Shown here: piece after piece, positions 1 through 64,000 of the stretch
How positions within the stretch are numbered: the stretch's first letter is position 1
How the letters are laid out: each line of letters starts with the position of its first letter
Source of the DNA: Candidatus Falkowbacteria bacterium RIFOXYC2_FULL_36_12
Lineage (GTDB): Bacteria; Patescibacteriota; Patescibacteriia; UBA11705
Assembly: GCA_001778235.1 (NCBI GenBank)
Contig: MFGJ01000001.1
Coordinates: 165,605-229,604 of the forward strand
Direction of reading: 5' to 3'
DNA: 64,000 nucleotides
Translations under genes and position numbers: made by a program
Notes under the pieces: generated by a model
What the model was told of the DNA's origin: nothing
The model's database searches: none
Seen by the model: only the letters and a program-made list of their open reading frames with translations

Positions 1-54
1 TATAATTAGTATCAGGAATTAATATTATATTAAAGAATTGATTTTGTCAAGTTG

Positions 55-146
55 AAATGACCTCCCCATGGGAAGATGACCTCCCCAAGCAAAGAGGGAT
101 GTGAGACCCCTCCTTGTAACATAAGGAGGGGAGGTGAGTGAGAGTG
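55..146 (+). repeat. REP-A hairpin element, copy 1. Two gacctcccca sub-repeats precede a cccctcctt-gtaacat-aaggagggg stem-loop. The stem contains an SD-like AAGGAGG about 20 nt upstream of the ATG at 148.
   Basis: Direct reading. The same ~90-nt element recurs at 3140-3232, 4668-4755 and 58290-58350 in the same orientation. Confidence 0.7.
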
Positions 147-147
147 T

Positions 148-1458
148 ATGAATATAGTGTTTTTAATTATTTTTGCAGGGGTGTTTGGGTGGTTTGCCTG
201 GAGACACATGGTGGGTGCTCTATGTGTGCTGATTTTTTTATTACCAAGTTATCTAATTCGGTTTAGTTTGTTTGGGATTCCTGTGACATTACTTGAAGTA
301 ATTATTGTGATTTTGTTTGGGATTTTTGTTTTTAAAAGAATGCACTTTGAAAGATTCAAGGTGACAAAAATAGATAAGATAAGTGGTTCAAATTATAAAT
401 GGTTGATTATTGGGATATTATTTTTTTCAACGATAGCAATATTTTTTTCTCCTGATAAAATTTCTGCACTTGGAATTTGGAAAGCGTTTTTTGTTGAACC
501 AATGATGGTGTTTGTGGTTTTTATTAATGTAATAAAAGACAAACATCAATGGGATTTAATAATAAACAGTTTGGGTGGAGTAGCTTTGATAGTTGCCTTG
601 TTTGCGATTTATCAAAAGATTACGGGGCAATTTATTTTCAATGAAGTTTGGCAGGTGGCTGAAACCAGAAGAGTGGTGAGCTTTTATGGCTTTCCGAATG
701 CGGTGGGATTGTTCTTGGCGCCGATTGTGGTGTTGTTTGTAGGAAGGATTGTTACGAATTTACAAAAACTACAAAAATTACTCCACCAAAGGCGGATGCA
801 CCTATGGCGCAAAATACTAGAATTGGTGTTTGATGTGAGTGTTGTTGTTATGGGTGGTTTGGCAATATGGTTTGCGAGGAGTGAAGGGGCGATAGTGGCT
901 GTGGTGATAGGTCTTTTGATGTTGGGATTGTTTTTCAAGAGATTGAGAATATTTACTTTGATTATGATGGCGATTGGGGTGCTGATTGTAGCGGTGGTGC
1001 CACAAGTGAGAGAATTGTTTATTGAAAAAATAAGTTTAGGTGATTTTTCAGGTAACATCAGAGTAATAGTTTGGCAAGAGACTTGGCAAATGTTACGAGA
1101 TCATCAGATATGGGGTGCGGGTTTAGCAGGATTTCAAGCAGTAATCGGGAATTATCATCATGCAATTCAAAATTTTGAAGTTTATTTGTATCCACATAAT
1201 TTTATTTTGAATTTTTGGAGCGAGGTTGGAATTTTTGGGATGTTATTTTTGGTTTTTTTAATAATAAAGTTTTTTTACAATTATCTCCAGGCAAAAAAAA
1301 TAAACAAAGAATGGTATTTGATTTTAATGGCGGTGTTTGTGACTATTTTGGTGCATGGAATTGTTGATGTACCGTATTTTAAAAATGATTTAGCAGTGCT
1401 TTGGTGGTTGGTGGTTGGTATGAGTGTGGTGTTGTTTCGGGAAAAGATTGAAGAATGA
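148..1458 (+). CDS. Polytopic membrane protein of the O-antigen ligase/polymerase (Wzy_C-like) family
   Basis: 436 aa with about 10 hydrophobic helices. The C-terminal half shows a W..E.G.FG pattern, with an HNF...W.E.GIFG motif typical of the O-antigen ligase family. Confidence 0.5.
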   Translation: MNIVFLIIFAGVFGWFAWRHMVGALCVLIFLLPSYLIRFSLFGIPVTLLEVIIVILFGIFVFKRMHFERFKVTKIDKISGSNYKWLIIGILFFSTIAIFFSPDKISALGIWKAFFVEPMMVFVVFINVIKDKHQWDLIINSLGGVALIVALFAIYQKITGQFIFNEVWQVAETRRVVSFYGFPNAVGLFLAPIVVLFVGRIVTNLQKLQKLLHQRRMHLWRKILELVFDVSVVVMGGLAIWFARSEGAIVAVVIGLLMLGLFFKRLRIFTLIMMAIGVLIVAVVPQVRELFIEKISLGDFSGNIRVIVWQETWQMLRDHQIWGAGLAGFQAVIGNYHHAIQNFEVYLYPHNFILNFWSEVGIFGMLFLVFLIIKFFYNYLQAKKINKEWYLILMAVFVTILVHGIVDVPYFKNDLAVLWWLVVGMSVVLFREKIEE

Positions 1459-1563
1459 AGATTTCTTGTTTTTATATAAAAAGAATATTATTGACGAAAT
1501 ATTATTTTTTTGTTATAAATAGATGTTGTGTTCCTTTAAAGGCCAAAGGAAAGAGAGCTCAAA

Positions 1564-2460
1564 TTGAATAAAAAACAAGTAAAAGCCATGTTGTCTGAAA
1601 TGAGGAATCCAGAGAGTGTTTGGCGAATTGGAGAATTGTCGCAGGCTAAATCAAGTGAGATTATGCAACTCATGACTTGGTTTGGTCAGAGATTTGGCAG
1701 AAATGGCAATGCTAGATTTATATTCGGGTGGATGCTGGGGCCGGCTTTTTGTATGATTATTTGTTCTCTGGTGCTTCAGTTGATTTATCATGAGTTTATG
1801 ACTTGGTTTATTCTTTTCATTCCTATGGTTATCATTTCCATGGGTTATGTGTTTATCAAGTATGTGAACAGAGATAGGCAATTTGTAAAAGAGGGAAAAG
1901 ACAGTATTAATAATATTTTCCAACTTTTGAATATTGTGCCAGAGTTAAACAGTGAGAAAAATGATGGATTTTTTTGTCTAGTAAGAACAAATGAAGATGA
2001 GCAGAGCGAAATCATCCGAGTATTTGGAAGTAATGAAATTCCAAAAGATATCAACTTTGTTTTATGTTTTGTCATCTCGGCTGTTGCTTTGCCCGAACAA
2101 AATGTTATCACTTTAGTCCAAGGTTATAATACTATTCTCGGTGGAAGAGTTGCAGAGCTAATTATCAAGATGAAAATGAAAGATGGCTTTGGGAGTATTA
2201 GAGCGATGTTTGAAGATGGGGTGTTTCCAGATGACTTTATGCTCAAAGTTATGCTAGAATTCAAAAAATTGCTTGGTGATTTTATTCAGAATATTTGCAA
2301 TGTAAATATGTTTCTCGGATTGACAGATGAACAAAGAGAATCTTTTCTTGGCCAATTGAGAGAGTGGAATCGTAATGCAAAATATTCGGAGTTGGTTGAT
2401 GTAATGCTTACGATGAATGCGTCAGAAAGTAAAACTTATGAATTTGGAGAGTTTGAATAA
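1564..2460 (+). CDS. Hypothetical protein with N-terminal TM helices. Shares an MFLGLTD(E/D)E..SF motif with the ORF at 27472..28125.
   Basis: Long ORF with coding-like composition. No recognisable family motif. Confidence 0.4.
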   Translation: MNKKQVKAMLSEMRNPESVWRIGELSQAKSSEIMQLMTWFGQRFGRNGNARFIFGWMLGPAFCMIICSLVLQLIYHEFMTWFILFIPMVIISMGYVFIKYVNRDRQFVKEGKDSINNIFQLLNIVPELNSEKNDGFFCLVRTNEDEQSEIIRVFGSNEIPKDINFVLCFVISAVALPEQNVITLVQGYNTILGGRVAELIIKMKMKDGFGSIRAMFEDGVFPDDFMLKVMLEFKKLLGDFIQNICNVNMFLGLTDEQRESFLGQLREWNRNAKYSELVDVMLTMNASESKTYEFGEFE

Positions 2461-2603
2461 AGTTTGACTAATAGGTTGAACTTTTTTATTTATAAAAAGT
2501 AAATTGATAATTAGCGTAGTTGACAAAACAAAATTAATATGATAATTTTGGATGTTTCTGTTGGGGGAATCTATTCAAGGCTGGACCAACGAGGAGAAGA
2601 GTC

Positions 2604-3107
2604 ATGCTTGATGGAGCAGAGTTGTCCCAGAATGATGCAGTGATTTATTCCGGGTTAGAATATTATTTGAGAGTAGAAGAAAAATTAAGAGAGTTTTTTT
2701 CTTTGGTAAATTATTGTGGCGGGTATTGTTATTACACTGATGGCGTTGGTTGTTGCACTGGAGAATTTTATATTGATGCTAATGTGGAATTAAATCGTCA
2801 AAGAAAATCTTTGTATGGTGGTAAGGTCAAGCGGAGTAATTGTGATGATACAAAACCGTGTAGATTTCATTGCCCAAGCTCTGGTTGTAGTTTAGTAACT
2901 CATAGATCGGTGGTATGTAATTCATTTGTTTGTCAGTCATTTAGACGATATTTGATGCAACAATATCAAATTAGTTATGATTCAGGTGAAATGGCGCAAT
3001 TATTGAAAATTTTGCTACGAAATGTACTCAAAAAAAGAGAACTTGATTATTTGCTAAACAAAATAAATTCGTGGATATTTCAAGTAAAGAAAGTGGACAA
3101 TCGTTAA
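2604..3107 (+). CDS. Cysteine-rich hypothetical protein (14 Cys in 167 aa, possible metal-binding)
   Basis: ORF with a GGAGAAG RBS about 8 nt upstream. Contains a CGGYCYYTDGVGCC...CRFHC cluster. Confidence 0.35.
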   Translation: MLDGAELSQNDAVIYSGLEYYLRVEEKLREFFSLVNYCGGYCYYTDGVGCCTGEFYIDANVELNRQRKSLYGGKVKRSNCDDTKPCRFHCPSSGCSLVTHRSVVCNSFVCQSFRRYLMQQYQISYDSGEMAQLLKILLRNVLKKRELDYLLNKINSWIFQVKKVDNR

Positions 3108-3139
3108 ATACGGTTGTTTTTTAATTGTAATGTAGGTTT

Positions 3140-3232
3140 AGAAGGCCACCCCATGGGAAGATGACCACCCCATGGGAAGAAGGATGTGAGACCCCTCCTT
3201 GTAAAATAAGGAGGGGAGAGGGTGAGTGAAAT
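3140..3232 (+). repeat. REP-A hairpin element, copy 2 (between convergent genes)
   Basis: ccaccccatgggaagatgaccaccccatgggaag...gagacccctccttgtaaaataaggaggggag. Confidence 0.7.
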
Positions 3233-3271
3233 AAAAAACTTGAGAAGTTTCTCAAGTCAAATTGATTATGT

Positions 3272-4000
3272 CTAAATAAATGGTTTGATTGACAAATCTG
3301 CACTGCAAAACGGGCAATAATTGATTTCAAAGGGTGAAACGGATGGCGGAGTAATGACGACCAAGCCTCTATTTTGTTCATTGAGGTAAATAATTTCGAA
3401 GTTTGTTGGAATTGTTTGACAAAAATGGCGAAACTGGTTTGGTTTTGATTCAGTATAATGTGTAGTCCAGATTGAATTCAGCTGTCGCCAGTACTTTTGT
3501 AGCCAAAAGATAACATACCAGTGGTCAAAAGCCATATCATTTGGGTGGAGCCAAAGCAATGATGATAGATATACAGCATTAGCATCATCGCCAGCTTGGA
3601 GAGATTTAGAAGAGAGTCCAGAAGTTGTAATGTTAATCCAGTATGGTTGGGAGAAATGACGCGCGTCAGGACGAGGATCTCGGTTGTCTGAATCCATGAT
3701 TGGAAGTGCACGCCACTTATTGGGCAGACAGCCAGTCAAATCAAGATTGGTTTCTTCAAGCAGTTCGCGGATGGCAGTTTGCAGTGTATTTTGATCGCCA
3801 TTTTCAAAGCGTAAGTTTTCAGGGTTAAAAGTTCCAGATTTGACATGGCCACCCGGTAAAGCGTAAATAGTTGGCTCATTAAATGGAGGGTGGAGTCTAT
3901 TGATCAGGATAATTTTAGGCTGTGGAGAATAAAAGTTGATGGTGACAACGGCATCAGCTGTGACAGATTGGGGTGCATGTCTGGGCATTGGTATTCCCAT
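3272..4000 (-). CDS. NUDIX hydrolase
   Basis: Nudix box GGHVKSG-x14-AIRELLEETNL, matching G-x5-E-x7-REUxEExGU. Confidence 0.7.
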   Translation of the reverse strand: MGIPMPRHAPQSVTADAVVTINFYSPQPKIILINRLHPPFNEPTIYALPGGHVKSGTFNPENLRFENGDQNTLQTAIRELLEETNLDLTGCLPNKWRALPIMDSDNRDPRPDARHFSQPYWINITTSGLSSKSLQAGDDANAVYLSSLLWLHPNDMAFDHWYVIFWLQKYWRQLNSIWTTHYTESKPNQFRHFCQTIPTNFEIIYLNEQNRGLVVITPPSVSPFEINYCPFCSADLSIKPFI

Positions 4001-4313
4001 TCCCCCTGGTTTTTTGTTGCCGTGGAGTAGGTCGGAATTGCTTGTAGCACATTCTCATAAAGTAGATAATGACAGGAATTGGTAAAAGTTCAAATGTCAG
4101 GGTCATCAAGATTAGTGTAGATTGTTCTGAATAATGACATAAACGAACGATGCTGATAAAAATGCTTAAGACTAAAAGACTAAGAATAACTCCGCAGACA
4201 ATATATGTAAACCGAGGATTTTTTTTCCAGAGGAAATAAATCATTAAGACAATTGCGACACTGGTCAGAACAGTGAAAATAGTGGAAAGAATTTTTAGAG
4301 TTTCAAGTGACAT
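3954..4313 (-). CDS. Small membrane protein (3 TM). Start chosen at the internal ATG preceded by GGAGGG.
   Basis: Hydrophobic segments. RBS ggaggg lies 6 nt upstream of ATG 4313. Overlaps the NUDIX start by about 45 nt, so the ends are uncertain. Confidence 0.3.
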   Translation of the reverse strand: MSLETLKILSTIFTVLTSVAIVLMIYFLWKKNPRFTYIVCGVILSLLVLSIFISIVRLCHYSEQSTLILMTLTFELLPIPVIIYFMRMCYKQFRPTPRQQKTRGNGNTNAQTCTPICHS

Positions 4314-4407
4314 GAATCCCTCCTGGCGTGGTTTGGTCAATGAACTATGATGAAGTAGAATATAATAAAAATAATAAATTGTCAAGAGTAAAATAAAATG
4401 ATATAAT

Positions 4408-4671
4408 TTGGTTATAAATAATATTGAAAATATGAATTTGAATGACATTTATCATTTTATAAGGAAGTTTTTATTTGAGGTTGCGTCGTATTTGCTCCTT
4501 CAGGCAATTGTGATGCTTGTTTTGGCGGTGGTGATAATTTTATATCCATATACCTTGAATTTATTGGTTGCTCTTGGATTTTTTGTTACTGCATTGGTTA
4601 GTCTTTATTTTATGGTACGAGTTGGTGTGCTGTTTCATAAGGTAAGAAAATTTGGTAAATTGGTGAAGTGA
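4408..4671 (+). CDS. Small membrane protein (2 TM), hypothetical
   Basis: Hydrophobic ORF, followed by REP-A copy 3 and a terminator. Confidence 0.3.
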   Translation: MVINNIENMNLNDIYHFIRKFLFEVASYLLLQAIVMLVLAVVIILYPYTLNLLVALGFFVTALVSLYFMVRVGVLFHKVRKFGKLVK

Positions 4672-4755
4672 TGACCTCCCCATGGGAAGATAACCTCCCC
4701 AAGCAAAGAGGGATGTGAGACCCCTCCTTGTAAAATAAGGAGGGGAGCGGTGAAG
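4668..4755 (+). repeat. REP-A hairpin element, copy 3
   Basis: gacctccccatgggaagataacctccccaagcaaagagggatgtgagacccctccttgtaaaataaggaggggag. Confidence 0.7.
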
Positions 4756-4756
4756 A

Positions 4757-4786
4757 AGTCGTTGGTGGACGACTTTTTATTTTTTG
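4757..4786 (+). terminator. Rho-independent terminator (agtcg-N9-cgact followed by a T-run)
   Basis: Hairpin followed by TTTTTATTTTTT. Confidence 0.55.
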
Positions 4787-4801
4787 TAAAATTGTGATAA
4801 A

Positions 4802-6016
4802 TTGGAATATATGAAAGAAAAATATTGTGAATATTGTTTTCCTGAAAAACCTAGACACTTTTTTGATAAGTTTACCAGTTCAGTAACGATTTTTTTAGTT
4901 GATCCATTGTATGTGTTTATTGGGAAAATATTAAATGCAAGGAATGTAAATAGACTTGGTAAAATTTTGGAAGATTTTATGATAAAATTTTTTTTCTTTT
5001 TTAATTTATTGGAAAGGGTGACTGAAATTGAAAGAGAGTATTATCCTAAAAGGGCATTAACTATTTGGGATGAAGCAAAGAAGCGCAATTTGGATATTTC
5101 CAGTGTGGTTTTTGGTAAGGGAAAAAAGTATTTGAATATATTTTGTTGGGAACAGGGAAATAAAAAACATTATTTCAAAGACAGTCCGGTATTTGAATTT
5201 GATGATATTCGGCCGAATGATATTTTGGTTGATGATAAAGCAAGATTTAAAGCGTTTTTAATTAAAAATGGATTACCATGTGCTGATGGCGGATGTTTTT
5301 TTTCAATGAAAAAAGCAATCAAGCATGGTCTTGAAATTGGGTGGCCGTTGGTGGTGAAGCCAGTTGCTTCGTCGCTTAGTCGGCATGCAATAGTGAAAAT
5401 TGATTCAAGAGAAAAACTGGTGAATGCAATAAAAATAGCAAAACAGATAGGTGCAAAAGTGGTGGTGGAAAAGTTTGTCGAGGGCAATGTTTATCGTGCA
5501 GTTGTTTTGGCTGGCTGTTTGATAGCGGTTGCTAAGAGATTGCCGGCAAACATTGTTGGCGATGGGGTTAATGTGGTGGAAAAATTGATAAAACAAAAGA
5601 ATTTGAAATTAAAAACAGATAGCCAGATTGTGATTGACGAAAATTTGATAAAAATGCTTGGGATGAAAAATAAGAATCTAGGTACAATATTGAGTTTTGG
5701 TGAAAGATTGGAATTGTCAGGCAAGGTGACTGTAAGGAGCGGTGGGGAAATTCATAATGAGACGGACTTTATCAATGCAGAAACAAAGAAAATGTTTGAA
5801 AAATTACAACTTGATTTAAATATTCCATATTGTGGGTTTGATTTTATCTGTCAGGATGTTAGCAGGAGTTATTTGGAGCAAAATTTTGCGATAATTGAAA
5901 ATAATACCTTACCATTTATTGAAATGCATCATGAACCAGATTTTGGAGAGCCGATTGATGTTGCTCGGATGGTTTGGGATTATGTGATTGAAAAAGAAAA
6001 AGAACTGGTTGGTTAG
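4802..6016 (+). CDS. ATP-grasp amino-acid ligase, cyanophycin-synthetase N-terminal-like. Paralog of 21440..22408 and 22405..23349.
   Basis: GWPLVVKP...KVVVEKFVEGNVYRAVVLAGCLIAVAKRLPANIVGDG resembles the ATP-grasp region of CphA (VPAxVVGDG). No Mur-ligase domain follows. The true start may lie downstream. Confidence 0.55.
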   Translation: MEYMKEKYCEYCFPEKPRHFFDKFTSSVTIFLVDPLYVFIGKILNARNVNRLGKILEDFMIKFFFFFNLLERVTEIEREYYPKRALTIWDEAKKRNLDISSVVFGKGKKYLNIFCWEQGNKKHYFKDSPVFEFDDIRPNDILVDDKARFKAFLIKNGLPCADGGCFFSMKKAIKHGLEIGWPLVVKPVASSLSRHAIVKIDSREKLVNAIKIAKQIGAKVVVEKFVEGNVYRAVVLAGCLIAVAKRLPANIVGDGVNVVEKLIKQKNLKLKTDSQIVIDENLIKMLGMKNKNLGTILSFGERLELSGKVTVRSGGEIHNETDFINAETKKMFEKLQLDLNIPYCGFDFICQDVSRSYLEQNFAIIENNTLPFIEMHHEPDFGEPIDVARMVWDYVIEKEKELVG

Positions 6017-6153
6017 TTTGGGGTCAGTTTTTATAAAATTTCTGGAGAATTTTATTCACTTTACGATTTGGGAAGTAAGAGGAAATTGTGGTATAATATT
6101 TTTGTAGAAATCAATGTGAGTGAGGGGAAACTCATAAGTTTTGTATTAAAATT

Positions 6154-7029
6154 ATGCAAAGACAAAAAATTCGAAAAGCAGTTATTCCTGTGGCTGGCTA
6201 TGGAACAAGATTTTTGCCAGCAACGAAAGCTCAACCAAAAGAAATGTTACCGGTAGTTGACAAACCTATAATTCAATACGCGGTAGAAGAAGCGGTGGCG
6301 GCTGGAATCACTGATATTATCTTGGTAACCGGGAGTGGAAAACGAGCGGTTGAAGATCATTTTAGTTACAATTTTGAAATACAGCATTTCCTCAAAAAAG
6401 TTGGTAAGGAAAAAGAAAGGGAAGAGATAAAAAGGATTGCGGATATGGCAAATTTTATTTATATTCGTCAAAAAGGTCCATATGGAAATGGTACTCCAGT
6501 ACTTTGTGCCAAAGATGTGGTTGGTGATGAACCATTTGTGGTGATTTGGGGTGATGAATTTTGGGATTGTCCGAAGGTGCCAAGAATAAAGCAACTTATT
6601 GATGTTTATGAAAAATATGGTGATCCAGTAATTGTGGCGAAAGATATTACAAAAGAAGAAACAAGAAAATATGGGGTAATTGATGGAGTGAAGGTTGGAA
6701 AAGATGTTTATGAGGTGAAAAAGTTGGTAGAAAAGCCTGGACCAAAAGATGCCCCATCACTGCTTGGGTCTGTTGGTGGATATTTGTTGACTCCTGATAT
6801 TTTTGAGGCTTTGGAACATACAAAGTTGGGTAAGGGTGGAGAGCTTTGGTTGCCTGACGCGATATCAAGATTGATGAAACAGAGAGCTTTGTATTGTAAG
6901 CGAATTGACGGGACTTATTATGATACTGGTTCGGTATTTGGCTATTTGAGAGCTAATGTTGAATTGGCGTTGAAACGAACTGAACTGAAAAAAGAGTTTA
7001 GAAAATATTTGAAAGGGTTGAATATATAG
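6154..7029 (+). CDS. galU: UTP--glucose-1-phosphate uridylyltransferase
   Basis: KAVIPVAGYGTRFLPATKAQPKEMLPVVDKP is the GalU signature. Confidence 0.9.
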   Translation: MQRQKIRKAVIPVAGYGTRFLPATKAQPKEMLPVVDKPIIQYAVEEAVAAGITDIILVTGSGKRAVEDHFSYNFEIQHFLKKVGKEKEREEIKRIADMANFIYIRQKGPYGNGTPVLCAKDVVGDEPFVVIWGDEFWDCPKVPRIKQLIDVYEKYGDPVIVAKDITKEETRKYGVIDGVKVGKDVYEVKKLVEKPGPKDAPSLLGSVGGYLLTPDIFEALEHTKLGKGGELWLPDAISRLMKQRALYCKRIDGTYYDTGSVFGYLRANVELALKRTELKKEFRKYLKGLNI

Positions 7030-7058
7030 TTGGGATAATAAAAATAGAAATTGGTAAA

Positions 7059-8522
7059 GTGGGAAAATTTTTGTTAATTGTTAAGGTGAAAAATTATATG
7101 CAGAAAATTAAAAAATGGCGAACAGTTTTAACAGTGTTTTTGATTGCAATTTTTCTTGTTACAACTGGGGCTAGTTGTGCTAAGGGTGGAACCAGTGACG
7201 CCAAAGAATCTTTTAAGCCGGTTACCCTGAAATTTTGGACGGTTTTTGATGATCGAGATGCGTATGCTGATATTATTACTGCATATAAACAGTTACATCC
7301 AAATGTGACGATTGAATTCAAAAAATTGCGGTTTGAAGAATATGAAAAAGAGTTGATAGAAGCTTTTGCTCTTGGACAGGGCCCAGATATTTTTTCAATT
7401 CAAAATACATGGACAAATCAGTATTTAAAATTGCTTGATCCCATGCCACTGACTGTAAGTGTGCCAATAAAAACAATAGAAGGAACTGTGAAAAAAGAAG
7501 AAGTCATAAAATTGGTTACTGAAAAAATGTATACTCCAAGTCAGGTAAAAACAATTTTTGGCGATAATGTGGCAGAAGATACGGTGTTTCAATATAATGA
7601 AGGAACTGAAGATGAACCAATTTTAACACCACGAGTTTTCGGATTGCCAACGAGTTTGGATAATATGGTGCTTTATTATAATCGAGATATTTTGAATAAT
7701 GCAGGTGTGCCTGAACCAGCAAAATATTGGACTGATCTGGAAGGACAGATAGAAAAGATAAGAAAAGTTGATAATGATAATAATATTTTACAAGGGGCGA
7801 TTGCTCTTGGTACTGCAAAAAATGTTGTTCGAAGTTTTGACATTTTATCCTTGTTAATGATGCAACTCAAAACAGAAATGGTTGATGATCGCGGTCAAGT
7901 AAATTTTCATAAGATACCAGCATCTTTATCTGGTCAGGGAATAACAACTCCACCAGGAATTAATGGTTTGGAATTTTATGCGGCTTTTGCGGATCCAATA
8001 TTGAATACTTATACTTGGAATGAGAAAATGTTGGAATCATTGCAGGCTTTTACTTCAGGAAAATTAGCTTATTTCCCTGGATACGCCTATCATAGACCAT
8101 TTATCGAGGCGCAAGCACCTACAATGAATCTGGAAATTGCTCCAATGCTTCAGCTCGAAGGTTATGATACTGTAAACTTTGCTAATTATTGGCTTCAGTC
8201 AGTTTCAGCCAATAGTCAAAATAAAGGTTTTGCCTGGGATTTTGTAAGATTCATGACTTCACCTGAACAGGTAATAAAGTATTTAGATAAAACTGGAAAA
8301 CCAGCAGCTGTTAGGAGTTTGTTTGATAAACAGGTTCAAGATGAAGAGATGTCAGTTTTTGTTGAGCAGACTTTGACTGCAAAATCATGGTATAGAGGGA
8401 AGGATTATAAAGCAGCTGAAAAGATTTTTGATGATATGATAGAATCTGTTGGATTGGGTGAGGTGACGGCAAAAGAAGCGGCTGGATTGGCAGTGCAAAA
8501 GATTCAGCAGACGATGAAATAA
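7059..8522 (+). CDS. Extracellular solute-binding lipoprotein (ABC transporter substrate-binding, SBP family 1-like). The start may be at M 7098.
   Basis: Signal peptide with a TTGASC lipobox. About 450 aa mature periplasmic-binding-protein-like sequence. Confidence 0.6.
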   Translation: MGKFLLIVKVKNYMQKIKKWRTVLTVFLIAIFLVTTGASCAKGGTSDAKESFKPVTLKFWTVFDDRDAYADIITAYKQLHPNVTIEFKKLRFEEYEKELIEAFALGQGPDIFSIQNTWTNQYLKLLDPMPLTVSVPIKTIEGTVKKEEVIKLVTEKMYTPSQVKTIFGDNVAEDTVFQYNEGTEDEPILTPRVFGLPTSLDNMVLYYNRDILNNAGVPEPAKYWTDLEGQIEKIRKVDNDNNILQGAIALGTAKNVVRSFDILSLLMMQLKTEMVDDRGQVNFHKIPASLSGQGITTPPGINGLEFYAAFADPILNTYTWNEKMLESLQAFTSGKLAYFPGYAYHRPFIEAQAPTMNLEIAPMLQLEGYDTVNFANYWLQSVSANSQNKGFAWDFVRFMTSPEQVIKYLDKTGKPAAVRSLFDKQVQDEEMSVFVEQTLTAKSWYRGKDYKAAEKIFDDMIESVGLGEVTAKEAAGLAVQKIQQTMK

Positions 8523-8528
8523 GCGAGA

Positions 8529-8636
8529 AAAGCGAGTACAGCGAGTACAGCGAGTACAGCGAGTGAAGTGAGTACAGTGAGTGAAGTGAGTGAAGTGAGT
8601 ACAGTGAGTGAAGTGAGTACAGTGAGTGAAGTGAGA
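8529..8636. repeat. Tandem 9-bp repeat tract: 12 units of two variants, gcgagtaca and gtgagtgaa
   Basis: Direct reading. Lies immediately upstream (about 25 nt) of the first pilin gene. Confidence 0.85.
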
Positions 8637-8660
8637 AAGTAAATAATTGATTTAAATAAA

Positions 8661-9020
8661 ATGAAAAATAAGAGAATATTAATTTTAATGGTTGTGGTGA
8701 TTAGTTTCATGCTAGTAAATGTTGTGTCGGCAGCTGGTCTGGTGCCTGATGAATGCCGTGGGGATGCGGATTTAAGTACTTGTAATTTGAGTTCAGTTGA
8801 AGCCACAATATTTAATATTGCAGAATTTTTACTTGGGATTGCTGGTAGTTTGGCTCTGCTAATGTTTGTTTATGGCGGATTTCTGTATATAATCGGTGGA
8901 GCCAGTGAAAAACAAGTAGGGAAAGCAAAAGATGTTTTCAAATATGCAATCACAGGATTAATTATTATATTTTTATCGGGATTAATATTGAGGGTGGTTG
9001 TTCAGGCTTTGGCAGGGTGA
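8661..9020 (+). CDS. TrbC/VirB2-like (CPR-type) pilin family protein 1. Contains a Cys pair.
   Basis: Signal peptide. C-terminal YGGFLYIIGGASEKQVGKAKD...TGLIIIF motif shared with the seven downstream paralogs. Confidence 0.55.
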   Translation: MKNKRILILMVVVISFMLVNVVSAAGLVPDECRGDADLSTCNLSSVEATIFNIAEFLLGIAGSLALLMFVYGGFLYIIGGASEKQVGKAKDVFKYAITGLIIIFLSGLILRVVVQALAG

Positions 9021-9100
9021 GAGTGAAGATTAAAGATTGAAGATCAAAGAGTAAAGATTAGAGATTAAAGATTGATTGGCTGACGGTTTGAAACCGTCAG
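9003..9100 (+). repeat. aagatt(a/g) heptamer/nonamer repeats followed by a conserved palindrome ggctgacggtttgaaaccgtcagg. Likely acts as a terminator.
   Basis: The same composite element occurs at 32975-33057. Confidence 0.7.
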
Positions 9101-9136
9101 GTATGGATGCTAGATATAAATGATTGAGGAGTTTTT

Positions 9137-9736
9137 ATGAAAAAATATTTATTAGTTTTTACATTGATGTTGCTTGTTGGAAGTTTTGTTTTTTCACATA
9201 ATGTTTTGGCTGAAGTCAATGATGATTTTAAGACAATCTGTATTCGTTTGGCAGGACCGGATGCACTATTACAGGGAAAGTGTGCTGAAATAACGCCGGT
9301 TTCTTCCTCGGATTTTGCAAGGTTAAAATGTAAGGAAGTAGCTGAAGCCTTGTCTGATGAAGATGGGGTTCAGGATTGTGAAAATGTGGGAATTATTGCC
9401 CCAAGCACAACAGGTGATACTGCAAGCGGAGAAGGAGCAGAAGATGATTTGATAAAAGGAATATATGATAGTATTGGAAAGTTTGAAGAATTGGGAATTA
9501 CTTCGGCGAATCAAGATGTGCCAACATTTGTAGGAAATATTTTGAAATTATTTTTTGGTATAATTGGTTCAGTTGCTTTAGTAATGTTTATTTATGGTGG
9601 ATTTGGTTATATGACATCAGCGGGCGATCCGAAGAAGGTGGCAAATGCTAAAAATACTTTTATTTGGGCATCACTTGGACTTTTGTTGGTTTTTGGTGCT
9701 TATGCTCTAGTAAATTTTGTAATCAGTAATTTATAA
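9137..9736 (+). CDS. TrbC/VirB2-like pilin family protein 2, with an extended Cys-containing N-domain
   Basis: Signal peptide. ...YGGFGYMTSAGDPKKVANAKNTFIWASLGLLLVFGAYALVNFV. Confidence 0.6.
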   Translation: MKKYLLVFTLMLLVGSFVFSHNVLAEVNDDFKTICIRLAGPDALLQGKCAEITPVSSSDFARLKCKEVAEALSDEDGVQDCENVGIIAPSTTGDTASGEGAEDDLIKGIYDSIGKFEELGITSANQDVPTFVGNILKLFFGIIGSVALVMFIYGGFGYMTSAGDPKKVANAKNTFIWASLGLLLVFGAYALVNFVISNL

Positions 9737-9790
9737 AGGTCGGATAATAATACTCGCGGGGCGAGAATTTAAATATTAATTGAAAAAAAC

Positions 9791-10165
9791 ATGTTAAAAA
9801 AAATTATCGCAATTACAATGGTTTTGACTCTTGCAATAGCAGTCGCAACTCCGGTATTGGCGGCAAGTGATCCGTTCGGAGTAGAGACTGTTGGAACAGA
9901 ATTGAACCTTGGAAACAAAGATATTCGTCAGACAATTGGTGAGATTATCAATGTTGGTTTGGGATTTCTTGGAGTGGTTGCTATTATCATTGTACTTATT
10001 GGTGGTTTCAAGTATATGACTGCTGGTGGAGCTGAAGAAAAGACTAAAGAGGCAAGAAAATGGATAATTTCAGGTGTGATTGGTTTAGCAATTATTTTGT
10101 CTGCATACGCAATTACAACTTTTGTTGTAAATCAACTGGTTACAGCGACTGGTAGTGGTGTTTAG
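9791..10165 (+). CDS. TrbC/VirB2-like pilin family protein 3
   Basis: GGFKYMTAGGAEEKTKEARKWIISGVIGLAIILSAYAITTFV. Confidence 0.6.
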   Translation: MLKKIIAITMVLTLAIAVATPVLAASDPFGVETVGTELNLGNKDIRQTIGEIINVGLGFLGVVAIIIVLIGGFKYMTAGGAEEKTKEARKWIISGVIGLAIILSAYAITTFVVNQLVTATGSGV

Positions 10166-10181
10166 TCACGAAAATTATTGA

Positions 10182-10217
10182 GGCAGAGTTTTAGCAGCTG
10201 AAAAACTCTGCCGTTTT
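10182..10217 (+). terminator. Rho-independent terminator (ggcagagtttt...aaaactctgcc + TTTT)
   Basis: 11-bp stem followed by a T-run. Confidence 0.6.
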
Positions 10218-10252
10218 CACTAGAGTAAAAAGTCTATAAATTTTTTGCCTTA

Positions 10253-10642
10253 GTGAAAGATATGAAGAAATATTTAGTTTTAATTACAATATTAATGCTT
10301 TTTCCCCTTGGGGCGTTAAAGGCGTCGCCAATTGAAGATGGGTTGAATTTATCAGCTACAACTTCAGGCTTGGTGACTGAAGAGCAGACACAATCAGAGG
10401 CGGATTTATTGGTGGCGGAAAAGATAGGAACTATTATCAAGGTTTTTTTGTCAATTATTGGTATTATATTTTTGATGTTGATCATTTTCGGTGGTACTCT
10501 ATGGATGACTGCTGGTGGTGATCAAACTCAACTGACTAAAGGTAAGAACTATATTATTTACGCGGCGATTGGGCTGGTTATGATTGCCGGTAGTTATGCT
10601 GTAACAGATTTTGTGATAAGAGCATTTATTGATCAATTTTAG
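10253..10642 (+). CDS. TrbC/VirB2-like pilin family protein 4
   Basis: FGGTLWMTAGGDQTQLTKGKNYIIYAAIGLVMIAGSYAVTDFV. Confidence 0.6.
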   Translation: MKDMKKYLVLITILMLFPLGALKASPIEDGLNLSATTSGLVTEEQTQSEADLLVAEKIGTIIKVFLSIIGIIFLMLIIFGGTLWMTAGGDQTQLTKGKNYIIYAAIGLVMIAGSYAVTDFVIRAFIDQF

Positions 10643-10656
10643 ATATTATAAAAATT

Positions 10657-11043
10657 GTGCTAAAATGCATATTAAGTATGAAGAATAAAATTTTAATTTG
10701 TTTGGTACTGTTTGGTCTGGTTGTTGGAGGTCAAGTTTTGGCTTTTGATGTGGAAAATACTGGTTTGGGAAAAACTGCGGAAACGGCAGGGTATAATCTG
10801 ACTAAATCTGATCCAATAGTGATTGCTGGTAATGTAATTCAAATATTTTTGGGACTATTAGGTTTAATTTTGATGATTATTTTGGTTTATGCTGGTTTTA
10901 TGTACATGTTGGCTGGAGACAGATCTGATCAGGTGACAAAAGCTAAAGCTTGGATTACTAATAGTATAATAGGAATTGTGATTGTGGCAGGAGCCTATGC
11001 AATTTCAACCTATGTGATTGAGGCATTAATAAGTAGTGTTTAA
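10657..11043 (+). CDS. TrbC/VirB2-like pilin family protein 5
   Basis: AGFMYMLAGDRSDQVTKAKAWITNSIIGIVIVAGAYAISTYV. Confidence 0.6.
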   Translation: MLKCILSMKNKILICLVLFGLVVGGQVLAFDVENTGLGKTAETAGYNLTKSDPIVIAGNVIQIFLGLLGLILMIILVYAGFMYMLAGDRSDQVTKAKAWITNSIIGIVIVAGAYAISTYVIEALISSV

Positions 11044-11045
11044 AT

Positions 11046-11426
11046 ATGAAAAAAATTGTATTGTGTTTAATGATTATTTTGGCTTTATTTGTGATGACAA
11101 CGGTTGTGGTAAATGCCAGTGCTTTTGATCAAGCAGCAGTAAATTTGACCAAAGGTGGAGATCAAGCTTATGGAGAAGGGACTGAAACTGATTTGCCGAT
11201 TTTGGTTGGGAGTATTGTAAATGTTTTTTTGGCTGTGCTTGGTATTGTGCTGACAATAATAATAATTCGTGGTGGTTTTATGTACATGTTGGCTGGTGGT
11301 GATCCAAATCAAACTCAAAAAGCTAAATCATGGATTATTAATGGTGTAATTGGGTTAATAATTATTTTGGCGGCCTATGCGATCTCATCGTTTGTGGTCA
11401 GCAGTTTGGTAGAAGCGGGCAAATAA
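11046..11426 (+). CDS. TrbC/VirB2-like pilin family protein 6
   Basis: GGFMYMLAGGDPNQTQKAKSWIINGVIGLIIILAAYAISSFV. Confidence 0.6.
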   Translation: MKKIVLCLMIILALFVMTTVVVNASAFDQAAVNLTKGGDQAYGEGTETDLPILVGSIVNVFLAVLGIVLTIIIIRGGFMYMLAGGDPNQTQKAKSWIINGVIGLIIILAAYAISSFVVSSLVEAGK

Positions 11427-11441
11427 TTTAAGCTGAAATAT

Positions 11442-11843
11442 ATGAAAAAAATTTTAATATTTTTATTTCTGTTTGTTCTAGTGTTTCTAACATTGCAAAT
11501 AAGTCCGGTTTTAGCAGGGACCACCGAAAGAACTATTGAATCAGAGCTTGGTAAATTTGGGGATACTGGTTACGGAAGTGAAGAAGCAACTCCATTACCA
11601 TTACTTGTTGGGCGAATTATAAGTGTGGTTTTGGGGCTTTTGGGAATTGTGTTATTATTTATAATAATTCGCGGTGGATTTATGTATATGACTGCTGGCG
11701 GTGATCCAAATCAAACCCAGAAAGCTAAATCGTGGATTATAAATGGTGTGATTGGATTGGTGATTTGTTTTACTTCATATATGCTAAGTTCATATATTGT
11801 TGGGAGGCTGATGGAAGATGTGTTGCAGGTGACATTGTTGTAG
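11442..11843 (+). CDS. TrbC/VirB2-like pilin family protein 7
   Basis: GGFMYMTAGGDPNQTQKAKSWIINGVIGLVICFTSYMLSSYI. Confidence 0.6.
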   Translation: MKKILIFLFLFVLVFLTLQISPVLAGTTERTIESELGKFGDTGYGSEEATPLPLLVGRIISVVLGLLGIVLLFIIIRGGFMYMTAGGDPNQTQKAKSWIINGVIGLVICFTSYMLSSYIVGRLMEDVLQVTLL

Positions 11844-11867
11844 ATGTGAGAAGTACTGAAATTTGAT

Positions 11868-12062
11868 GATACAAATATACAAATACTACGAATATTACAA
11901 ATACTAGAGATACGAATATACAAATATTACGAATATTACAAATGCTAGAGATACGAATATACAAATACTACGAATATTACAAATGCTAGAGATACGAATA
12001 TACAAATATTACGAATATTACAAATACTAGAGATACAAAGATACAAATATTACGAATGCTAG
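11868..12062. repeat. Tandem repeat of about 41-42 bp, roughly 4.5 copies (agatacgaatatacaaatattacgaatattacaaatgctag)
   Basis: Direct reading. Lies between pilin 7 and pilin 8. Confidence 0.85.
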
Positions 12063-12148
12063 AAGTATGTATTATAGATATTACGGATTTATGAAAGTAA
12101 TGTATTTAATATATAATTGGAGATATAAAAAATAATTAAATAAAAATT

Positions 12149-12544
12149 ATGAAGACAAAAGTTATTGCAATGGTTTTATCACTCGTAGTGTGTTTATTGC
12201 TCGTTGCACCAGTAGCTTTGGCACAAATTGATATTCAAAGCAATTTGAATGCAACTGGTGAAGGTGTATATGGACCTGGGGATCAACCTTCAGATGAATT
12301 GCCAGTAATTATTGGACGAATTATCAATGTGGTGCTTGGTTTTATGGGTGTAGTCATGGTATTGATTGTAATTTATGGTGGATTTCTCTATATGACTGCT
12401 GGTGGTGAGCCAGGGAAAGCAGACAAAGCAAAAAGCTGGATTATAAACGGTATTATTGGTTTGATTATCATGCTGTCTGCCTATGGAATCACCAGTTTTG
12501 TTATCACTCGGTTAACAGCTGCCACAGGAACAACTGCAAATTAA
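12149..12544 (+). CDS. TrbC/VirB2-like pilin family protein 8
   Basis: GGFLYMTAGGEPGKADKAKSWIINGIIGLIIMLSAYGITSFV. Confidence 0.6.
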   Translation: MKTKVIAMVLSLVVCLLLVAPVALAQIDIQSNLNATGEGVYGPGDQPSDELPVIIGRIINVVLGFMGVVMVLIVIYGGFLYMTAGGEPGKADKAKSWIINGIIGLIIMLSAYGITSFVITRLTAATGTTAN

Positions 12545-12559
12545 AAAATAAGAAATATA

Positions 12560-12582
12560 GCCCCCGAAAGGGGGTTTTTTGT
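12560..12582 (+). terminator. Rho-independent terminator gcccccgaaagggggTTTTTT, closing the pilin array
   Basis: Perfect GC stem with a GAAA loop and a T6 run. Confidence 0.8.
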
Positions 12583-12693
12583 TTAAAGGTAAAGTCGTTG
12601 GAAGTAGTGGTCACTAGTGTAATTTAAATGTAAGTTGTTGTTTTGCTATGGCAAATTTTTTTGAGAATACGGGATTGATTACGAGTAGAATCC

Positions 12694-12768
12694 CCCCAGA
12701 CCTGCTTTCATTAAGATTACGGCAGGCAAGCCCCGAGGTTGATCATGTTCGTGGGGTTTAAAGTTAGT
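12694..12768. repeat. F1 repeat (ccccagacctgc.ttcat.aagattacggcaggcaagccccgaggttgatcatgttcgtgggg). Copies also at about 12983-13050, 48050-48105, 48375-48440, 48478-48545; partial copy at 15905-15945.
   Basis: Direct reading. Internal inverted repeat cctgcc...ggcagg. Confidence 0.75.
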
Positions 12769-12790
12769 GATTGATTTTGCTAAAGCAAGT

Positions 12791-12960
12791 TTTTTTGACA
12801 CCCTGCCTGAAAGCATAGCCTGTCTCGACTTCACGGTGAAGACGGGCAAGATGCGTTAAATGTTATTGTTGTTTATATATTTAAATTTGTCACTCTGAAC
12901 TTGTTTCAGAGTATAAAGGGATAGCTTGATTATACCCTGAAATAAATTCAGGGTGACAAG
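12791..12960 (+). repeat. F4 ~170-bp repeat, copy 1 (ttttgacaccctgcctgaaagc...gtcactctgaacttgtttcagagtataaag...)
   Basis: About 90% identical to copy 2 at 15719-15900, in direct orientation. Confidence 0.8.
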
Positions 12961-13121
12961 TGAGCGTATTGGTAGCGCGCATTGCGCCCCAGACCTGACT
13001 TCATCAAGATTACGGCAGGCAAGACCCGATGATGTTTATGTTCGATGCTTTAAATATATTGGCTTGGTGGTGGTGTTTGCGGTAAAAAGCCTTAGTCATA
13101 ATAACTGGTGATTTTTATTGA

Positions 13122-13166
13122 AAAAGCTCTTCGCCAAGCATGGGTGCGAAGAGCCTTTTTTATTTT
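13122..13166. terminator. Bidirectional terminator (gctcttcgc-N11-gcgaagagc flanked by T-runs on both strands)
   Basis: 9-bp stem. Terminates the minus-strand SIS gene. Confidence 0.55.
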
Positions 13167-13182
13167 GACGGGCAATGCCCGA

Positions 13183-14208
13183 TTATTGATTTAGCAGAGC
13201 TTTGAATTGTTCAACCATTTCTACTGGCGCAGGATCTACTCCATATTCCAAAGCTAAATAATATGATGTCCAAAGACCAATAAGCAGTGATGAAAATAAT
13301 TTTGAAAAGGCTGACTGTCCTGACATTGGTATTATTTCAACCTCAAGTTTATTTTCCATTAATTTTTGAAATACTTTTATTCTTTGATTGATTTTTTCAT
13401 TATCATCAGGGTCTTGGAAAATTAGAATTTTGTAATTGGTAAGAGGATTGGTATAGCCAACCATTTCATTGTGATTTAATTCAGGAAAAACATTCCAGAA
13501 ACAGGGGATTTTTGAATTTTCATTGAAATTTATTTTTATTACCATAGCAAGATATTTCCAGTGGTCAGAAGTATAAATGATTGGAGTTTTGTCTCGTAAT
13601 GATTTGGCTAGAGTCTGTGCTTGATGTTTGAATTTAGGTGTGTCTGAAAGTAAGGAATCAATTTCTGGTTTGAGCTCTGGCAGATTGAATTGTAATAAAT
13701 CAGAAAGTGTCAGAATTTTTAATAAACTGCCAACAAAGTAACCGTAGCCCATTCGTGGTTCAATAACATCGTTTGGAATTTTTACAAATGGAATATGATT
13801 GTCAAGCGCGAGTTTTTCAATTTTGCCACCGGTTGCAAGTACGATTAAATTGGTGAAGCCGGTTTTAATTGCTTGCCCCAAGGCTGAAAGAGTTTCTTCA
13901 GTATTGCCAGAATAGGAAATAAAAATACCGCCACTTTTTGCATCAAAATTTTTCGGTAAAGTGTATGTGCGGTTAATGTGAATCGGTATATTGAATTGTA
14001 GGTCGGAATTGGCTAAGAAAGTTTTTAAAATATTGGCAGGAAGAGCAGAACCACCCATACCAGAAATAAAAATTTTATCTGGTGTGGAAGAAAATTTGGT
14101 CGATGTAAAGTCCCAAGCTTGTAAAAGCTGTTCAGGTAATTTTTCAATTACTGAATAAAGGTTTGATTGATCAAATTTATTTATCAATTCTTCCATAGAT
14201 AACCTCAA
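13183..14208 (-). CDS. SIS-domain bifunctional phosphoglucose/phosphomannose isomerase family protein
   Basis: FISGMGGSALPANIL...FISYSGNTEETLSA...ATGGKI pattern of the PGI/PMI (archaeal-type) family. Confidence 0.65.
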   Translation of the reverse strand: MRLSMEELINKFDQSNLYSVIEKLPEQLLQAWDFTSTKFSSTPDKIFISGMGGSALPANILKTFLANSDLQFNIPIHINRTYTLPKNFDAKSGGIFISYSGNTEETLSALGQAIKTGFTNLIVLATGGKIEKLALDNHIPFVKIPNDVIEPRMGYGYFVGSLLKILTLSDLLQFNLPELKPEIDSLLSDTPKFKHQAQTLAKSLRDKTPIIYTSDHWKYLAMVIKINFNENSKIPCFWNVFPELNHNEMVGYTNPLTNYKILIFQDPDDNEKINQRIKVFQKLMENKLEVEIIPMSGQSAFSKLFSSLLIGLWTSYYLALEYGVDPAPVEMVEQFKALLNQ

Positions 14209-14542
14209 TATTTTTTAAGATAAATTAACTTTAACAAAAGAAAAATTTTTTGGCAATAAAATTTATGCACAGAAAGTTTGTAGGAAATTTAAGTGATGGC
14301 TAAACTTGTGACTACACAGGCTAACGGTCAAGGTTGCTCGAGAAATCAGATGGGTTATAAAGGTCTGAAAATGATTAAGCGGTACGGGAATAGTATCTTT
14401 TTGGAAGAAGTTTTCAGTATATTAATGGATCGTTGGAGTTTTGAAAAAGGATAATTTTTTTATCCGCAATGATTGACAGAATATTGGTTTTGGTGTTAAA
14501 TGGATTAATTGTAGGTTCTTTTCACAAGCGGGGAGGGAAACA

Positions 14543-15148
14543 ATGGATAAACAAAGAGTTCAGAAACAGTATGAGATTGTAGCCCAGGTAATGCGGGTTT
14601 TTCGTCCTGGAACTTTTCTTGAAGTAGAATATAAGGTGTTTACACTTGATGAGGTTGGTAAGTCAGATGAGAAAGAAAAATTAGAGATTTTGCATTCAGC
14701 TGGATTTTGGACCAGTATTGATAATGACGCTTTGGTGGCGGAAATTGAATCTGCTCACTTGGAATTTGTTGGGGATACAATGCTCTTATCTATAAGGATT
14801 AAATTTTTTAGGGGTAATGTTTTTATTGATGATTCAAATCAAGAGTTTATGACAAGGGTGTCTCTGCAGTTTAGTAAGAATTATATTGGAAGAAATGATT
14901 TGGGATTGTTGGTTGAACAGAGGCAGGCTAACCTGGAGACTATTGATGATGAGTTGTCAGATGCTGATGATTTACTTAAAAGATTTTCCAGCGGAAATTA
15001 TATTTATGAAAGTAATGGCGGTTATATTTGTTTGTTGGGAAAAGATGTTTTGGTGTTTATTATGGAAGAGATGCAGATAGTAAAAAGGAATATAAAGACC
15101 CTAGAGCTGGCGGTGCAAGCGATGCAGACACAGTTGAGTAGAAAATGA
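14543..15148 (+). CDS. Hypothetical protein
   Basis: Long ORF whose TGA stop overlaps the ATG of the next ORF (ATGA), indicating coupling. Confidence 0.4.
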   Translation: MDKQRVQKQYEIVAQVMRVFRPGTFLEVEYKVFTLDEVGKSDEKEKLEILHSAGFWTSIDNDALVAEIESAHLEFVGDTMLLSIRIKFFRGNVFIDDSNQEFMTRVSLQFSKNYIGRNDLGLLVEQRQANLETIDDELSDADDLLKRFSSGNYIYESNGGYICLLGKDVLVFIMEEMQIVKRNIKTLELAVQAMQTQLSRK

Positions 15149-15603
15149 GTAAAACCAGAGATAATGTGATTAGAAGGGCTAACAAGGTCTTTGAAACAGG
15201 AAAAGCAATTTTTGCTCATTATGATTGTTTTAATTGTGAGATAGAGATTTTAAAAAGTATAAGTTTTTGTACTAGAGATGATGAAGTTTTGTCTGTAATT
15301 AAAGGGTTTAGACCTGTCCCGGGCAGTAAAGATGAAACAGATATTAAAATTGAAGTTAGTTTGGAAATACTTCATCTGGGTAACGGCATTGTCTATGCGG
15401 GTAAATTGGTGCTTGATAATCTTTCTGTTTGGGAATTGGGTGAATGCAGTGATGATTTTATTCTTGGTCGGTATGTTATTGGAGATGATAGTAATTGGAT
15501 TAGAACTTTAACTTCGCAGGAAGTGGAGAGGCTAGTAGCTAATTTAGATGAAGCAGACAGTATATCCAAAAGAATTTTACAAATTATTACGATGGAACCT
15601 TGA
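15145..15603 (+). CDS. Hypothetical protein (translationally coupled to the upstream ORF)
   Basis: ORF. No recognisable motif. Confidence 0.4.
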   Translation: MSKTRDNVIRRANKVFETGKAIFAHYDCFNCEIEILKSISFCTRDDEVLSVIKGFRPVPGSKDETDIKIEVSLEILHLGNGIVYAGKLVLDNLSVWELGECSDDFILGRYVIGDDSNWIRTLTSQEVERLVANLDEADSISKRILQIITMEP

Positions 15604-15718
15604 AAAAATATTCAGGGTTTTTTGTTAATTTTAAAAATTTACTGGGGTTTTAATTGCATGTTTTTATTAAGTTTTAATTTGTTCACGGCAAAAAGTCTAC
15701 GGTTCCGCGGTGTGGGTC

Positions 15719-15900
15719 CTTTTTGACACCCTGCCTGAAAGCCTTAGCCTGTCTCGACTTCACGATGAAGACGGGCAAGATGCGTTAGATGTTATTGTTG
15801 TTTATGTATTTAAATTTGTCACTCTGAACTTGTTTCAGAGTATAAAGAGATAGTTTGATTATTTTTGTTATATCCTGAAACAAGTTCAGGATGACAAAAT
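15719..15900 (+). repeat. F4 ~170-bp repeat, copy 2
   Basis: Near-identical to 12791-12960. Confidence 0.8.
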
Positions 15901-16258
15901 AAAATTTTTAGACTCCGAGGTTGATCATGTTCGTGGGATTTAATATAAAAGTAAATGCTTAATACAATGGAAAATGAATTGCAGGTGATTAAATTATTTA
16001 AAGATGGAGTCCTTATGGCCTGTAAAATAGAAACCATCAGTTGTTATTCAGTCGTAAGCTGGCTTAGTTGCTGGTTTAAATCAAGATGGATTATGCGTTC
16101 AGACAAGGTAGAGTTATTGGGTTGACAGTTTGCTTGAAAAAAGAGGATTATTTTGGTATGATTTGATTGCGGAAATACAAAGTATTTTCGTAGATTTTTA
16201 TTATTTATATGTACAATTTTTAGGAGGGAGATTTGTAGGCATTTTAATTTTGAAAAAT

Positions 16259-16975
16259 ATGTCAGGACACTCAAAATGGGCAAATATTCAAGTAAGAAAA
16301 GGAACCCAAGATAAAAAACGGGCAAATTTGTTTTCTAAATTAACTAGAAATATTATTCTAGCAGCTCGAGGTGGGAGTGATTTAGATACAAATTTCAAGT
16401 TACGATTGGCAGTTGAAAAAGCTAAAGAATCTAATGTGCCGAAAGATAATATTGAGCGAGCGATTGCAAAAGGATCTGGTGAGTCAGGTGCGGATCAAAT
16501 CGAAGAAATAATTTATGAAGGTCATGGACCAAATGGGGTAGCGATATTAATTGAGGTTGTAACGGATAATCGCAATAGAACTTCTTCGGAAGTAAAGCAT
16601 ATTTTATCCAAGTATGGCGGAGCTTTGGCTGGGCCAAATTCAGTTAAATGGATGTTTGAACATAAAGGTGTTTTACGCATAAATGAAAATCAATATTCTG
16701 AAAAAGATGAATTTCAATTGGAATTAATTGATTTTGGGGCTGATGATGTAATTGAAGAAGATGGTGGATTGACGGTAATGGCAAAATTTGAGACTTTTCC
16801 CAGATTAAAATTGGCGTTGGAAAAAAAAGGAATAAATTTAGAATATGCTAGTCTTGACTGGGTGGCTAAAGAAACCATTGATGTAAAAGATGATGTTAAG
16901 GAAAGGCTTGATAAGTTATTTGAGGCGCTTGAAGACGATGATGATGTGGCTAATTATTATAGTAATGCCCGATAA
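16259..16975 (+). CDS. yebC: YebC/PmpR family DNA-binding transcriptional regulator
   Basis: MSGHSKWANIQVRKG...NIILAARGG...NVPKDNIERAIAKG. Confidence 0.9.
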   Translation: MSGHSKWANIQVRKGTQDKKRANLFSKLTRNIILAARGGSDLDTNFKLRLAVEKAKESNVPKDNIERAIAKGSGESGADQIEEIIYEGHGPNGVAILIEVVTDNRNRTSSEVKHILSKYGGALAGPNSVKWMFEHKGVLRINENQYSEKDEFQLELIDFGADDVIEEDGGLTVMAKFETFPRLKLALEKKGINLEYASLDWVAKETIDVKDDVKERLDKLFEALEDDDDVANYYSNAR

Positions 16976-17035
16976 AAATAATTAAGTTTGAGTGATCGGT
17001 CAATAGTTGGTATTAAAAGAGCAAAAATATTTATT

Positions 17036-17539
17036 ATGAAAAATGAATTGATAGTATTAGGGATTGATCCAGGGTTTGCTTTGACCGGTTATGGGGTAAT
17101 AAAGGCTAGTTCACAGAAAATTGAAGCAATTGATTTTGGTTGTTTTGAAACAAAAGTGGGTGAAGATTTTTCAGATAGATTATTATATTTGAGCAAAGAA
17201 TTGAAGAAAATCATTATAAAATATAAACCGGATATTGTTGGTGTGGAGGAATTGTTTTTCAATAAAAATGTAAAAACCGCTTTGAAGGTAGCGCATGCGC
17301 GCGGTGTAGTCTTACTGGTGTGTGGTCAGTTTGGAATTCCAGCATTTGAATTTACTCCGACACAGGTCAAACAAGCGATTTCTTGTTATGGTCGAGCTGA
17401 TAAAAAACAAGTACAACAAATGATAAAAATTTTGTTAAATTTAAAAAAAACACCAAAGCCTGATGATGTAGCCGATGCTTTGGCGGTTGCTGTTTGCGCA
17501 GCAAATTCTTATAAAATAAAATCGGTTTATGAAAAATAA
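17036..17539 (+). CDS. ruvC: Crossover junction endodeoxyribonuclease RuvC
   Basis: LGIDPGFALTGYGVI...DALAVAV motifs, in the conserved yebC-ruvC arrangement. Confidence 0.85.
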   Translation: MKNELIVLGIDPGFALTGYGVIKASSQKIEAIDFGCFETKVGEDFSDRLLYLSKELKKIIIKYKPDIVGVEELFFNKNVKTALKVAHARGVVLLVCGQFGIPAFEFTPTQVKQAISCYGRADKKQVQQMIKILLNLKKTPKPDDVADALAVAVCAANSYKIKSVYEK

Positions 17540-19082
17540 AATTTTAGTTTTAACTGTGGTTATTCTGGGCTTGATGTTGAATTTTTCAGCGATTATGGCA
17601 CAGGAATTGCCAGCTTCAGATGATGTTTTGTTTAGCAATGAACTTCAAGCAATAGCTGGTAGTGATAGAAATGTGGTTGTTGGCAGACAGGTGTTATTTA
17701 GTGGCAATGCTTCTGTCCAGCCAGCAGGAAAGAATGTTAAATATTTATGGGATTTTGGCGATGGAATAAAAATTGAAGGGGTTGATGTAACACATGTTTA
17801 TACACGGTCAGGAGTTTATCGAACAGTTTTGACAATCAGCTATGATGACCAAGTTGCTTCAGATGAAATAATTGTTTCGGTTGATAAAGATATTGTGTTA
17901 TTAATCACAGATTCATTTGTGAAAGAAGATGTGAGGGATCGGTTGCAAGAAAAAGCCAGTACGCAGGGAATTCTTTTGGTAGATTTGCATGTTGATGATA
18001 GTTCGGTTGATTATTTGACGGTGAATGATTTGATGCAGAAAATTATTGATAACAAGGAAGATATAAAACAAGCAACAAATGTAATTTTGTTGACTCATAA
18101 CAATATTGGTCTTGATGCCTTGATTAGTGCCAGTCAGGAATTGTCAAAAACAACTAATTTGAATACTCTGGGTTTTAAAAATAAAAATTTAGTTGTATTG
18201 ACTGATGAAAGTTTGAATGTTACTGCGAAAATAGCCCAAAATGTTTATGGTTTGTTGACTCCGCAATCATTGCTGGTAGCCAAAGCTGAAGCTCTGGAAT
18301 TGGTGATAGGAAGACTGCAAATAAACCAAGTGGTTGAAGATTTGAAAAATAGTGAAATTGAGTATCAATTGTTAGGAGTACACACTCAAAGGCCTTTGAC
18401 TAATTTACGGGTTTGGAATGTATTCTCCTATATGGTAAGTTTTATGGTCAATAACGGTGTTTCACTAAATACGATTTATTTAATATTAATTTTGCCAGTG
18501 ATTGCGACATTGATTGCTTTTTCGCGCCAAATAATTGGTGTTAAATCTTTTGGTTTGTATGCGCCAACTTTGGTAGCTATGTCATTTCTGGTGACTGGAA
18601 TTAAATATGGCATTGCTTTTTTTGTGGTGGTGTTGTTGGTGGGAACACTTGGAAGATTGGTAGCGAGAAAGATTCGTTTGATGTACTTGCCGAGAATGGC
18701 GATTGTATTGTCGATTGTAAGTTTATCAATTTTTGTTTTGTTTTTTGTCGGATCTTTGATGGAGAAAACTGATTTGATTGCGATTTCTATTTTCCCCATA
18801 TTAATCATGGTGATTATTACGGAGAAATTTATTTCTTCCCAGATTGAACTTGGTAGTTTGACGGCTTTTAAGTTGGTATTAGAAACTTTGGTGTTGTCAA
18901 TTGTTAGTTATTTATTGGCTAATTGGCAACCGCTTAGATCATTAATTTTAGGTTATCCTGAATTTATTTTTGTTACATTCCTCCTAAATTATTTAATCGG
19001 TAAATGGAATGGATTGAGGTTGCTAGAATTATATCGTTTTAGAAAGGTAATAAAAAATGTTGAGATTTCTGAAAAAAAGTAA
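17529..19082 (+). CDS. Membrane protein with signal peptide, extracellular PKD-like domain (WDFGDG...HVY..SGVY), and C-terminal ~7 TM helices. Possibly of the 7TM family associated with ATP-grasp peptide-ligase systems.
   Basis: PKD motif read directly. About seven hydrophobic helices in the last ~220 aa. Immediately upstream of an ATP-grasp/retropepsin gene. Confidence 0.55.
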   Translation: MKNKILVLTVVILGLMLNFSAIMAQELPASDDVLFSNELQAIAGSDRNVVVGRQVLFSGNASVQPAGKNVKYLWDFGDGIKIEGVDVTHVYTRSGVYRTVLTISYDDQVASDEIIVSVDKDIVLLITDSFVKEDVRDRLQEKASTQGILLVDLHVDDSSVDYLTVNDLMQKIIDNKEDIKQATNVILLTHNNIGLDALISASQELSKTTNLNTLGFKNKNLVVLTDESLNVTAKIAQNVYGLLTPQSLLVAKAEALELVIGRLQINQVVEDLKNSEIEYQLLGVHTQRPLTNLRVWNVFSYMVSFMVNNGVSLNTIYLILILPVIATLIAFSRQIIGVKSFGLYAPTLVAMSFLVTGIKYGIAFFVVVLLVGTLGRLVARKIRLMYLPRMAIVLSIVSLSIFVLFFVGSLMEKTDLIAISIFPILIMVIITEKFISSQIELGSLTAFKLVLETLVLSIVSYLLANWQPLRSLILGYPEFIFVTFLLNYLIGKWNGLRLLELYRFRKVIKNVEISEKK

Positions 19083-20454
19083 GGGAGTTTTGGGCATGAA
19101 TGCTCGGAACTTGGATTTTATTCGTCCAGGCGGGTCAAAGGCTGCTCGAAGGTTGGTTGATAACAAACTTCGGACAAAAAGAATGTTGAAAAAAAATGGA
19201 TTGCCAATAGCAAAATTGATTGCAGCTATAAAAACACGCGATGAATATGATAAATTTGATTGGGGTAGTCTACCTGATAGTTTTGTGTTAAAACCAAATC
19301 AGGGACTTGGTGGTGAAGGTATAATGGTGACATTTGGAAGAAAGAAAAATGGAGGTTGGGTATTGCCACTTGATAGAGATGCTGAATTACCTGATATTAT
19401 GCTCCGGGTCAGTAATATTCTTGATGGAGATTATTCAATGACATCAACACCTGACGCAGCATTTTTTGAAGAGAGAATAAAAATTCATCCGACTTTTAAG
19501 CTTTATTCATATAAAGGTGTGCCTGATATTAGAATAATTGTTTATAATAAAGTACCGGTAATGGCGATGCTCCGATTGCCGACCAAATATTCCAATGGAA
19601 AGGCAAATTTGCATGCTGGCGGTATTGGTGTGGGTATTGATATTGAAACTGGGATTACCACTCAAGCAATATTTAGAGGTAAGCTAATTGAATTTCTGCC
19701 TGATAGAAAATTTCCGATTCGAGGTATAAAAATTCCTTATTGGAATCAGATGCTAGATATCGCAGTAGAGTCTCAAATTGCTTGTGGTTTGAATTATGTT
19801 GGAGTTGATATTGCCATAGATCGTGAAAGAGGTCCAATAATTTTGGAGTTAAATGCCAGACCTGGATTGGAAATTCAGGTAGCAAATTTGGCGCCACTGA
19901 AAGATAGGCTGATTCGAGTAAAAGGGTTGAAGATAAAAACTGTTAAGAAGGGAATAAAGATGGCTAAGGAGTTGTTTGGTGGTGAAGTTGAACAGGAAAT
20001 TGAGGAGATTTCAGGAAAGCAGGTTGTTGGTTTGATTGAGACGGTGAAATTGCAAGGGAAAAATAATGAAGTGATTGAGCTAAAAGCCAAAATTGATACA
20101 GGAGCTGGTGTTACTTCAATTGATGAGGATTTGGCTATTGCCCTTGGGTTTGAAAGTGCGTTGGAATATTGTAAATCATTTAATTTGCCTGATGTGATGA
20201 CTCGGGAACAGGTAGCAGAACTTAGTAGTAAAAAACTTTGGAAGGATTTTGAAAAGCACCCGGACATTATTTCAGTAATAAAAACATTTAGTTCACATGG
20301 GGCATCATATCGAATGGGGGTGCCGATTAAATTAACTTTGTCTGGGGTAAAATTTACTTCTACGGTCTCTGTAATCAGCCGAAAAGGTATGCAGTACCCG
20401 ATAATTATTGGTAGAAGGGATTTGAAAAAATTTTTAGTTGATCCGAGTAAGTGA
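19057..20454 (+). CDS. ATP-grasp ligase (alpha-L-glutamate-ligase/RimK-related) fused to a C-terminal retropepsin-like aspartyl protease domain (DTGA)
   Basis: N-terminal ATP-grasp-like region (LKPNQGLGGEGI, NLHAGG, ILELNARPG). C-terminal VVGLIETVKL...KAKIDTGAGVTSID retropepsin active-site motif. Confidence 0.6.
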   Translation: MLRFLKKSKGVLGMNARNLDFIRPGGSKAARRLVDNKLRTKRMLKKNGLPIAKLIAAIKTRDEYDKFDWGSLPDSFVLKPNQGLGGEGIMVTFGRKKNGGWVLPLDRDAELPDIMLRVSNILDGDYSMTSTPDAAFFEERIKIHPTFKLYSYKGVPDIRIIVYNKVPVMAMLRLPTKYSNGKANLHAGGIGVGIDIETGITTQAIFRGKLIEFLPDRKFPIRGIKIPYWNQMLDIAVESQIACGLNYVGVDIAIDRERGPIILELNARPGLEIQVANLAPLKDRLIRVKGLKIKTVKKGIKMAKELFGGEVEQEIEEISGKQVVGLIETVKLQGKNNEVIELKAKIDTGAGVTSIDEDLAIALGFESALEYCKSFNLPDVMTREQVAELSSKKLWKDFEKHPDIISVIKTFSSHGASYRMGVPIKLTLSGVKFTSTVSVISRKGMQYPIIIGRRDLKKFLVDPSK

Positions 20455-20557
20455 GGGGGAATGAGTTGGAAAGATGGTGAAATGTTGAAATATTGGGTAA
20501 ATAAGGTTGAAAAAATAGTTGGAAATAATGAAATAGTGAAATAAAGTTGAAAATAGA

Positions 20558-21436
20558 TTGAAAATAAGTTGTAAATATAGGATTATGAGATTATTAATTG
20601 TAGGGCCTGATACGCAGGAAAATAGGATGATTGTGCAGGAGGCAAAAGACAGAGGACATGAAGTTTATAGAATATCAATTACAAGATTGAGTTTCATAAT
20701 GGCGAATGGTGATTTCAAAGTTTTTTTCAATAAAAAAGAGTTGAAGGGAATTGATGCTTGTTTAATTCGTGGGGTAAGCCCTCATTTTGCTAAAGCAATA
20801 ACGCTGGCCAAGACATTGCATCGGCAAGGGACAAGGGTTGTTGACCGGGAGCTTTACCAAAAAGTTTATGCTTTAAATAAAATGTTTACGTATTCTGGAT
20901 TGAGCTATCATGGTTTGCCTTGTTTGCCATCATATTATTTTTCAAATAATGAGGAATTTAATAATTATAAGAAAAAATTGAAATTTCCAGTGTTGGTTAA
21001 GGATATTAATGGAATGCACGGCAGAAATATTTTTTTCAAATATTCATTGAAGGAATTGGAAGATTTTTTCAACTGGAGAAAAATTAATAAATATTTTATA
21101 CAAAAATTTGTCGACTCGGAATATTATTACCGCGTGCTGGTGGTGGGGAAAAAGGTCCTTGGTGCAATGAAAAGAAATACACTAAAAAGTATTAGAAGAA
21201 AAAGAATTCCTTTAGCAAAGAGATCACATTACAGTAAACTGACAAGAGAATTAAAGCGGTTAGGTAAAAAAGCCGCAAAGGCAACTAATTCAGATATTGC
21301 AGGAGTTGATATTATTTATGATGGCGATAAGCCATATATTCTAGAGGTGAACAGATCACCACAGTTTAAAAGGTTTACGCAAATTATGCAGGTAAAAGTG
21401 GCTGAAGAAATTGTTAAATACATAGAAAAATATTAA
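20558..21436 (+). CDS. RimK-like ATP-grasp ligase (start probably at MRLLIVG, 20585)
   Basis: FPVLVKDINGMHGRNIF, YRVLVVGKKVLGAMKR, AGVDIIYDGDKPYILEVNRSP. Confidence 0.6.
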   Translation: MKISCKYRIMRLLIVGPDTQENRMIVQEAKDRGHEVYRISITRLSFIMANGDFKVFFNKKELKGIDACLIRGVSPHFAKAITLAKTLHRQGTRVVDRELYQKVYALNKMFTYSGLSYHGLPCLPSYYFSNNEEFNNYKKKLKFPVLVKDINGMHGRNIFFKYSLKELEDFFNWRKINKYFIQKFVDSEYYYRVLVVGKKVLGAMKRNTLKSIRRKRIPLAKRSHYSKLTRELKRLGKKAAKATNSDIAGVDIIYDGDKPYILEVNRSPQFKRFTQIMQVKVAEEIVKYIEKY

Positions 21437-21439
21437 TAT

Positions 21440-22408
21440 ATGAAAATTTCTCCATATTCAAGAGTTTTAATCAGAGAGGCAAAGAAGTTTGGAATAAAAA
21501 TACACCCTGTTGGTGAAGCAGGGAAAATGTTTATATTGCGTAGAGGAGAAAAGCATACTTTTATTTATCAATCATTAACAGAGCTGACAAGTGACCCAAT
21601 GTATAAGATTTCGGCAAATAAATATTTAACTAATTTTACACTGAAAAAGTTTGGATTGCCAATCACAAATTTTAAACTGGGAAAAGATATAAATGATGCT
21701 AAAAAATTTCTGAAAAAATACAAAAAGATTGTTATAAAACCATTGTCAGCCAATCAGGGTAAGGGAATTACTATTGGTATAAAGAAAGCCAGTGAATTGC
21801 AAGAAGCGATTGATGGGGCTCTGAAATATACTGTAAGAAATAAGTTGGATAGCACTTACAAGAAAAATTTTTTATTGGAGAAGGCGGTGCCCGGTGATGA
21901 TCACCGTCTGTTAGTGATTAATTTCAAAATTGTTTTTGCGATAAAAAAAATTCCTGCGTATGTCGTAGGTGATGGTGAAGGTACAATTAAACAATTGATT
22001 GAGAAAAAGAATATTTTAAAATTAAAACATAAAAAGCCAATAATAATTGACGAGACATTGAGACATGTTTTGGCAAGGCAAGATTTGAGATTGAGAGATG
22101 TGCCTAAACTTGGTCAAAAAATATTTGTTCGAAGAACAGCAAATCTGGCAACGGGTGGTGAATCAATTGATATAACAGATGATCTTAATCCCAAGATAAA
22201 AAAAATGGCGATTCAGGCGGCGAAAATAATGAAAATGCCTGTGGCTGGGTTTGATTTTATGTGTAGAGATTATACAAAATCAAAAGGGTTTTTTATCGAG
22301 GTAAATCCAATCCCGGGGTTGATGATTCATCATTTTCCACATATAGGAAAGCCGAGAAATCCTGCTAGAGAAATAATAAAAATGTTAATAAAAAAGAAAT
22401 TGATATGA
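21440..22408 (+). CDS. ATP-grasp ligase, cyanophycin-synthetase N-terminal-like (paralog A)
   Basis: KKIVIKPLSANQGKGI...DHRLLVINFKIVFAIKKIPAYVVGDGEGTIKQLIEKKN...AGFDFMC. Confidence 0.6.
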   Translation: MKISPYSRVLIREAKKFGIKIHPVGEAGKMFILRRGEKHTFIYQSLTELTSDPMYKISANKYLTNFTLKKFGLPITNFKLGKDINDAKKFLKKYKKIVIKPLSANQGKGITIGIKKASELQEAIDGALKYTVRNKLDSTYKKNFLLEKAVPGDDHRLLVINFKIVFAIKKIPAYVVGDGEGTIKQLIEKKNILKLKHKKPIIIDETLRHVLARQDLRLRDVPKLGQKIFVRRTANLATGGESIDITDDLNPKIKKMAIQAAKIMKMPVAGFDFMCRDYTKSKGFFIEVNPIPGLMIHHFPHIGKPRNPAREIIKMLIKKKLI

Positions 22409-23349
22409 AAAGTTTGCATGTAAAACTCCTAAAGGAAACAGCAAAACAGCTAGGATTAAAGTTCAAATCTTATGATGGTGAAAATGTTTTGCATGAAGTA
22501 AGTAATGGAAAGAAAAGTTTTTTAATTGATCGTTCTGCGACTGAACTGACGAGCAGGTTGGGCTATATTTTGGCGGACAATAAACATTTGACAATTTCAG
22601 CATTGAATAAATTTGATATTCCGGTACCGCAACAAAGAATGGTAAAAAAGTATCAGGATAGTTTGGCTTTTTTCAAAAAAAATAAACCAATAGTAGTAAA
22701 ACCTAACAAATGTTCTCTGGGAAAAGGGGTGACGGTAAATGTGAAGACTTTAGAAGATTTGAAAAAGGCTTTTCATTATGCAAAAAGATATGATAGTAGA
22801 GTCTTGGTAGAAGAATTTATCCCAGGTGAAGATTATCGTTTTACAGTGATTGATTACAAACAGGTTTATGTGGTGAAGAGAATTCCAGCTTTTGTAATTG
22901 GAGATGGCAAACATAGCATTCTATATTTAATTAAACAAAAAAATAAGGTGAAAAAATCTTATAAAAAAGATATAAAAACTAATGAAAAAACAATTGAGAT
23001 CTTGAAAGAAAAAAAATTGACTTTGAGATCTATTCCAGCAAAAGATGAGATTGTTTATTTGCGGAAGGCGGCTAATATTGCTGAAGGGGGAACCAGTATT
23101 GATTTTACTGATATTGCTTCAAAGCCGTTAAAGGATTTGGCAATTGCTGCTTGCCGTGTTCTTCATTTGCCAGTGGCGGGGATTGATATTCTGACTGAAA
23201 ATATCAATGGTGATAAGGGCGTTATAATTGAAGTAAATCCTAGACCACACATAATTTTGCATCATTATCCGCATGAGGGTGAATCAAGATATCCAGCTAG
23301 AGATATTTATAATATGTTATTTGGAAAAAAATTAAAATTGAGAAAATAA
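22405..23349 (+). CDS. ATP-grasp ligase, cyanophycin-synthetase N-terminal-like (paralog B; start overlaps the upstream stop)
   Basis: KPIVVKPNKCSLGKGV...DYRFTVIDYKQVYVVKRIPAFVIGDGKHSILYLIKQKN...AGIDIL. Confidence 0.6.
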   Translation: MKSLHVKLLKETAKQLGLKFKSYDGENVLHEVSNGKKSFLIDRSATELTSRLGYILADNKHLTISALNKFDIPVPQQRMVKKYQDSLAFFKKNKPIVVKPNKCSLGKGVTVNVKTLEDLKKAFHYAKRYDSRVLVEEFIPGEDYRFTVIDYKQVYVVKRIPAFVIGDGKHSILYLIKQKNKVKKSYKKDIKTNEKTIEILKEKKLTLRSIPAKDEIVYLRKAANIAEGGTSIDFTDIASKPLKDLAIAACRVLHLPVAGIDILTENINGDKGVIIEVNPRPHIILHHYPHEGESRYPARDIYNMLFGKKLKLRK

Positions 23350-23361
23350 TCTAAAAAAAAT

Positions 23362-26229
23362 ATGCCATTCCCACAATTTAAAAAGGTTAGTAACCATCAG
23401 CCATACAATGATGATAATTTGATGGTAAAAAAAACAAAGAAAAAAAAGAAGTTGATAAAAATTTTATTGCGTTATGGTGTAATGGCTGGAGCGGTTTTGC
23501 TGATACTAATTGTGGCGCTGTTTGCTTGGTTTTCTCGCGGGTTGCCAAATCCAGATAGAATAATTGATAGAACAATTGCTCAAAGTACTAAAATTTATGA
23601 CAGTAAACAGGAGACTGTGCTGTATGAAATTCATGGTGATGAAAAAAGAACTTTGGTAAAGTTGGACGAAATGCCAGATTATATTCCAAAGGCAACAATC
23701 GCGGTTGAGGACAGGTATTTTTATGATCATCATGGCTTTAATGTTGTAGCGATGATAAAGGGAACATTAATTGATCCTTTACTTGGTAGAGGTGTGCGTG
23801 GAGGTTCGACTTTGACACAGCAGTTAGTAAAAAATGCTATTTTGACCAATGAAAGAAGTATTTCTCGTAAAATAAAAGAGTTTATTTTGTCTTTTCAGAT
23901 TGAAAGTAAATTTACAAAAGATCAGATTTTGCAAATGTATTTGAACGAGATTCCTTATGGTTCAACTGCTTATGGTGTGGCTTCGGCAGCTCAAACTTAT
24001 TTTGGTAAAGAGTTGAAAGATATAACACTTGGTGAAGCAGCGGTTTTGGCAGCTCTGCCACAAGCTCCGACATTTTATTCACCATATGGCAATAATGTTG
24101 ATAGATTGATTGTCAGACAGCAGTATGTTCTTGATCAGATGACTGATCTTGGCTATATCACAAAACAACAGGCTGATGAAGCTAGGTCTGAACAAATTGT
24201 ATTTAGAAAAAAGAGCGAATCAATTCAAGCTCCGCATTTTGTGATGTATGTAAAAGAAAAGTTGGCTGATATGTTTGGTGATAAAATGGTTGAACAGGGT
24301 GGATTGAAAGTGATTACAACACTTGATGTTGAAATGCAGAAAAAAGCTGAAGAAGCGGTAGTGAATGGAGTGGATAGACGAGGTGGTCAATATGGTTTTA
24401 CCAATGCAGCGCTTTTTGCTATGAATCCAAAAGATGGTCATATCTTGGCTATGGTTGGATCAAAAGATTATTTTGATGATACGATTGATGGTAATGTAAA
24501 TGTGACAACTAGACTGCGACAACCTGGGTCTTCTATCAAACCATTGGTTTATGCAGCTGCTTTTAATAAAGGATATACACCAGAGACAATGCTTTTTGAT
24601 GTTAATACTATTTTCAAAACAGATACCAAGAATTATGAACCTAAGAATTATGATTTGAAGGAAAATGGACCAGTTACAATGAGAAAAGCTTTGCAGGGGT
24701 CTCTAAATATTCCAGCGGTTAAAACTTTGTATTTAGTTGGTATTGATAATATGATTAATTTCCTTGAGATGATGGGATATACTTCATTTCAAGACAGAAG
24801 TCGGTTTGGTTTAGCCTTGGTTCTTGGTGGAGGTGAAGTAACCTTGGAAGAGCATGTTGCGGCTTTTTCGGTTTTTCCTAATGAAGGTATTTACAGAGAA
24901 TCAGTAGCAATCCTGAAAGTAGAGGATGCAAACGGAGAAGTTTTGTTTGAAGCTAAAGAAAAAGAAAGAAAAGTGCTTGATAAAAATATTGCGAACACAA
25001 TGAATAATGTGTTGTCAGATAATGGGGCTCGAGCCTATATTTTTGGAGCAAATAATTATCTAACAATTTCTGGTCGACCGGTTGGAGCCAAAACAGGAAC
25101 AACCAATGATTATCGCGACGCTTGGACTGTTGGCTATACTCCGTCAATTGCAGCTGGTGTTTGGGTGGGAAACAATAATAATTCTGAAATGAAAAGAGGA
25201 GCAGATGGAAGTGTGATTGCGGCACCGATTTGGAATGAATTTATGTCAGCAGTATTACAGGGTCAACCAGTTGAGTCATTTAATAGTTTTATCCCAGCTA
25301 AAACCGATAAACCAGTATTGAATGGTAATTTCGCCAATGAACAAATTTTGAAGATTGATAAATTTTCCGGTAAATTGGCAACGGATAATACTCCAGCATC
25401 AGCGGTTGAAGAGAAAACTTTTAAGGAAGTTCATAATATATTGCATTATGTAAATAAAGATGATCCACAGGGCGGATATCCAAACACGCCTCAATCTGAT
25501 CAGCAATATTCTAGCTGGGAATCTGGAGTCCAAAAGTGGATTGAGAAACAAAAAACCAGTGATGATCCGGCAAAGAGAGAACAGTTTGATTTTATAAATC
25601 AAGCACCACCAACAGAGTATGATGATGTTCATATTCCAGCAAATAAACCTAGCTTGCAAATATATTCTCCGCAGAACAATGAGACTATTTCCAGTTCAAA
25701 TTTAAATGTAGAAGTAAATGTTTCAGCGCCAAGAGGGATTAGTCGTGTAGAATATTATCTTGATGAACAGTTGATAAATACGGTTTATAGTGCACCATTT
25801 AACCTTAGTTTTAATATAAGTTCTATTTTTGGTAATGGTTATCATAAATTGAAAGTGGTGGTATTTGATGATGTTGATAATAGTGCGGAAGAAGCAATTG
25901 ATATAAATGTTTTGGCTGAACGAAAAGATCCTTCGGTCAATTGGATTAACCCGATTGGCAATAGGAGTCTTTCGGCTGGGGATTTCCCGTTTGTAACGAC
26001 TGTTCAGCTAAATGATGTTTTGGCTTCGAAAAAAATTGATTTTTACTATAACAAAAATGGGAGTTCGGCAACCAGTCTTTATGGCTCTGAAGTGGCCCCA
26101 GGAAACCAGAATATAAGTGTTCCGATGGAATACCCAGGTGAGGCTGGAGTATATGAGCTTAGAGCAATTTTGACCTTGCAGGATAATAGAACTTTTAGTT
26201 CTGGAGTGGTGAAGGTGAAGGTTGATTGA
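23362..26229 (+). CDS. Class A penicillin-binding protein (glycosyltransferase + transpeptidase, PBP1A-like) with a C-terminal ~250-aa extension
   Basis: GT51 motifs EDRYFYDHHG, RGGSTLTQQ. Transpeptidase motifs SSIKP and KTGTTND. Confidence 0.9.
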   Translation: MPFPQFKKVSNHQPYNDDNLMVKKTKKKKKLIKILLRYGVMAGAVLLILIVALFAWFSRGLPNPDRIIDRTIAQSTKIYDSKQETVLYEIHGDEKRTLVKLDEMPDYIPKATIAVEDRYFYDHHGFNVVAMIKGTLIDPLLGRGVRGGSTLTQQLVKNAILTNERSISRKIKEFILSFQIESKFTKDQILQMYLNEIPYGSTAYGVASAAQTYFGKELKDITLGEAAVLAALPQAPTFYSPYGNNVDRLIVRQQYVLDQMTDLGYITKQQADEARSEQIVFRKKSESIQAPHFVMYVKEKLADMFGDKMVEQGGLKVITTLDVEMQKKAEEAVVNGVDRRGGQYGFTNAALFAMNPKDGHILAMVGSKDYFDDTIDGNVNVTTRLRQPGSSIKPLVYAAAFNKGYTPETMLFDVNTIFKTDTKNYEPKNYDLKENGPVTMRKALQGSLNIPAVKTLYLVGIDNMINFLEMMGYTSFQDRSRFGLALVLGGGEVTLEEHVAAFSVFPNEGIYRESVAILKVEDANGEVLFEAKEKERKVLDKNIANTMNNVLSDNGARAYIFGANNYLTISGRPVGAKTGTTNDYRDAWTVGYTPSIAAGVWVGNNNNSEMKRGADGSVIAAPIWNEFMSAVLQGQPVESFNSFIPAKTDKPVLNGNFANEQILKIDKFSGKLATDNTPASAVEEKTFKEVHNILHYVNKDDPQGGYPNTPQSDQQYSSWESGVQKWIEKQKTSDDPAKREQFDFINQAPPTEYDDVHIPANKPSLQIYSPQNNETISSSNLNVEVNVSAPRGISRVEYYLDEQLINTVYSAPFNLSFNISSIFGNGYHKLKVVVFDDVDNSAEEAIDINVLAERKDPSVNWINPIGNRSLSAGDFPFVTTVQLNDVLASKKIDFYYNKNGSSATSLYGSEVAPGNQNISVPMEYPGEAGVYELRAILTLQDNRTFSSGVVKVKVD

Positions 26230-26263
26230 ATGAGTCAAATAAGTTGGAAATATGTTGGAAATA

Positions 26264-26293
26264 AAAAAGCCTTACGATTTAGTAAGGTTTTTT
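26264..26293 (+). terminator. Rho-independent terminator (ccttac-N6-gtaagg + T6)
   Basis: Hairpin plus T-run after the PBP gene. Confidence 0.55.
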
Positions 26294-26386
26294 GCTGGAC
26301 TTTACGAAAGATTTAATTTATGCTAAAAATAGGTGTTGATCCTTGATAATATACATTATGATAACCGACCATGGACATGAGGACAG

Positions 26387-26605
26387 ATGTACAAAAGAAA
26401 ATACAAGGTAATTACCAGTATCCTTTTTTTATCAAGTTTTTTTATTTTTTGGATTGGATCGCTGGTAACTATTGTTTATAGAAATCTGGACATTTTACTG
26501 CCGGGTATTTTATGTTCATTTATTTTTGGTGCTGTAGCAAGTTTGATTGATGATGATAAAAATATGTATGAATCGAATAAAATAGCCAATAGAAGAAAGG
26601 AGTGA
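26387..26605 (+). CDS. Small membrane protein, hypothetical
   Basis: 2 TM ORF. Confidence 0.3.
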   Translation: MYKRKYKVITSILFLSSFFIFWIGSLVTIVYRNLDILLPGILCSFIFGAVASLIDDDKNMYESNKIANRRKE

Positions 26606-26608
26606 AAG

Positions 26609-26833
26609 GTGGAAAAGAATCTGAAATGGTGGCAATGGATTGTTGTTGGTGTGATTGCTAGTTATATGATATTTGCTTTATCCTTTATGTTTGGACTGAT
26701 ATTAGTGTTAATACGAGAATGGATAATACAGCAATTTTGGTCTGGATTAGTAATTGTTTTAATTATTAGTTTGATTGTGAAAAAAACTGTTGATTATTGT
26801 TCTTGTTCGGCAACAGAAGAAAGGGGTGAATGA
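26609..26833 (+). CDS. Small membrane protein, hypothetical
   Basis: 2 TM ORF. Confidence 0.3.
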   Translation: MEKNLKWWQWIVVGVIASYMIFALSFMFGLILVLIREWIIQQFWSGLVIVLIISLIVKKTVDYCSCSATEERGE

Positions 26834-26879
26834 TGGAAGAAAAAGATGCCAAGAGACAGACTGAAATGGAAAAACAGAA

Positions 26880-27308
26880 TTGGGTGAACTGGTCATGAAG
26901 CAAGAAAGTAATCAGGTGGTTGAAATGAGTAAAAAAGTAATAGTAATTTCAAATGTTTGCTTGATCGGGATTTTAATTTCAATTCCAGCAATTGCTTTAC
27001 TCCTTTATAATGACTGTTGGCATTCGGCTTTGGCAGTATTTTATCTGCCATTTGTGTTGGTTATAATTAGGCAGAGGTATAGAAGAAATGAAACTGTGGT
27101 TAGAACAATTTATGAACTATTGGAAACGAGTACTTTTTATTTGCTGATAGTGTTCTTGCTTTTTCTGGTGTTGCTTAAAATGGTTTATTTGCTTGTAACC
27201 GTAGTGGTGTTTGGAGTCGTGTGTTGGGTGGGAACGAAAATGAAAGAACATTATGGCTTTATTGATTATTTTGAGGAAAATCAAAATAAAACGGAAATAG
27301 TAGAATAA
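26880..27308 (+). CDS. Small membrane protein, hypothetical
   Basis: 3-4 TM ORF. Confidence 0.3.
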   Translation: MGELVMKQESNQVVEMSKKVIVISNVCLIGILISIPAIALLLYNDCWHSALAVFYLPFVLVIIRQRYRRNETVVRTIYELLETSTFYLLIVFLLFLVLLKMVYLLVTVVVFGVVCWVGTKMKEHYGFIDYFEENQNKTEIVE

Positions 27309-27403
27309 GATTTTCATGAGAATTTGTAATATAAATCTTTACTTCATATAGTGAAGATTTTTTTATAAGGAAAAAGTCAAAATAATTGTTAATGATAGTA
27401 GTA

Positions 27404-27432
27404 TTGACAAATTAATTCAATTATGTTATTAT
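27404..27432 (+). promoter_or_regulatory. Sigma70-like promoter TTGACA-N17-TATTAT
   Basis: Direct reading. Lies 40 nt upstream of the ORF at 27472. Confidence 0.5.
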
Positions 27433-27471
27433 TTAATGTCATTTTGACAAAGGAAAACAAGGGGGGAAGTC

Positions 27472-28125
27472 ATGGAAATCAAGTGTTGCAAGTCAGTGAC
27501 ATTCAAATGGCGGTTGGAATCTTTGCGATACAGATATTGTGTCCCTGCTGAATTTTCAAATGGAGAGTGGACGAATGTTGATTTGGAAAAAGTAATTGAA
27601 GTTGTGTATTTTGGCTTGCTTGAAAAGAATATTGGTAGAGCAAGTATTTGCGAAATTACTCCGACGACTTTGGTCTTGTTCCAGATTCACTATTGTAGTG
27701 AGCAGACGATTTTTGTCAGAGGTAGTGAATATGAGATGAGAGATTTGTTGCAGTTGATTCTCCTCAAAATCAGATGGGAAAAGGAATTTGGTGATCAAGT
27801 GTCAGGTGACACTGGGACTTCGATTGAACGATTCAGACGAGTAGTGGGAGATGATTTGGTGTCACGAGTAACAGTTTCATCGGATAAAATGCAACAAATG
27901 GCAGTACTGATTGGACAGAATGGTAGAGAGTCTTATCGAGTATCATATTCTCACATGATGGCACTGTTCATGTTTCTGGGGTTGACTGATGATGAGATGT
28001 CAAGCTTTTATGAAATGTATTACAATTATGGACAAGGAAAGAATTTGATTCCTTTGGTGATGTGGAAGATTGATGAACCGGATATTTCTCTGGAATTGTT
28101 ACATGAACTCATGACTGCGGTCTAA
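27472..28125 (+). CDS. Hypothetical protein (paralog motif MFLGLTDDEMSSF shared with 1564..2460)
   Basis: ORF preceded by a GGGGGGAAG RBS. Confidence 0.4.
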   Translation: MEIKCCKSVTFKWRLESLRYRYCVPAEFSNGEWTNVDLEKVIEVVYFGLLEKNIGRASICEITPTTLVLFQIHYCSEQTIFVRGSEYEMRDLLQLILLKIRWEKEFGDQVSGDTGTSIERFRRVVGDDLVSRVTVSSDKMQQMAVLIGQNGRESYRVSYSHMMALFMFLGLTDDEMSSFYEMYYNYGQGKNLIPLVMWKIDEPDISLELLHELMTAV

Positions 28126-28189
28126 TATTAGAGAGCGTGTAAATTATGCGTTCTTTTTTTATTAATAAATTCAGTGATATAATGAATTT

Positions 28190-28741
28190 ATGAATAAAGA
28201 ATTTGAAGCAACAGCTGATTTTGCCAATATTTATAGTAAGATTCTGGATTATCTTGCTCGGCAGGACTATTCCGAAGCTAAACTTCTAGAAAAGGTTTTG
28301 AATTTGCCAAAGTATTATTCAAAGACAAAGAGGTATGAAAACTATACGCGGGAAAATGTTGAAGCTGTAATAGAAGTATTAAAGGAAAAAGGATTGATAG
28401 ATGAAAATAAGTTTCTTGAACGAATGTTGGAGAGGTCGTTGAGTGGAGAGCATGGGCTTAGACGAATTCAACAGAAAATGTATCAGCGAAGGTATAAAAA
28501 AGAAAATATAAAAAAAGTTTTAGATGAGTTTCAGGAAAAAAATATACAATTTGATTTGACGAGAATAAGTGAAAAAACAAAAAAGAAAAAACAGGATTTT
28601 GAAAGAAAATATAAAGGTGATAAAGTAAAGTTGAGTCAGATCAGAGGTAGGTTGTTTCAATTTCTTGGTCAGAAAGGGTATGGGGTTGAGGAAATTAATA
28701 AGGTTTTGAAAGAATTATACCCTGAAATGAATTCAGGGTGA
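28190..28741 (+). CDS. RecX-like regulatory protein (tentative). The 3' end and stop codon are supplied by an F2 repeat.
   Basis: ILDYLARQDYSEAKLLEKV resembles the RecX N-terminal motif (LxxLSRRxxSxxEL). Weak. Confidence 0.4.
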   Translation: MNKEFEATADFANIYSKILDYLARQDYSEAKLLEKVLNLPKYYSKTKRYENYTRENVEAVIEVLKEKGLIDENKFLERMLERSLSGEHGLRRIQQKMYQRRYKKENIKKVLDEFQEKNIQFDLTRISEKTKKKKQDFERKYKGDKVKLSQIRGRLFQFLGQKGYGVEEINKVLKELYPEMNSG

Positions 28742-29100
28742 CAAGTGGGGGTTGGTTGATTATACCCTGAAATCCATCTTCGTTAAAACTTCCGACTACG
28801 CTCTTTTGGGAGCTTCGACGGACAAGTCGATGGACAAGCAAATTCAGAGCCTGCCCTGAATTTAGTTCAGGGGTGACAAGTGGGAGATCCTGAAATCCAT
28901 CTTCGTTAAAACTTCCGACTACGCTCTTTTGGGAGCTTCGACGGACAAGTCGCTGGACAAGCAAGTTCAGAGCCTGCCCTGAATTTAGTTCAGGGATGAC
29001 GAGTGTTGGGTTCAGAGCTTGCCCTGAATTAATTTCAGGGGTGACAAGTGAGGTGTTTAGGGTGACGAATTAATGATATCAGGGTGAGGGTTGGTGGTTG
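28742..29100. repeat. Repeat island: F2 hairpins (ccctgaa-N-ttcaggg + tgacaagtg) and two tandem ~117-bp F3 units
   Basis: Direct reading. gtgacaagtg occurs at least 5 times. F3 units at about 28775-28875 and 28893-28993. Confidence 0.8.
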
Positions 29101-29101
29101 A

Positions 29102-29734
29102 TTGTTAAATAAAAATAAATTTATGAAGAAAAAAATGTTGTGGTTTGGATTGATTCTAGTTTTATTAATAATCGGAGTAGCGTTGTATATTTATTTTGTA
29201 ATTGGTCCGCAGTCTTTATGTGATTCAAAAGATGGAAATTGTGTACCTGTAACAAATTTTGAAGAATGTATTGAAGCAGGAAATCCAATTATGGAAAGTT
29301 ATCCTCGTCAATGTCGGAACAATGATCAATTGTTTGTTGAGGAGATCAATGTTAGTAATAATAATGATAAAAATAGTAATTTTATAGAAAAAGAACTAGA
29401 AGACACGGACAAGGAGGAACAATTGGAAAGTCGGGATAGTATGCAGGCAAGAATTGCCACGATCAAATCATGGTTTGAGGAAAATATTGGAACTTATAAG
29501 TTTGATGGAAGTAATTTGAGTTTCAAAGATTTTGAAGAAAGTTCTGATTGTAAAAAAGTTGATGGTTGTGAGGTTATGGTTTTTCAATTTAATTCAAGCC
29601 ATGCAGGATATGGTGATAGAGGTGATAGTGTTTTAGCGCAAGTAATAACAACACATGTAACGGTTTTGAAGGTAAAAAATGGTCAGGTGATTGAGGCAAT
29701 TACGGATAAGAAGTTTGATGAATTGGGTGAGTGA
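29102..29734 (+). CDS. Membrane-anchored hypothetical protein
   Basis: N-terminal TM followed by a Cys-containing soluble domain. Confidence 0.4.
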   Translation: MLNKNKFMKKKMLWFGLILVLLIIGVALYIYFVIGPQSLCDSKDGNCVPVTNFEECIEAGNPIMESYPRQCRNNDQLFVEEINVSNNNDKNSNFIEKELEDTDKEEQLESRDSMQARIATIKSWFEENIGTYKFDGSNLSFKDFEESSDCKKVDGCEVMVFQFNSSHAGYGDRGDSVLAQVITTHVTVLKVKNGQVIEAITDKKFDELGE

Positions 29735-29917
29735 ATATAAAGTTGGAAAAATGTTGAAATATTGTAATAGTGAAATAAAGTTGAAAATAGGTTGGAAATA
29801 GAGATAAAATAAAACAGGCTAGAAATTGGCTTGTTTTTATCAACAAAAAGAGGATTGAGAAGCCAGTCAAATTTTGATATAATAGTATTAGCTTAATTAG
29901 CTATTTTTTATTGTTTT

Positions 29918-32900
29918 ATGTATTTGGAACGAATTGAAATACAGGGTTTTAAGTCTTTTGCCAATAAGACTATTTTGGAATTCCCGGCTGTTTCACATAA
30001 AGATAGTAAATCTAGAAGTAAGACAGCAATTGTTGGTCCAAATGGTTCAGGAAAATCAAATATTTCTGATGCTGTTCGATGGGTTTTAGGTGAACAAAGT
30101 ATAAAGATGCTTCGAGGTAAAAAAACAGAGGATGTGATTTTCGCTGGTTCAGAGCAAAAAGCCAGATTGGGTTTTGCTGAAGTCTCATTATATCTAAATA
30201 ATGAGGATAAAACAGCGCCGATTGATTATTCGGAAATTGTTATTACAAGAAGAGTGTATAGAGATGGTGAAGGTGAGTATTTGATAAATAAGAGTAAAGT
30301 TCGGCTTTATGATATTTTGATGTTACTGGCAAAGGCGAATTTTGGGCAGAAGAGCTATAGTATTATTGGTCAGGGAATGGTGGATCATATTATTAATATT
30401 TCTCCTTGGGAAAGAAAAGAATTTTTTGATGAAGCAACTGGTGTTAAGCAGTATCAAATCAAACGAGACCAATCAATTAATCGTCTGAATCGGGCAAAGG
30501 AGAATTTAGAACAGACAAATAATATTGTGACTGAACTTGAGCCACGATTGAGGCTTTTGACTAGACAAATAAAAAAATTGGAGAAGAGAAAAGAGGTTGA
30601 ACAAAGTTTGAGACAACTACAGGAAAAATATTATGCTAGTATTTGGAAAGGTTTGAAAAAAAATCATGATGAATTTGATGAAAGATTTTCAATAAAAGAT
30701 GCATTGAAGCAAGAATTGGACAGCAAATTAGCAATATTGCAAACTAAATTGGCAGAGATTGCCAGATCAGAGTCAAGAAAAGATATTTTTAATAATTTGC
30801 AGAAAGATTATAGTAAGCTTCAGACCGAAAAAAATGATTGGCTGAAGGATTTAGCGACTGTAAAAGGTAAAATGAGTGTTGAATATGTGAAAATAGGTAA
30901 GCAGAATCTAAGTTGGTTGGAAGATAAGAAAGAAGAAATTGAAAATCGCATCAAGGAGATTCAAGAAAGTTTGAATAACATTAAAAATAAGCTTGAACAT
31001 AAGCGGGAAAAATTGTCGGAAAAAGAAGAAAAAGAAAAAGATGTTTTAGATGAGTTGATTGTTTTAGAAAATAATTTGAAATCTGTTGAATCAGCATTGG
31101 TTCAAATAAAGTCTGGTTCAACAAATTATTTTTACGATTCGGTTAGAGCAATTATTCGACAAAAAGAAACAATAGAAGGAATTTATGGCACTGTTGGTGA
31201 TTTGGCTAAACTTGATTCAATGTATGAGGTTGCTTTGTCGGTGGCAGCTGGCCACAGAACAACGGCCGTGGTGGTAAGTGATGATGAGGTGGCTGTAAAG
31301 TGCATTAATTATTTAAAAGAAAATAAATTAGCGCCTGTAACATTTTTTCCATTAAATAAAATAAAATCACAGAGTATTAGAGAAAATAATAGAGCAATCT
31401 TGGCTGAAAATGGGGTAATTGGTTTTGCAATTGATTTGATTAGTTTTGACTCAAAATTCAGGAAAGTCTATGAGCAGATTTTTGGTAGCACAATAGTTGT
31501 TGATAAGGTTGAACATGCTAGAGAGGTTGGTATTGGCAGAGAGAGAATGGTGACCTTGGGTGGAGATATTTTTGAAAAAAGTGGAATGATCAGAGGTGGT
31601 TTTCGCGTTTCAGGTAAATCAAGCTGGTTTATGACTGAAAATAATGGAAAAATAGTTTCACAAGAAGAAAAGTTGAAAGAGATTGCTATTCTGAAATCAA
31701 AAATTGAAGATTTGACTAAAGAAAAAGTTGATTTATTGACTGAAACAAATAATTTGCGAGTTGAATTGCAAGTAGATGATACAAAACAAAAAGCTTTAAG
31801 AAATGATTTAGAGGATTTGATAAAAGAACGGGATAATTTGGGCAGAGAAATATCAGACAATGAAATTGATCCAAAGGATAAAGATCGATTAGTTACACAG
31901 CTCCAAGCAAGAAGGCGAGAAATTGAAAACAAGGTAAATGCAGTTGAAGAAATAATTGTTGGTGTTAGAAGTAAAATTGATAAGTTTAATCTTGATGAAG
32001 AGAAGAAAAAAGAAGAAGTTTTTCGGTTGCAAGATGAAATGCAATCAGCCCAGAGTAAATTAAACGAAATTAGTCGTGAGGTAAATGAAATAAAAATAGA
32101 GCTGGCAAAATTGGATACTCGTGAAGAAGATTTGGTAAAAGAAGTGTTGCATGAGCTTGGAGAAAATAAGAAGATTGAGGAATTGAAAATTGAAGGTGAA
32201 GTCAATTCAGATCAGTTGTGGTTTGATATTAATAAATTGAAGCAGAGTTTGGAAATGATTGGTGGAATTGATCCTGAAGTGGTTGATGAACATAAAGAAG
32301 TTTCAGGAAGGTATGAATTTTTGAGTAAACAAACTGATGATTTGGAAAAGGCGATAAGAAATCTTGGCAAGATAGTGGAAGAACTTGATGCTGTAATAGG
32401 TAAACAGTTTAATGCTTCATTTAATAAGATAAATAAATCATTTGAACAGTATTTCAAAAAAATATTCCAGGGAGGAAAGGCTAAATTAACCTTGTTGCAA
32501 AAAGAAAAGATTGGAAAAGATGATGAGGAACAGACTGAAGCTGAACAAGCATTGATTGAAGGACAAGAAAATGAAGCGGAAGAAACAGTAAAGAAAGAGA
32601 AAGCAATATTTACCCAAACAGGAATTGATTTATATGTTTCACCGCCAAATAAAAAACTGAATACAATCTCTGCGCTTTCTGGCGGTGAAAGAACTATGAC
32701 CTCTTTGGCGCTTTTGTGTGCTATTATTGATAGCAATCCAGCTCCGTTTGTAGTGATGGATGAGGTAGATGCAGCGCTTGATGAAGCAAATTCTGAACGG
32801 TTTGCGGCAATCATTGAAGAAATAGCTTATAAAACTCAATTTGTTTTTATTACTCACAATCGTATTATTATGCATGTAGCTGATGTTTTATATGGAGTGG

Positions 32901-32974
32901 CGATGGGAGAAGATGGTGTTTCAAAAACTTTATCACTTGATATGAAAGATGCAGAAAAACAAGCAAGGGAATAG
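29918..32974 (+). CDS. smc: Chromosome segregation protein SMC (compact, 1018 aa)
   Basis: N-terminal Walker A IVGPNGSGKSN. Long coiled coils. C-terminal LSGGERTMTSLALL...VMDEVDAALD signature/Walker B. Confidence 0.85.
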   Translation: MYLERIEIQGFKSFANKTILEFPAVSHKDSKSRSKTAIVGPNGSGKSNISDAVRWVLGEQSIKMLRGKKTEDVIFAGSEQKARLGFAEVSLYLNNEDKTAPIDYSEIVITRRVYRDGEGEYLINKSKVRLYDILMLLAKANFGQKSYSIIGQGMVDHIINISPWERKEFFDEATGVKQYQIKRDQSINRLNRAKENLEQTNNIVTELEPRLRLLTRQIKKLEKRKEVEQSLRQLQEKYYASIWKGLKKNHDEFDERFSIKDALKQELDSKLAILQTKLAEIARSESRKDIFNNLQKDYSKLQTEKNDWLKDLATVKGKMSVEYVKIGKQNLSWLEDKKEEIENRIKEIQESLNNIKNKLEHKREKLSEKEEKEKDVLDELIVLENNLKSVESALVQIKSGSTNYFYDSVRAIIRQKETIEGIYGTVGDLAKLDSMYEVALSVAAGHRTTAVVVSDDEVAVKCINYLKENKLAPVTFFPLNKIKSQSIRENNRAILAENGVIGFAIDLISFDSKFRKVYEQIFGSTIVVDKVEHAREVGIGRERMVTLGGDIFEKSGMIRGGFRVSGKSSWFMTENNGKIVSQEEKLKEIAILKSKIEDLTKEKVDLLTETNNLRVELQVDDTKQKALRNDLEDLIKERDNLGREISDNEIDPKDKDRLVTQLQARRREIENKVNAVEEIIVGVRSKIDKFNLDEEKKKEEVFRLQDEMQSAQSKLNEISREVNEIKIELAKLDTREEDLVKEVLHELGENKKIEELKIEGEVNSDQLWFDINKLKQSLEMIGGIDPEVVDEHKEVSGRYEFLSKQTDDLEKAIRNLGKIVEELDAVIGKQFNASFNKINKSFEQYFKKIFQGGKAKLTLLQKEKIGKDDEEQTEAEQALIEGQENEAEETVKKEKAIFTQTGIDLYVSPPNKKLNTISALSGGERTMTSLALLCAIIDSNPAPFVVMDEVDAALDEANSERFAAIIEEIAYKTQFVFITHNRIIMHVADVLYGVAMGEDGVSKTLSLDMKDAEKQARE

Positions 32975-33057
32975 TGAAGATTGAAGATTAAAGATTAAAG
33001 ATTGAAGATTAATGTAATAATGAAATTGTTGGCTGACGGTTTGAAACCGTCAGGTAC
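32975..33057 (+). repeat. aagatt(a/g) repeats plus the ggctgacggtttgaaaccgtcagg palindrome (second copy of the element at 9003-9100)
   Basis: Direct reading. Confidence 0.7.
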
Positions 33058-33089
33058 AAATGCAAATATATTTTATTGACAAGGTATAA

Positions 33090-33116
33090 AAAAATCAGCC
33101 AATAGGCTGATTTTTG
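33090..33116. terminator. Bidirectional terminator (atcagcc-aat-aggctgat with T-runs on both sides)
   Basis: Hairpin lying between convergent genes. Confidence 0.55.
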
Positions 33117-33134
33117 TGAGGCTAAATTTTATTA

Positions 33135-35033
33135 TTAAGCTGCTTTATCAAGTTTTTCCTCGGTTAAACCTGCTTGTTTGGCTTCTTTCAGTAAGCGTTT
33201 GAGTTTATCAAGGTCTTGGGTTTCAAAATAAGTTAGCAATTGTTGATCTCTAGTTGAGAGTCTTTTGCCAGAAGCAGTTCGGCGAAATAAATCTTCTGAA
33301 TTATCTATAATTCCTTGGATATGGGCTAGACCCTGATATTCATTGGGGCTTGTTGGGTTTGGTGTGAGCCAGAAGCCGTATTTAACAAATAAATTTGAGA
33401 GCTGTTCGGCGTTATTTTCAGACTCGGTTGTTGTTTCTATTTTGGCGTGGATTAAGTCAGCAAATTCCGTTTCAATTTGATCTAAAATTTTTCCGTGAGT
33501 TTTTGGTTTTTTTAATTCTGCTAGTTCATCATAATAGGGTTTTTTTTCATCAAACGGTAATTCCATCATGTCTATAAATTCTTGTAATTGTGATAAGACA
33601 GATTTTTTTTCTTTGTCAGAGGATGCTTCGAGAAGATCTTTTTTTAAATTGTCAAATCTTGTTTGATATATTTCTGCACGATTTTTAGTTTCAGATTCTT
33701 TTGCTTGGTTTAATTTTTTTGAAAGCAGGGCTATTTTTTGTTCGGCTTGACCTAATTCATCTTTAGTTAGGCCCATTTGTCCGAGTAAACTTTTTAGGTT
33801 TTTTAGATTTTTAGAGGCCTTATTTAGGTTTCCAGAAGCAAGATTTTTTTCAAATTCTGGTTGATGGGTGCTAAAGGCTAAATCAGCGCGAGGTGCTTGG
33901 TCTGGATTTGGTTTGGATTCTGGGAACCTAGGATCAATCGAAGGACCGTGGTTGAGCTGTTCTAATTCTTCGGGGGTTAGGAGGACTTCGTTAACTTTGG
34001 CATCAAATGATGATGGCTCTATATCTGGTTTTTGAGGGATTGATTCGCTGATAGATTTTAATCTAGCAATAATTTCTTTTTGTTGAAAAGGTGTAATGTC
34101 AGACAAATAGTCATTTTCTATGTGGACTTTGAATTTGTCGAAAATAATTTTGGCATTTTCAATGTGTCCAAGTTTAATCAAATTGTCTAAAACCATTTCT
34201 TCACGATCAATTTCTTCGTGAATGTCTTGTAAAATTTTTTGTTCGTTTTCTACTTGTTGTAGTAGTTCTTGGTTTGAATCATTTGTTGGTTGTTCGGTTG
34301 TGCTTGGAGTAGAAGTTGCTGGTTTATTTTTTTCTTGATCAATAAAGGCTTTTACTTGTTCAAGTGTATCAAACAAATGGGCCTCACCCCCAGCACCTGG
34401 TGGTGGCCAAATCTCAAATCCACCAGTGATCATTTCTGACAAAGTGTAGCCTGGTGGTAAATCAAGCTGTGCTAGCTGTTCTTGGTTAAAATAATTTTTT
34501 AATTGTTCAATTGTTTCAAATGAATGTACCTGACCGTCTGGGCTGTCTACTTCATAACCGCCAGATTCTAATTGGGAAACAGAATAATTTGGTAAAATAT
34601 TAACTTGTTCTTGAATGTTTAAAAAGTCGGTTTCTGATTGTACTTGTTCTTGGAGTCTGGCAAAAGCTGATTGAGCTTCTAGTTCTATTTGGGTTAATTG
34701 TTGTTTCCCATCGCCCGAATCAACTTTTTCAATAAGTTTTTTTGTTGATGCATTGAAGTCATCAACCTCTGCTTGTGCCTGCCCGGTTATTTTCTCTTTG
34801 ACTTGATTCATGGCTTGTTCGTTTTCTTGCTTTTCAATTTTGTCAGCGATTTTTTCCCAGAAATCTTGACCGGCAAATGGTCTTTGTATTTTTTCCCAAA
34901 AAGATAACTTGATCTCGTCAGAAGATTTTTTTTCATTTTTTTCTTTCTTATCTTTTGGTTTTTCTTTGGCAATTTTTTTTCGGAGTTTATTAATTTGTTC
35001 TGGTGAGGCCATGTTAGATGCTGGGAGTGGCAT
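33135..35033 (-). CDS. Hypothetical coiled-coil-rich protein with two internal ~40-aa repeats (GGYEVDSPDGQVHSFETIEQLK / GGFEIWPPPGAGGEAHLFDTLEQVK)
   Basis: Long ORF. Repeats read directly. Confidence 0.45.
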   Translation of the reverse strand: MPLPASNMASPEQINKLRKKIAKEKPKDKKEKNEKKSSDEIKLSFWEKIQRPFAGQDFWEKIADKIEKQENEQAMNQVKEKITGQAQAEVDDFNASTKKLIEKVDSGDGKQQLTQIELEAQSAFARLQEQVQSETDFLNIQEQVNILPNYSVSQLESGGYEVDSPDGQVHSFETIEQLKNYFNQEQLAQLDLPPGYTLSEMITGGFEIWPPPGAGGEAHLFDTLEQVKAFIDQEKNKPATSTPSTTEQPTNDSNQELLQQVENEQKILQDIHEEIDREEMVLDNLIKLGHIENAKIIFDKFKVHIENDYLSDITPFQQKEIIARLKSISESIPQKPDIEPSSFDAKVNEVLLTPEELEQLNHGPSIDPRFPESKPNPDQAPRADLAFSTHQPEFEKNLASGNLNKASKNLKNLKSLLGQMGLTKDELGQAEQKIALLSKKLNQAKESETKNRAEIYQTRFDNLKKDLLEASSDKEKKSVLSQLQEFIDMMELPFDEKKPYYDELAELKKPKTHGKILDQIETEFADLIHAKIETTTESENNAEQLSNLFVKYGFWLTPNPTSPNEYQGLAHIQGIIDNSEDLFRRTASGKRLSTRDQQLLTYFETQDLDKLKRLLKEAKQAGLTEEKLDKAA

Positions 35034-35356
35034 AGTTGTTTAATAGAGTTTATTAATTTTGGCTAAAATATCTTGACTCTTTTTTTGCGATGAATTTTGC
35101 TGTTCATCTTTAAAAATAGAGAATCTCTTTTTTTGTAATGTAAGCATTTTTTGGTGAAAAGAATCATATGCCTCAACAAGGAATTGAAGCTTTTTTGTTA
35201 ATTTTGAGGTTGAAGTGCTTTTTGTTTTCATATATGTTTTAATTATATAGTTATTATAACAGAAATTTAGCAAAGGGAAAATTTATTTGTAAAATATTGT
35301 TAGGTGAGTGTTTTGGTAATCAAAGTGGTAGCATTTGTTAGAATTTTAACTCTGTA

Positions 35357-35385
35357 TTGACAAAATTGGGTTAATTTGTTAAAAT
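35357..35385 (+). promoter_or_regulatory. Sigma70-like promoter TTGACA-N17-TAAAAT
   Basis: Direct reading. About 80 nt upstream of the ORF at 35465. Confidence 0.5.
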
Positions 35386-35464
35386 ATGTGAGGAATTAGA
35401 TTAGTTCTTTTAATTTATCATGAGGCTGTGAGCGCCAGAGAAACCCGCAAACCAGGAGGAACAC

Positions 35465-36286
35465 ATGCGGAGCTCTCGGTTTATTTATGGCTTGTTTGTA
35501 CTGATGTTGTTTGTAGGCTGTGGTTCAGATGTGAATACTGGAAATTGTGAAGATGATATGGTTGAACTCGATGGTTATTGCTTTGATGAATGTGATGATA
35601 ATCGTGATTGTGTGAGAATGGGTTATGAAGATGGTTGGTCTTGTTGGCGTGGTGTGTGTGATGAAGATAGTTATTACGAGACTGGTAGAAGTAATCCGCC
35701 GATGGGTTCTTCAGATCGGTCAGATGATAATTGCTGTGATGATGATAATGATTATACACCACCGAGTAACTATAATCCGCCATATACACCTCCGTATACA
35801 CCTCCGTCTTCGAATGATGATGAGATCCCCTGGGTGCCTGATACTGCTCCTGATCCTGACAATTTGGATCGAGTGTCCTCATATACTATCAAGGTTTGTT
35901 ATGACTGGAATGATTTGCAGGACGCGGGTGCACTTTATGGTAATATTTCTTGGTCAACTGGAAATACTGGTGTGGAAGATTGGAGTCATATGAGTGGTTG
36001 GAATAGAACTATTTATCGTACCAGTTGCAATAGTTTTTGTGGATATTCATATTCTCGCGACTGTGGTTGTTATTCGGTTGTGGCGACTGATGTTTGCAAG
36101 GGATTTTGGACTGATGTGACTCGTTGGAGAGTGTCATATCCTGAAGATGCTGGTTCTGGCGCATGGCTTCGAGATGCTGTGAGGCCGGTGGCTGTGACTG
36201 TGAATGGTGTTAGGCGCGGTACATCAAAGGAATCATGGGGGTGGTTCATGGGAGCCTTCTCCAATCAGAGTGAGTGCGTACATTAG
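35465..36286 (+). CDS. Secreted cysteine-rich protein with a PPYTPPYTPP proline-rich linker
   Basis: Signal peptide with a lipobox-like FVGCGS. 20+ Cys. Confidence 0.45.
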   Translation: MRSSRFIYGLFVLMLFVGCGSDVNTGNCEDDMVELDGYCFDECDDNRDCVRMGYEDGWSCWRGVCDEDSYYETGRSNPPMGSSDRSDDNCCDDDNDYTPPSNYNPPYTPPYTPPSSNDDEIPWVPDTAPDPDNLDRVSSYTIKVCYDWNDLQDAGALYGNISWSTGNTGVEDWSHMSGWNRTIYRTSCNSFCGYSYSRDCGCYSVVATDVCKGFWTDVTRWRVSYPEDAGSGAWLRDAVRPVAVTVNGVRRGTSKESWGWFMGAFSNQSECVH

Positions 36287-36443
36287 ATAATTAAGTATAG
36301 TAAATAAAATAAGTAAAGTATAAAAAATAAACTGACATTGTTCAGTTTTTTCGTTTTAAAATAAAAGCTACCTAATATGTAAACATATAAGGTAGCTTAA
36401 GTAGGGAAATCATCCACATCAGTTGGATGAAGTTCTTGAGGTT

Positions 36444-36710
36444 TCATAAATTTTTGTTGGCTACCTGCTTTTTTTTCAAATAATTGAAAATACTTGTTAC
36501 CAGCATTGTGCCGGTGGTGCAGCCAAGCGCATACCAGAAAATTAATTGCCAATTGCTTAGATCGTTTAAAAGAGTTTGTAAAACATAGTACCAGACAAAA
36601 ATGTTTCCAAAAGTGATAATACCACTTAGTAAGATTTTTTCTTCACTAACTGTTTTGGTCCAAGCTGAAATAATGGCCATTTCCAATATGCCGATTAAGA
36701 ATAGCATCAT
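36444..36710 (-). CDS. Small membrane protein, hypothetical
   Basis: 2-3 TM ORF. Confidence 0.3.
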   Translation of the reverse strand: MMLFLIGILEMAIISAWTKTVSEEKILLSGIITFGNIFVWYYVLQTLLNDLSNWQLIFWYALGCTTGTMLVTSIFNYLKKKQVANKNL

Positions 36711-36851
36711 AAAATTGCTGTAAAATTACAAATAATCTATAGACGACCTTTATTTATCTATAAATCGTGTCCATATTATACCGCAGTTTTAGGAGTTTGT
36801 AAAGGTTGATTATTAATAAAAAAATGTTGAAATATGTTATAATAAACTAAT

Positions 36852-37820
36852 ATGATTAATGAAAATAAAATTTTAACAAGGGGAGAATTTGCTGAAATGC
36901 GTGTTAATCAACCAATTGTTGGGGAAAAAAACATGGAAAAAGGAAGGACTGAAATTTATGATTGTGATGCTGAATTATCACGAGCTATTATTGCTCGAAG
37001 ACGAAATTTTGATAATGATGTAAATGAGGTTCAGGATAATTTTTTAATTATGCCAGGAATCAATATGTACGCAGTTTTTGATGGGGCAAGCATGAGTGAT
37101 GGTGCAAGGGCGGCAAAATTGGCAGCAAAAGCCATAAAAACGAAAATTGAACAATTTTTAATTGAAAAAAATATAAGAATTCGAGAATTAAGCATTGATC
37201 AAGTAAAGAAATTATTACAACATGTGGTTCGATTTGCTAATAAAGAATTGGCTGTTCGCAATATGAATATAGAAAGTTCTGGAGAAAAATTAATTACTAC
37301 AATGACTCTAGCATTAGTGATTGAAGGTAAGTTGATAGTTGTAAATGTTGGAGATAGTCGAGCATATTTTATTCCAAATGATACTGAAATAGAGCAAATA
37401 ACAGTGGATCACGATGCGATGAGGCAGGATGCTGAACTTCGAAAGGGTTTTCCAAAAGAGATTGATGAGATAAAGCAGGGGCGAATAGAGGCAAGTGGAC
37501 TGCGTCAAGCTCAAAGAAATCCGTTACCTTTTTTAAAGAATAAAATTACAAATAGTTTAGGCCGGGGCGCTAATTTGGATGAGATTAAAGATTTCCCGTT
37601 GGATATTTTTGTTCGAGATGTTGCTTCTGGAGATAAGGTGTTATTGTGTTCTGATGGTATTACAAAAGAATTAAGTGATGATGAAATTGATAAGGGTGTG
37701 AGAGGGGTAGAAATAGGTGATATGATTTCTGGAGTAAAAGATTTGATGAAAAATGTCAGTAAAAATGAAGGGAATTCAGAACAAGATGATAAGGTTATGG
37801 CTGTAATTGAAGTCAAATAA
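36852..37820 (+). CDS. PP2C-family Ser/Thr protein phosphatase
   Basis: YAVFDGASMSDG...VVNVGDSRAY...LLCSDGI motifs. Confidence 0.65.
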   Translation: MINENKILTRGEFAEMRVNQPIVGEKNMEKGRTEIYDCDAELSRAIIARRRNFDNDVNEVQDNFLIMPGINMYAVFDGASMSDGARAAKLAAKAIKTKIEQFLIEKNIRIRELSIDQVKKLLQHVVRFANKELAVRNMNIESSGEKLITTMTLALVIEGKLIVVNVGDSRAYFIPNDTEIEQITVDHDAMRQDAELRKGFPKEIDEIKQGRIEASGLRQAQRNPLPFLKNKITNSLGRGANLDEIKDFPLDIFVRDVASGDKVLLCSDGITKELSDDEIDKGVRGVEIGDMISGVKDLMKNVSKNEGNSEQDDKVMAVIEVK

Positions 37821-37834
37821 TTTTTAATAAAAAG

Positions 37835-37858
37835 AAAAGAGCCATTGAGGCTCTTTTT
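37835..37858 (+). terminator. Rho-independent terminator (gagcc-attg-aggctc + T5)
   Basis: Hairpin plus T-run. Confidence 0.6.
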
Positions 37859-38017
37859 AGGTTTGAAATAGTTGTTTGCGGTAATTTGTAGCTGTTTTTT
37901 GTCTTTGATTGGGATTTTTTTATATAAATATTAATTTTTAAGATTATCATCGGTAGGCTGTGGTATAAAAAAACATTATTTTGACATGATGTTTTTGAAG
38001 AATTATTAAACAATATT

Positions 38018-38353
38018 TTATGAGTTGTTCTGCTTAAGTTTATTTTCTATTCGCGACGCCATAACTGATAATATAATGAAGTTGCTGATGACAATAAGTA
38101 ATAAAATACCATAAATGATAACCACTCCAATCTCTTCCATCCCTTGTGCATCGTATAAACCGAAAATAAAAACTAAGGTAAAAATGATGAAAAGCGTGAT
38201 AGACGAAATGTATTTTAGTTTTAAGATTGTATTTTTGTGTTTGATATTCTTTTTTATGTATTGATAACAAAAAATAAACCAAAAAGCTAGAATAATAATA
38301 AATCCGCCATATGAGCCATAAAAAAGAATGGAATAATTGATTGTTGAATTCAT
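38018..38353 (-). CDS. Membrane protein, hypothetical
   Basis: 3 TM ORF. Confidence 0.3.
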   Translation of the reverse strand: MNSTINYSILFYGSYGGFIIILAFWFIFCYQYIKKNIKHKNTILKLKYISSITLFIIFTLVFIFGLYDAQGMEEIGVVIIYGILLLIVISNFIILSVMASRIENKLKQNNS

Positions 38354-38906
38354 AGGAAAAGATTAAAATTAATAGCAAAATTATTCAATATGAATAGATT
38401 TGATTTGGGACTTAAATAATTTGATATAAGGGTTTCAGAGCTACCTATTGCACCTGCGAATAAGATTATAATCGGTTGTTTTTCCTTTATATATTTTTGA
38501 TTTAATTATATTATAGTTCTATTTTTGATGTGGGGCAAGAAAAGGTAAAAGAAAAAACCGCTAAGTTAAAATTTAGCGGGCAATTTTGAATTATTGTTTT
38601 GGTTGCAAATGTTCAGTTGCAAGATCGTACCTTAGTAGGAAACGTCTAAGATACAACTTATGAGGTCCGATGGCTTCAATAGTACAGTTCGTGTGAGTAA
38701 AGTCGGTGGAGATAATTGGAACTGGTTGCTCTGTAGCTACTATCCTAGTGCAGACATACAGCATATTAGCACCTTATATTTGAATGCTATCTTTCTGTTG
38801 AATGGGGAAAACAATTTGTGGGGGTATTTACATGAAAAAATGTATGATTAAGTTGAAATGGATATGTTTAAATGACAGATTAATTAAAATACATTACAAT
38901 GGCGCT

Positions 38907-40535
38907 ATGTTAACAACACAGCTTAAACAATTTTTTCAATTTTCCGAATTCAAGCCCGGACAACAAGAAATTGTCCAATCGATTGTGGCAGGGCGGGATG
39001 TGGTGGCTTTGATGCCGACCGGTGGCGGAAAATCTTTGTGTTATCAATTGCCGGCATTGGTTAGTGGCGGTTTGACGATTGTGATTTCACCACTGATTGC
39101 CCTGATGAAAGATCAGGTGGATAGTTTGCGAGCCAGGGGCATTGAAGCGGTTTTTATTAATAGTTCACTTAATTTTAATCAGATTAATGATATTGTCGCT
39201 GATCTTAAACATGGGAAAGTTAAATTGCTATATGTGGCACCGGAGCGATTGAAAAATTCAGAATTTGTTCAATTAATTAATGAGCTTGATGTCAGTTTGG
39301 TGGCGGTGGATGAAGCTCATTGCGTATCGTCGTGGGGACACGATTTTCGACCGGATTACATGCTGATTCAAAATTTTATCGCTCAATTTACTAACCGGCC
39401 GGCTGTGGCAGCATTTACAGCCACGGCAACGCCGGAGGTTAGGGATGATATTGTTAAGCATTTGGGTTTAACCAATCCGAAAATTTTCGTGCGCGGTTTT
39501 GACCGGCCGAATTTAATGTTTGAAGTTCAATCAGGTTTATCTCAAAAGAAACGAAAATCAGATTTATTAAATTTGGTACAATCCACAGCCGGATCAGGAA
39601 TTGTTTATACGTTGACCAGAAAAATGTCAGAGGAAATCGCCGGATATTTTTCCGCGAACGGCATTAAGGCGGCGGCGTATCACGCGGGACTTGAGGGGGC
39701 GGTCAGAACGCGAGTTCAGAACGAATTCATGGATAATCAGTACAAGGTAATCGTGGCGACGGTGGCTTTTGGTATGGGGGTAAACAAGGCGGATATCAGA
39801 TTCGTGATTCATTGCGGGTTGCCGGCCAGTGTGGAAAATTATTATCAGGAAGCGGGTCGCGCGGGCAGAGATGGGGAGCCGGCGAGGTGTATTTTATTAG
39901 CTTCAAAGCAGGATAATGGGTTGCATTCCTTTCTCATAAATAAAAGTCAGGAGGAAATGATCAAGCAGGGAAAGAGCCGATTGGAAATAAATGCTTTGAT
40001 TGATATTAAGTATAAAAAATTGCGACAAATGAAAGACTACGCGGAGGCGTTTAAATGTCGACGTCTGGCGGTGCTAAAATATTTCGCGGATCCGGATATT
40101 GAAAAATATCAAAACGGTTGTGGAGGCTGTGACGTTTGTCTTGGTATGAGTAACAGCAAAATGATTTTGGATAATACAAAAACGACCAAGCGCTTGAAAA
40201 ATATAAATGAAATAACAGGAACAGTAGCTCAAAGCGTGGATTTTTATCAAAAAGGATTCAGTTTGGATCAAATCGCTAAAATCAGAGAGTTGGGAGTTAG
40301 AACGATTTGGAATCATTTGATTGAGTGGTATGCGGTTGGCGGTGATTTTCGAGTTGAAGAGTATATATCTAAAGATCAACGTCAACGAATTTTGGCAGTG
40401 ATTGACGAACTGGGCGATTATTCCAAACTAAGGCCGATTAAGGATCTACTTCCGGAAAATATTTCTTATGAACAAATTAAGATTGTGATTGCGAAGATTG
40501 AGCAGGAAAAAAATGTAATAATTAAAATTACTTAA
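38907..40535 (+). CDS. recQ: ATP-dependent DNA helicase RecQ
   Basis: FKPGQQEIVQSIVAGRDVVALMPTGGGKSLCYQLPAL, DEAHCVSSWGHDFRPDY, and RecQ zinc-binding Cys cluster. Confidence 0.85.
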   Translation: MLTTQLKQFFQFSEFKPGQQEIVQSIVAGRDVVALMPTGGGKSLCYQLPALVSGGLTIVISPLIALMKDQVDSLRARGIEAVFINSSLNFNQINDIVADLKHGKVKLLYVAPERLKNSEFVQLINELDVSLVAVDEAHCVSSWGHDFRPDYMLIQNFIAQFTNRPAVAAFTATATPEVRDDIVKHLGLTNPKIFVRGFDRPNLMFEVQSGLSQKKRKSDLLNLVQSTAGSGIVYTLTRKMSEEIAGYFSANGIKAAAYHAGLEGAVRTRVQNEFMDNQYKVIVATVAFGMGVNKADIRFVIHCGLPASVENYYQEAGRAGRDGEPARCILLASKQDNGLHSFLINKSQEEMIKQGKSRLEINALIDIKYKKLRQMKDYAEAFKCRRLAVLKYFADPDIEKYQNGCGGCDVCLGMSNSKMILDNTKTTKRLKNINEITGTVAQSVDFYQKGFSLDQIAKIRELGVRTIWNHLIEWYAVGGDFRVEEYISKDQRQRILAVIDELGDYSKLRPIKDLLPENISYEQIKIVIAKIEQEKNVIIKIT

Positions 40536-40602
40536 TAATCATGGTTTGTATTGGTGAGTTTTTATTTGTGAAATTAAGCATGAGTAACAAATTATTAAAA
40601 AG

Positions 40603-40632
40603 AAAAACACTATCGATCAATAGTGTTTTTCT
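40603..40632 (+). terminator. Terminator hairpin aaaaacactatcgatcaatagtgttttt
   Basis: Perfect palindrome with a T-run. Confidence 0.6.
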
Positions 40633-40722
40633 TTGGAGCTCCATAGTGTGGGATGTTAGAACTTGTTTTTTATAGATATAATGAGATATACTATTAATAT
40701 TGATTATTAAGATATATTTATT

Positions 40723-41034
40723 ATGTCACAAGACAAAATGCCGAGCTCAGGTGAGCCACAAGTGGGGGAGAGTCAAGAAAAAATGAAATTTGAAGTAGAA
40801 ATTGAATTTGGCTATGATGATTATAGGGAATTTAAGGACGAAGGTTTTTTAGGAGATGTCAAACGTAAAACGTATGTTGTTGAAGCAGTAAGTGAATTAG
40901 AAGCAAAAAAAGAAGCGTATAAGGTTGCAGAAAAGGATATGCCTGATGATTCAGGATTAAGAGATTCTGGTGTTATGTCACCGGCGGTATATCGTAATAT
41001 GGAAATTAAAACGATTAAAAAAATTGAAGGTTAG
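40723..41034 (+). CDS. Hypothetical small acidic protein
   Basis: ORF preceded by a repeat/promoter module. Confidence 0.35.
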   Translation: MSQDKMPSSGEPQVGESQEKMKFEVEIEFGYDDYREFKDEGFLGDVKRKTYVVEAVSELEAKKEAYKVAEKDMPDDSGLRDSGVMSPAVYRNMEIKTIKKIEG

Positions 41035-41191
41035 TATTTATAAAAGTGAAGATATTCAGATCTTCATTTTTTTATTAGTGTAAGGTTCTAACTTCGTGTA
41101 TTAATGAGAAATTGAATAACAAAAAACAGCTAAAATAGCTGTTCTTTGCTGGAGCTCCATAGTGGGGGATGTTAGAACTTGTTTTGTTGGG

Positions 41192-41220
41192 TAGTTGACA
41201 GAATATTTTTTTTGTTATAA
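41192..41220 (+). promoter_or_regulatory. Sigma70-like promoter TTGACA-N17-TAATAT inside a repeated intergenic module
   Basis: Direct reading. Confidence 0.45.
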
Positions 41221-41358
41221 TATGGTATGAGATATAAATAAGCTTAGTTTTTATTGTTGGTGAATGTCAGTTATAGAAAAATGATTCGCCAACAAATCAA
41301 GAGGTAGCCAATAAGTCTACGATCACGCCTGAATAAAATTCAGGCAAGGAGGAAAGAC

Positions 41359-41550
41359 ATGAAGAAGGCTGAATCGAGTTATTTAGTCAGAGTTGGTAGC
41401 TTCTATTATCGAGTTTTTTATCAGGGAGCCGGTATTTACTCTGTCGTTGATGTTCGTGGGGACTGCTGTCAAAGTAATCGAGGTGAGGCGCCCGAAGATT
41501 TTGTAGCTCGTTGTCTAGCTCAGGGTGATTTTATTGCACCAGAACGATAA
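41359..41550 (+). CDS. Hypothetical small protein
   Basis: ORF with an aaggagg RBS 6 nt upstream. Confidence 0.3.
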   Translation: MKKAESSYLVRVGSFYYRVFYQGAGIYSVVDVRGDCCQSNRGEAPEDFVARCLAQGDFIAPER

Positions 41551-41894
41551 AACATTTTTGAGAGCAAGTTTTTCTTTCGAGAAAATATGGAAATCCGTTT
41601 TTTTGGAACAAAATTATACTAAAGTAAAATTAATGGTAAAGATTAGCTTTGACAGAATGTTAAGGGTTTTTTATTTAAAAAGTTCTATTATCCTATGGGG
41701 TCAAGAAAATTTAAAAGAAAAAACCGCTAATATAAGTAAATAAATTAGTGGTCTTTTCTGGAGCTCCATAGTATGGGAAGTTAGAACTTGTTTTGTTGGG
41801 TAGTTGACAAAAGATATAATGGGAGTTAAAATAATATATTCAAATATAATTGTTCTTTTAATATATAAAATAACCCTACCAGAGGAAAGGGGAG

Positions 41895-42218
41895 GTGACT
41901 ATGGCTGGAAAGAGAAGGAAATATTCTGTAGTGAAATTTGTCGAAAAAGTTGTTCTTCCTATTATGAAAGAATTTGAAAGAAGGTATAGATATAAGCCCA
42001 CTCTTCCTGTAATTGAATTAAAAATAACTACGCATAATAAAAGAGAATGTGTTAGGTTAGAGATGCTTTATGGAAATGAACCTGCTCGGAATACTCATAT
42101 GTTAGATTTAGGATGGGTTCGGCATATCGGTGATGATGATCATTTCCATAAATGTGAATTTGCTTCTATGTGCACCTGTTCTAAGGCTGAAATAGAAGAA
42201 AATACAATAAAAATTTGA
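41895..42218 (+). CDS. Hypothetical small protein
   Basis: ORF with a gaaaggggagg RBS. Confidence 0.35.
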   Translation: MTMAGKRRKYSVVKFVEKVVLPIMKEFERRYRYKPTLPVIELKITTHNKRECVRLEMLYGNEPARNTHMLDLGWVRHIGDDDHFHKCEFASMCTCSKAEIEENTIKI

Positions 42219-42343
42219 TTTTTATTATAATCATGATAAAACAGTCATGATTTTTTGTTTGGAAAAGTTCTATTTTTGTATGGGGTCAAGAAAATTTAAA
42301 AGAAAAAACCGCTAATATAAGTAAATAAATTAGTGGTCTTTTC

Positions 42344-42419
42344 TGGAGCGGGTAGAGGGAATCGAACCCTCATCTCTAGCTTGGAAGGCTAGCATAATAA
42401 GCCATTATACTATACCCGC
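42344..42419 (-). tRNA. tRNA-Gly (anticodon TCC)
   Basis: Manual fold of GCGGGTA...CTAGC-CTTCCAA-GCTAG...GAGGGTTCGATTCCCTC-TACCCGC-TCCA. Confidence 0.85.
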
Positions 42420-42832
42420 CTACGCTCTTGTTGCACAGAGCTTCGGCGGGTAAACCCGCCATAGGCTATTGATTATTTTGGCGGTAAACCCGCCATAGAT
42501 GATTTAGATTAATCTTTTGTTGATAAAGGCTCTTTCCTGATCCAAATTTTAAGTATGTCTCAAACGCTAGAGCCTTACTTTTGTTTTCAAAAGCACAGTA
42601 AAATATGATTTTCCAAGGTTTATATTTTTGGGTGTGCTCGGATAAACCTAGATTGTGTTCAAGTAATCTATCATCTGGGGTTTATTGTATATCCTTTATA
42701 AAGTTCATTATCCTTACTTAAACTTTTTGCAATATAAACAAAGTGTTTTATGTTTGCTGGCATATAAGTTAAGAATTCCAATCTTCGACAAATTTTCTAA
42801 CTGGCCGTGCCAGCCGAAGCCTTGGCGAAGGC

Positions 42833-42853
42833 TGGTCGGGGAGGTGGGACTCG
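42833..42853 (-). pseudogene. Orphan 21-nt duplicate of the tRNA-Pro 3' end (tggtcggggaggtgggactcg)
   Basis: Exact match to 42996-43016. No upstream tRNA body. Confidence 0.6.
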
Positions 42854-42995
42854 GCTTCGACTCTCGCCTCGTTCCCTCGGCTCGGTCTAGCCACCGCCTC
42901 GCGGTCTCGTTCGCCATATTGCTCACTCGACAACGCTCCAGCGTTCTCGTCCCAACGCGAGCAAATCAATTTGCTCGCTCCTCTGATATAAAAAT

Positions 42996-43072
42996 TGGTC
43001 GGGGAGGTGGGACTCGAACCCACGACCTCATGGTCCCAAACCACGCGCGCTAGCCAACTGCGCTACACCCCG
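42996..43072 (-). tRNA. tRNA-Pro (anticodon TGG)
   Basis: Fold with anticodon loop TTTGGGA, T-arm GTGGGTTCGAGTCCCAC, and one acceptor mismatch. Confidence 0.8.
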
Positions 43073-43184
43073 AAGTATGTGCTCCGCACAACTTCGGGGC
43101 AAACCCCTCGAAAAATTGTACGAAGTAATTGATAAGTTTATTTATTTTAATGTGAATTGTGTTTTCGAAGCAACCTCTAATTCA

Positions 43185-43259
43185 TGGTGCCGAGGGGCAG
43201 AATTGAACTGCCGACACGAGGATTTTCAGTCCACTGCTCTACCACTGAGCTACCTCGGC
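43185..43259 (-). tRNA. tRNA-Phe (anticodon GAA)
   Basis: GCCGAGGTAGCTCAGTGGTAGAGC...CTGAAAA...GGCAGTTCAATTCTGCC-CCTCGGC-ACCA. Confidence 0.85.
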
Positions 43260-43323
43260 ATGAGAAATTTCTACTTTATAAATTATTAATCTTTTAAGTT
43301 TATTGCCTCTCGATAAACTCGAG

Positions 43324-43400
43324 TGGTGGGCGTGACAGGAGTCGAACCTGTGACCTCAACATTATCAGTGTTGCGCTCTAACCAACTGAGCTACACGCCC
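43324..43400 (-). tRNA. tRNA-Ile (anticodon GAT)
   Basis: GGGCGTGTAGCTCAGTTGGTTAGAGCG-CAACA-CTGATAA-TGTTG... Confidence 0.85.
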
Positions 43401-43486
43401 GTCTTCGCTCTAACGAACTTCGACGGGCAAGCCCAATTTAAAAAATGGCCTGCCAGACGAAGCTCCATGAAATTAGGATCGTAGTC

Positions 43487-43563
43487 TGGTGGGTGCTGAA
43501 GGATTCGAACCCTCGACCCCTTCGGTGTAAACGAAGTGCTCTAACCAGCTGAGCTAAGCACCC
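43487..43563 (-). tRNA. tRNA-Val (anticodon TAC)
   Basis: GGGTGCTTAGCTCAGCTGGTTAGAGCA-CTTCG-TTTACAC-CGAAG... Confidence 0.85.
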
Positions 43564-43794
43564 TAAATATTATAAATGATTAGCGAAGCTGCCAGCCTAA
43601 GCCAGCTGCTTGTCCGCCGAAGTCAAAAGACGAAGGCGGGAGCTAAGCACCCTTGAAAAGCGAGTTCAGCAAGACAAGAGGAAAAGCAAGTAATGCGGAA
43701 AACGATTTATACTCAAAAAGTATGACCCAATTATAATATGATTTTTAAAAAAAGTCAATAAGAAGATTGCGATTTATTCAAAATATTTTTAAAC

Positions 43795-43826
43795 AAAAAA
43801 ATTGATGTTCGACATCAATTTTTTTG
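43795..43826. terminator. Palindromic hairpin aaaaaaattgatgttcgacatcaattttttt between the 16S rRNA and the tRNA cluster
   Basis: Direct reading. Confidence 0.5.
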
Positions 43827-43927
43827 ATGATTTTGATAGCAATTTTGCGACAGGAACTACGTACTCGAATCATATCGATTCAAGTTCGACTGAATCTAAT
43901 GGCGTGAACCATTGATTCTAATCTCCC

Positions 43928-45425
<1,498 letters not shown>

Positions 45426-45941
45426 AGAGTTTATAGCTCTATTAAATTGTCCATTTTGAAAGGTTGGACTAACCTAAAATTTTGAAATTAACGAGTTCCT
45501 GTCACAAAATTGCTGTCAAAGTTCATGTGGTCATCATTATAATGTATTTTAAAAAGAATGTCAAATCTTTTGCCTTAATTTAGAGGGATTTTTATACACA
45601 GTAAAATATTGGGCTAAAATTAGTATAAAATAGCAATGTGTTTATACTAAATTAGATAAAATATGATATAGTTTTTGTTGAATAAATATGCATGAAATTA
45701 AACCATTATTACAACGCGCTGAAGATGTACTAGATAAGCCTGATAAATTAACTTAAGTCTTGAATATTATGGAAAAAAAGTATTGGACGAAAGGGGTCTT
45801 ATTTACAAACAATTGAAGTGATTATTGAAGGCGTATTATATGTTTTTGCTTGGAACGAATTTTTTCAAGAAATAGTGTGTGAATTGGATCATGAAAATCA
45901 AATATAGCATAATTTAAAAAACAGTCTGATTTCAGGCTGTT

Positions 45942-46424
45942 TTATGTTTTGTTTGGTTGTTGATAGGTAGATGGTTTAAGATCTTCTTTTATCGGATGAA
46001 GAATCCATGCCCGGTCGATGGTTAATAGAATAACGAAAATACCAGAGTATAGCGCAATGATGAGAGCGACCATTGACCATTCGGCTGAAGACATGTTCGT
46101 TATGATTGTTGACGGTGGGTAAATTTTGGACAGCAGATATGGGAGGCTGAAATAAATGAGATTGATCAACAGAAGAATTATACTGCGGATTTTCCATTGT
46201 CGTTTAGTGTAAGAGGTTTTTCCCATTTTGAATAACCACAATCCTAGAAAGACAATCACGGCAACTTCAACTAAAATAATTGGTAGGACTGAAAGAAATG
46301 CTTCAAGAGAAAAATTGGGAAGAAAAATGGTGATAGCGACATAAAAGCAAAGAGTAATGGTGATGGTAAGTGTCCCCAGAATACAAATTCGGCTAATAGT
46401 TTTGCTTGTTTTCGGTTGAGTCAT
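45942..46424 (-). CDS. Membrane protein, hypothetical
   Basis: 4-5 TM ORF. Confidence 0.35.
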   Translation of the reverse strand: MTQPKTSKTISRICILGTLTITITLCFYVAITIFLPNFSLEAFLSVLPIILVEVAVIVFLGLWLFKMGKTSYTKRQWKIRSIILLLINLIYFSLPYLLSKIYPPSTIITNMSSAEWSMVALIIALYSGIFVILLTIDRAWILHPIKEDLKPSTYQQPNKT

Positions 46425-46486
46425 TGTTTTCTCCGGTCTTGTCGGTTGGTTGTTTGCAAAGTGTAATTTATTTCAGTTGTACGGTT

Positions 46487-46729
46487 TTAAGTGACAAGTT
46501 TATTTTTTACTTCAGAGGTGATGGTTATTAGAATTAAAACTGTCGCAATAAGTCCATAATAAAACAAGAGTATATAAGATTTATCAATTCCGATCAGCTG
46601 AACGAGAAAGTAGGTGATGTCATCAATGAATAATGCCCAGATAAAGGTAAAAGCGCATTGAATAATTAATAACAGCCATAGAAAAATTTCGAATTTATTT
46701 AGGATTGAGCTGTATTTAATTTTTTTCAT
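46487..46729 (-). CDS. Small membrane protein, hypothetical
   Basis: 2 TM ORF. Confidence 0.3.
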   Translation of the reverse strand: MKKIKYSSILNKFEIFLWLLLIIQCAFTFIWALFIDDITYFLVQLIGIDKSYILLFYYGLIATVLILITITSEVKNKLVT

Positions 46730-47009
46730 TTTGTTTTCTCCTGTTTTTTATGGTGAGGTAGTTCACGCTGGGGACATAGTCGAGAATTGAGCATAATGAG
46801 TAAAGGACTATAAATATAGTCATGCTGGAAAGACAGAATATTGTTGTTAAATGACTGAAGTTGATTCCCAGTGGTTGAAAAAGATTTGGAAAAAAGTCAG
46901 GAGAGTAATCGTTGATAATAAAACCAGAAACAATCACAAGATATATTGATACAAAAAAAACTCTGGTGATGGTATCAATTATATTTTTAGCATTCAGTAG
47001 TTTGTTCAT
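46716..47009 (-). CDS. Small membrane protein, hypothetical
   Basis: 2 TM ORF. Confidence 0.3.
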   Translation of the reverse strand: MNKLLNAKNIIDTITRVFFVSIYLVIVSGFIINDYSPDFFPNLFQPLGINFSHLTTIFCLSSMTIFIVLYSLCSILDYVPSVNYLTIKNRRKQNEKN

Positions 47010-47059
47010 TGTTACCTCTGTTTGTTGTCAAAGGGCAATAAGATGGGACAAAGAAATTG

Positions 47060-47722
47060 TTATTTTTTTGTCAGATTACTTGATTGATGTTTTCGCCATT
47101 TTTCGATTTCAGCATGATGTCCAGAAAGCAGAATTTCAGGAACTTTGTATTGCTTTTTTTTGTACTTAAAAATTTCTGGTCGAGTATATTGCGGATATTC
47201 CAGGTAACCGGTAGTTGAATGAGATTCGTCGATAAATGATTGCTCTTTGCCGAGAACTCCTGGTATTAATCTGGAAATAGAATCCATTATAACTAAAGCG
47301 CCAAGATCTCCACCTGTTAGAACATAATCACCGATTGAAATTTCATCATCAATAAATTGTTTCACTCGTTCATCAACTCCTTCATATCTTGGGCAGACAA
47401 AAATAATTTGGTCAAGTTTGGAATATTTTTTTGCGAGTGATTGATTCCAAGTTTTTCCTTTAGCTGAAAGTAAAACAATTTTTGAGTTTTTTTTGCGACG
47501 GATTTTAGCAAGAGTTTTTACAATTGGTTCTACACGGAAAACTTGTCCGACTCCTCCACCGAATGGAGGACTGTCAACTGTACCATGTTTGTCGACGGCT
47601 TGAGCGCGAAGGTCGTGATATTTTATATTGATGAGTTTTTTTTCTTGGGCAATGCGAAGCATGCCTTTGTCGGTGTAGGATTTTAGCATGTCGGGGAAAA
47701 TTGTAAGTAGATGAAAATTCAT
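47060..47722 (-). CDS. trmD: tRNA (guanine37-N1)-methyltransferase
   Basis: MNFHLLTIFPDM...HDLRAQAVDKHGTVDSPPFGGGVG matches the TrmD signature. Confidence 0.85.
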   Translation of the reverse strand: MNFHLLTIFPDMLKSYTDKGMLRIAQEKKLINIKYHDLRAQAVDKHGTVDSPPFGGGVGQVFRVEPIVKTLAKIRRKKNSKIVLLSAKGKTWNQSLAKKYSKLDQIIFVCPRYEGVDERVKQFIDDEISIGDYVLTGGDLGALVIMDSISRLIPGVLGKEQSFIDESHSTTGYLEYPQYTRPEIFKYKKKQYKVPEILLSGHHAEIEKWRKHQSSNLTKK

Positions 47723-48637
47723 AATAAGATTAAAGTTGTAAGTTGTAATGTGAAAGTTGTCTTTGCTTGTATTATAGGGGAGAATAAAGGAAATTTCAAT
47801 GAGGGGGTTTAATTTCTGGTTACAATTAATATTTGCGAATTGAAAATAAATATTTAGAAAGTTTATTACATTTGCTAGCGTAAGTTTTTTGAGAATAAGT
47901 GATTGATTTCGCTTTGCGATTTCTTTTGACGCCCTGCCTACCCTGCCTACCGGCAGGCAGGCGGCAGGCAGGCAAAAGAAACAGAAGCGCTGGGGTTTTC
48001 TAATTGAATGCCTTTAAATACCCTTTTGTGCGCTCATGACAGCAACGAAAACCCCAGACCTGCCTTCATCAAGATTACGGCAGGCAAGCCCCGATGTTAA
48101 TCATGTAAAAATAAAGTAAGTGGTTGATGTTGCTAAAGCAAGCCCTTTTTGACAGCAAAAAGGGCAAACCGCCTACACTAAAGTTTCGGCGGTCAAGAAA
48201 CTGCTGGGGGGATTCAATGCGAATTGCATGGCAAACAAGTTCTCTGTAGGAAAAGTTTAGAGTGAGAAGTGAGAGTTGATTGATTATACCCTGAAATCCA
48301 TCTTCGTTAAAACTTCGATGGACAAGTAAATTCAGGGTGACAAGTGAGAGTGTTGGTGGCACGCACATGACCACCCCAGACCTGCCTTCATCAAGATTAC
48401 GGCAGGCAAGCCCCCGTGATGTTCATGTTCGATGCTTTAAATATATAGCCTTGGTGGTGTTGTTCATGGCAAAACAAACCCCAAACCTGCCTTCATCAAG
48501 ATTACGGCAGGCAAGCCCCGAGGTTGGTCATGTTCGTGGGGTTGAATATTTAAAGTAAGTGATAGTATTAATTGTGTTTAAAACAGAAAAATCGCAGTAA
48601 TGCGATTTTTCTGATCTATTTGAAATTGATTGAAGTT
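47723..48637. repeat. Repeat island: long imperfect palindrome cctgcctaccctgcctaccggcaggcaggcggcaggcagg, three F1 copies, and an F2/F3 unit
   Basis: Direct reading. Sits where rimM would be expected in the rpsP operon. Confidence 0.75.
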
Positions 48638-48958
48638 TTAGATTTTCAAATCATCAACTACATCAGTATCAACGCTTTGAGCTTCAGCTCTTGGTCCTCT
48701 TGTTGATCCTTCTGGTTCAACAATCTTTAGATTGACACGAGCTTGGTTCTTAGCACCGATAATCTTTAGCAAAGTTCTAACAGCTTTAGCTGTTTGACCT
48801 TGGCGACCGATTACATTACCCATGTCTTCTTGGTTGATGTATAGAGATAAAAGTACTCCCATTTCATCAACTGTTCTTTCGATTCTTACATCATCTGGGT
48901 TGTTTACAATCCCTTTGATGATAAATTCCAAGAAAGCTTGGTCTTTTTCTGTTGCCAT
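48638..48958 (-). CDS. khpA: KH-domain RNA-binding protein (KhpA/YlqC-like) with a C-terminal extension
   Basis: IIKGIVNNPDDVRIE...EDMGNVIGRQGQTAKAVRTLLK. Position downstream of rpsP. Confidence 0.65.
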   Translation of the reverse strand: MATEKDQAFLEFIIKGIVNNPDDVRIERTVDEMGVLLSLYINQEDMGNVIGRQGQTAKAVRTLLKIIGAKNQARVNLKIVEPEGSTRGPRAEAQSVDTDVVDDLKI

Positions 48959-49126
48959 AGTGTTCTGAATTACTTACTTATTAATCTTTAATTATCCCTG
49001 TCTAATGACAGGTAGTTTCAAATAATATCTAAAATGCAAGCATTTCAAATATTGTGTGAAATTCTATAAATGTATTATAGCAAAATATTTTCCGATTGTC
49101 AATGCTAGTCGTTTTTTTTGCCTAAT

Positions 49127-49624
49127 TTATTTAGTTTCTTCTGGTTTTGCTATTTCTTCTTTTACTGGTGTTTCAGTTTTTTCTTCAACTTTTTCTTCTT
49201 TTTTAATTTCTTCCTTTATTGGTTCTGTAATTGGTTCAGTTTTTTCTTGTTTCTCTTCTTCAGCGGGTTTTTGCTCTTTTTCCTGCTCCATAGCTTGTTT
49301 GGTTGCGGCTTTTTCAGCTTTTTCCTTTGTTTCTGTTTCAAGTTTACCTTGTCTTTTTTTGCTGATTGTACTGACGGATCGTTTCTTGCCAGAGATTATA
49401 TTATTGGAAATTAGCAAATTAGTGACTGTAGCTGATGGTTGAGCTCCTTGGGAAATCCAGTATTCAATACGATCTTTTTCGATAATAAGTTCATTGCTTC
49501 GAGGGTTGTATGAACCTAGAATTTCAAGGGTTTTACCCCATGGGTCTTTTTGTTTGTCCAAGGCAATAATTCGGTAATGAGGTTGCTTTTTTTTGCCTAT
49601 TCTTGAAAAGATAATTTTTACCAT
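49127..49624 (-). CDS. rpsP: 30S ribosomal protein S16 with a long Lys/Glu-rich C-terminal tail
   Basis: MVKIIFSRIGKKKQPHYRIIALD...YWISQGAQPSATV. Confidence 0.9.
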   Translation of the reverse strand: MVKIIFSRIGKKKQPHYRIIALDKQKDPWGKTLEILGSYNPRSNELIIEKDRIEYWISQGAQPSATVTNLLISNNIISGKKRSVSTISKKRQGKLETETKEKAEKAATKQAMEQEKEQKPAEEEKQEKTEPITEPIKEEIKKEEKVEEKTETPVKEEIAKPEETK

Positions 49625-49814
49625 AGTTATTTAGTGCTATTAGCCTTTGCTATTAGCTTTGAAGTTAGTTTTTTAGAAAAATGACGGTTTGATTAGTTTT
49701 TACTAATTAACATTGAGCATGTTAGGTCTATAATAGTTTTTTTTTAGGGAAAAGTCAAGTTATTGACGGAATTTTCAGTTTTTGATAAGCTGGGGTGTTT
49801 GATAATGAGGAGTA

Positions 49815-49843
49815 TTGACATTTTTAATAAAAAATGATATAAT
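49815..49843 (+). promoter_or_regulatory. Consensus sigma70 promoter TTGACA-N17-TATAAT
   Basis: Perfect -35 and -10 hexamers with a 17-nt spacer, about 115 nt upstream of the ORF at 49957. Confidence 0.6.
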
Positions 49844-49956
49844 ATAGTGTTGTAAATAAGTTACAGCATGTTATGCATGGAGATTTTTGGCTAAAATTAA
49901 CAGAATAAGATCAGTTTTTGAGAGTTTCTGTGTAGTTCTAGTCATAAAAATCTTTT

Positions 49957-50544
49957 ATGCAAAATAAGCTAAATATGAAAAGAATTGAAATTAATACGCA
50001 ATCAACTGTTCTTGAAAAAGTTGGTTTTGGTGTAATTTTAATTGCATTTCTAGCCAATATATTTTACCCTAATATAGTTTATGCTGAAGATATCAGTTCG
50101 CTTAGCACTATCCCTACCGAGCTTGCCAGTTTGACTGGTACTGATATTTTAGCTAAACGATTTGCTGAAGCAGAAAAAAAATATGTTTCAGTCACAAAAA
50201 ATGTTAGTGAAAAAAAAGTTGAGGAAATTACTTCTGAAGGGAAAGTAATGCGTGTAAGTTCAACAGCTTATTCATCTGATGTAGCTCAAACCGATGCTAC
50301 TCCATGTATTACAGCTGATGGATTTAATGTTTGTGCCAATGGTCAGGAAAATGTAGTTGCTGCTAACTTTTTGCCGTTCGGTACAAAAATTAAAATTCCA
50401 GAACTTTTCGGCGATCGTGTCTTTACTGTACACGACCGTATGAATAAACGATACTATTATAAAGTTGATATCTGGATGACTTCTCGTGACCGTGCTATTC
50501 AGTACGGTGTACGAAATATTAAGATTGTCATTCTTGATAAATAA
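49957..50544 (+). CDS. 3D-domain (MltA-like) cell-wall protein
   Basis: TATPCITADGFNV...AANFLPFGTKIKIP...DRVFTVHDRMNKRYYYKVDIWM. Confidence 0.65.
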   Translation: MQNKLNMKRIEINTQSTVLEKVGFGVILIAFLANIFYPNIVYAEDISSLSTIPTELASLTGTDILAKRFAEAEKKYVSVTKNVSEKKVEEITSEGKVMRVSSTAYSSDVAQTDATPCITADGFNVCANGQENVVAANFLPFGTKIKIPELFGDRVFTVHDRMNKRYYYKVDIWMTSRDRAIQYGVRNIKIVILDK

Positions 50545-50552
50545 ACTTTTCA

Positions 50553-50578
50553 AAAACGAGCCTGATGGCTCGTTTTTG
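50553..50578 (+). terminator. Rho-independent terminator aaacgagcc-tgat-ggctcgttttt
   Basis: Hairpin plus T-run. A similar hairpin lies at 56953-56985. Confidence 0.65.
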
Positions 50579-50647
50579 TTTGGTATAAGATGGAAAAATT
50601 ATAGTTCAGCTGATGGTTTGCTCCTATACTATATTTTTGGTAATTTG

Positions 50648-50983
50648 TTAGAATTTTTCAAATAGCAATAAAGTTGATAGATAACCGAAAGTGATGATTA
50701 CGAGTAATCCAGAGATTGTAATAACTACTGCTTGCATCCAAGTTGTATTTAGCTGTTTTTTAATTGGCCAGAGTAAACAAATAATTGTTGCTATCGTAGT
50801 TGAGAAGGGGAATAAATTTTTAAAGACACTTCCCAATAGTAAACCGATAAATGTAAGAAGTAATAAATGTTTATAATTTAGATTATTGCTAACGACTTTT
50901 AACTTGTTTCCAACTATCAGCATTATTGCTGGGGCAATGAATAGACTAACAAGCGGGGCCAACAACCATGTTAGTAATGTCAT
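50648..50983 (-). CDS. Membrane protein, hypothetical
   Basis: 3 TM ORF. Confidence 0.3.
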   Translation of the reverse strand: MTLLTWLLAPLVSLFIAPAIMLIVGNKLKVVSNNLNYKHLLLLTFIGLLLGSVFKNLFPFSTTIATIICLLWPIKKQLNTTWMQAVVITISGLLVIITFGYLSTLLLFEKF

Positions 50984-51290
50984 AATGTTTAGTAAAATTA
51001 AATTAGTAAAATTAAAATGGAAAGAAAATTTAATTTTTTATTTTATAATGTTGCTAAATTCACGATGTGATATAACTTGCTGTTTTGTTCTGCGTCCTCA
51101 ACTTTAAATACATAGCGAATTCCGTCTTTATCATACATAGAATATGTTCCAGCTCCTAAATCTTCTGATGTATTATTTGTTGTGTAGGTTGTAAATTCAA
51201 TTGCGAAGTAAACCTCCGAAACGAACGAGCAATTTTGAACCCAATATGCCGTGCTAGCGAATGTAAATAAATTCGCGAGCGGATAGCGAG

Positions 51291-52424
51291 TTATTGTTTG
51301 CGAATTCGCTCTATTTCTTTAACATCCTTTACTTTTCGTCTCATCTTGTTTAATTCTTGTCGTTTTTGATTATTTTTTTCTTCAACTCCAAAAAGGCTAA
51401 TAGCGATAGCTAATATGTTATCAATTGATTTATCTTCCGATTCTACAATTTTTTTTCCTAATTTTTTTAGCCCTTCTGTCATATCTTCTCGTTTCTGAAA
51501 TTCGGGCTGGTTTTGCATAAGATCGAAAATTTCGTTCGCATTCATTTCTGGTCTGATTTGATTGGCGAAACCCTCAAAAATTTTTCGTCCGCGTTCAACA
51601 TTTGCCTTAAATTCATCTTCATAAACTTTTTCTATATCATCAATATCTTCTTCTGTGATTCTGCCTGTTTCAATTAATTTTTCTGCATCGGTAACATCAT
51701 AATTTCTACCTTGATGGAGCTTATAGTAAAGTACTTTTCCAGGATGTGAAATATTAATTTGTCTGCCTTGAAATTCTAGTGGTTGCGGTTGAACCCACTT
51801 TTCTGGAATAGGCGTGCGCGAAACACCTAAAGGTTTACCAGTCTCATCCCTTTGAATAATATGAACATCCACAAAATTTAATGCTTTATCTCGGCGAATT
51901 TTCCCATTTTCATCTATAGCCGCGATTAGCATGTGCTCTGTATCTAATTCGGCGAAATTCCTGAAACTTACTCGCCTCATTATTTTATTTTTGGTTTTAT
52001 CTTCTGTGCGAGATAAAAATAAGCCATACCCATTTTTAAGCAACTGCACCTCCAATGCTTCGAGTTCGTCTTTCTCTACCGAGATATCAACATCTTTATG
52101 TTCTCCTATGTATTTCTCAGGGTTTTCGCCAGCGCCATTCATTAAGGATATATTCAAAGCTCCATCAAGGTGCCAATTCAAATCAGACCCTTCAAATGCT
52201 TGGCCTAATTCTTCGATGCTTTGATTCATTTTTTTAACAATTTCAGGAGAAGGCCTTTTGCGGATGAAATTTTCATCAATTTTTCCAGTAAAATCTTCCC
52301 ATGGCGGTTGCTCCTGCTCGTAATATTCAGCCCGAATTTCAGAAGCACGCCTTTGTTCATCCGTCATCATGCTTTCGGCTTTGTTAATTTCCTCTTGTGT
52401 TGGATTGTATTTTTCTGGATTCAT
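51291..52424 (-). CDS. Putative nucleotidyltransferase of the ANT(2'')/Lnu-like family (tentative), with a long C-terminal helical region
   Basis: NWHLDGALNISLMNG...HKDVDISV resembles the W.LDGGWG.DAL.G...R.H.DID motif of aminoglycoside-2''/lincosamide nucleotidyltransferases. Confidence 0.4.
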   Translation of the reverse strand: MNPEKYNPTQEEINKAESMMTDEQRRASEIRAEYYEQEQPPWEDFTGKIDENFIRKRPSPEIVKKMNQSIEELGQAFEGSDLNWHLDGALNISLMNGAGENPEKYIGEHKDVDISVEKDELEALEVQLLKNGYGLFLSRTEDKTKNKIMRRVSFRNFAELDTEHMLIAAIDENGKIRRDKALNFVDVHIIQRDETGKPLGVSRTPIPEKWVQPQPLEFQGRQINISHPGKVLYYKLHQGRNYDVTDAEKLIETGRITEEDIDDIEKVYEDEFKANVERGRKIFEGFANQIRPEMNANEIFDLMQNQPEFQKREDMTEGLKKLGKKIVESEDKSIDNILAIAISLFGVEEKNNQKRQELNKMRRKVKDVKEIERIRKQ

Positions 52425-52569
52425 AAAAATAAAATTTGTCCAAGTAATTTTTCTGCGATAGCAGAAAAGAATTTAATTATTTCAGCTAACATCCGCGTGT
52501 ATGCGATGTCCGAGCGAAGTGAGGATATGGGTGCCAGCCGCATACACGCTGTTAGGCGACGTATCTTAA

Positions 52570-52761
52570 TTAAAAAAATACGCCAATTAACCCACCAATA
52601 ATTCCGGTTAGTATAATAATTTTCCAGCTTGGAAACCGTTTTTTTGTTAGCCGATATATTATTATTGTTGGAACTAAGAAAATAGCAGCACTAATGATGA
52701 ATACAAGAATGATGCCCAGTGCAATCCCCAGTTTAAATGTGTCACTAAATAAATAAATCAT
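52570..52761 (-). CDS. Small membrane protein (2 TM), hypothetical
   Basis: Hydrophobic ORF. Confidence 0.3.
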   Translation of the reverse strand: MIYLFSDTFKLGIALGIILVFIISAAIFLVPTIIIYRLTKKRFPSWKIIILTGIIGGLIGVFF

Positions 52762-52774
52762 ATTAAATTTAGAT

Positions 52775-53050
52775 ATGTCGTTGAATGGGCTGCGCCTAAT
52801 GCGAAGTTGCGGACGGGTAGCGGAGCTATCCGACAGGCAATTTCGTATAGGCGCTGTTGTGCGCTTGTCCGCCTAAGGCGGGATGCCATGCGAGCACACA
52901 GCGCCGGAGGCGCAGCCCATTGTGCAAAACAACGGGAGCGACACGCGGAGCGTGTGCGAGCGGTTTTGCACAATGTTTCGGCATCATCCGAAGTTGCGTA
53001 GCAATTTAGGTGGAGCGTAGCGGAACCAGATATGCCGTGTTGTGCGATGT
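52775..53050. repeat. GC-rich structured repeat, copy A (15-bp terminal inverted repeats aatgggctgcgcct/aggcgcagcccatt, plus a second palindrome tgtgcaaaac...gttttgcaca)
   Basis: Near-identical to 54336-54610 and 55150-55330. Very high GC relative to the surrounding sequence. Confidence 0.85.
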
Positions 53051-53074
53051 TCAAAAAATATTTTTCATTCCTTT

Positions 53075-53464
53075 TTATTTTGACAGGCTTTCATCTATAA
53101 ACAATTTTAACGCGTCAATATCTTTAGTATTTTGGTCGTAATGAAATGTATTAACACCAACAGATTGAGCGCTCTTTACAGCATCTAAATTATGCTCAAA
53201 ATACACAACATCTTTTACTTCAAGATTAAAATGCTTGAGCATAGTTTCAAAATATTTCGGATCTGTTTTTTCGGGGTCATGTTTAAGCGTAAAGACTTCG
53301 TAGGGCATCTTATTTAGGCCAAACATTTCCATCTCCTCATCATTAGCACCAGTCAAGATGATTTTCTTGTTTGGGTATTGCTCAAGCATTTTATACATTT
53401 CATTAAAGACACCCTCGCCCTTTATTACAAAAGCGTTAATTGCATCTACTAAAATTGTTTTCAT
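53075..53464 (-). CDS. Small HAD-like hydrolase (tentative)
   Basis: ILVDAINAF at the N-terminus and VVYFEHNLDAVKSAQSVG near the C-terminus are compatible with a short HAD-family fold. Confidence 0.35.
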   Translation of the reverse strand: MKTILVDAINAFVIKGEGVFNEMYKMLEQYPNKKIILTGANDEEMEMFGLNKMPYEVFTLKHDPEKTDPKYFETMLKHFNLEVKDVVYFEHNLDAVKSAQSVGVNTFHYDQNTKDIDALKLFIDESLSK

Positions 53465-53685
53465 AAGCGCCTGTCAAAATTATTAATAAAAGGAAAAATA
53501 TTTTTTGAATTTCGCACAACGTTAGTGATAAACGAAGTTCGTTTGACTGAAAGGAAAACGAATTTGGGAAAATGCCGAGCCGAGGCATTTTCCGGTTATC
53601 ACTTGTTGTACGACCCGAGGTCTGCCTTCCTTATTATTAATTAAGAAAAGGCAGGCCGAGAGCGCAGCGAGGCTTGATTTTTACT

Positions 53686-54303
53686 TTAAGAAATATTTTT
53701 TATAACTCCATAAATAGCTATCTTTTTTTTGTTTCTTTTTGCCCACCAAATATCGCCATATGACCAATGCCAGTATTCCTTTGGGTAATTAGACAAACCA
53801 GCTTTTTTCAGGGAGGCGAACATAGTTTCTCTATTTTGCTGAATGTATTTTGATAATTTAGGCTGAAATGATTTGGCGTTTTCCTGATATGTTAATTTTG
53901 AACTTTTCATCGGGATTTTTCTACCGTTTTTCCATAATCTTAAATCAACCGCCCCTCCTGTCATATGCCCAGAAGCGTTTTTACCGTCAGAAGGAGCAAC
54001 GTATTTCTCAACCTCTTTTATGATTTTGTCTTTAGTCCAGGAGGGGTGTTTTTTAGAAAAACGATCAATAAACCATTTTTTAATTTCTTCTTGAACATAT
54101 TGAGGCCGCCATGCATCATTAATTATGAATGTCATTCCATCTGGCAATTCTTTTTCAGCGCGCCAAATCATTTCAGCCACTGTTTTTCTTAGGTAGGCTG
54201 TTTTTTCTTTCTTCATTCGTCGCTTACCTAAATTGATAATTATATTTGGGCAAACTTTATTTATATTAACTAATGGTTCATTACATTCTTTGATATTTAT
54301 CAT
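53686..54303 (-). CDS. Peptidase M15 family D-Ala-D-Ala carboxypeptidase/dipeptidase (VanY/VanX-like)
   Basis: SGHMTGGAVDL (S.H...G.A.D) and EYWHWSYG (E.WHW) zinc-ligand motifs. Confidence 0.6.
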   Translation of the reverse strand: MINIKECNEPLVNINKVCPNIIINLGKRRMKKEKTAYLRKTVAEMIWRAEKELPDGMTFIINDAWRPQYVQEEIKKWFIDRFSKKHPSWTKDKIIKEVEKYVAPSDGKNASGHMTGGAVDLRLWKNGRKIPMKSSKLTYQENAKSFQPKLSKYIQQNRETMFASLKKAGLSNYPKEYWHWSYGDIWWAKRNKKKIAIYGVIKNIS

Positions 54304-54335
54304 AAAAAATATTTCTTAAAGTAAAATTTCGTACA

Positions 54336-54610
54336 ATGGGCTGCGCCTAATGCGAAGTTGCGGACGGGTAGCGGAGCTACCCGACGGGCAATGTCGCATA
54401 GGCGCTGTTGTGCGATGCCATAGCGAGCACACAGCGCCGGAGGCGCAGCCCATTGTGCAAAACAACGGGAGCGACACGCGGAGCGTGTGCGAGCGGTTTT
54501 GCACAACGTTGCCGATATCCGAAGTTTTCTGAAGCGAAGCGAAAGAAAATTTGGGTGAGCATTTGGCGGAGCCAAGCGCGAACCAGATATCGAGCTGTTA
54601 TGTGATGTAA
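54336..54610. repeat. GC-rich structured repeat, copy B
   Basis: Direct comparison with copies A and C. Confidence 0.85.
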
Positions 54611-54649
54611 TTTAATTAACGAGCGATAGCGAGTGTTGTTGGGGCAAAT

Positions 54650-55087
54650 TTATTTAATCTTGAATTCAGGAGTAGTTTCGTTTTTAAGTTCCTTTTTCCA
54701 GTTTGTTAGCTCAAAATATTGCTCAATGTCGCCAGCTTTATGTATGTGTTGTTCCGTTGGTTTTATTTCATCCAAATTTTCAATTACTAATTGGTTTTCA
54801 TCAAATTTCCTTGCCACTCCTTCTTCGACTTCCACTTCGTAAATGTAAACTTCTTTTTCAGGATTAAATAACTCAGGATTCTCAAACTCAATTGTATCGT
54901 TTTCATGATTAATACGTGTCACTCCATCGGGTCTTGCTGCCATAGCTAGCGCGTATTTATAATGCGGTGTTAAATAGATTCCGTCTTTTAATTCGTCTTC
55001 AGGGACTTCAACTCCTTCTCCTGCTTGCGCCTGCATCTTTTTAATTGTTTTAAGATTTCCATTTCTGGAGCCGTGATATAGTTTCAT
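54650..55087 (-). CDS. Hypothetical protein
   Basis: 145-aa ORF. No recognisable motif. Confidence 0.4.
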   Translation of the reverse strand: MKLYHGSRNGNLKTIKKMQAQAGEGVEVPEDELKDGIYLTPHYKYALAMAARPDGVTRINHENDTIEFENPELFNPEKEVYIYEVEVEEGVARKFDENQLVIENLDEIKPTEQHIHKAGDIEQYFELTNWKKELKNETTPEFKIK

Positions 55088-55149
55088 ACTAAAAGATTAA
55101 ATAAATTTGCCCCAACAACATTTTTGCAAGAGCAAAAATAATTAAATTA

Positions 55150-55330
55150 TTTCACATAATGGGCTGCGCCTAATGCGAAGTTGCGGACGGGTAGCGGAGC
55201 TACCCGACGGGCAATGTCGCATAGGCGCTGTTGTGCGATGCCATAGCGAGCACACAGCGCCGGAGGCGCAGCCCATTGTGCAAAACAACGGGAGCGACAC
55301 GCGGAGCGTGTGCGAGCGGTTTTGCACAAC
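55150..55330. repeat. GC-rich structured repeat, copy C (between the first cassette-like gene and the recombinase gene)
   Basis: Direct comparison. Confidence 0.85.
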
Positions 55331-55389
55331 TCCTTTTATGCGAAGTTAATTTATTTTATGGTATAATAAGTGCATAAAGGGAGTTTGAA

Positions 55390-56268
55390 TTGCTTAAAAT
55401 AGCAATTCATAAGTATATTATGATTATAGCAAATCAAAAAATAAAATCAAAACAACTAGATACTTTGATTAGTTTGAAAAATGAGCTTAAATTGAGGAAT
55501 TATTCTCCAAAAACATGTAAATCTTATATTGGGGTTAATTTGAGGTTTTTGGATTGGTTTGGAAAATCTCCGAGAGAAGTCAAAAATGAGGATATTCGGA
55601 GATATTTGGAGGATTTACGACATAGGGGAATTAGTGCTTCAACTCTTAGTGTTGATATTAATGCACTTAAATTTTATTATACAAAAGTATTAAAACGGAA
55701 GTTTTTTTCTGACATAAAACATCCCAAACAAAGACAAAGTTTGCCTGTAGTCTTATCAGTTTCTGAAGCAAAATTGTTGATAGACTCAACTAAAAATGAA
55801 AAATATAGGTTCGCTTTTTGCTTAATGTATGGTAGTGGACTTAGGTTGTCTGAAGTTTTAGATTTACGAGTTGCTGATATTGATTTTGATAGAAAAGTTA
55901 TTCATATCAAAGCGGGTAAAGGAAATAAGGATAGGATTACAATTTTGGCTGAAAAAATGATCCCTAACTTAAAATTATTTGTAAAAGATAGAGAGTCTGA
56001 TCAATTTGTTATCTTTGGTCTGGCTGGTCAAAAATTGACTGCAAGATCAGTGCAAAAAATGTTTCAAAAATCTTTATCTGAAGCACAAATTAGGAAACCA
56101 GCAACTTGCCATTCGCTTCGTCATTCATTTGCGACGCATCTACTTGAAAATGGTACTGATATTCGATATATTCAAGAGTTATTAGGTCATAAGAAGTTAG
56201 AAACAACACAGATTTATACTCATGTAACAAATTCTGTGTTGAAAAATATTGAAAGTCCTTATCAATAA
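55390..56268 (+). CDS. Tyrosine site-specific recombinase (XerC/XerD-like phage-integrase family)
   Basis: GLRLSEVLDLRVADID (Arg I), HSLRHSFATHLLENGTDIRYIQELLGHKKLETTQIYTHV (box II with catalytic Tyr). Confidence 0.8.
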   Translation: MLKIAIHKYIMIIANQKIKSKQLDTLISLKNELKLRNYSPKTCKSYIGVNLRFLDWFGKSPREVKNEDIRRYLEDLRHRGISASTLSVDINALKFYYTKVLKRKFFSDIKHPKQRQSLPVVLSVSEAKLLIDSTKNEKYRFAFCLMYGSGLRLSEVLDLRVADIDFDRKVIHIKAGKGNKDRITILAEKMIPNLKLFVKDRESDQFVIFGLAGQKLTARSVQKMFQKSLSEAQIRKPATCHSLRHSFATHLLENGTDIRYIQELLGHKKLETTQIYTHVTNSVLKNIESPYQ

Positions 56269-56288
56269 TATTTAATTAAATTAATTGT

Positions 56289-56948
56289 ATGAAAAAGAAA
56301 AAAATTATAAGTTTTCTGCTTGCAGGTTTGATGCTGATGTTTGCTTTACCAGTTTATTCGGCAACCAGCGAACTACCTGTTCGAGGGAGAATATTGCTTC
56401 AGGTTGAGGAGCATGGTGAGGCGTATTATGTGCCTGTAAATGAATACAAAAAGTATTATCTTGGCAGGCCAGATGATGCCTTTGCAATTATGCGAGAATT
56501 TGGCGTGGGAATTAGTAATAAGGATTTAACAAACATTCCGATTGCTAATTTTAATCTAAATGTGGCTTTTGATAGCGTGAGATTTGGAGATAGTGATGAG
56601 GATGGTTTGTCAGATGCAGTTGAGCGCTCATTTGGTACAAAGGTTAATCTTAAGGATACTGATGGCGATGGATTTAGTGACTATACTGAAATTATAAATG
56701 GTTATAGTCCACTTGACCCAAAGATTAATAGCAAAATAGTAACTGACAAAAGGTTTGCGAGTAAACATTTAGGAAAAATATTTTTGCAAGTTGAGAGTCT
56801 TGGGGAGGCTTGGTATGTGAATCCGGTTGATGGCAAAAGATATTTTCTAGGGAAACCGGAGGATGCTTTTTCGATAATGCACTATTTAGGGCTAGGAATT
56901 TCAAACAAAGATATAAATACAATACCGACGGTTGTTGGAATAAGATAA
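56289..56948 (+). CDS. Secreted protein with two ~50-aa internal repeats flanking a D-x-D-x-DG calcium-binding-like segment
   Basis: Signal peptide. Repeats GRILLQVEEHGEAYYVPVNEYKKYYLGRPDDAFAIM... and GKIFLQVESLGEAWYVNPVDGKRYFLGKPEDAFSIM... . DSDEDGLSD / DTDGDGFSD. Confidence 0.45.
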   Translation: MKKKKIISFLLAGLMLMFALPVYSATSELPVRGRILLQVEEHGEAYYVPVNEYKKYYLGRPDDAFAIMREFGVGISNKDLTNIPIANFNLNVAFDSVRFGDSDEDGLSDAVERSFGTKVNLKDTDGDGFSDYTEIINGYSPLDPKINSKIVTDKRFASKHLGKIFLQVESLGEAWYVNPVDGKRYFLGKPEDAFSIMHYLGLGISNKDINTIPTVVGIR

Positions 56949-56952
56949 TTAT

Positions 56953-56985
56953 AAAAAAAACGAGCCAGGTGGCTCGTTTTGTGTT
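56953..56985 (+). terminator. Rho-independent terminator aaaacgagcc-aggt-ggctcgtttt
   Basis: Hairpin plus T-run. Confidence 0.65.
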
Positions 56986-57004
56986 TGGAATAAAAAAAGT
57001 TTTC

Positions 57005-57079
57005 TGGAGGCCACGATCGGATTTGAACCGATGAATGACGGTTTTGCAAACCGTTGCCTTACCACTTGGCTACGTGGCC
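57005..57079 (-). tRNA. tRNA-Cys (anticodon GCA)
   Basis: GGCCACG...ACGGT-TTGCAAA-ACCGT...ATCGGTTCAAATCCGAT-CGTGGCC-TCCA. Confidence 0.85.
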
Positions 57080-57215
57080 ACAAACAGAAAACTAAAATAA
57101 TTATACTATAGAAAATGGTGTTTGTAAAGGCTAGAACTTTACTTTTTTGTTTAATGGGCTAAAATGTAATTGTATGTTTAATGTGTTGCCACAACCCCCG
57201 AGACAAGGAGGGATA

Positions 57216-58235
57216 ATGTTTGGGAAGAGACCTTTTAAATTTTTCCACGATGGTTCACATCCTGATTTGGTTAGAATGATTTGTGAAAGACTTGGGCAAG
57301 AAGAAGGTAGGTTGAATTGGGAATTGCATTCACAGGGTGAGTTTAGGGTACAAATAGACGATAATATTCGACTTTGTGATAATTTTGTTTTTGGAACTCA
57401 TGCTGATCCGGTTCAAACATTTAATAATCGATTGAAGACACTATTGAGGACTATTCGTCGACATTCAGATGGTTGGAGAAAGTTGTTGAATCCGTATATG
57501 AAAAATATTCGTTCTGATCGAGAAGATGAAGCAAGAGTTTCAATTGGTGTAAGAGATGAGGCAGATGAATTATTCGCAGCTGGTGCGCAAAGTATTGTGA
57601 TTGCAGAACCACATTTCGAACAAGTTGTTGGAGTTTTTAATCCTGAAATGCAAGTAGATTTCATTTTTGGTACACCATACTTTGTTAATTATATTAAACA
57701 ACAAGGTCCTCTGAACAATGTTACGGTTGTTTCTGCAGATTTTGGTGGTGCAAAACGAGCTGGTCGAGTAGCTTCAAAGATTGGAGCTCCAATTGCATTT
57801 ATTGATAAGCGTAGAGATGATCATATGGAGAAAGTTGTTCCAGTGGCTGTTATTGGGGATGTAAAGGGAAGAGACTGTGTGATTCCAGATGATGAAGCTT
57901 GTAGCTTGGGAACTTTGATTGAAGATACAAAATATTTGCTTTTACATGGTGCAAGATCGGTAAAAGCTGTTATCACTCATCCGATATTGACACATCCAGA
58001 GAGAATGAGAGAATTGCAAGCGATTGATGAGTTTAGTGAGTTGGTTGTTTGTAATACTGTGCCGGTGTCTGAAGAAAAAAGGAGTTGTTTACCAAAGATG
58101 AAAATTATTGATACTTCAAACGCCTGGGCGGAAGCGGTAAAATGTATTCGTGATGGTAATGGTTTTCGTGGTGGTCAGTCTGGACTATTGGCAAGAATGT
58201 ATGATGAAAAACAATTTCCAATTGAATTAATTTAA
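57216..58235 (+). CDS. Ribose-phosphate pyrophosphokinase (PRPP synthetase)-like, divergent
   Basis: AFIDKRRDDH...VIGDVKGRDCVIPDDEACSLGT...ITHPILT...VVCNTVPVS aligns with the Prs PRPP-binding and C-terminal motifs. DLHA is replaced by EPHF. SD aaggaggg lies upstream of ATG 57216. Confidence 0.6.
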   Translation: MFGKRPFKFFHDGSHPDLVRMICERLGQEEGRLNWELHSQGEFRVQIDDNIRLCDNFVFGTHADPVQTFNNRLKTLLRTIRRHSDGWRKLLNPYMKNIRSDREDEARVSIGVRDEADELFAAGAQSIVIAEPHFEQVVGVFNPEMQVDFIFGTPYFVNYIKQQGPLNNVTVVSADFGGAKRAGRVASKIGAPIAFIDKRRDDHMEKVVPVAVIGDVKGRDCVIPDDEACSLGTLIEDTKYLLLHGARSVKAVITHPILTHPERMRELQAIDEFSELVVCNTVPVSEEKRSCLPKMKIIDTSNAWAEAVKCIRDGNGFRGGQSGLLARMYDEKQFPIELI

Positions 58236-58289
58236 GTCAGAGTAGTGTAAAATCACTACTTTTTGTTTTAATTTGTGATTGAGTTGGGT

Positions 58290-58350
58290 GAGTGGTGGGA
58301 CCACCCCGAGCAAAGAGGAACAGACCCCTCCTTGGAAAGGAGGGGATGGT
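58290..58350 (+). repeat. REP-A hairpin element, copy 4 (shorter variant cccctccttggaaaggagggg)
   Basis: gggaccaccccgagcaaagaggaacagacccctccttggaaaggaggggatggtga. Confidence 0.6.
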
Positions 58351-58471
58351 GATTGAGCTGGAAATTTTTGTGGAAAATGATATAATTTAATTATTAAATT
58401 ACGAAAATTAGAAGATGTGAGTTACGAAATTACGAAAGATTACCTGCCGGCAGGTAGGCAAAAATTAGAAT

Positions 58472-61252
58472 ATGAGTAAAAAGAAAAAATTTGTGATATT
58501 TGATGGTAATGCTGTGGTGCATCGGGCATTTCATGCTTTACCGCCATTAAAAACAAAAGATGGCCGTCTAGTCAATGCGGTTTTTGGTTTTACATCAATA
58601 TTGTTAAAAGCAATGAAAGAATTGAAACCTGATTATATTGCGGTTACTTTTGATTTGAAAGGTAAAACTTTTCGTCATGAAAAATTTGCAGAGTATAAAG
58701 CAACTAGAGTAAAACAAGCTGATGAACTGTATGAACAATTTCCGATAGTAAAGGATGTTGTCAGAGCTTTTAATATAAATATTTATGAAAAACAGGGGTT
58801 TGAAGCGGATGATTTGATTGGGACGCTTTGTGATAAGAAACAAGTAAATCGAGATGATGTTACCAGCGTGATTGTGACTGGTGATATGGATACCTTGCAA
58901 CTGGTTGATGACAACACAGAGGTGTTTACTTTGCGAAAAGGTATGACTGATACGGTGATCTATGATGAAAAAGCTGTGAAAGAAAAGTTTGATGGACTTG
59001 GTCCGGATCAAATGATTGATTATAAGGCTTTGCGAGGAGATCCGTCAGATAATATTCCTGGGGTGAAAGGAATTGGGGAGAAGACAGCGATAGAGCTATT
59101 GAAACAATTTGGTAGTTTGGAAAAATTGTATAAAGAAATAAAGCAAGAAAGCAAAAAAACAATAAATCAAATTAAGGAACGAGTGAGGAATTTGTTGATT
59201 GAACATGAGAAGGATGCGTTTATGAGTCAGGATTTGGCGCGGATTAGGAGAGATGTGAAGGTGAAATTTAATTTGGAGGATAATAAGGTGAAAGATTATG
59301 ATAAGAAGAAAATTTTAGAGTTGTTTTCGGAGTTGCAATTCAATAGTTTGCTTAGTAGGTTGCCGGAGCAAGAAGGAGGTCAGAAAGATTTATTTGGGAA
59401 GGTTGATATAGTTTCGGAAGTGGAATATACGGGTGATAGAGGTGAGTATAAATTAATTGATAATGAGATTGCTTTTGCAAAGTTTTTGGGAGAATTAAAA
59501 CAGCAAAAAGTTTTTTGTTTTGATACAGAGACAGATTCTCTAGATGCGATGAATGCAAAACTTCTAGGAATTAGTTTTTGTTGGAAAGAAGGTGAAGCCT
59601 ATTATGTAAGTTACGGATTTACGAAAATTACAGATACTACAGATGATAATAACTGGTTAAAAAAATTGAAACCAATATTTGAGGATGAAAAAGTGAAAAA
59701 AGTGGCACATAATATGAAGTTTGATGCTAAACAGTTGAAGCTAAATGGGATAGAAATGAAAGGTTTTTATTTTGATACGATGATTGCATCATATTTGTTA
59801 AATTCTGGTTCTAGGCAACATGGTCTTGATGCTCTGGCGCTTGAAGAGCTTCGACATGAGATGATTCCGATCAAAGCTTTGATTGGTGAAGGTAAAAAAG
59901 CGATTTCATTGGCAGAGGTTGATGTTGCCAAGGTGGCTGAATATTCAGGTGAGGATGCGGATTTCACCTGGAGGCTTTATAAAAAATTTGAACCAAGATT
60001 GAAAAAAGAAAATTTATATAAGTTGTTTGAAACAATTGAAATGCCATTGGTGCAGGTGTTGCTTGAGATGGAAGTGAACGGTATAAAACTGGATGTTGAC
60101 CATTTGATGAAAGTTGGCAAGAAAGTGGATGCGAGAATTATAATTTTGGAAAAAGAAATCCAAGAATTAGCTGGAATGGAGTTTAATGTTAGTTCACCAA
60201 AACAGTTAGCGGAAATTTTATTTGAAAAATTGGAGATTCCAACTCATGGTTTGAAGAAAACTAAGACTGGGATTTCAACTGCAGCGCCTGAACTGGAAAA
60301 ATTGAGAGGACAACATAAGATTATTGATTTAATTTCAGAATATAGGGAATTAACAAAACTAAAATCAACATATATTGATGCTCTGCCAAAAATGATTGAT
60401 AAAAAAACTGGTAGAATTCATACCAATTTTAATCAAGCGATTACTGCGACAGGTAGATTGTCATCATCTGATCCGAATTTGCAAAATATTCCGATAAGAA
60501 CTGAATTAGGTCGTGAAATGAGAAAAGCATTTGTGTCAGACCGCGGTAACAAGCTCATTGCTGCTGATTATTCTCAAATTGAACTTCGAGTTGTAGCTTG
60601 TTTGGCCAAGGATCAAAATATGATGGAAGTTTTTAAACAAGGAAAAGATATTCATAGTGCGACGGCGGCAAAAATTTTTGATGTTGAGGAAAAAGATGTG
60701 ACCAAAGATATGAGAAGGAAAGCCAAGGAAGTTAATTTTGGGGTGCTTTATGGACTTGGTTCAAGGGGGTTGGCTCAACGGACTGGGATTACAACGGCAG
60801 AAGCGCAGGAATTTATTCAAAAATATTTTGATAACTATAAAAAAGTAAAAGAGTACACTGAAGAAATGGTAGAAATGGCAAGAAAGACTCAATTGGCTGA
60901 AACAATGTTTGGTCGAGTGAGACATTTGCCGGATATAAATGCTAGTATGCCAATGCTTCGAGCAGCAGCAGAGAGAATTGCAGTAAATATGCCGATTCAG
61001 GGAACAGCAGCTGATCTGATGAAGATTGCCATGATTGAAGTTTATAAAGAATTGAAAAAAATATCTCCAGAGTCAAAAATGCTTTTACAGGTGCATGATG
61101 AATTGGTGATTGAGACTCCAAATAAGGAAGTAAAAAAAGTGGCAAAAGTGATTGATGAAAAGATGGAGAAAATTCATAAGCTGGCAGTGCCGATCAAGGT
61201 GGATATTGAGGTCGGGGGGAATTGGGATGAGATGGAACGAGTGGTGGAATAG
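58472..61252 (+). CDS. polA: DNA polymerase I
   Basis: 5'-nuclease N-terminus, 3'-5' exo-like middle, and pol domain motifs RRKAKEVNFGVLYG, QVHDELV. Confidence 0.9.
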   Translation: MSKKKKFVIFDGNAVVHRAFHALPPLKTKDGRLVNAVFGFTSILLKAMKELKPDYIAVTFDLKGKTFRHEKFAEYKATRVKQADELYEQFPIVKDVVRAFNINIYEKQGFEADDLIGTLCDKKQVNRDDVTSVIVTGDMDTLQLVDDNTEVFTLRKGMTDTVIYDEKAVKEKFDGLGPDQMIDYKALRGDPSDNIPGVKGIGEKTAIELLKQFGSLEKLYKEIKQESKKTINQIKERVRNLLIEHEKDAFMSQDLARIRRDVKVKFNLEDNKVKDYDKKKILELFSELQFNSLLSRLPEQEGGQKDLFGKVDIVSEVEYTGDRGEYKLIDNEIAFAKFLGELKQQKVFCFDTETDSLDAMNAKLLGISFCWKEGEAYYVSYGFTKITDTTDDNNWLKKLKPIFEDEKVKKVAHNMKFDAKQLKLNGIEMKGFYFDTMIASYLLNSGSRQHGLDALALEELRHEMIPIKALIGEGKKAISLAEVDVAKVAEYSGEDADFTWRLYKKFEPRLKKENLYKLFETIEMPLVQVLLEMEVNGIKLDVDHLMKVGKKVDARIIILEKEIQELAGMEFNVSSPKQLAEILFEKLEIPTHGLKKTKTGISTAAPELEKLRGQHKIIDLISEYRELTKLKSTYIDALPKMIDKKTGRIHTNFNQAITATGRLSSSDPNLQNIPIRTELGREMRKAFVSDRGNKLIAADYSQIELRVVACLAKDQNMMEVFKQGKDIHSATAAKIFDVEEKDVTKDMRRKAKEVNFGVLYGLGSRGLAQRTGITTAEAQEFIQKYFDNYKKVKEYTEEMVEMARKTQLAETMFGRVRHLPDINASMPMLRAAAERIAVNMPIQGTAADLMKIAMIEVYKELKKISPESKMLLQVHDELVIETPNKEVKKVAKVIDEKMEKIHKLAVPIKVDIEVGGNWDEMERVVE

Positions 61253-61349
61253 TGTAATATTGAAATAATGTTGAAAATAAGTGGTAATATAGTTGGAAAT
61301 AGTGAAATAGTGTAAGGATGATTTTTGGGGTTTATTTAAAGTTTGTATT

Positions 61350-62342
61350 ATGGAAAAGAAAAAGCAAATATTTTTATGGTATGGTCAGAATAATTTTGAT
61401 CTTCAGCAAACCATGCAACAGTGGATGAGTTTATTTGAAAAAAAATATTCAGGATTTAATATTGTTCGGCTTGATGTGGATGAAAAACAAGTTAAAGGAA
61501 AATTTGTTACTGATTTAAAAACTGCTTTGCAGGTTGACTCATTGTTTGGGGCGAATAAACTAATCATTGTAAAAAATTTGTTAATACCAGCGAATCTGAA
61601 AGAGGAAGTTGAGGAATTGCTGTTTTCAAGTTTAGAAAAAATATCTGATAGTTTCTTTCTAATTTTTGTTCAGGATAAGAAACCGGATGCTAGGAGTAAG
61701 GTGTTTAAATTTTTGAAATCTCTGGAAAAAACAAATTTAGTAGAAATAAAAGAGTTTTTGGCGCCAAGACCATTTGAGTTAAACAACTGGATATTGAAAC
61801 GAGTTGAATATTACAAGGGAAAAATTGAAAACAAAGCTGTTGAGATGATGTCAGCTCTGGTTGGGCCGGATTTGTGGCTACTAGATAGTGAAATTCAAAA
61901 ATTAATTGCCTATGCTGAAGATGGGATGATTTCAGCTGATGATGTAAAGAAAATGGTAAAAGGTAAATATAATGAAGATATATTTCAATTGATGGATGCT
62001 ATCAGCCAGAAAAATAAAGTTAAAGCTTGGAAGTTAATCAGGGATCAGCTTGATAGCGGAGCTAATGAGATTTATTTGTTTACTATGCTGGTGCGACAAT
62101 TCAGATTATTGCGACAAATAAAAATATTTGTTACAGAAAAAAAAGTTAGTGATAGTCAAATTATTGCTCGAGAATTGAAAATACATCCTTTTGTGGTGCA
62201 AAAGATATTAGGACAGGTAAGTAGTTTTTCATTGGATCAATTAAAAGAAATATATAGACAACTTTTGGAATTTGAAATTGGTTTAAAAAATAAAAATTTT
62301 AAGTTTAATTTATTGTTTGACAAATTTATTACCCAATTATAA
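61350..62342 (+). CDS. holA: DNA polymerase III delta subunit (HolA-like)
   Basis: Size, N-terminal IFLWYGQNNFDL, and a helical C-terminal domain typical of delta. Moderate similarity only. Confidence 0.5.
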   Translation: MEKKKQIFLWYGQNNFDLQQTMQQWMSLFEKKYSGFNIVRLDVDEKQVKGKFVTDLKTALQVDSLFGANKLIIVKNLLIPANLKEEVEELLFSSLEKISDSFFLIFVQDKKPDARSKVFKFLKSLEKTNLVEIKEFLAPRPFELNNWILKRVEYYKGKIENKAVEMMSALVGPDLWLLDSEIQKLIAYAEDGMISADDVKKMVKGKYNEDIFQLMDAISQKNKVKAWKLIRDQLDSGANEIYLFTMLVRQFRLLRQIKIFVTEKKVSDSQIIARELKIHPFVVQKILGQVSSFSLDQLKEIYRQLLEFEIGLKNKNFKFNLLFDKFITQL

Positions 62343-62388
62343 GATTAATTATACCTTTGGTTCTAACAGCCAAAGGTAAGGGGGAATA

Positions 62389-63126
62389 GTGGATGAAATA
62401 ACCAGAGATTATGGTATTAGAATTGTAGGCTTTGGAAATGTTCTTTTTGTCTCACCACATAGCGCAGAAGGTTTTGAAGCGGGTGTAAACTATTTGGTGG
62501 CAAAAATTTGTGTAGCGACTGGAGCTTCGGCCATTATAAATACCCAAATTTTGCGTTCAAGAGTTGATTTGAATAGATTTGATCAGGTAAATGATAATTT
62601 TTTGATGGTTCCGGCGGTTGGGAAATATTTCAATGATTTGTGGCGGACAATTGTAGATTTGAAAGAAAAATTTGATCATCCGGTGGTTATTTTTATGCAT
62701 TTTTGTCCCCGAGTGTATATCAGACAAAGATGTTTGTATCAAAGGGTTGAGAATGGAGCTTTGGTGAAAAAACAAGTTGGTGAAAGCAGGGATTTTGATA
62801 TTGATATTGGTTGTGGTTTGACAATGATTAATTCAGGCACTTCAGGAATTTATGCCCCGGCAAAACAAATTATTCCGAGTCGTGGCAGAGGTAGACCAAC
62901 AATTGATTTGACTAGGTTGATTCAGATTCAAAATAGTTTGAGTCAGGGAAATCATTTGAAAGTAATGGTCGGTAGAGAGTGGGCGGCGGCTAACAGAGAA
63001 AATATGGTTCAGTGGTCAATCGAACATTATAATATTGATACTGTTCAGCTCGAAATATGTTCTGATGTAGCAGAAAGTGACAATGTTTTGTCTGTACTTT
63101 GTAAAATGGTAAATGATTTGAAATAA
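62389..63126 (+). CDS. Hypothetical protein (possible amidohydrolase-like; unassigned)
   Basis: ORF with a gggggaa RBS. Confidence 0.35.
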   Translation: MDEITRDYGIRIVGFGNVLFVSPHSAEGFEAGVNYLVAKICVATGASAIINTQILRSRVDLNRFDQVNDNFLMVPAVGKYFNDLWRTIVDLKEKFDHPVVIFMHFCPRVYIRQRCLYQRVENGALVKKQVGESRDFDIDIGCGLTMINSGTSGIYAPAKQIIPSRGRGRPTIDLTRLIQIQNSLSQGNHLKVMVGREWAAANRENMVQWSIEHYNIDTVQLEICSDVAESDNVLSVLCKMVNDLK

Positions 63127-63157
63127 CAAAAAACTCCTTATCAAGGAGCTTTTTTTA
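63127..63157. terminator. Bidirectional terminator aaaaaactcctt-atca-aggagttttttt between convergent genes
   Basis: Hairpin with T-runs on both strands. Confidence 0.65.
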
Positions 63158-63162
63158 TAGGG

Positions 63163-63432
63163 TTATTTTGAAGTTTTTTGTTTGTTTAGTTTTTTCATTA
63201 ATCTTGATTTGCGTCTAGCTACAGTATTTTTTTTCATGATTCCTTGTTTGATAGCTTTGTCTAAAAGTTTTTGAGCTTGTTTGATTTGAGCATCAATATC
63301 TTTGGCCTTGTTATCGATTGATTTACGAGTTTTCTTAACCAAAGTTTTTACAGTGCTTTTCAAAATCTTATTTTTTGCTTCGCGCTTTTTTGATTGTCGC
63401 AAAGCTTTTATGGCTTGTTGTTTTTGTGGCAT
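63163..63432 (-). CDS. rpsT: 30S ribosomal protein S20
   Basis: MPQKQQAIKALRQSKKREAKNK...KQGIMKKNTVARRKSRL. Confidence 0.85.
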   Translation of the reverse strand: MPQKQQAIKALRQSKKREAKNKILKSTVKTLVKKTRKSIDNKAKDIDAQIKQAQKLLDKAIKQGIMKKNTVARRKSRLMKKLNKQKTSK

Positions 63433-63686
63433 ATTTGATTGAGCGAGATAAGCAAGAACAGCAAGTACAGCAAGTACTGTACGGAATTTTGCTTAATTCG
63501 TTTGAAATTTAAAAATTTTCAGTATTTGATTAATAAATGTAACCCAGAGTATAAATGTCTGGATTGAGAACTGTGAGTATAATATAAAAAAGTTGATAAA
63601 TTGTCAAGTGGGAGCAAGTTTTGACTATTAGATTGAAGCTTGATACTATTCAAAGAGTTATTATTATGCAGGAAAGAGGGGGGAAA

Positions 63687-64000
63687 ATGCAAGGGAAAAA
63701 ATGTTCTTTTTGTGGTCAACCAATAGAAGTTGTAAAAAAGTTAATTCAAGGGGGGAAATTGCCAATTAAGACAATTTGTACAGATTGTGTGGCTCTGTGT
63801 AATCATGTTATTGCAGAGGAAACAAAATCAGGAATTGTAAAAGTGGTGTTGGTCAATGAAAAACATGTTGTTTTAATGTTGTCTGATGAGTTGAAGGTGA
63901 TCTTGAGTTTTGATGATAATCTTGAGGGTTTTTTGAAAATGTGGAGATTTTTATGCAATAATATTCTGGCTTCAGATGATGATGATATTGAGCCTAAATG
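63687..64000 (+). CDS. Protein with an N-terminal ClpX-type C4 zinc finger (CSFCG...CTDCVALCNHVIAEE). Not followed by an AAA+ module within 100 aa. 3' end truncated by the window edge.
   Basis: Motif match to the ClpX zinc-binding domain. SD gaaagaggggggaaa upstream. The ORF runs off the window. Confidence 0.4.
   Translation, partial: MQGKKCSFCGQPIEVVKKLIQGGKLPIKTICTDCVALCNHVIAEETKSGIVKVVLVNEKHVVLMLSDELKVILSFDDNLEGFLKMWRFLCNNILASDDDDIEPK

What the first reader, a model, noticed from the sequence alone, without database searches (positions are those of the whole stretch)
8661..12544. Array of eight tandem TrbC/VirB2-like pilin paralogs
Eight consecutive co-directional genes of 119-199 aa. Each has an N-terminal signal/TM segment and a conserved C-terminal block (I..V..GhhGhh.hh.hIYGGFhYMTAGGD(P)..K..KAK.WI.N.hIGLhI.h.AYAI..FV). 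Two members (8661, 9137) add Cys-containing N-domains. Intergenic spacers are as short as 2 nt. The array is capped by a strong terminator at 12560. Such arrays are a hallmark of CPR genomes but are functionally uncharacterised (conjugative-type pilus versus adhesion to a host cell). The paralog diversity suggests antigenic or functional diversification.
Basis: partly seen in the sequence, partly recalled or inferred. Interest (0 to 1): 0.55.

Follow-up and report, generated by a model that had tools for sequence, protein, structure and literature searches.

The report
Eight-gene VirB2-like pilin array in Falkowbacteria
This is a real operon of eight divergent type-IV-secretion-type pilin genes in an ultrasmall groundwater (CPR) bacterium, of a kind already described in 2023-2025; what looks unreported is that it is almost always preceded by a sugar-type binding lipoprotein gene.

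Summary
Eight co-directional ORFs lie at 8661-12544. All eight pass the Pfam PF18895 (T4SS_pilin) gathering score. Each has a signal peptide, a variable exposed N-region and a two-helix hairpin. A terminator follows at 12559-12582. The window is identical to contigs of Ca. Falkowbacteria RIFOXYD2_FULL_35_9 (class ABY1).

The kind is already published. Quiñonero-Coronel et al. 2025 report 441 VirB2 arrays of 2-11 genes in Patescibacteria, and their dataset includes this assembly. Wang et al. 2023 found such an array essential in Southlakia epibionticum.

I add three points:
- **Stable paralogs.** The eight genes are one-to-one, collinear orthologues of an eight-gene array in another Falkowbacteria species. 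This argues against fast-turnover antigenic variation.
- **Larger conserved operon.** The array follows a GalU-like nucleotidyltransferase gene and an orphan sugar-type solute-binding lipoprotein gene. Of 71 metagenomic loci found through that binding protein alone, 68 carry pilin genes just downstream. None has T4SS machinery homologues of the one T4SS cluster I had (L035) within 7 kb.
- **Weak link to solved pilins.** Only 2 of 8 pass Pfam TrbC/VirB2. PDB profile, Foldseek and hhalign tests gave nothing significant.

Pilus formation is inferred, not shown. I rate the finding a new member of a known kind, of moderate interest.

The parts
6154..7029 (+). GalU-like nucleotidyltransferase gene, a frequent first gene of the conserved module
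   Evidence: It matches Pfam NTP_transferase at E 1.9e-26. The same gene sits upstream of the binding-protein gene in L006, L036, L038 and a JGI contig. Of 64 binding-protein loci with at least 1.5 kb upstream, 44 hold a homologue, and in 30 it lies just upstream on the same strand.
7098..8522 (+). Orphan sugar-type extracellular solute-binding protein, a probable lipoprotein and a conserved partner of the pilin array
   Evidence: It matches Pfam SBP_bac_1 (E 7e-23) and SBP_bac_8. A Cys after the signal segment is invariant in 4 orthologues. Its nearest PDB relatives are sugar and oligosaccharide ABC-transporter binding proteins. Of 71 loci found through this protein, 68 have pilin genes downstream. 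No ABC permease or ATPase was found in the window. The longest ORF starts at GTG 7059.
8522..8635 (.). Intergenic 9-nt tandem repeat (about 12 copies) between the binding-protein gene and pilin gene 1
   Evidence: Found by TRF and visible in the sequence. Similar purine-rich repeats occur at the same position in L006, but also in other intergenic regions of both genomes. It is probably a genome-wide trait.
8661..9020 (+). Pilin gene 1 (119 aa). Its exposed N-region holds 2 conserved Cys.
   Evidence: PF18895 43.6 bits and PF04956 28.6 bits, both above cutoff. It is 55% identical to its orthologue u1, and both Cys are kept.
9137..9736 (+). Pilin gene 2 (199 aa), with a roughly 100-aa N-terminal extension holding 4 Cys and an acidic linker
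   Evidence: PF18895 53.6 bits and PF04956 29.0 bits. The 4 Cys are conserved in u2. The extension has no homologues in the 5.8-billion-protein search. In the AF2 model the hairpin has pLDDT of about 90 and the extension 50-60.
9791..10165 (+). Pilin gene 3 (124 aa), the most widely conserved paralog
   Evidence: PF18895 36.7 bits. It is 67% identical to u3. It is the reciprocal best hit of L036_4 (60%) and L004_1 (50%).
10253..10642 (+). Pilin gene 4 (129 aa from GTG, or 126 aa from ATG 10262)
   Evidence: PF18895 31.2 bits. Public gene calls give 126 aa. It is 41% identical to u4.
10657..11043 (+). Pilin gene 5 (128 aa from GTG, or 121 aa from ATG 10678)
   Evidence: PF18895 42.4 bits. The 121-aa form is P0005, seen on 17 contigs. 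It is 49% identical to u5.
11046..11426 (+). Pilin gene 6 (126 aa), 2 nt after gene 5
   Evidence: PF18895 40.5 bits. It is 56% identical to u6 and 54% to paralog g7.
11442..11843 (+). Pilin gene 7 (133 aa)
   Evidence: PF18895 43.3 bits. It is 47% identical to u7.
11868..12057 (.). 41-nt tandem repeat (4.6 copies, 94% match) in the 305-nt spacer before gene 8
   Evidence: Found by TRF and visible in the sequence. The same spacer in L006 has no such repeat. Its function is unknown.
12149..12544 (+). Pilin gene 8 (131 aa)
   Evidence: PF18895 43.4 bits. It is 68% identical to u8. The AF2 model gives a helical hairpin (H51-82 and H88-126) with pLDDT above 90.
12559..12582 (+). Intrinsic terminator closing the operon
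   Evidence: It has a 7-pair stem (5 G-C), a GAAA loop and a T-run (sequence). No + strand terminator-like site lies between 8300 and 12558.

Best explanation
The locus is a chromosomal operon of Ca. Falkowbacteria (Patescibacteria, class ABY1). It encodes a GalU-like nucleotidyltransferase, an orphan sugar-type solute-binding lipoprotein and eight VirB2-like pilins of Pfam family PF18895.

**Shown by sequence.** Each pilin has a cleavable AxA-type signal peptide. After it comes a 21-30 residue exposed N-region (about 100 residues in gene 2) that is specific to each paralog. Then come two hydrophobic helices joined by a short Gly- and Lys-rich loop (GGDP..K.KAK). The positive-inside rule would place that loop in the cytoplasm and both termini outside the cell.

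**Inferred.** The mature pilins form a membrane pool. The monoderm-type (MPF-FATA-like) T4SS, which a published table reports elsewhere in this genome, extracts and polymerises them. The product would be a mixed or multi-type surface filament used to contact a host cell. The eight paralogs have distinct, long-maintained roles, such as major and minor subunits or subunits that display small disulfide-bonded ectodomains. They are not interchangeable variants. The co-transcribed binding protein probably works with them in recognising or capturing a glycan or sugar.
For: **Family membership.** All 8 pass PF18895, 2 of 8 pass PF04956, and all 8 hit NF045849.

**Architecture.** Signal peptide, two hydrophobic segments and a basic loop are seen in all eight. 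The hairpin is modelled with pLDDT above 90.

**Link of the family to T4SS.**
- A 5-gene array lies next to VirB6/TrbL, PrgI, TraC-like and VirB4 genes in L035.
- PMC12102498 reports a pilin gene near virB4 in 1135 of 1948 assemblies and 441 arrays of 2-11 genes. It lists this assembly as VirB4-positive.
- The array inside the S. epibionticum T4SS cluster is essential (PMC10633639; PMC12857230).

**Operon structure.** Spacers are as short as 2-15 nt, there is no internal + strand terminator-like site, and a terminator follows gene 8.

**Stable specialisation.**
- All eight are reciprocal best hits of the collinear array in Falkowbacteria UBA11705. Orthologue identity is 41-68%, against at most 52% for any non-orthologous window-UBA11705 pair.
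- The Cys residues of g1 and g2 are conserved.
- The exposed regions of g1, g3 and g8 are 59-71% identical between the species.

**Binding-protein linkage.** Of 71 loci ascertained through the binding protein, 68 have pilins downstream. All 38 loci with at least 6 kb downstream carry 1-12 pilin domains. Spacers are as short as -6 to +6 nt.
Against: - No T4SS machinery lies in the window: none within 8.6 kb upstream or 51 kb downstream.
- No homologue of the L035 T4SS proteins lies within 7 kb of any of the 80 binding-protein-linked arrays.
- Tests against authentic VirB2 gave nothing significant. This covers the PDB profile search, Foldseek (best E about 1) and hhalign against R388 TrwL (probability 0.45%).
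- The PF04956 passes are marginal (28.6 and 29.0 bits against a cutoff of 27.9).
- No filament has been seen for any member of this family.
- The same domain occurs as covalently fused polypilins and as the anchor of giant PKD proteins. That fits a membrane-anchor role as well as a filament role.
- The presence of VirB4 in this genome rests on a published table, not on my own search.
Confidence: 0.6

Rival explanations
1. **T4SS-independent envelope complex.** The two-helix 'pilin' hairpin is a general membrane-anchoring and oligomerising module in CPR bacteria. This array, with its dedicated binding lipoprotein, would form a membrane or surface assembly that captures or takes up host-derived sugars or glycans, or that adheres to host glycans. 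No VirB4-driven pilus would be involved.
For: - The binding protein and the array are tightly and anciently linked, and T4SS genes are absent from all 80 such loci.
- The binding protein has no ABC permease or ATPase partner in 64 kb.
- Relatives include proteins with one signal peptide and 3-17 tandem hairpins, that is 6-34 predicted transmembrane helices.
- Other relatives are giant PKD-repeat proteins with an N-terminal hairpin.
- No significant similarity to solved VirB2 pilins was found.
- Glycosylation and polysaccharide genes recur around arrays: GalU, GT2, PMT and Wzy.
Against: - Curated profiles place the domain with T4SS pilins.
- Many arrays, including the essential one of S. epibionticum and L035 here, lie inside T4SS clusters.
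- Nearly all Patescibacteria that carry these pilins also carry VirB4.
- Fusion proteins keep the out-out topology, so they are also compatible with a filament.
Confidence: 0.25
2. **Variation cassette.** The paralogs are interchangeable alternatives, as proposed for the VirB2 paralogs of Anaplasma and Bartonella. Different ones would be expressed or selected to match different hosts or to evade recognition.
For: - Sequence divergence among the paralogs is high, at 30-54% identity.
- This reading is proposed in PMC12102498.
- Tandem repeats lie in three spacers and could in principle alter expression.
- Copy number varies from 1 to 12 among related loci.
- One public assembly carries a premature stop in gene 2.
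Against: - The set of eight is 1:1 collinear and orthologous across two species that are only 41-68% identical. There is no lineage-specific gain or loss.
- Paralog-specific exposed regions and Cys pairs are conserved.
- All eight are intact, and the tight spacers suggest co-transcription.
- Repeat copy number is identical in the independent assemblies compared.
- Similar repeats occur throughout the genome.
Confidence: 0.1
3. **Not pilins.** The proteins are generic small lipoproteins or unrelated two-pass membrane proteins, and the profile hits reflect hydrophobic composition.
For: - The hits to solved structures are non-specific helical hairpins.
- Transmembrane-rich profiles can attract biased matches.
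Against: - No lipobox Cys follows any of the eight signal peptides.
- PF18895 scores are 5-27 bits above the curated cutoff for all eight.
- The conserved motif lies mainly in the loop and helix ends (YGGF.YMTAGGD..K.KAK.WI), not in bulk hydrophobicity.
- The profile finds 30,720 cluster representatives at E of 1e-10 or better.
Confidence: 0.02

Closest known systems
VirB2-like pilin arrays of Patescibacteria (Quiñonero-Coronel et al. 2025, PMC12102498; the essential array SEML1_0006-0019 region of Ca. Southlakia epibionticum, Wang et al. 2023, PMC10633639)
   Same: - Same Pfam family (PF18895).
- Same phylum.
- Tandem co-directional small genes. Eight genes falls within the reported range of 2-11.
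- Similar divergence: 30-54% here, against a reported mean of 25% and maximum of 54%.
- The assembly GCA_001780315.1 is in that study's dataset and is listed as VirB4-positive.
   Different: - This array is not in a T4SS cluster. No VirB4, VirB6 or PrgI lies within 8.6 kb upstream or 51 kb downstream.
- It follows a conserved GalU-like gene and an orphan binding-protein gene. The main text of that paper does not contain 'solute-binding', and my one four-term literature search returned nothing.
- I show 1:1 orthology of all eight paralogs between species, which was not reported there.
TrbC/VirB2 conjugative pilins of Gram-negative T4SS (Pfam PF04956; Agrobacterium VirB2, RP4 TrbC, R388 TrwL)
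   Same: - Size of about 100-130 aa.
- A long signal peptide and two hydrophobic helices separated by a short basic loop.
- Two of the eight pass the PF04956 gathering score.
   Different: - The organism is a monoderm with an MPF-FATA-like T4SS.
- There are eight paralogs rather than one gene.
- The genes are unlinked to virB3 and virB4.
- No significant profile, fold or hhalign match to solved or canonical VirB2 was found.
- Cyclisation and pilus formation are unknown.
Mbov_0395 family pilin-like conjugal transfer protein of Mycoplasma ICEs (NCBIfam NF045849)
   Same: It is the best curated NCBIfam match for seven of the eight (E 4e-6 to 7e-11; gene 1 does not match). It covers nearly the whole 80-position model. 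Like this array, it belongs to a monoderm, MPF-FATA-type system.
   Different: - Only 2 of 8 reach the family cutoff of 40 bits.
- The Mycoplasma protein is a single ICE gene, not a chromosomal array.
- I found no paper that analyses that protein as a pilin.
VirB2 paralog clusters of Anaplasma phagocytophilum and Bartonella
   Same: They are tandem, sequence-divergent VirB2 paralogs in a host-dependent bacterium. PMC12102498 uses them as the analogy.
   Different: Those are read as antigenic or host-range variants in Gram-negative pathogens. Here the paralog set is conserved 1:1 between species.
PrgZ/TraC pheromone-binding proteins of enterococcal conjugative plasmids (from my own knowledge, not tested here)
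   Same: A solute-binding lipoprotein is encoded with a monoderm T4SS-related gene set, without its own permease.
   Different: PrgZ belongs to the OppA-type peptide-binding family. The protein here belongs to the sugar (SBP_bac_1, CUT1-like) family. The resemblance is an analogy only.

Membership tests
Pfam PF18895 T4SS_pilin | Profile match above the curated gathering score (26.6 bits) | tested here: met
   All eight score 31.2-53.6 bits.
Pfam PF18895 T4SS_pilin | Signal peptide followed by a two-helix hydrophobic hairpin with a short polar loop | tested here: met
   Hydropathy peaks and AxA-type sites are present in all eight. AF2 models the hairpin with pLDDT above 90.
Patescibacteria VirB2 array (as defined in PMC12102498) | At least 2 pilin genes in tandem, or separated by one non-pilin gene, in a Patescibacteria genome, with low identity between the paralogs | tested here: met
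   Eight consecutive genes with 30-54% local identity. The genome is Ca. Falkowbacteria, class ABY1.
TrbC/VirB2 pilin (Pfam PF04956) | Profile match above the gathering score (27.9 bits) | tested here: inconclusive
   g1 scores 28.6 and g2 29.0, which pass. g3, g5, g6 and g7 score 18-22 bits, below the cutoff. g4 and g8 give no hit.
TrbC/VirB2 pilin (Pfam PF04956) | Detectable similarity to experimentally solved or canonical VirB2-type pilins | tested here: not met
   The PDB profile search gave no pilin hit at E up to 10. The best Foldseek match to PDB has E of about 1, and an archaeal conjugation pilus ranks 27th at E=4. hhalign against TrwL gives probability 0.45%. tblastn against plasmids finds nothing. 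These are weak tests for a short helical hairpin.
TrbC/VirB2 pilin (Pfam PF04956) | Encoded with T4SS machinery (VirB3, VirB4, VirB6) | tested here: not met
   No such gene is in the 64-kb window. No homologue of the L035 T4SS proteins (phmmer, E 1e-5) lies in the 80 binding-protein-linked loci. Relatives in L035 are linked to T4SS genes. VirB4 is reported elsewhere in this assembly.
TrbC/VirB2 pilin (Pfam PF04956) | Polymerises into a T4SS-dependent extracellular pilus | not testable with these tools
   This needs microscopy and genetics. The FEMS review (PMC12857230) still calls it a possibility only.
NCBIfam NF045849 (Mbov_0395 pilin-like conjugal transfer protein) | Score above the curated cutoff (40 bits) | tested here: inconclusive
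   g2 scores 41.6 and g3 40.3, which pass. g7 scores 39.9, g8 38.2, g6 38.1, g5 30.5 and g4 26.3. g1 gives no hit.
Type IV pilus (T4P/T2SS) pilins | N-terminal prepilin methylation motif (G-F-T/S-L-I/L-E) cleaved by PilD | tested here: not met
   The motif is absent from all six frames of the window. No N_methyl Pfam hit was found for the eight proteins.
Bacterial lipoproteins | Lipobox with an invariant Cys at the end of the signal peptide | tested here: not met
   None of the eight has a Cys at the cleavage region; the sites are AxA-type. The upstream binding protein does have an invariant Cys.

The most novel reading that the evidence does not exclude
The pilin array is one half of a conserved, T4SS-unlinked module that appears to be undescribed: GalU-like nucleotidyltransferase, orphan sugar-type binding lipoprotein, then 1-12 VirB2-like pilins. 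The module is widespread in ABY1-type Patescibacteria. In this reading the pilins and the binding protein act together as a host-glycan sensing or sugar-scavenging surface apparatus. Either a pilus delivers or exposes the binding protein's ligand, or the hairpins form the membrane component that the binding protein lacks. That would give the speculated 'pilus as uptake conduit' idea (PMC12857230) a concrete, testable molecular partner.
Probability: 0.3. Interest if true: 0.65.

Novelty: new member of a known kind. Interest (0 to 1): 0.4.

Why it matters
Patescibacteria are a large share of bacterial diversity. They live attached to other cells, and the one genetic study available found their T4SS and pilin array essential for that lifestyle. 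What the pilins do is unknown.

This locus does not reveal a new kind of system. It does sharpen the question in three ways:
- The paralog set is ancient and ordered. That favours a multi-subunit structure over antigenic variation.
- In one large lineage the array is an operon with a dedicated sugar-type binding protein and lies apart from the T4SS ATPase genes.
- The link to authentic VirB2 pili is weaker than the family name suggests.

Each point suggests a direct experiment in the cultivable relatives.

Tried and rejected
1. **PDB profile search** with the paralog alignment found no pilin.
3. **hhalign** of the 100-sequence family alignment against R388 TrwL gave no signal. The template was a single sequence, so this is a weak test.
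4. **tblastn** of gene 8 against 72,556 plasmids found no match.
I repeated it with g6, g7 and g8.
6. **Homologue search with gene 2** found only the pilin half. The Cys-rich extension has no detectable relatives, and its AF2 model has low confidence.
7. **Promoter scan** was not above the shuffled expectation, 25 sites against 20.3. No promoter is claimed.
8. **NCBIfam and Pfam scans** of the unannotated window ORFs found no hidden T4SS parts.
10. **Alternative genetic code.** I considered read-through as the source of the multi-domain 'polypilins' and rejected it. The sequences have one signal peptide, clean linkers and the same domain calls under codes 11 and 25.
11. **Tandem repeats as array-specific regulators.** I considered this and rejected it. 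Similar repeats occur in many other spacers of both Falkowbacteria genomes.

Full report
**1. The observation**

ORF listing shows eight consecutive + strand ORFs at exactly the stated coordinates: 8661-9020, 9137-9736, 9791-10165, 10253-10642, 10657-11043, 11046-11426, 11442-11843 and 12149-12544. Their lengths are 119-199 aa. Public gene calls on identical DNA start genes 4 and 5 at the internal ATGs 10262 and 10678, giving 126 and 121 aa.

Pairwise local identity is 30-54%, highest between g6 and g7.

Each protein has the same layout:
- an N-terminal hydrophobic signal segment ending in an AxA-type site (VSA|A, VLA|E, VLA|A, LKA|S, VLA|F, VNA|S, VLA|G, ALA|Q);
- a polar region of 21-30 residues, or about 100 residues in g2;
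- two hydrophobic segments separated by a short Gly- and Lys-rich loop.

Spacers are 116, 54, 87, 14, 2, 15 and 305 nt. A terminator-like hairpin (AGCCCCC-GAAA-GGGGGTT plus a T-run) sits at 12559-12582. No + strand terminator-like site occurs earlier in the array.

A family HMM that I built finds exactly eight domains in the 64 kb, with E from 1e-29 to 1e-42. One small correction: gene 1 has only a 21-residue exposed segment with two Cys, not an added domain.

**2. What the proteins are**

- **Pfam.** All eight exceed the gathering score of PF18895 (T4SS_pilin), at 31-54 bits against a cutoff of 26.6. For PF04956 (TrbC/VirB2), g1 and g2 just pass (28.6 and 29.0 against 27.9), four more are sub-threshold, and g4 and g8 do not match.
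- **NCBIfam.** The best family for seven of the eight is NF045849, the Mbov_0395 pilin-like conjugal transfer protein of Mycoplasma ICEs. Two are above its cutoff; g1 does not match.
- **Other pilin types excluded.** There is no lipobox and no type-IV-pilus prepilin motif.
- **Structure.** AlphaFold2 with a 100-sequence alignment models g8 as a signal helix, a low-confidence linker and a long helical hairpin (H51-82 and H88-126, pLDDT above 90). The g2 model has the same hairpin and a low-confidence, partly helical N-extension.

Tests against authentic VirB2-type pilins were negative or uninformative:
- a profile search of all PDB sequences found no pilin;
- Foldseek against PDB gave only generic hairpins with E of 1 or more;
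- hhalign against R388 TrwL gave a probability of 0.45%;
- tblastn against plasmids found nothing.

Membership of PF18895 is therefore firm. Membership of the classical TrbC/VirB2 family is marginal by sequence and untestable by fold.

**3. Where it comes from and what surrounds it**

The window is base-for-base identical to two groundwater metagenome contigs. It differs at one base from GCA_001780315.1, Ca. Falkowbacteria bacterium RIFOXYD2_FULL_35_9.

It is ordinary chromosome. It carries Wzy-like, NUDIX, ATP-grasp, GalU-like nucleotidyltransferase, solute-binding protein, PGI, YebC, RuvC, an ATP-grasp cluster, PBP1, SMC, RecQ, 16S rRNA and tRNAs, TrmD, S16, a Xer-type integrase, PolA and HolA.

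No VirB4, VirD4, VirB6 or PrgI is present in the 64 kb. Neither is any ABC permease or ATPase. A published table lists this assembly as VirB4-positive (PMC12102498 Table S1). I could not locate that gene myself.

**4. What is already known**

Quiñonero-Coronel et al. 2025 (PMC12102498) searched 3,035 Patescibacteria genomes with PF18895 and PF04956, among other profiles. They report the following:
- VirB2-like pilins occur in 1,948 VirB4-positive assemblies, and lie near virB4 in 1,135 of them.
- There are 441 arrays of 2-11 pilin genes in 383 assemblies, with mean identity 25% and maximum 54%.
- They suggest host-range or antigenic versatility, by analogy with Bartonella and Anaplasma.

Wang et al. 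2023 (PMC10633639) found the pilin series inside the S. epibionticum T4SS cluster essential by Tn-seq. They noted that Gram-positive T4SSs normally lack a pilus. A 2025 review (PMC12857230) still treats pilus formation as an 'intriguing possibility'. It speculates about a conduit for uptake from the host.

The finding is thus a member of a documented kind. My own look-ups confirm both situations. In L035, five pilins sit beside TrbL/VirB6, PrgI, TraC-like and VirB4 genes. In L004 and L034, arrays sit among housekeeping genes.

**5. New detail: a stable, ordered paralog set**

Ca. Falkowbacteria UBA11705 (L006) has an eight-gene array in the same order. It includes the long second gene and the wide spacer before the eighth gene.

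- Every window paralog is the reciprocal best hit of the gene at the same position. Orthologue identity is 41-68%, against at most 52% for any non-orthologous window-UBA11705 pair.
- The two Cys of g1 and the four Cys of g2 are conserved.
- The exposed N-regions of g1, g3 and g8 are 59-71% identical between the species. Those of the other five are 33-41%.
- Beyond Falkowbacteria, orthology blurs except for g3.

The duplications therefore predate the species split, and each copy has been kept. This fits distinct structural roles better than a rapidly turning-over variation cassette.

**6. New detail: a conserved partner gene**

The gene just upstream (7098-8522) encodes an SBP_bac_1/SBP_bac_8 protein. 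It has an invariant Cys after its signal segment. Its PDB relatives are distant sugar and oligosaccharide binding proteins.

The same gene precedes or sits within pilin arrays in four other places:
- L006/L038;
- a Magasanikbacteria genome, where the order is nucleotidyltransferase, pilin, binding protein, then 11 more pilin genes, with two non-pilin genes interspersed;
- L039, where the spacer is 0 nt;
- a JGI contig.

To remove ascertainment through pilins, I scanned metagenome contigs with an alignment of four of these binding proteins. This returned 80 loci at 31-48% identity to the window protein. They form 66 clusters at 95% identity and 49 at 70%.

- Of 71 loci with at least 800 nt downstream, 68 have pilin domains downstream on the same strand.
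- All 38 loci with at least 6 kb downstream have 1-12 pilin domains, with a median of 8.
- Spacers are as short as -6 to +6 nt.
- The three exceptions have under 1.7 kb of downstream sequence.
- A GalU-like gene lies immediately upstream in 30 of 64 evaluable loci.
- No homologue of the L035 VirB4, TraC-like, PrgI or TrbL proteins occurs in any of the 80 loci.

A caveat applies. The four seed proteins all came from pilin-linked loci, so the claim concerns this one binding-protein subfamily. The main text of PMC12102498 does not contain 'solute-binding'. A full-text search combining four terms (Patescibacteria, solute-binding protein, pilin, type IV secretion) returned nothing.

**7. How it most likely works**

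*Shown.*
- The genes form an operon-like block closed by one terminator.
- The products have Sec-type signal peptides.
- The products have a two-helix hairpin with a basic loop. That predicts an out-in-out topology with both termini outside.

*Inferred.*
- The mature proteins form a membrane pool.
- The MPF-FATA-like T4SS encoded elsewhere extracts and assembles them into a surface filament containing several subunit types.
- Small disulfide-bonded or acidic ectodomains are displayed on the outside.
- The co-encoded binding lipoprotein contributes glycan or sugar recognition.

I put 0.6 on this reading.

*The main rival (0.25).* In this lineage the hairpin is a T4SS-independent membrane or surface module that works with the binding protein. 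Three facts favour it:
- T4SS genes are absent from all 80 linked loci.
- The binding protein is an orphan.
- Relatives include polypilin fusions with one signal peptide and 3-17 hairpins, and giant PKD-repeat proteins anchored by an N-terminal hairpin.

*Lesser rivals.* The variation-cassette reading gets 0.1. The 'not pilins' reading is effectively excluded.

**8. Verdict**

The system is a new member of a known kind, not a new kind. The family is very large: the profile finds 87,979 cluster representatives at E of 1e-3 or better.

Interest is moderate (0.4). The array itself is expected in a CPR genome. The conserved binding-protein linkage, the 1:1 orthology and the weak tie to authentic VirB2 are useful, testable refinements of an open question about how these bacteria use their pilins.

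Noticed in passing
window 1-64000: Strand asymmetry is extreme. GC skew is +0.3 to +0.42 over most of the window and 0.26 overall. Third-codon-position skew is +0.58 for + strand genes and -0.20 on the coding strand of - strand genes. The + strand is therefore G-rich whatever the gene orientation, which points to a replication-linked bias.
   Followed up: partly
window 8522-8635, 9020-9073, 11868-12057, 32975-33010, 36292-36330, 63451-63477; L006 3591-3681, 6875-7068, 16009-16048, 18933-18990: Short-period (7-41 nt), mostly purine-rich tandem repeats fill many intergenic spacers in both Falkowbacteria genomes. They are not confined to the pilin array. Copy numbers are identical in the independent assemblies compared.
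   Followed up: partly
window 9458: This is the only difference from the NCBI assembly GCA_001780315.1. The G-to-T change creates a premature stop at codon 108 of pilin gene 2, which is called there as 107-aa and 81-aa fragments. It may be a population variant or an assembly error.
   Followed up: partly
P0120, P0122, P0123, P0127 (representative library); L009-L032: 'Polypilins': single proteins with one signal peptide and 2-17 tandem T4SS_pilin hairpins, for example 552 aa with 6 and 1775 aa with 17. The domain calls are the same under genetic codes 11 and 25, so they are not read-through artefacts. I found no mention of them in the papers read.
   Followed up: partly
L030 7645-17222 (Peribacteria chromosome OZ246407.1); similar in L009-L012, L018-L020, L022, L025, L031, L032: A recurrent block in Peribacteria, Peregrinibacteria and Gracilibacteria. 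It has two ORFs of about 330 aa, each with three pilin domains. Next comes a giant protein of 1,500-3,300 aa with an N-terminal pilin domain and PKD repeats. In L030 an 835-aa PKD protein follows; ORFs of about 800 aa with a weak pilin hit follow in L018, L025 and L031. Neither Pfam scans of the larger L030 ORFs nor the phmmer search found a VirB4 within 10 kb.
   Followed up: partly
L073 89-2089, L074 2906-3640, L036 1-1272 and about 20 other binding-protein-linked loci: In one subclade of the binding-protein and pilin loci, type-IV-pilus-type (N_methyl) proteins lie upstream. One has a CarboxypepD_reg domain. An unannotated 471-aa family lies there too. T4P-type and T4SS-type pilin genes are therefore neighbours.
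   Followed up: no
L034 11087-12343; L036 15723-16472; L039 11142-11849; L106 13842-14657; window 148-1458: Glycosylation and polysaccharide genes recur inside or beside pilin arrays: a PMT-type protein mannosyltransferase, GT2 glycosyltransferases and Wzy-like genes. This raises the question of whether the exposed pilin regions are glycosylated.
   Followed up: no
window 43931-45425 (-) and 42344-43563 (-): The 16S rRNA gene is followed by five tRNA genes (Val, Ile, Phe, Pro, Gly). No 23S or 5S gene lies anywhere in the 64 kb, so the rRNA operon is unlinked.
   Followed up: no
window 17529-23349: A cluster encodes a PKD plus 7TM_transglut membrane protein, followed by four ATP-grasp (RimK or sugar-transfer type) enzymes. 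It lies just upstream of a class A PBP, and part of it is conserved next to the array in L038 and L039.
   Followed up: no
window 28766-29050: A 123-bp direct repeat (2 copies, 96% match) and a related 45-bp repeat lie in a spacer. Each holds an inverted GC-rich segment (CCTGAA...TTCAGGG).
   Followed up: no

Follow-up and report, generated by a model that had tools for sequence, protein, structure and literature searches.

The window that we analyzed is a 64,000-nucleotide stretch of a contig from Candidatus Falkowbacteria bacterium RIFOXYC2_FULL_36_12. The first-pass annotation had described a co-directional and tightly packed cluster of five genes, several of them overlapping, and all five open reading frames are indeed present on the + strand: g1 (17529..19082), g2 (19057..20454), g3 (20585..21436), g4 (21440..22408), and g5 (22405..23349). 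The flanking genes are also on the + strand. Upstream, yebC (16238..16975; TACO1/YebC family, Pfam PF01709 and PF20772) is the first gene of a conserved co-directional block and precedes a g1-g2-type pair in many loci. It is followed by ruvC (17033..17539; Pfam RuvC, E 7e-50), whose position is conserved across loci and whose stop overlaps the start of g1 by 11 nt. We regard both genes as context, with yebC having no functional part in the system. Downstream, PBP1A (23362..26229), a class A penicillin-binding protein with Transgly, Transpeptidase, and Big_7 domains, begins 12 nt after g5 and is probably co-transcribed with the g1–g5 block. The conserved yebC-ruvC-…-PBP1A block around the cluster had been missed in the earlier reading.

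Within the block, g1 and g2 overlap by 26 nt, g3 and g4 are separated by 3 nt, and g4 and g5 overlap by 4 nt. The start of g3, previously placed at TTG 20558, is most likely ATG 20585, since the resulting N-terminus (MRLLIVGPD) matches the homolog in a related locus, L081. This choice leaves a purine-rich spacer of 130 nt after g2 (20455..20584, + strand), which is the sole sizeable gap of the block and contains approximately nine GTTGAAA-like repeats. A promoter-like site at 20558–20586, at the end of the spacer, suggests that there may be an internal promoter inside it. L081 has a repetitive purine-rich spacer of different sequence at the same position.

The first gene, g1, encodes an RloB-like membrane protein of 517 aa. 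Its AF2 model (pLDDT 86) comprises a signal peptide (residues 1–24), a PKD domain (residues 43–112; PKD_4, E 7e-17 in profile searches), an α/β domain (residues 121–285), and seven TM helices followed by a C-terminal helix (residues ~295–516). The 7TM_transglut domain (residues 311–507, 18459..19049, + strand; PF14402, E 2e-27, 96.5 bits against a cut-off of 25) is the only part of g1 that is kept in all relatives, most of which consist of the 7TM part alone and lack an ectodomain for sensing. The C-terminal helix is conserved and cytoplasmic, the C-terminus of the 7TM protein is basic, and a motif, G-K-W-x-G-L-R-x-x-E-x-x-R-F, is conserved after TM7 in the C-termini of 78 homologs. We assign g1 as an RloB-type 7TM protein in which the PKD and α/β domains stand in place of an inactive transglutaminase.

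The adjoining gene, g2, encodes a protein of 465 aa, lacking a signal peptide, in which an RloC-type ATP-grasp ligase is fused to an RloA-type retropepsin. Profile searches matched it to ATPgrasp_ST (PF14397, E 8e-67), to TIGR02291 (279 bits) and, at its C-terminus, to PF05618; a hypothetical protein of Ca. Falkowbacteria RIFOXYD2_FULL_35_9 is 100% identical to it. The ATP-grasp domain (residues 17–291, 19105..19929, + strand) has no pre-ATP-grasp N domain, and K79, D251, E264, and N266 are invariant. In the AF2 model (pLDDT 82.8), its best Foldseek matches are ArgX, LysX, and RimK. An acidic linker, L-F-G-G-E-V-E-Q-E-I-E-E-I-S-G-K (residues 306–321, 19972..20019, + strand), is conserved in Parcubacteria-type members; among 60 sequences F307, G308, and G309 are invariant and E310, E312, E314, and E316 are at least 90% conserved. 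It is predicted to be disordered, with pLDDT <50 at residues 310–319. The retropepsin-like domain (residues 322–465, 20020..20451, + strand) carries the catalytic DTGA at residues 347–350 (nt 20095–20106), a conserved Lys two positions before the catalytic Asp (K345), and two invariant Arg 23 positions apart (R419 and R442). A profile built from 26 homologs finds its best solved matches in the crystal structures of RloA (9g59 and 9g58, E 3e-10) and also matches 2pma and Ddi1. These RloA entries stem from the genetic and structural characterization of RloABC, the retropepsin-like osmotic stress tolerance operon of P. aeruginosa, in which RloA cuts runs of at least 8 Glu and the effect of losing the proteases is suppressed when rloB or rloC is lost as well (Lormand et al., 2025; PMC12239564). 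We assign the C-terminal half of g2 as an RloA/RimB-type retropepsin with its catalytic DTGA retained and, because g2 has no signal peptide, this protease should be cytoplasmic.

The remaining three genes encode further ATP-grasp ligases. Profile searches matched g3 to RimK (PF08443, E 3e-22), to Rimk_N (PF18030), and to TIGR00768, in the last case with 129 bits, which lies under the RimK-family cut-off of 143. Among solved structures it is closest to Pseudomonas RimK (7qys and 7qyr, E 3e-13) and to LysX/ArgX, and its Mg-site residues D, E, and N are kept in this alignment. The products of g4 and g5 (314–322 aa) are stand-alone ligases of the CphA-G-domain/GshF type that share a P-A-x-V-G-D-G motif. 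They cover positions ~158–475 (g4, 158–473) of the 862 in the cyanophycin synthetase model TIGR02068, with 230 bits for g4 and 246 bits for g5, and their best structures, 7wac (E 4e-40) and 7lgm (E 2e-43), respectively, are both CphA1 G domains. The resemblance to CphA that had been proposed for them holds for the catalytic core, where K220, K261, R309, N394, E450, and N452 (TeCphA1 numbering) are kept, the equipment for forming an acyl-phosphate at a peptide C-terminus and joining one amino acid to it. It does not extend to the cyanophycin-recognition residues E215, H267, and R458, which are replaced, as in GshF, by K, Q, and M in g4 and by I, L, and I in g5. Models of GshAB and N-acetylglutaminylglutamine synthetase matched the two proteins with 167–209 bits. 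The domain calls of the first-pass annotation were thus borne out for all five genes, and placement in an unrelated family such as Ddl was not seen: Ddl-type models reached E values of only about 1e-9 to 1e-14, as against 1e-68 to 1e-73 for the CphA, GshF, and RimK models.

The two tandem ligases are 38% identical and, in an NJ tree, each pairs with its own counterpart in another Falkowbacterium, which suggests that their paralogy is old and favors distinct roles over redundancy. Close orthologs of g5 are confined to ~15 Patescibacteria protein clusters, the next relatives being GshB-like proteins from Clostridia and methanogens that stand alone and are 328 aa long. By homology, the four ligases represent three ATP-grasp families (RloC in the N-terminal half of g2, RimK in g3, and CphA-G/GshF in g4 and g5), each with an intact ATP/Mg site. 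A further ligase-type gene at 4802–6016, noted earlier as a paralog, is indeed CphA-G-like over residues 143–400; however, its neighbors are unrelated (NUDIX, nucleotidyltransferase, and solute-binding protein), and it is no part of the g1–g5 system.

The pair of g1 and g2 recurs in Patescibacteria: species-representative genomes contain at least 594 stretches that match the ligase-protease fusion, and in 71 of 75 loci its immediate upstream neighbor is the 7TM gene. With the family assignments holding and the order of this core strongly conserved in related genomes, the locus showed neither of the two outcomes that the first-pass annotation had named as speaking against its reading, namely unrelated families and an unconserved gene order. 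The four-ligase set as an arrangement (fusion, RimK-like, CphA-like, CphA-like) is, however, not conserved. Directly downstream of the pair, 51 of 69 loci have between one and four accessory ATP-grasp ligases, which differ in type, and the other 18 have none adjacent, so that the number of these ligases varies from 0 to 4 and their family switches between lineages; the closest relative that we found (78% identity) has two. Given the 18 loci with no adjacent one, the core does not require the accessory ligases. PBP1A is found downstream on the same strand, often right after the last ligase, in 26 of 69 loci, and this adjacency, which is absent from Microgenomates- and Dojkabacteria-type loci, may represent inherited synteny rather than functional linkage. 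A MATCAP metallocarboxypeptidase (PF08014, HEIxTH motif) is fused to the g2 homolog in three relatives (L045, L053, and L064) and encoded next to it in L049, L025, L018, and others; the window itself contains no MATCAP gene.

The chemistry of the locus is one that we infer, neither the RloC-type ligases nor the 7TM family having, to our knowledge, a described product, substrate, or activity. On balance, we lean towards reading the locus as a Patescibacterial form of Rlo, in which an acidic peptide or tail with a carboxylate terminus would be extended stepwise at the membrane at the expense of ATP, and then trimmed. RimK, the CphA1 G domain, and GshF convert the carboxylate at the C-terminus of a peptide or protein into an acyl-phosphate and then add the next residue. 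By analogy, the g2 ligase would start or elongate a Glu-rich chain, and g3, g4, and g5 would add further residues, each with its own specificity, so that the product would differ by lineage. The fused protease, as a cytoplasmic dimer, would limit or reset chain length. The 7TM protein, whose translation is presumably coupled to that of g2 and whose cytoplasmic face is conserved, would dock the ligase at the membrane and hand the product on to the cell surface, where the PKD and α/β ectodomain would be located in this lineage. The retention of the fusion across so many stretches argues that the RloC-type ligase and the RloA-type protease share one substrate, and the MATCAP domains and genes of relatives argue that the C-terminus of this substrate is free and editable. 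The physiological role is probably in envelope or cell-wall homeostasis, given the conserved position directly upstream of PBP1A and the cell-shape and β-lactam phenotypes of Pseudomonas rlo mutants (Lormand et al., 2025). Peptide synthesis or modification, as originally proposed, is still the best reading of the locus, but the trio of ligase, retropepsin, and 7TM protein is no longer known from computational prediction only, RloABC having been described in P. aeruginosa in 2025 (PMC12239564).

A rather unlikely alternative is that Glu-rich tails are added to, and removed from, the C-terminus of a protein in the cytoplasm, for example ribosomal protein S6, as by RimK/RimB, with the 7TM protein acting as a sensor or regulator of the ligase and not as a translocase. 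The RimK-family assignment of g3, the structural proximity of g2 to RimK, LysX, and ArgX, the RimB-like cytoplasmic location expected of the g2 protease, and the activity of MATCAP relatives as protein C-terminal carboxypeptidases are all compatible with such tailing, as is the trimming of RpsF poly-Glu tails in vitro by both RimB and RloA. Yet the surroundings of the 80 loci show no small ORF or carrier that recurs and has an acidic C-terminus, the basic C-terminus of the 7TM protein makes it an unlikely acceptor, most 7TM homologs have no ectodomain with which to sense, and rim and rlo do not interact genetically in Pseudomonas (Lormand et al., 2025). Distinctly less probable is a role in peptidoglycan precursor modification, whereby the accessory ligases would attach amino acids to the stem peptide at a free carboxylate or form a branch specific to the lineage, with the Rlo-like core and PBP1A belonging to that wall-building pathway. 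ATP-grasp ligases do add branch residues to precursors, the Enterococcus D-Asp ligase being an example, and wall-peptide chemistry differs between bacterial groups, as ligase number and type do here between lineages; the tight, apparently co-transcribed association with PBP1A and the rlo phenotypes noted above fit as well. However, Ddl and pseudomurein-type models score far under those of CphA, GshF, and RimK, Mur-ligase and Fem-type genes are absent from the block, and the core pair also occurs away from PBP1A and from any accessory ligase. In addition, the conserved Arg-lined retropepsin and the MATCAP peptidases suggest longer acidic peptide or protein substrates.

We consider it very unlikely that g4, g5, and perhaps g3 make a small cytoplasmic metabolite, namely a dipeptide or tripeptide that serves as osmolyte or thiol in the manner of glutathione or N-acetylglutaminylglutamine, and are only loosely linked to the Rlo-like pair. 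This would agree with the GshAB and N-acetylglutaminylglutamine synthetase scores, with the absence of the CphA1 residue at all three positions that separate CphA1 from GshF, with the GshB-like nearest relatives outside Patescibacteria, and with the tie of the Rlo system to osmotic stress. No GshA-type, GNAT, or amidotransferase partner is encoded in the block, though, and the genes for the ligases sit tightly between the Rlo-like pair and PBP1A, overlapping by no more than a few nucleotides; their presence after the pair in most loci argues for one system. Least probable by far is a cyanophycin-like or poly-Asp storage polymer from g4 and g5. Cyanophycin synthetase does supply the best-scoring model and best solved structures for both, but only the G domain is present, and the scores fall far below the cut-off of 850 bits. 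Without the CphA N and Mur-ligase M domains, and with the residues that bind the primer Arg side chain and the incoming Asp replaced, g4 and g5 do not make cyanophycin, which as a product is effectively refuted.

Four sets of known systems come closest to the locus. The tubulin C-terminal code (TTL/TTLL ligases; MATCAP, VASH, and CCP carboxypeptidases) shares a writer/eraser logic at a C-terminus with those relatives in which ATP-grasp and MATCAP are fused or adjacent, but it is an analogy only, the present system being bacterial, devoid of tubulin, and built from other ligase families. The CphA1 G domain, the C-terminal ATP-grasp module of GshF (GshAB), and the ATP-grasp half of N-acetylglutaminylglutamine synthetase are related to g4 and g5, whose alignment spans the entire G domain (~160–480). 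The two proteins differ in standing alone, with no N, M, GshA, or GNAT part, and in residues that are partly GshF-like (Ile at 215 in g5, where GshF has Leu, and Met at 458 in g4). The RimK/RimB system, which with RimA governs poly-glutamylation of ribosomal protein S6, likewise combines an ATP-grasp α-L-glutamate ligase with a cytoplasmic Glu-trimming retropepsin, and g3 shares with RimK its pre-ATP-grasp domain. However, Rim has no 7TM partner, the g2 ligase is from another family and lacks the N domain, and we found no link of the g1–g5 locus to S6. The differences from RloABC are that the protease follows the C-terminus of the ligase in one polypeptide and is predicted to be cytoplasmic, whereas that of Pseudomonas is secreted, so that substrate handling may differ; that the ectodomain is PKD plus α/β, or missing in most relatives, instead of an inactive transglutaminase; that the order is B and then C-A; that the core is accompanied by one to four additional ligases and in some cases by MATCAP peptidases; and that the host is a monoderm-like Patescibacterium. 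Against these stand homology of g1 across the 7TM region and C-terminal helix (PF14402; NF052267 positions 312–507), membership of the g2 ligase and RloC in the same ATPgrasp_ST/TIGR02291 family, a PF05618 retropepsin with DTGA whose conserved Lys and two Arg fall at the positions of the poly-glutamate-binding residues of RloA, and the co-encoding of membrane protein, ligase, and protease functions. Judged by sequence, the locus is a candidate-phyla-radiation version of the Rlo envelope-stress system, with g1 and g2 a variant of RloB/RloC/RloA that is distant, all NCBIfam scores lying under the curated cut-offs for RloA, RloB, RloC, the RimK family, and CphA.

The core of the cluster comprises the gene for a 7TM membrane protein (g1; 17529..19082, + strand) and the adjoining gene for a ligase-retropepsin fusion (g2; 19057..20454, +), and is a variant of RloABC of Pseudomonas aeruginosa, its known relative (NCBIfam models; PMC12239564). 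There, a secreted retropepsin, RloA, cuts stretches of eight or more glutamates; RloB, in the inner membrane, combines an inactive transglutaminase with 7TM helices; and RloC is an ATP-grasp protein of the cytoplasm. Cells that have lost all three RloA paralogs show hypo-osmotic lethality, are misshapen and become sensitive to β-lactams, and deletion of rloB or rloC suppresses these defects. The system influences how P. aeruginosa tolerates osmotic stress and forms biofilms, as well as its shape and β-lactam sensitivity. The distribution of RloB is 96% proteobacterial (all PMC12239564).

An ORF check of the window found all five genes reported by the first-pass annotation. The core pair is followed by g3 (20585..21436, +), g4 (21440..22408, +) and g5 (22405..23349, +), and then by the class A penicillin-binding protein gene, PBP1A (23362..26229, +). 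The ruvC stop overlaps the start of g1 by 11 nt, g1 overlaps g2 by 26 nt and g4 overlaps g5 by 4 nt; g3 and g4 are separated by 3 nt, and g5 and PBP1A by 12 nt. The order yebC, ruvC, 7TM, fusion, ligases, PBP1A is co-directional and conserved. In a pattern scan for promoters and terminators, nothing convincingly breaks this block except the spacer 5′ of g3, and Rfam and tRNA scans gave no RNA element within or adjoining the cluster. That spacer (20455-20584) is the sole real gap; with ATG 20585 as the start of g3, which the g3 homolog in the closest relative found (L081) suggests, it measures 130 nt. It is purine-rich, with approximately nine GTTGAAA-like repeats ~10-20 nt apart; its counterpart in L081 (8360-8560) is at the same position and is also purine-rich and repetitive, but differs in sequence. 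The motif is notable only as a local cluster in the spacer, since GTTGAAA is not enriched over the whole window (24 matches versus 26 expected). A 27-aa ORF in the spacer (20462-20545) was considered as a carrier or substrate and rejected, as it has no counterpart in the spacer of the closest relative. In the ~630 nt 5′ of yebC (15604-16237), searches for ORFs, tRNAs and Rfam families gave nothing convincing; a terminator-like hairpin was noted at 15594-15621, and sites resembling promoters at 16122-16162.

The window has a G+C content of ~34% and a very strong, positive GC skew. The skew is +0.2 to +0.42 at 1-42000 and 56000-64000, wherever genes are on the + strand, and falls to about zero over 42000-55000, a stretch with - strand 16S rRNA and tRNA genes. 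There (42344-45425, -), five tRNA genes (Val, Ile, Phe, Pro, Gly) come after the 16S rRNA gene (43931-45425). The window lacks a 23S rRNA gene, suggesting unlinked rRNA genes, and also lacks an S6 gene. Seven tandem small ORFs at 9137-12544 (+) all match the T4SS_pilin family (TrbC/VirB2), and a Kuenenbacteria locus (L082) has a similar run of pilin genes upstream of its PGI, yebC and ruvC genes. Proteins of the window match, at 100% identity, hypothetical proteins from Candidatus Falkowbacteria bacterium RIFOXYD2_FULL_35_9.

Profile searches confirmed the earlier call of g2 as an ATP-grasp ligase (ATPgrasp_ST/TIGR02291) fused to a PF05618 retropepsin. Its ligase portion scored 225.8 bits with the broader PF14397 (ATPgrasp_ST; threshold 31.4) and fell just short of the RloC-type model TIGR02291 (279.3 bits versus 314.2; positions 8-293 of 317). 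The protease portion scored 34.1 bits with PF05618 (gathering cut-off 27), and remained below the cut-offs of 200-280 bits of the RloA and RimB equivalogs (NF052262-4 and NF052261), of which RloA3 was best with 33.7 bits. A profile of this C-terminal domain, built from 26 homologs, found the RloA crystal structures 9G59 and 9G58 as its best solved matches (E 3e-10). The catalytic D347-T348-G349-A350 (D-T/S-G-A motif) is invariant in 60 sequences; K345, two residues before the catalytic Asp, as well as R419 and R442, 23 residues apart, are invariant or nearly so in 60 homologs. RloA has K46 two residues before its catalytic D48, and the same 23-residue spacing separates its substrate-binding R114 and R137 (PMC12239564). 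Judging from alignment and spacing, K345, R419 and R442 are probably equivalent to K46, R114 and R137. We looked for the secretion signal that is a feature of RloA, and found no signal peptide in g2. Without one, and placed behind a cytoplasmic ligase, the retropepsin must work inside the cytoplasm, which brings it nearer to RimB than to the secreted RloA in this regard. The AF2 model of g2 (pLDDT 82.8) shows no pre-ATP-grasp N domain, and the closest solved structures found by Foldseek were ArgX, LysX and RimK, ATP-grasp enzymes that act on protein C-termini. The two domains are joined by a linker, L-F-G-G-E-x-E-x-E-x-E-E-x-S-G-K, that is predicted to be disordered; an acidic linker of this type is kept in all Parcubacteria-type members and replaced in Microgenomates-type members. 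Given the poly-Glu preference of RloA, one may speculate that the linker is a self-cleavage site or a pseudo-substrate.

The description of g1 as a PKD plus 7TM protein also stood. It scored 96.5 bits with 7TM_transglut (PF14402; gathering score 25, E 2.3e-27, residues 311-507), whereas its score with the full-length RloB model NF052267 was 73.4 bits against a cut-off of 900, with the alignment limited to positions 312-507 of 508, that is, the 7TM part. In place of the N-terminal inactive transglutaminase of RloB, g1 has a PKD and an α/β domain. Its AF2 model (pLDDT 86) consists, in order, of a signal peptide, the PKD domain, a flavodoxin/CheY-like α/β domain (121-285), seven TM helices and a C-terminal helix, which would be cytoplasmic given an outside N-terminal part and seven helices. 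The PKD and α/β ectodomain is specific to certain lineages (Falkow-, Kuenen-, Kerfeld-, Andersen- and Jacksonbacteria) and the majority of g1 relatives are bare 7TM proteins of ~215-310 aa, suggesting that the membrane core is the part that matters. This core carries a conserved cytoplasmic motif, G-K-W-x-G-L-R-x-x-E-x-x-R-F; R333, R376, R389 and E432 also belong to its conserved cytoplasmic side. The 7TM tail was ruled out as an acceptor because the C-termini of 78 homologs are basic rather than acidic.

Of the accessory ligases, g3 belongs to the RimK family, as had been proposed, with 79.4 bits for Pfam RimK (threshold 21) and 28.6 for Rimk_N (26.4); its 129.1 bits lie below the TIGR00768 subfamily cut-off of 143.4. 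The assignment of g4 and g5 to the ATP-grasp (G) domain of cyanophycin synthetase, without the Mur-ligase half, was upheld, and they are also close to the C-terminal module of GshF and to the ATP-grasp half of N-acetylglutaminylglutamine synthetase. Both lack the N domain and the Mur-ligase M domain, and score 230.5 (g4) and 245.8 bits (g5) with the N-G-M model of CphA1, TIGR02068 (cut-off 850), over positions ~158-475 of 862. Residue equivalents were read off HMMER alignments to 7wac and 7lgm, with roles taken from the cryo-EM study of TeCphA1 (PMC9427784). Kept in both proteins are K220 and K261 (ATP binding), R309 (binding of the C-terminal carboxylate/acyl-phosphate), N394 (contact with the β-carboxyl of the incoming Asp) and the Mg site, E450 and N452. 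The residues by which CphA1 recognizes the (β-Asp-Arg) primer and incoming Asp are not: E215, which binds the Arg side chain of the primer, is K in g4 and I in g5; the P-loop His, H267, is Q and L; and R458, which binds the α-carboxylate of the incoming Asp, is M and I. The GshF residues at these three positions are L, Y/F and M/Y. As the recognition residues are replaced and the N and M domains lacking, neither g4 nor g5 is a cyanophycin synthetase, and cyanophycin synthesis by them is ruled out on architecture, scores and residues. On sequence grounds, we place them in the CphA-G/GshF clade, as stand-alone ligases of peptide C-termini. They share only 38% identity, and a rough NJ tree groups the two with different genes of L001, another Falkowbacterium, indicating old paralogs whose roles probably differ. 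Close g5 orthologs were found in only ~15 Patescibacterial clusters, followed by stand-alone GshB-like proteins of ~328 aa from Clostridia and methanogens. The first-pass annotation had listed a further paralog at 4802-6016. It is indeed CphA-G-like over residues 143-400, with an extra N-terminal stretch of ~140 aa, but we rejected it as a member of the system, as it branches apart from g4 and g5 and its neighbors (NUDIX, nucleotidyltransferase and solute-binding protein genes) are unrelated.

Scanning one genome per species for the pattern yielded at least 600 stretches, at least 594 of which encode a g2 relative. HMMs of the window proteins were run against all ORFs of the best 80 of these at least 594 loci, to which all counts below refer. 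Most record titles with a lineage name are Patescibacterial (Falkow-, Moran-, Kerfeld-, Dojka-, Shapiro-, Levyi- and Paceibacteria). Many records with the block (L007, L009, L014 and others) bear the titles "uncultured Bdellovibrionales", "Gammaproteobacteria" or "Candidatus Bipolaricaulota"; since the synteny in them is that of Patescibacteria and one matching contig measures just ~0.76 Mb, these titles are probably labeling errors. Conservation of gene order holds for the core and not for the exact ligase set. In 71 of 75 loci, the gene immediately 5′ of the fusion is the 7TM gene, and in 51 of 69 at least one accessory ATP-grasp gene lies immediately 3′ of the fusion. The accessory sets of the 69 loci are none (18), one RimK-like (15), two RimK-like (13), one CphA-like (8), CphA-CphA-RimK (5), two CphA-like (4) and rarer combinations; the order in the window, RimK-like and then two CphA-like, was not found among these 80 representatives. 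The closest relative among the matches listed, with a g2 of 78% identity, carries a single RimK-like gene and a single CphA-like one; L001 carries four of the CphA-like type and none of the RimK-like. RimK-like accessory ligases at L009:9417-11195 and L068:9287-10852 carry a fused C-terminal region with weak, sub-threshold DUF3541 matches. In L082, no accessory ligases follow the pair, and a bAvd-like gene (8473-8838) comes after it; such genes accompany diversity-generating retroelements. PBP1A is 3′ on the same strand in 26 of the 69 loci, often no more than ~100 nt from the last ligase, and in one locus (L043) immediately after the fusion gene. This adjacency is absent from Microgenomates- and Dojkabacteria-type loci, and may thus be partly inherited synteny.

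In three loci (L045:3474-5876, L053:7989-10391 and L064:7992-10346), a single chain combines an RloC-type ATP-grasp, a retropepsin region and a MATCAP metallocarboxypeptidase (PF08014, E about 1e-43), a family that Pfam names tyrosine carboxypeptidase, a remover of C-terminal residues. The retropepsin region of L064 was missed by Pfam and has ETG in place of DTG, so this protease may be inactive. Stand-alone MATCAP genes adjoin the cluster in L049, L025, L018 and others. Altogether, 12 of the best 80 of at least 594 loci have a MATCAP homolog, with HE-x-x-x-H in all nine checked and HEIxTH in six; the window itself contains no MATCAP gene. One locus (L006) has an additional stand-alone retropepsin gene. 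That one ligase family is repeatedly joined to an endopeptidase and a carboxypeptidase suggests, as the substrate, a peptide chain whose free C-terminus undergoes both extension and trimming.

Family membership, the intact catalytic residues, the fusion and the conserved gene neighborhood are observed; we infer substrate, order of action, export and physiological role. On balance, we think it probable, by a modest measure, that the cluster is a membrane-docked, ATP-driven system for the C-terminal extension and trimming of an acidic peptide or tail, with a role in envelope homeostasis. The g2 ligase would begin or lengthen the chain, g3, g4 and g5 would attach further residues, the fused retropepsin would restrict chain length, and the 7TM partner would link the process to the membrane and probably also to export. 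Since ligase and protease form one polypeptide, they should have a common substrate, in this organism handled in the cytoplasm, and the carboxypeptidase on the same chain in relatives implies that its C-terminus is free and editable. As the core recruits extra ligases of differing predicted specificities, what they make may be a heteropeptide and not simply poly-glutamate. Wide occurrence of the system in a radiation whose genomes are very small and have few dispensable genes, and its place beside the main cell-wall synthase gene, suggest a basic envelope function.

Tailing of a protein, with the 7TM protein as regulator, seems unlikely to us, since the locus encodes no acceptor; no recurrent carrier or substrate with an acidic C-terminus was seen near the best 80 of at least 594 loci. 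Also unlikely is a template-free ATP-grasp assembly line, in which lineage-specific ligases would build a defined acidic oligopeptide, the protease would size it and the 7TM protein would move it to the surface, there to serve with PBP1A as a wall polyanion or osmotic buffer; if so, the same logic would account for the RloB/RloC product in Pseudomonas and Vibrio. Branching of peptidoglycan precursors is very doubtful. The case that would have made the ligases peptidoglycan D-Ala-D-Ala ligases (Ddl) failed, Ddl models scoring far below CphA-type models; the best Ddl-type score, that of g5, was 51 bits against cut-offs of 243-246, and a Ddl function of g4 and g5 was rejected. We give little credence to a small cytoplasmic peptide metabolite and hardly any to cyanophycin or poly-Asp as the product. 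As for an anti-phage defense system, none of the five proteins matched a PADLOC model at E 0.001 or better, and this candidate was dropped.

The fusions and neighborhood of the Patescibacterial form add three natural clues to the question of the Rlo substrate and product, for which the small soluble ligases are handy material for biochemistry. The components and three-part logic were reportedly first predicted by Iyer et al. in 2009. The first-pass annotation was right that the ligase, retropepsin and 7TM trio was predicted computationally, but it is no longer prediction only, given the genetics of 2025 (PMC12239564). Searches of the literature on MATCAP or DUF1704 with ATP-grasp, and on CPR with cyanophycin, found nothing relevant, and in the literature searched the fused cytoplasmic protease, altered or missing ectodomain, variable ligases, MATCAP fusions and PBP1A neighborhood were not described. 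While components and logic are thus already known, we found no paper on the Patescibacterial form with its fusions, ligases and neighborhood, which we take to be new. Compared with RloABC, its protease is fused to the ligase and cytoplasmic, the ectodomain is replaced or missing, and variable accessory ligases, MATCAP fusions and the PBP1A neighborhood are added, the last of which agrees with the shape and β-lactam phenotypes of Pseudomonas rlo mutants.

Follow-up and report, generated by a model that had tools for sequence, protein, structure and literature searches.

A 64-kb stretch of DNA from Candidatus Falkowbacteria RIFOXYC2_FULL_36_12, a CPR (Patescibacteria) bacterium, was analysed over its whole length and is called the window here. 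At 51.2–56.3 kb it contains an island in which a tyrosine recombinase diverges from a row of small genes. The question is whether this island is an integron. The original prediction described an integron-like array with a non-canonical recombinase, while leaving open some other cassette system associated with a recombinase. The canonical definition comprises an attI site, attC-type cassettes and mobility, all of which we consider met, and an IntI-specific domain, which is not. We favour a chromosomal integron-type cassette platform with a probability of about 0.75; its mechanism is inferred. The prediction is supported, with corrections, by attC-like palindromes, a conserved attI-like junction and a cassette shared across CPR lineages. 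The option left open is also consistent with the evidence. The IntI extra domain is missing.

Layout of the array

The architecture is observed directly. The recombinase gene (55390–56268, plus strand) points away from eight units that share one orientation on the minus strand; five are single-gene cassettes, and the other three are copies of an ORF-less cassette (170–188 nt). The interval 51291–55087 contains five ORFs and, as had been noted, they all lie on the minus strand, opposed to the recombinase. No second tyrosine recombinase is present in the 64-kb window.

Cassette 1 (54507–55159) carries a hypothetical 145-aa ORF (54650–55087) and an attC-like site at 54501–54603. Cassette 2 (53520–54336) encodes an M15 D-Ala-D-Ala dipeptidase-like protein (53686–54303), with an attC-like site at 53514–53611 and a GC hairpin at 53612–53678; the spacer at 53520–53685 is, as described earlier, dissimilar in sequence yet palindromic, and folds strongly (z = −4.5 to −6.6). 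Cassette 3 (52974–53519) carries a HAD-like ORF of 129 aa (53075–53464) and an attC-like site at 52968–53045; folded whole, it gives z = −7.3. The ORF of cassette 4 (52490–52785; attC-like site 52484–52557) encodes a 63-aa membrane protein (52570–52761). Cassette 5 (51190–52489) contains a nucleotidyltransferase-like ORF of 377 aa (51291–52424) and ends in a degenerate attC remnant (~51190–51262) that marks the array end; no attC-profile match lies to its left in the 64-kb window. All five are on the minus strand. The M15 assignment is solid (PF01427, 42.5 bits against a cut-off of 27). The other two proposed identities are only weak, with the HAD-like call at 28.0 against 29.4 (TIGR01509) and the ANT(2'')-like nucleotidyltransferase also below its cut-off (PF10706, 18.4 against 21). 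No family was matched by the 63-aa or the 145-aa protein.

Three near-identical GC-rich repeat copies exist as predicted, at 52775–53050, 54326–54600 and 55149–55330. Over the 182-nt core the latter two are 98% identical, and the first is longer by an insertion of 19 nt. Within the window, a 45-mer taken from the core is present three times, against none in 100 shuffles, and not at all outside the island. The identity of the three cores spans exactly TTGTGC... to ...CAGCCCA↓TT, where the arrow marks the putative crossover point. These repeats had been taken for a homogeneous, VCR-like set of attC sites belonging to the neighbouring genes. They are instead separate ORF-less cassettes of some 180 nt, each with its own attC-like site: copy A (52786–52973, 188 nt with the insertion), copy B (54337–54506, 170 nt, fold −56.2 kcal mol−1, z = −12.6) and copy C (55160–55329, 170 nt), all on the minus strand. 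Copy C consists of a short hairpin payload and its own attC-like three-way-junction palindrome. Copies B and C are identical between both putative G↓TT crossover points.

The attC-like and attI-like sites

Each unit terminates in an attC-like site, an imperfect palindrome of 74–103 nt; taken together, the sites span 74–140 nt. Clean R''/R' cores had been reported missing, but near-canonical ones are present (R'' GCACAAC and GCCTAAC, R' G↓TTGTGC and G↓TTAGCT), and on the cassette strand every boundary between units has R''/R' cores with L''/L' stems. The R'' cores include GCCTAAC, GCACAAC and GTATAAC, and the paired R' cores GTTAGCT, GTTGTGC, GTTATAT and GTTAGGC; the site of cassette 4 combines the canonical R'' GCCTAAC with R' GTTAGCT. 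A previously noted shared module, (a)accagatatgccgtg.tg.gcgatg, is genuine and represents the R''-L'' half of these sites (51236–51262, 53024–53049 and 54580–54606, with a variant at 52488–52508). In an alignment of nine sites, 87.6% of cells pair, compared with about 25–42% after sliding of the partner. Changes on both sides occur in 13 of 17 pairs, and the L stems covary. These counts lean toward an attC-like structure because the seeds were hand-trimmed to fit it. A covariance model built on these trimmed seeds lacked the power to find long-looped sites, and Rfam contains no attC family.

A sequence profile of the sites matches the 64-kb window only within 52479–55240, exclusively on the minus strand. 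In five related loci (L003, L004, L073, L214 and L216) all matches lie upstream of the recombinase on the opposite strand, and in two others, L209 (Falkowbacteria) and L211 (Magasanikbacteria), all are co-oriented with the cassette ORFs. Judged from sequence, the co-oriented cassettes end in putative attC-type R''(RYYYAAC)-L''...L'-R'(GTTRRRY) palindromes, as an integron requires. At all six attC-like sites folded, the bottom strand outfolds the top strand by 1.2–4.3 kcal mol−1; which strand reacts is inferred. In canonical attC, extrahelical bases on the L''/R'' arm of the folded bottom strand set the choice of strand. Here it is the L'/R' arm that bears the 2–3 nt bulge and most bulges of a single base, and this placement counts against the integron-type reading.

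The attI-like region (55330–55389) adjoins the recombinase gene, with the putative crossover between 55329 and 55330 (minus strand CGCATAAAAGGAG↓TTGTGC). Inverted sites of 14–15 nt (55328–55342 and 55371–55385) flank the −10 box of the recombinase, TGnTATAAT (55359–55367). The motif CGCATAAAAGG(A/T)G↓TT is kept in 10 loci (L001–L008, L142 and L192), and together with the inverted site pair it co-varies in position with the recombinase promoter. A similar motif is found upstream of a Woesearchaeota relative of the recombinase (L039). The content switches exactly at G↓TT: contigs L006 and L007, with identical recombinase and attI, are identical at 165 of 165 positions through GGAGTT and unrelated beyond. 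The first cassette of L007 begins with the same 21 nt as that of L142, with the attI sides of this pair identical at 133 of 171 positions. An attI-like site beside the recombinase, where cassettes would enter with a crossover at G↓TT, is thus met on comparative evidence, without biochemistry. A Pc-like promoter candidate (55423–55450, minus strand) lies within the 5' end of the recombinase gene and points into the cassettes. It is the best sigma-70-like match in 50.9–56.4 kb (TTGATT-16-TATAAT with TG, 10/12), and the total of such matches there is no higher than in shuffles; expression from it is inferred.

The HAD cassette with its attC occurs in the window, in L209 and in L211, each time with different neighbours. 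Including flanks, the DNA alignment shows a mean column identity of ~89% over the aligned stretch; homology starts at (G/A)↓TTGT(G/A)CGAAAT and stops at GATGATGCCGA(A/T)AC(A/G)↓TT. The HAD cassette proteins are 90–95% identical in other CPR lineages, compared with 69% for the best recombinase homologue. That different lineages have this cassette in common is an observation; that cassettes are mobile units across arrays, bounded at crossover points, is read from these alignments, and on that reading the mobility criterion is met.

The recombinase and the proposed cassette cycle

The recombinase comprises 292 aa with Pfam Phage_integrase and SAM_4 domains. It scores 227.5 against the integron-integrase model TIGR02249, under the cut-off of 265 and with the match split into two stretches, and it does not reach PRK15417 (147.8 against 435), XerC (205 against 335) or XerD (193 against 330). 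The XerA family threshold is narrowly passed (NF040815, 228.4 bits against 220). The top sequence match in the PDB, 2A3V (VchIntIA), is the closest solved relative and also the best fold match (TM-score 0.75), followed by XerA structures. Residues 197–218 (22 aa) stand opposite residues 180–244 (65 aa) of IntI4 in 2A3V, and the structure model has just a short beta-hairpin at the site of the IntI insertion. The enzyme lacks the ~43-aa IntI-specific insertion (I2 helix), in line with the earlier view of a XerD-sized protein without the IntI extra domain, and the canonical contacts to extrahelical bases are therefore unavailable for site recognition. The missing domain, about 35–45 aa around patch III in IntI and regarded as necessary for attC recombination in canonical integron biology, counts against an integron. 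We place the recombinase in the IntI/XerA branch; its role as catalyst of cassette movement is inferred.

Long-range inverted repeats are 18 times more abundant in the island than in the rest of the window, and in many cassettes the ends and patches within the coding sequence are self-complementary. Every gene sits between the arms of a long inverted repeat of its own, a feature overlooked previously. These terminal repeats lie at 54634–54661/55093–55120 in cassette 1, 53679–53703/54302–54326 in cassette 2 (25 nt, perfect) and 53039–53069/53490–53520 in cassette 3. They measure 25–31 nt and are unique in sequence to each cassette, and so are not a common binding site. Internal repeats occur in cassette 2 (53861–53878/54161–54178, 18 nt, perfect) and cassette 3 (53227–53241/53379–53393 and 53139–53151/53393–53405), and nested ones in cassette 5 (51493–51509/52328–52344 and 51708–51722/52157–52171). 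The initial six bases are perfectly complementary to the unit's own R'' in six of the eight units, in three end variants: TTATGT/ACATAA (cassette 1), TTGTAC/GTACAA (cassette 2) and TTGTGC/GCACAA. The two ends of one cassette score a median of 14, compared with 7 for ends from different cassettes.

We propose that the divergently transcribed recombinase would join the attI-like site, which lies just upstream of the gene encoding it (CGCATAAAAGGAG↓TT), with the attC-like palindromes at cassette 3' ends, by exchange at the (G/A)↓TT of the R' core. Each unit, built as TTxxxx-GAAAT-5'UTR-ORF-3'UTR-ACATC-R''-L''-variable loop-L'-spacer-G, would leave as a circle and then re-insert. A cassette in single-stranded form, itself an inferred intermediate, may fold into a single long hairpin whose open end would carry the attC-like site, because the cassette ends and coding-region patches are mutually complementary.

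Alternative explanations and known systems

The recombinase passes the XerA cut-off, and its homologues are very numerous in CPR genomes. A housekeeping Xer role, either alongside cassette movement or in its place, is conceivable. The enzyme would then be a XerA/XerS-type dimer resolvase, the "attI" would be its dif, and the cassettes would be Xer-exploiting elements (IMEX- or pdif-module-like) piled at dif. The absence of I2 fits such an enzyme, dif lies beside the recombinase gene in some single-recombinase Xer systems (XerS/difSL), and the 25–31 nt repeats flanking each gene superficially resemble pdif modules. We nevertheless judge this unlikely. GC skew is positive at 1–42 kb and 55–64 kb, on both flanks of the island, which is therefore not at a replication terminus. 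The sites are long structured palindromes with integron-type cores and not 11-6-11 dif sequences, the gene-flanking repeats vary between cassettes, the arrays are strictly unidirectional, and no array was found with Flavobacteriia relatives of the enzyme. A XerA-type single short dif (two ~11-bp arms, 6–8 bp spacer) at a skew switch was not met in the 64 kb seen, nor were pdif/IMEX modules with conserved Xer sites in alternating orientation, as the bracketing repeats are cassette-specific. We consider it improbable, too, that the array is real but a fossil, or that its cassettes owe their movement to a canonical IntI acting in trans, be it elsewhere or in donor organisms. The L209 array has no recombinase within 7 kb and L211 only a 33-aa remnant, the adjacent enzyme here lacks I2, and sibling Falkowbacteria genomes, judged from locus tags, appear to have the same array order, which also counts against the reading that we favour. 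Yet the divergent layout recurs in L003, L004, L006, L214 and L216 (50–69% protein identity), the attI-like motif and inverted sites track the recombinase promoter, the first cassette is polymorphic beside identical recombinase genes, and the window holds no other tyrosine recombinase.

An island merely invaded by MITE- or REP-like structured repeats, without cassette-type site-specific recombination, had been raised as an alternative, and we consider it highly improbable. Dispersed repeat families are plentiful in the genome, and the GC-rich element is repeated and highly structured; still, all three copies are within the array, with none elsewhere in the 64 kb, and their boundaries are the conserved (G/A)↓TT points. 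They do not fit a MITE- or REP-type repeat, which calls for dispersed copies with terminal inverted repeats and target-site duplications. Other lineages show homologous sites in equal position and orientation, and share a whole cassette with precise boundaries. For the inverted repeats alone, a role at the RNA level remains possible, if doubtful. The 5' UTR and start codon would pair with the 3' end, unrelated to DNA recombination, and would silence translation of stored cassettes or form stems for RNase III processing or stabilisation. The stems take in the sequence as far as the AUG as well as the final codons with the stop codon, and attC structure influences cassette translation in classical integrons. 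This leaves unexplained the complementarity through the R boxes (GAAAT/ACATC with the unit's own R'/R'') and the nested perfect repeats deep in coding regions, and for the attC-like sites it is the non-coding strand that folds better. An RNA-level role is not ruled out by this, and RNA and DNA levels could both operate.

The integron-type platform can be set against several known systems. XerA/dif (Archaea), XerS/difSL and XerH/difH recombinases have equal size and domain architecture, without I2, but act at one 28–31 bp dif at the replication terminus and lack an array of cassettes. The island, by contrast, has numerous long structured sites and an array running in one direction, and the skew does not switch. 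Acinetobacter pdif (dif) modules likewise place small gene modules between inverted sites, with a Xer-type recombinase presumed to act. Their sites, however, share one conserved XerC-spacer-XerD sequence in alternating orientation, whereas the bracketing repeats here are cassette-unique and the conserved sites are attC-like palindromes, all in one orientation. Archaeal integrons (Ghaly et al. 2022, PMC9668308) also include cassette arrays in small-genome uncultivated lineages, among them DPANN. They are mostly attC clusters without a detected IntI (6 IntIs in 75 genomes), and those IntIs bear the additional domain that is absent here.

In sedentary chromosomal integrons, such as the Vibrio cholerae superintegron with its VCR attC sites, intI likewise diverges from unidirectional small, unrelated and mostly promoterless cassettes that end in imperfect palindromes, with cores of the RYYYAAC...GTTRRRY type. 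Strands cross over at G↓TT, attI adjoins intI, duplicated and some ORF-less cassettes occur, and the cargo includes defence and resistance-type genes. VchIntIA is also the nearest solved relative of the recombinase. In contrast to these integrons, the integrase is without the ~43-aa insertion and below the TIGR02249 cut-off, bulges occur on the L'/R' arm, the R boxes are extended by conserved flanks (ACATC and GAAAT), the complementarity runs past the crossover and via the cassette UTRs into the coding sequences, and the host is a CPR bacterium.

Array architecture and attC-like sites

The island at approximately 51.2–56.3 kb is best explained as a cassette array of the integron type, in which the integrase is non-canonical and whole cassettes are palindromic; the mechanism is inferred and not demonstrated. 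An ORF check confirmed that all five ORFs between 51291 and 55087 lie on the minus strand and that the recombinase (55390–56268) lies on the plus strand. The left neighbours are rpsP and a KH-protein gene, and the right neighbours are tRNA-Cys, prs and polA. The window is AT-rich (GC content ~34%), and the GC skew is positive on both sides of the island, so the locus is not at the replication terminus. Among the proposed cargo functions, the M15 peptidase is solid; the HAD-like and ANT(2'')-like assignments are weak, with scores that do not exceed the family cut-offs. No family was assigned to the remaining two cassette proteins.

Going left from the recombinase on the minus strand, every unit boundary reads ...L'-spacer-[G/A]|TTxxxx-GAAAT..., where the bar marks the crossover point, and every unit ends in ...ACATC-R''-A-L''-loop-L'. 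The original prediction had found no clean R''/R' cores. They are present: R'' occurs as GCACAAC, GTACAAC, ACATAAC and the canonical GCCTAAC, and R' as GTTGTGC, ATTGTGC, ATTGTAC and GTTAGCT. The attC-like sites measure 74–103 nt (128 nt in the ORF-less unit) and fold into an R stem and an L stem separated by a small asymmetric internal loop, usually followed by a two-hairpin loop with a conserved AACTTCG. In an alignment of nine sites from three genomes, 87.6% of cells were paired, compared with 24–42% in slid controls, and 13 of 17 pairs carried changes on both sides. The seeds were hand-trimmed to fit the structure, and these counts are therefore biased towards it. The leftmost site is degenerate, and the array ends there.

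A GC-rich element with a very strong fold is indeed present in three copies confined to the island. These copies had been taken for the sites of the neighbouring genes. Their identity runs exactly from TTGTGC to ...CAGCCCA|TT, and they are thus a triplicated ORF-less cassette of 170–188 nt. Six of eight units, in three sequence variants, begin with six bases that pair perfectly with their own R''. This is the pattern that circular cassettes cut at G|TT would be expected to give.

A covariance model (R1) built from hand-trimmed 56-nt seeds was unusable as a detector, recovering only the shortest-loop site and otherwise half-sites, and an nhmmer profile of natural sites was used in its place. 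A regex-and-stem scan was also discarded, with 961 matches, as far too permissive in an AT-rich, G-skewed genome. Within the 64-kb window, the nhmmer matches were confined to 52479–55240, all on the minus strand. In the relatives, all matches lay upstream of the recombinase on the opposite strand, and none was found downstream of it; a Moranbacteria locus (L214) had eight matches spanning 8.5 kb. When loci were oriented by cassette gene, all matches were co-oriented with the genes.

Two 25-nt GC hairpins at 50552–50576 and 56956–56980, 92% identical (AAAAACGAGCC(T/A)G(A/G)TGGCTCGTTTT), enclose a gene for a 111-aa membrane protein, the array, the recombinase and a TSP3-repeat gene. Both are probably terminators of one shared type, acting in both directions. 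For its size, the genome contains an unusual number of repeats. Other dispersed or tandem families of 77–118 nt occur at 57–133, 3142–3218 and 4671–4747, at 12694–13087 and 48052–48579, at 12816–12933 and 15745–15862, and at 28766–29050; some contain GC-rich hairpins, and none of these families is related to the array repeat. Tandem arrays with a 9-nt unit (AGCGAGTAC-like, ~11 copies in register) and a 41-nt unit (~5 copies) lie at 8503–8644 and 11868–12072. Four paralogous segments at 9916–12521 share ~230 nt at 61–70% identity to a reference copy and may be a small tandem gene family; their ORFs were not checked. A minus-strand 16S rRNA gene followed by five tRNA genes (Val, Ile, Phe, Pro, Gly) occupies 42344–45425. 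There is no 23S rRNA in the window, so the rRNA genes are unlinked.

The recombinase and its attI-like junction

The positions invariant over 26 homologues of the recombinase contain motifs that we read as the tyrosine-recombinase catalytic residues. The enzyme scores 228.4 against the XerA/'integron integrase' model (cut-off 220) and 227.5, in two pieces, against the integron-integrase model (cut-off 265); for XerC and XerD it falls far short of the cut-offs. Its top solved relative in both sequence and predicted fold is VchIntIA (IntI4, PDB ID: 2A3V), followed by archaeal XerA. The earlier caveat that the IntI extra domain is missing was borne out: 22 residues, predicted to form a short hairpin, stand opposite 65 in IntI4, which include the I2 helix. 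The recombinase thus lacks a defining feature of IntI and does not qualify as a canonical integron integrase.

With I2 missing, the enzyme must choose strands and recognise sites differently from VchIntIA, in a way that is not resolved. The extra unpaired bases are on the L'/R' arm, and not on the L''/R'' arm as in canonical attC, although at each of the six sites folded the bottom strand gave the better structure.

The same divergent array was found beside relatives 50–52% identical to the enzyme in Moranbacteria and on another CPR (Patescibacteria) contig, and attC-like repeats were found in Peregrinibacteria. The loci of Flavobacteriia relatives showed no arrays and no attC-like repeats. 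A contig profile search with the recombinase alignment returned a mixture of true IntIs, Bacteroidota Xer-like genes and CPR or DPANN genes, none of them a relative above 50% identity. A metagenome scan for the 16-mer TCGCATAAAAGGAGTT gave mostly chance matches; a recombinase adjoined the motif only in loci L142 and L192.

The attI-like junction, CGCATAAAAGG(A/T)G|TT, with a putative crossover between 55329 and 55330, is kept upstream of recombinases 64–69% identical to the island enzyme. Two inverted 14–15 nt sites in this region flank the recombinase promoter. Loci L006 and L007 encode the same recombinase and are identical at 165 of 165 positions up to GGAGTT, beyond which they are unrelated. 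Over its first 21 nt, the L007 cassette matches that of L142 exactly; the attI side of L142 is only 78% identical. Many contigs break 100–600 nt upstream of the recombinase gene, and that of L002 ends exactly at GGAGTT. Such breaks fit repeated or polymorphic arrays. Separately, a recombinase relative in a Woesearchaeota locus (L039, 100–130), from a DPANN archaeon, has a similar attI-like motif, GCGTAT|AACACCTATTATGCC, approximately 110 nt upstream of the gene; the system may extend to DPANN archaea.

Mobility and self-complementarity of the cassettes

Homologues of the 129-aa HAD-like protein that are 90–95% identical carry the labels Falkowbacteria, Magasanikbacteria, Moranbacteria, Saccharibacteria and even 'Bacteroidetes', whereas the best homologue of the recombinase is 69% identical. 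The array identifies a concrete means by which CPR lineages could exchange genes, with a cassette protein this similar across several candidate phyla. The HAD cassette also occurs, among different neighbours, in unidirectional arrays of Falkowbacteria (L209) and Magasanikbacteria (L211); in the latter, the recombinase upstream of the array is reduced to a 33-aa remnant. The aligned cassette DNA, flanks included, has a mean column identity of 89%, and homology starts at [G/A]|TTGT(G/A)CGAAAT and stops at ...GATGATGCCGA(A/T)AC(A/G)|TT. Its long stems show one compensatory pair and one disruptive change (three copies, too similar for covariation). For the core, hypothetical, M15, TM and nucleotidyltransferase cassettes, no DNA homologue was found in any fetched locus.

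Restriction-modification and defence-type genes are apparent cassettes in Magasanikbacteria (L211, 2390–14390) and Moranbacteria (L214, 4307–6727), and include N6_N4 methyltransferases, MutH, GmrSD and a fused type I R-M; APH and shikimate-kinase-like genes are also aboard the L211 array. In the L003 array (5739–6215), one of the cassettes is a VIT1-family gene; this gene lies downstream of the recombinase in L004 (11970–12437), where it has many long-range pairs (60), and in L006 (5100–5576). These two downstream copies may represent a second array or a relocated cassette.

Each gene in the island is bracketed by its own nearly perfect inverted repeat of 25–31 nt. One arm extends from the R box and GAAAT as far as the ATG, and the other runs from the last codons and the stop codon to ACATC and R''. 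Perfect inverted repeats of 13–18 nt are nested in the coding sequences, and an APH cassette holds seven. Long-range inverted repeats number 2.4 per kb in the island, 0.13 in the rest of the window and 0.54 in island shuffles. Of 29 cassettes from six loci, 16 had complementarity between the 5' and 3' ends above the 95th percentile for mismatched pairs, as did none of 18 control genes; the feature is general, though some cassettes lack it. The z-scores for folds of whole cassettes go down to −10 to −11 (median −2.7 versus −0.7 for controls; p=0.04), and the median number of long-range pairs is 46 for cassettes and 18.5 for controls (p=0.003).

In a circular or single-stranded cassette, the attC-like hairpin would be prolonged into a far longer stem that reaches and enters the ORF. 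We infer that the complementarity reflects either selection for a folded single-stranded cassette or the 'perfecting' of palindromes by template switching on such an intermediate. The bracketing and intragenic repeats could instead serve at the RNA level, in silencing or processing, and this remains a live alternative. Gathering and permissive Rfam searches gave no match to the structured elements. For want of an Rfam match and of partner proteins, retrons, introns of group I or II, bridge or omega RNAs and an RNA gene were rejected. Invertons were ruled out by the co-orientation of all cassettes in every genome. The whole-cassette self-complementarity could render the nature of the cassette intermediate testable.

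Comparison with known integrons

We tentatively propose, with a probability of roughly 0.4, a widespread natural class of integron in CPR bacteria and perhaps DPANN archaea. Its integrase would never have had I2 or would have lost it (a pre-I2 ancestor or an I2-independent solution), and each cassette would travel as one single-stranded hairpin spanning its whole length. The cassette-specific stems, which reach from the R boxes across the UTRs into coding sequence, would either belong to the substrate for recombination or arise from template switching on that substrate. The literature yielded no report of CPR integrons or I2-less integron integrases, and the searchable part no account of whole-cassette self-complementarity; coverage was incomplete, and a prior description is not excluded.

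The defining component of an integron is an integrase whose extra domain contains I2, a domain thought to have made attC recombination on single strands possible (PMC4792948, PMC7790495). Natural, working-looking attC-type arrays with an I2-less, XerA-like integrase bear directly on the origin of integrons from Xer recombinases. Tools that require the intI C-terminal signature would label such systems CALINs. For archaeal integrons, IntIs that carry I2 have been reported, together with attC clusters that are mostly integrase-less, with 6 IntIs for 75 archaeal genomes (PMC9668308). Missed I2-less integrases may account for the frequent lack of a detected IntI beside attC clusters in small-genome lineages.
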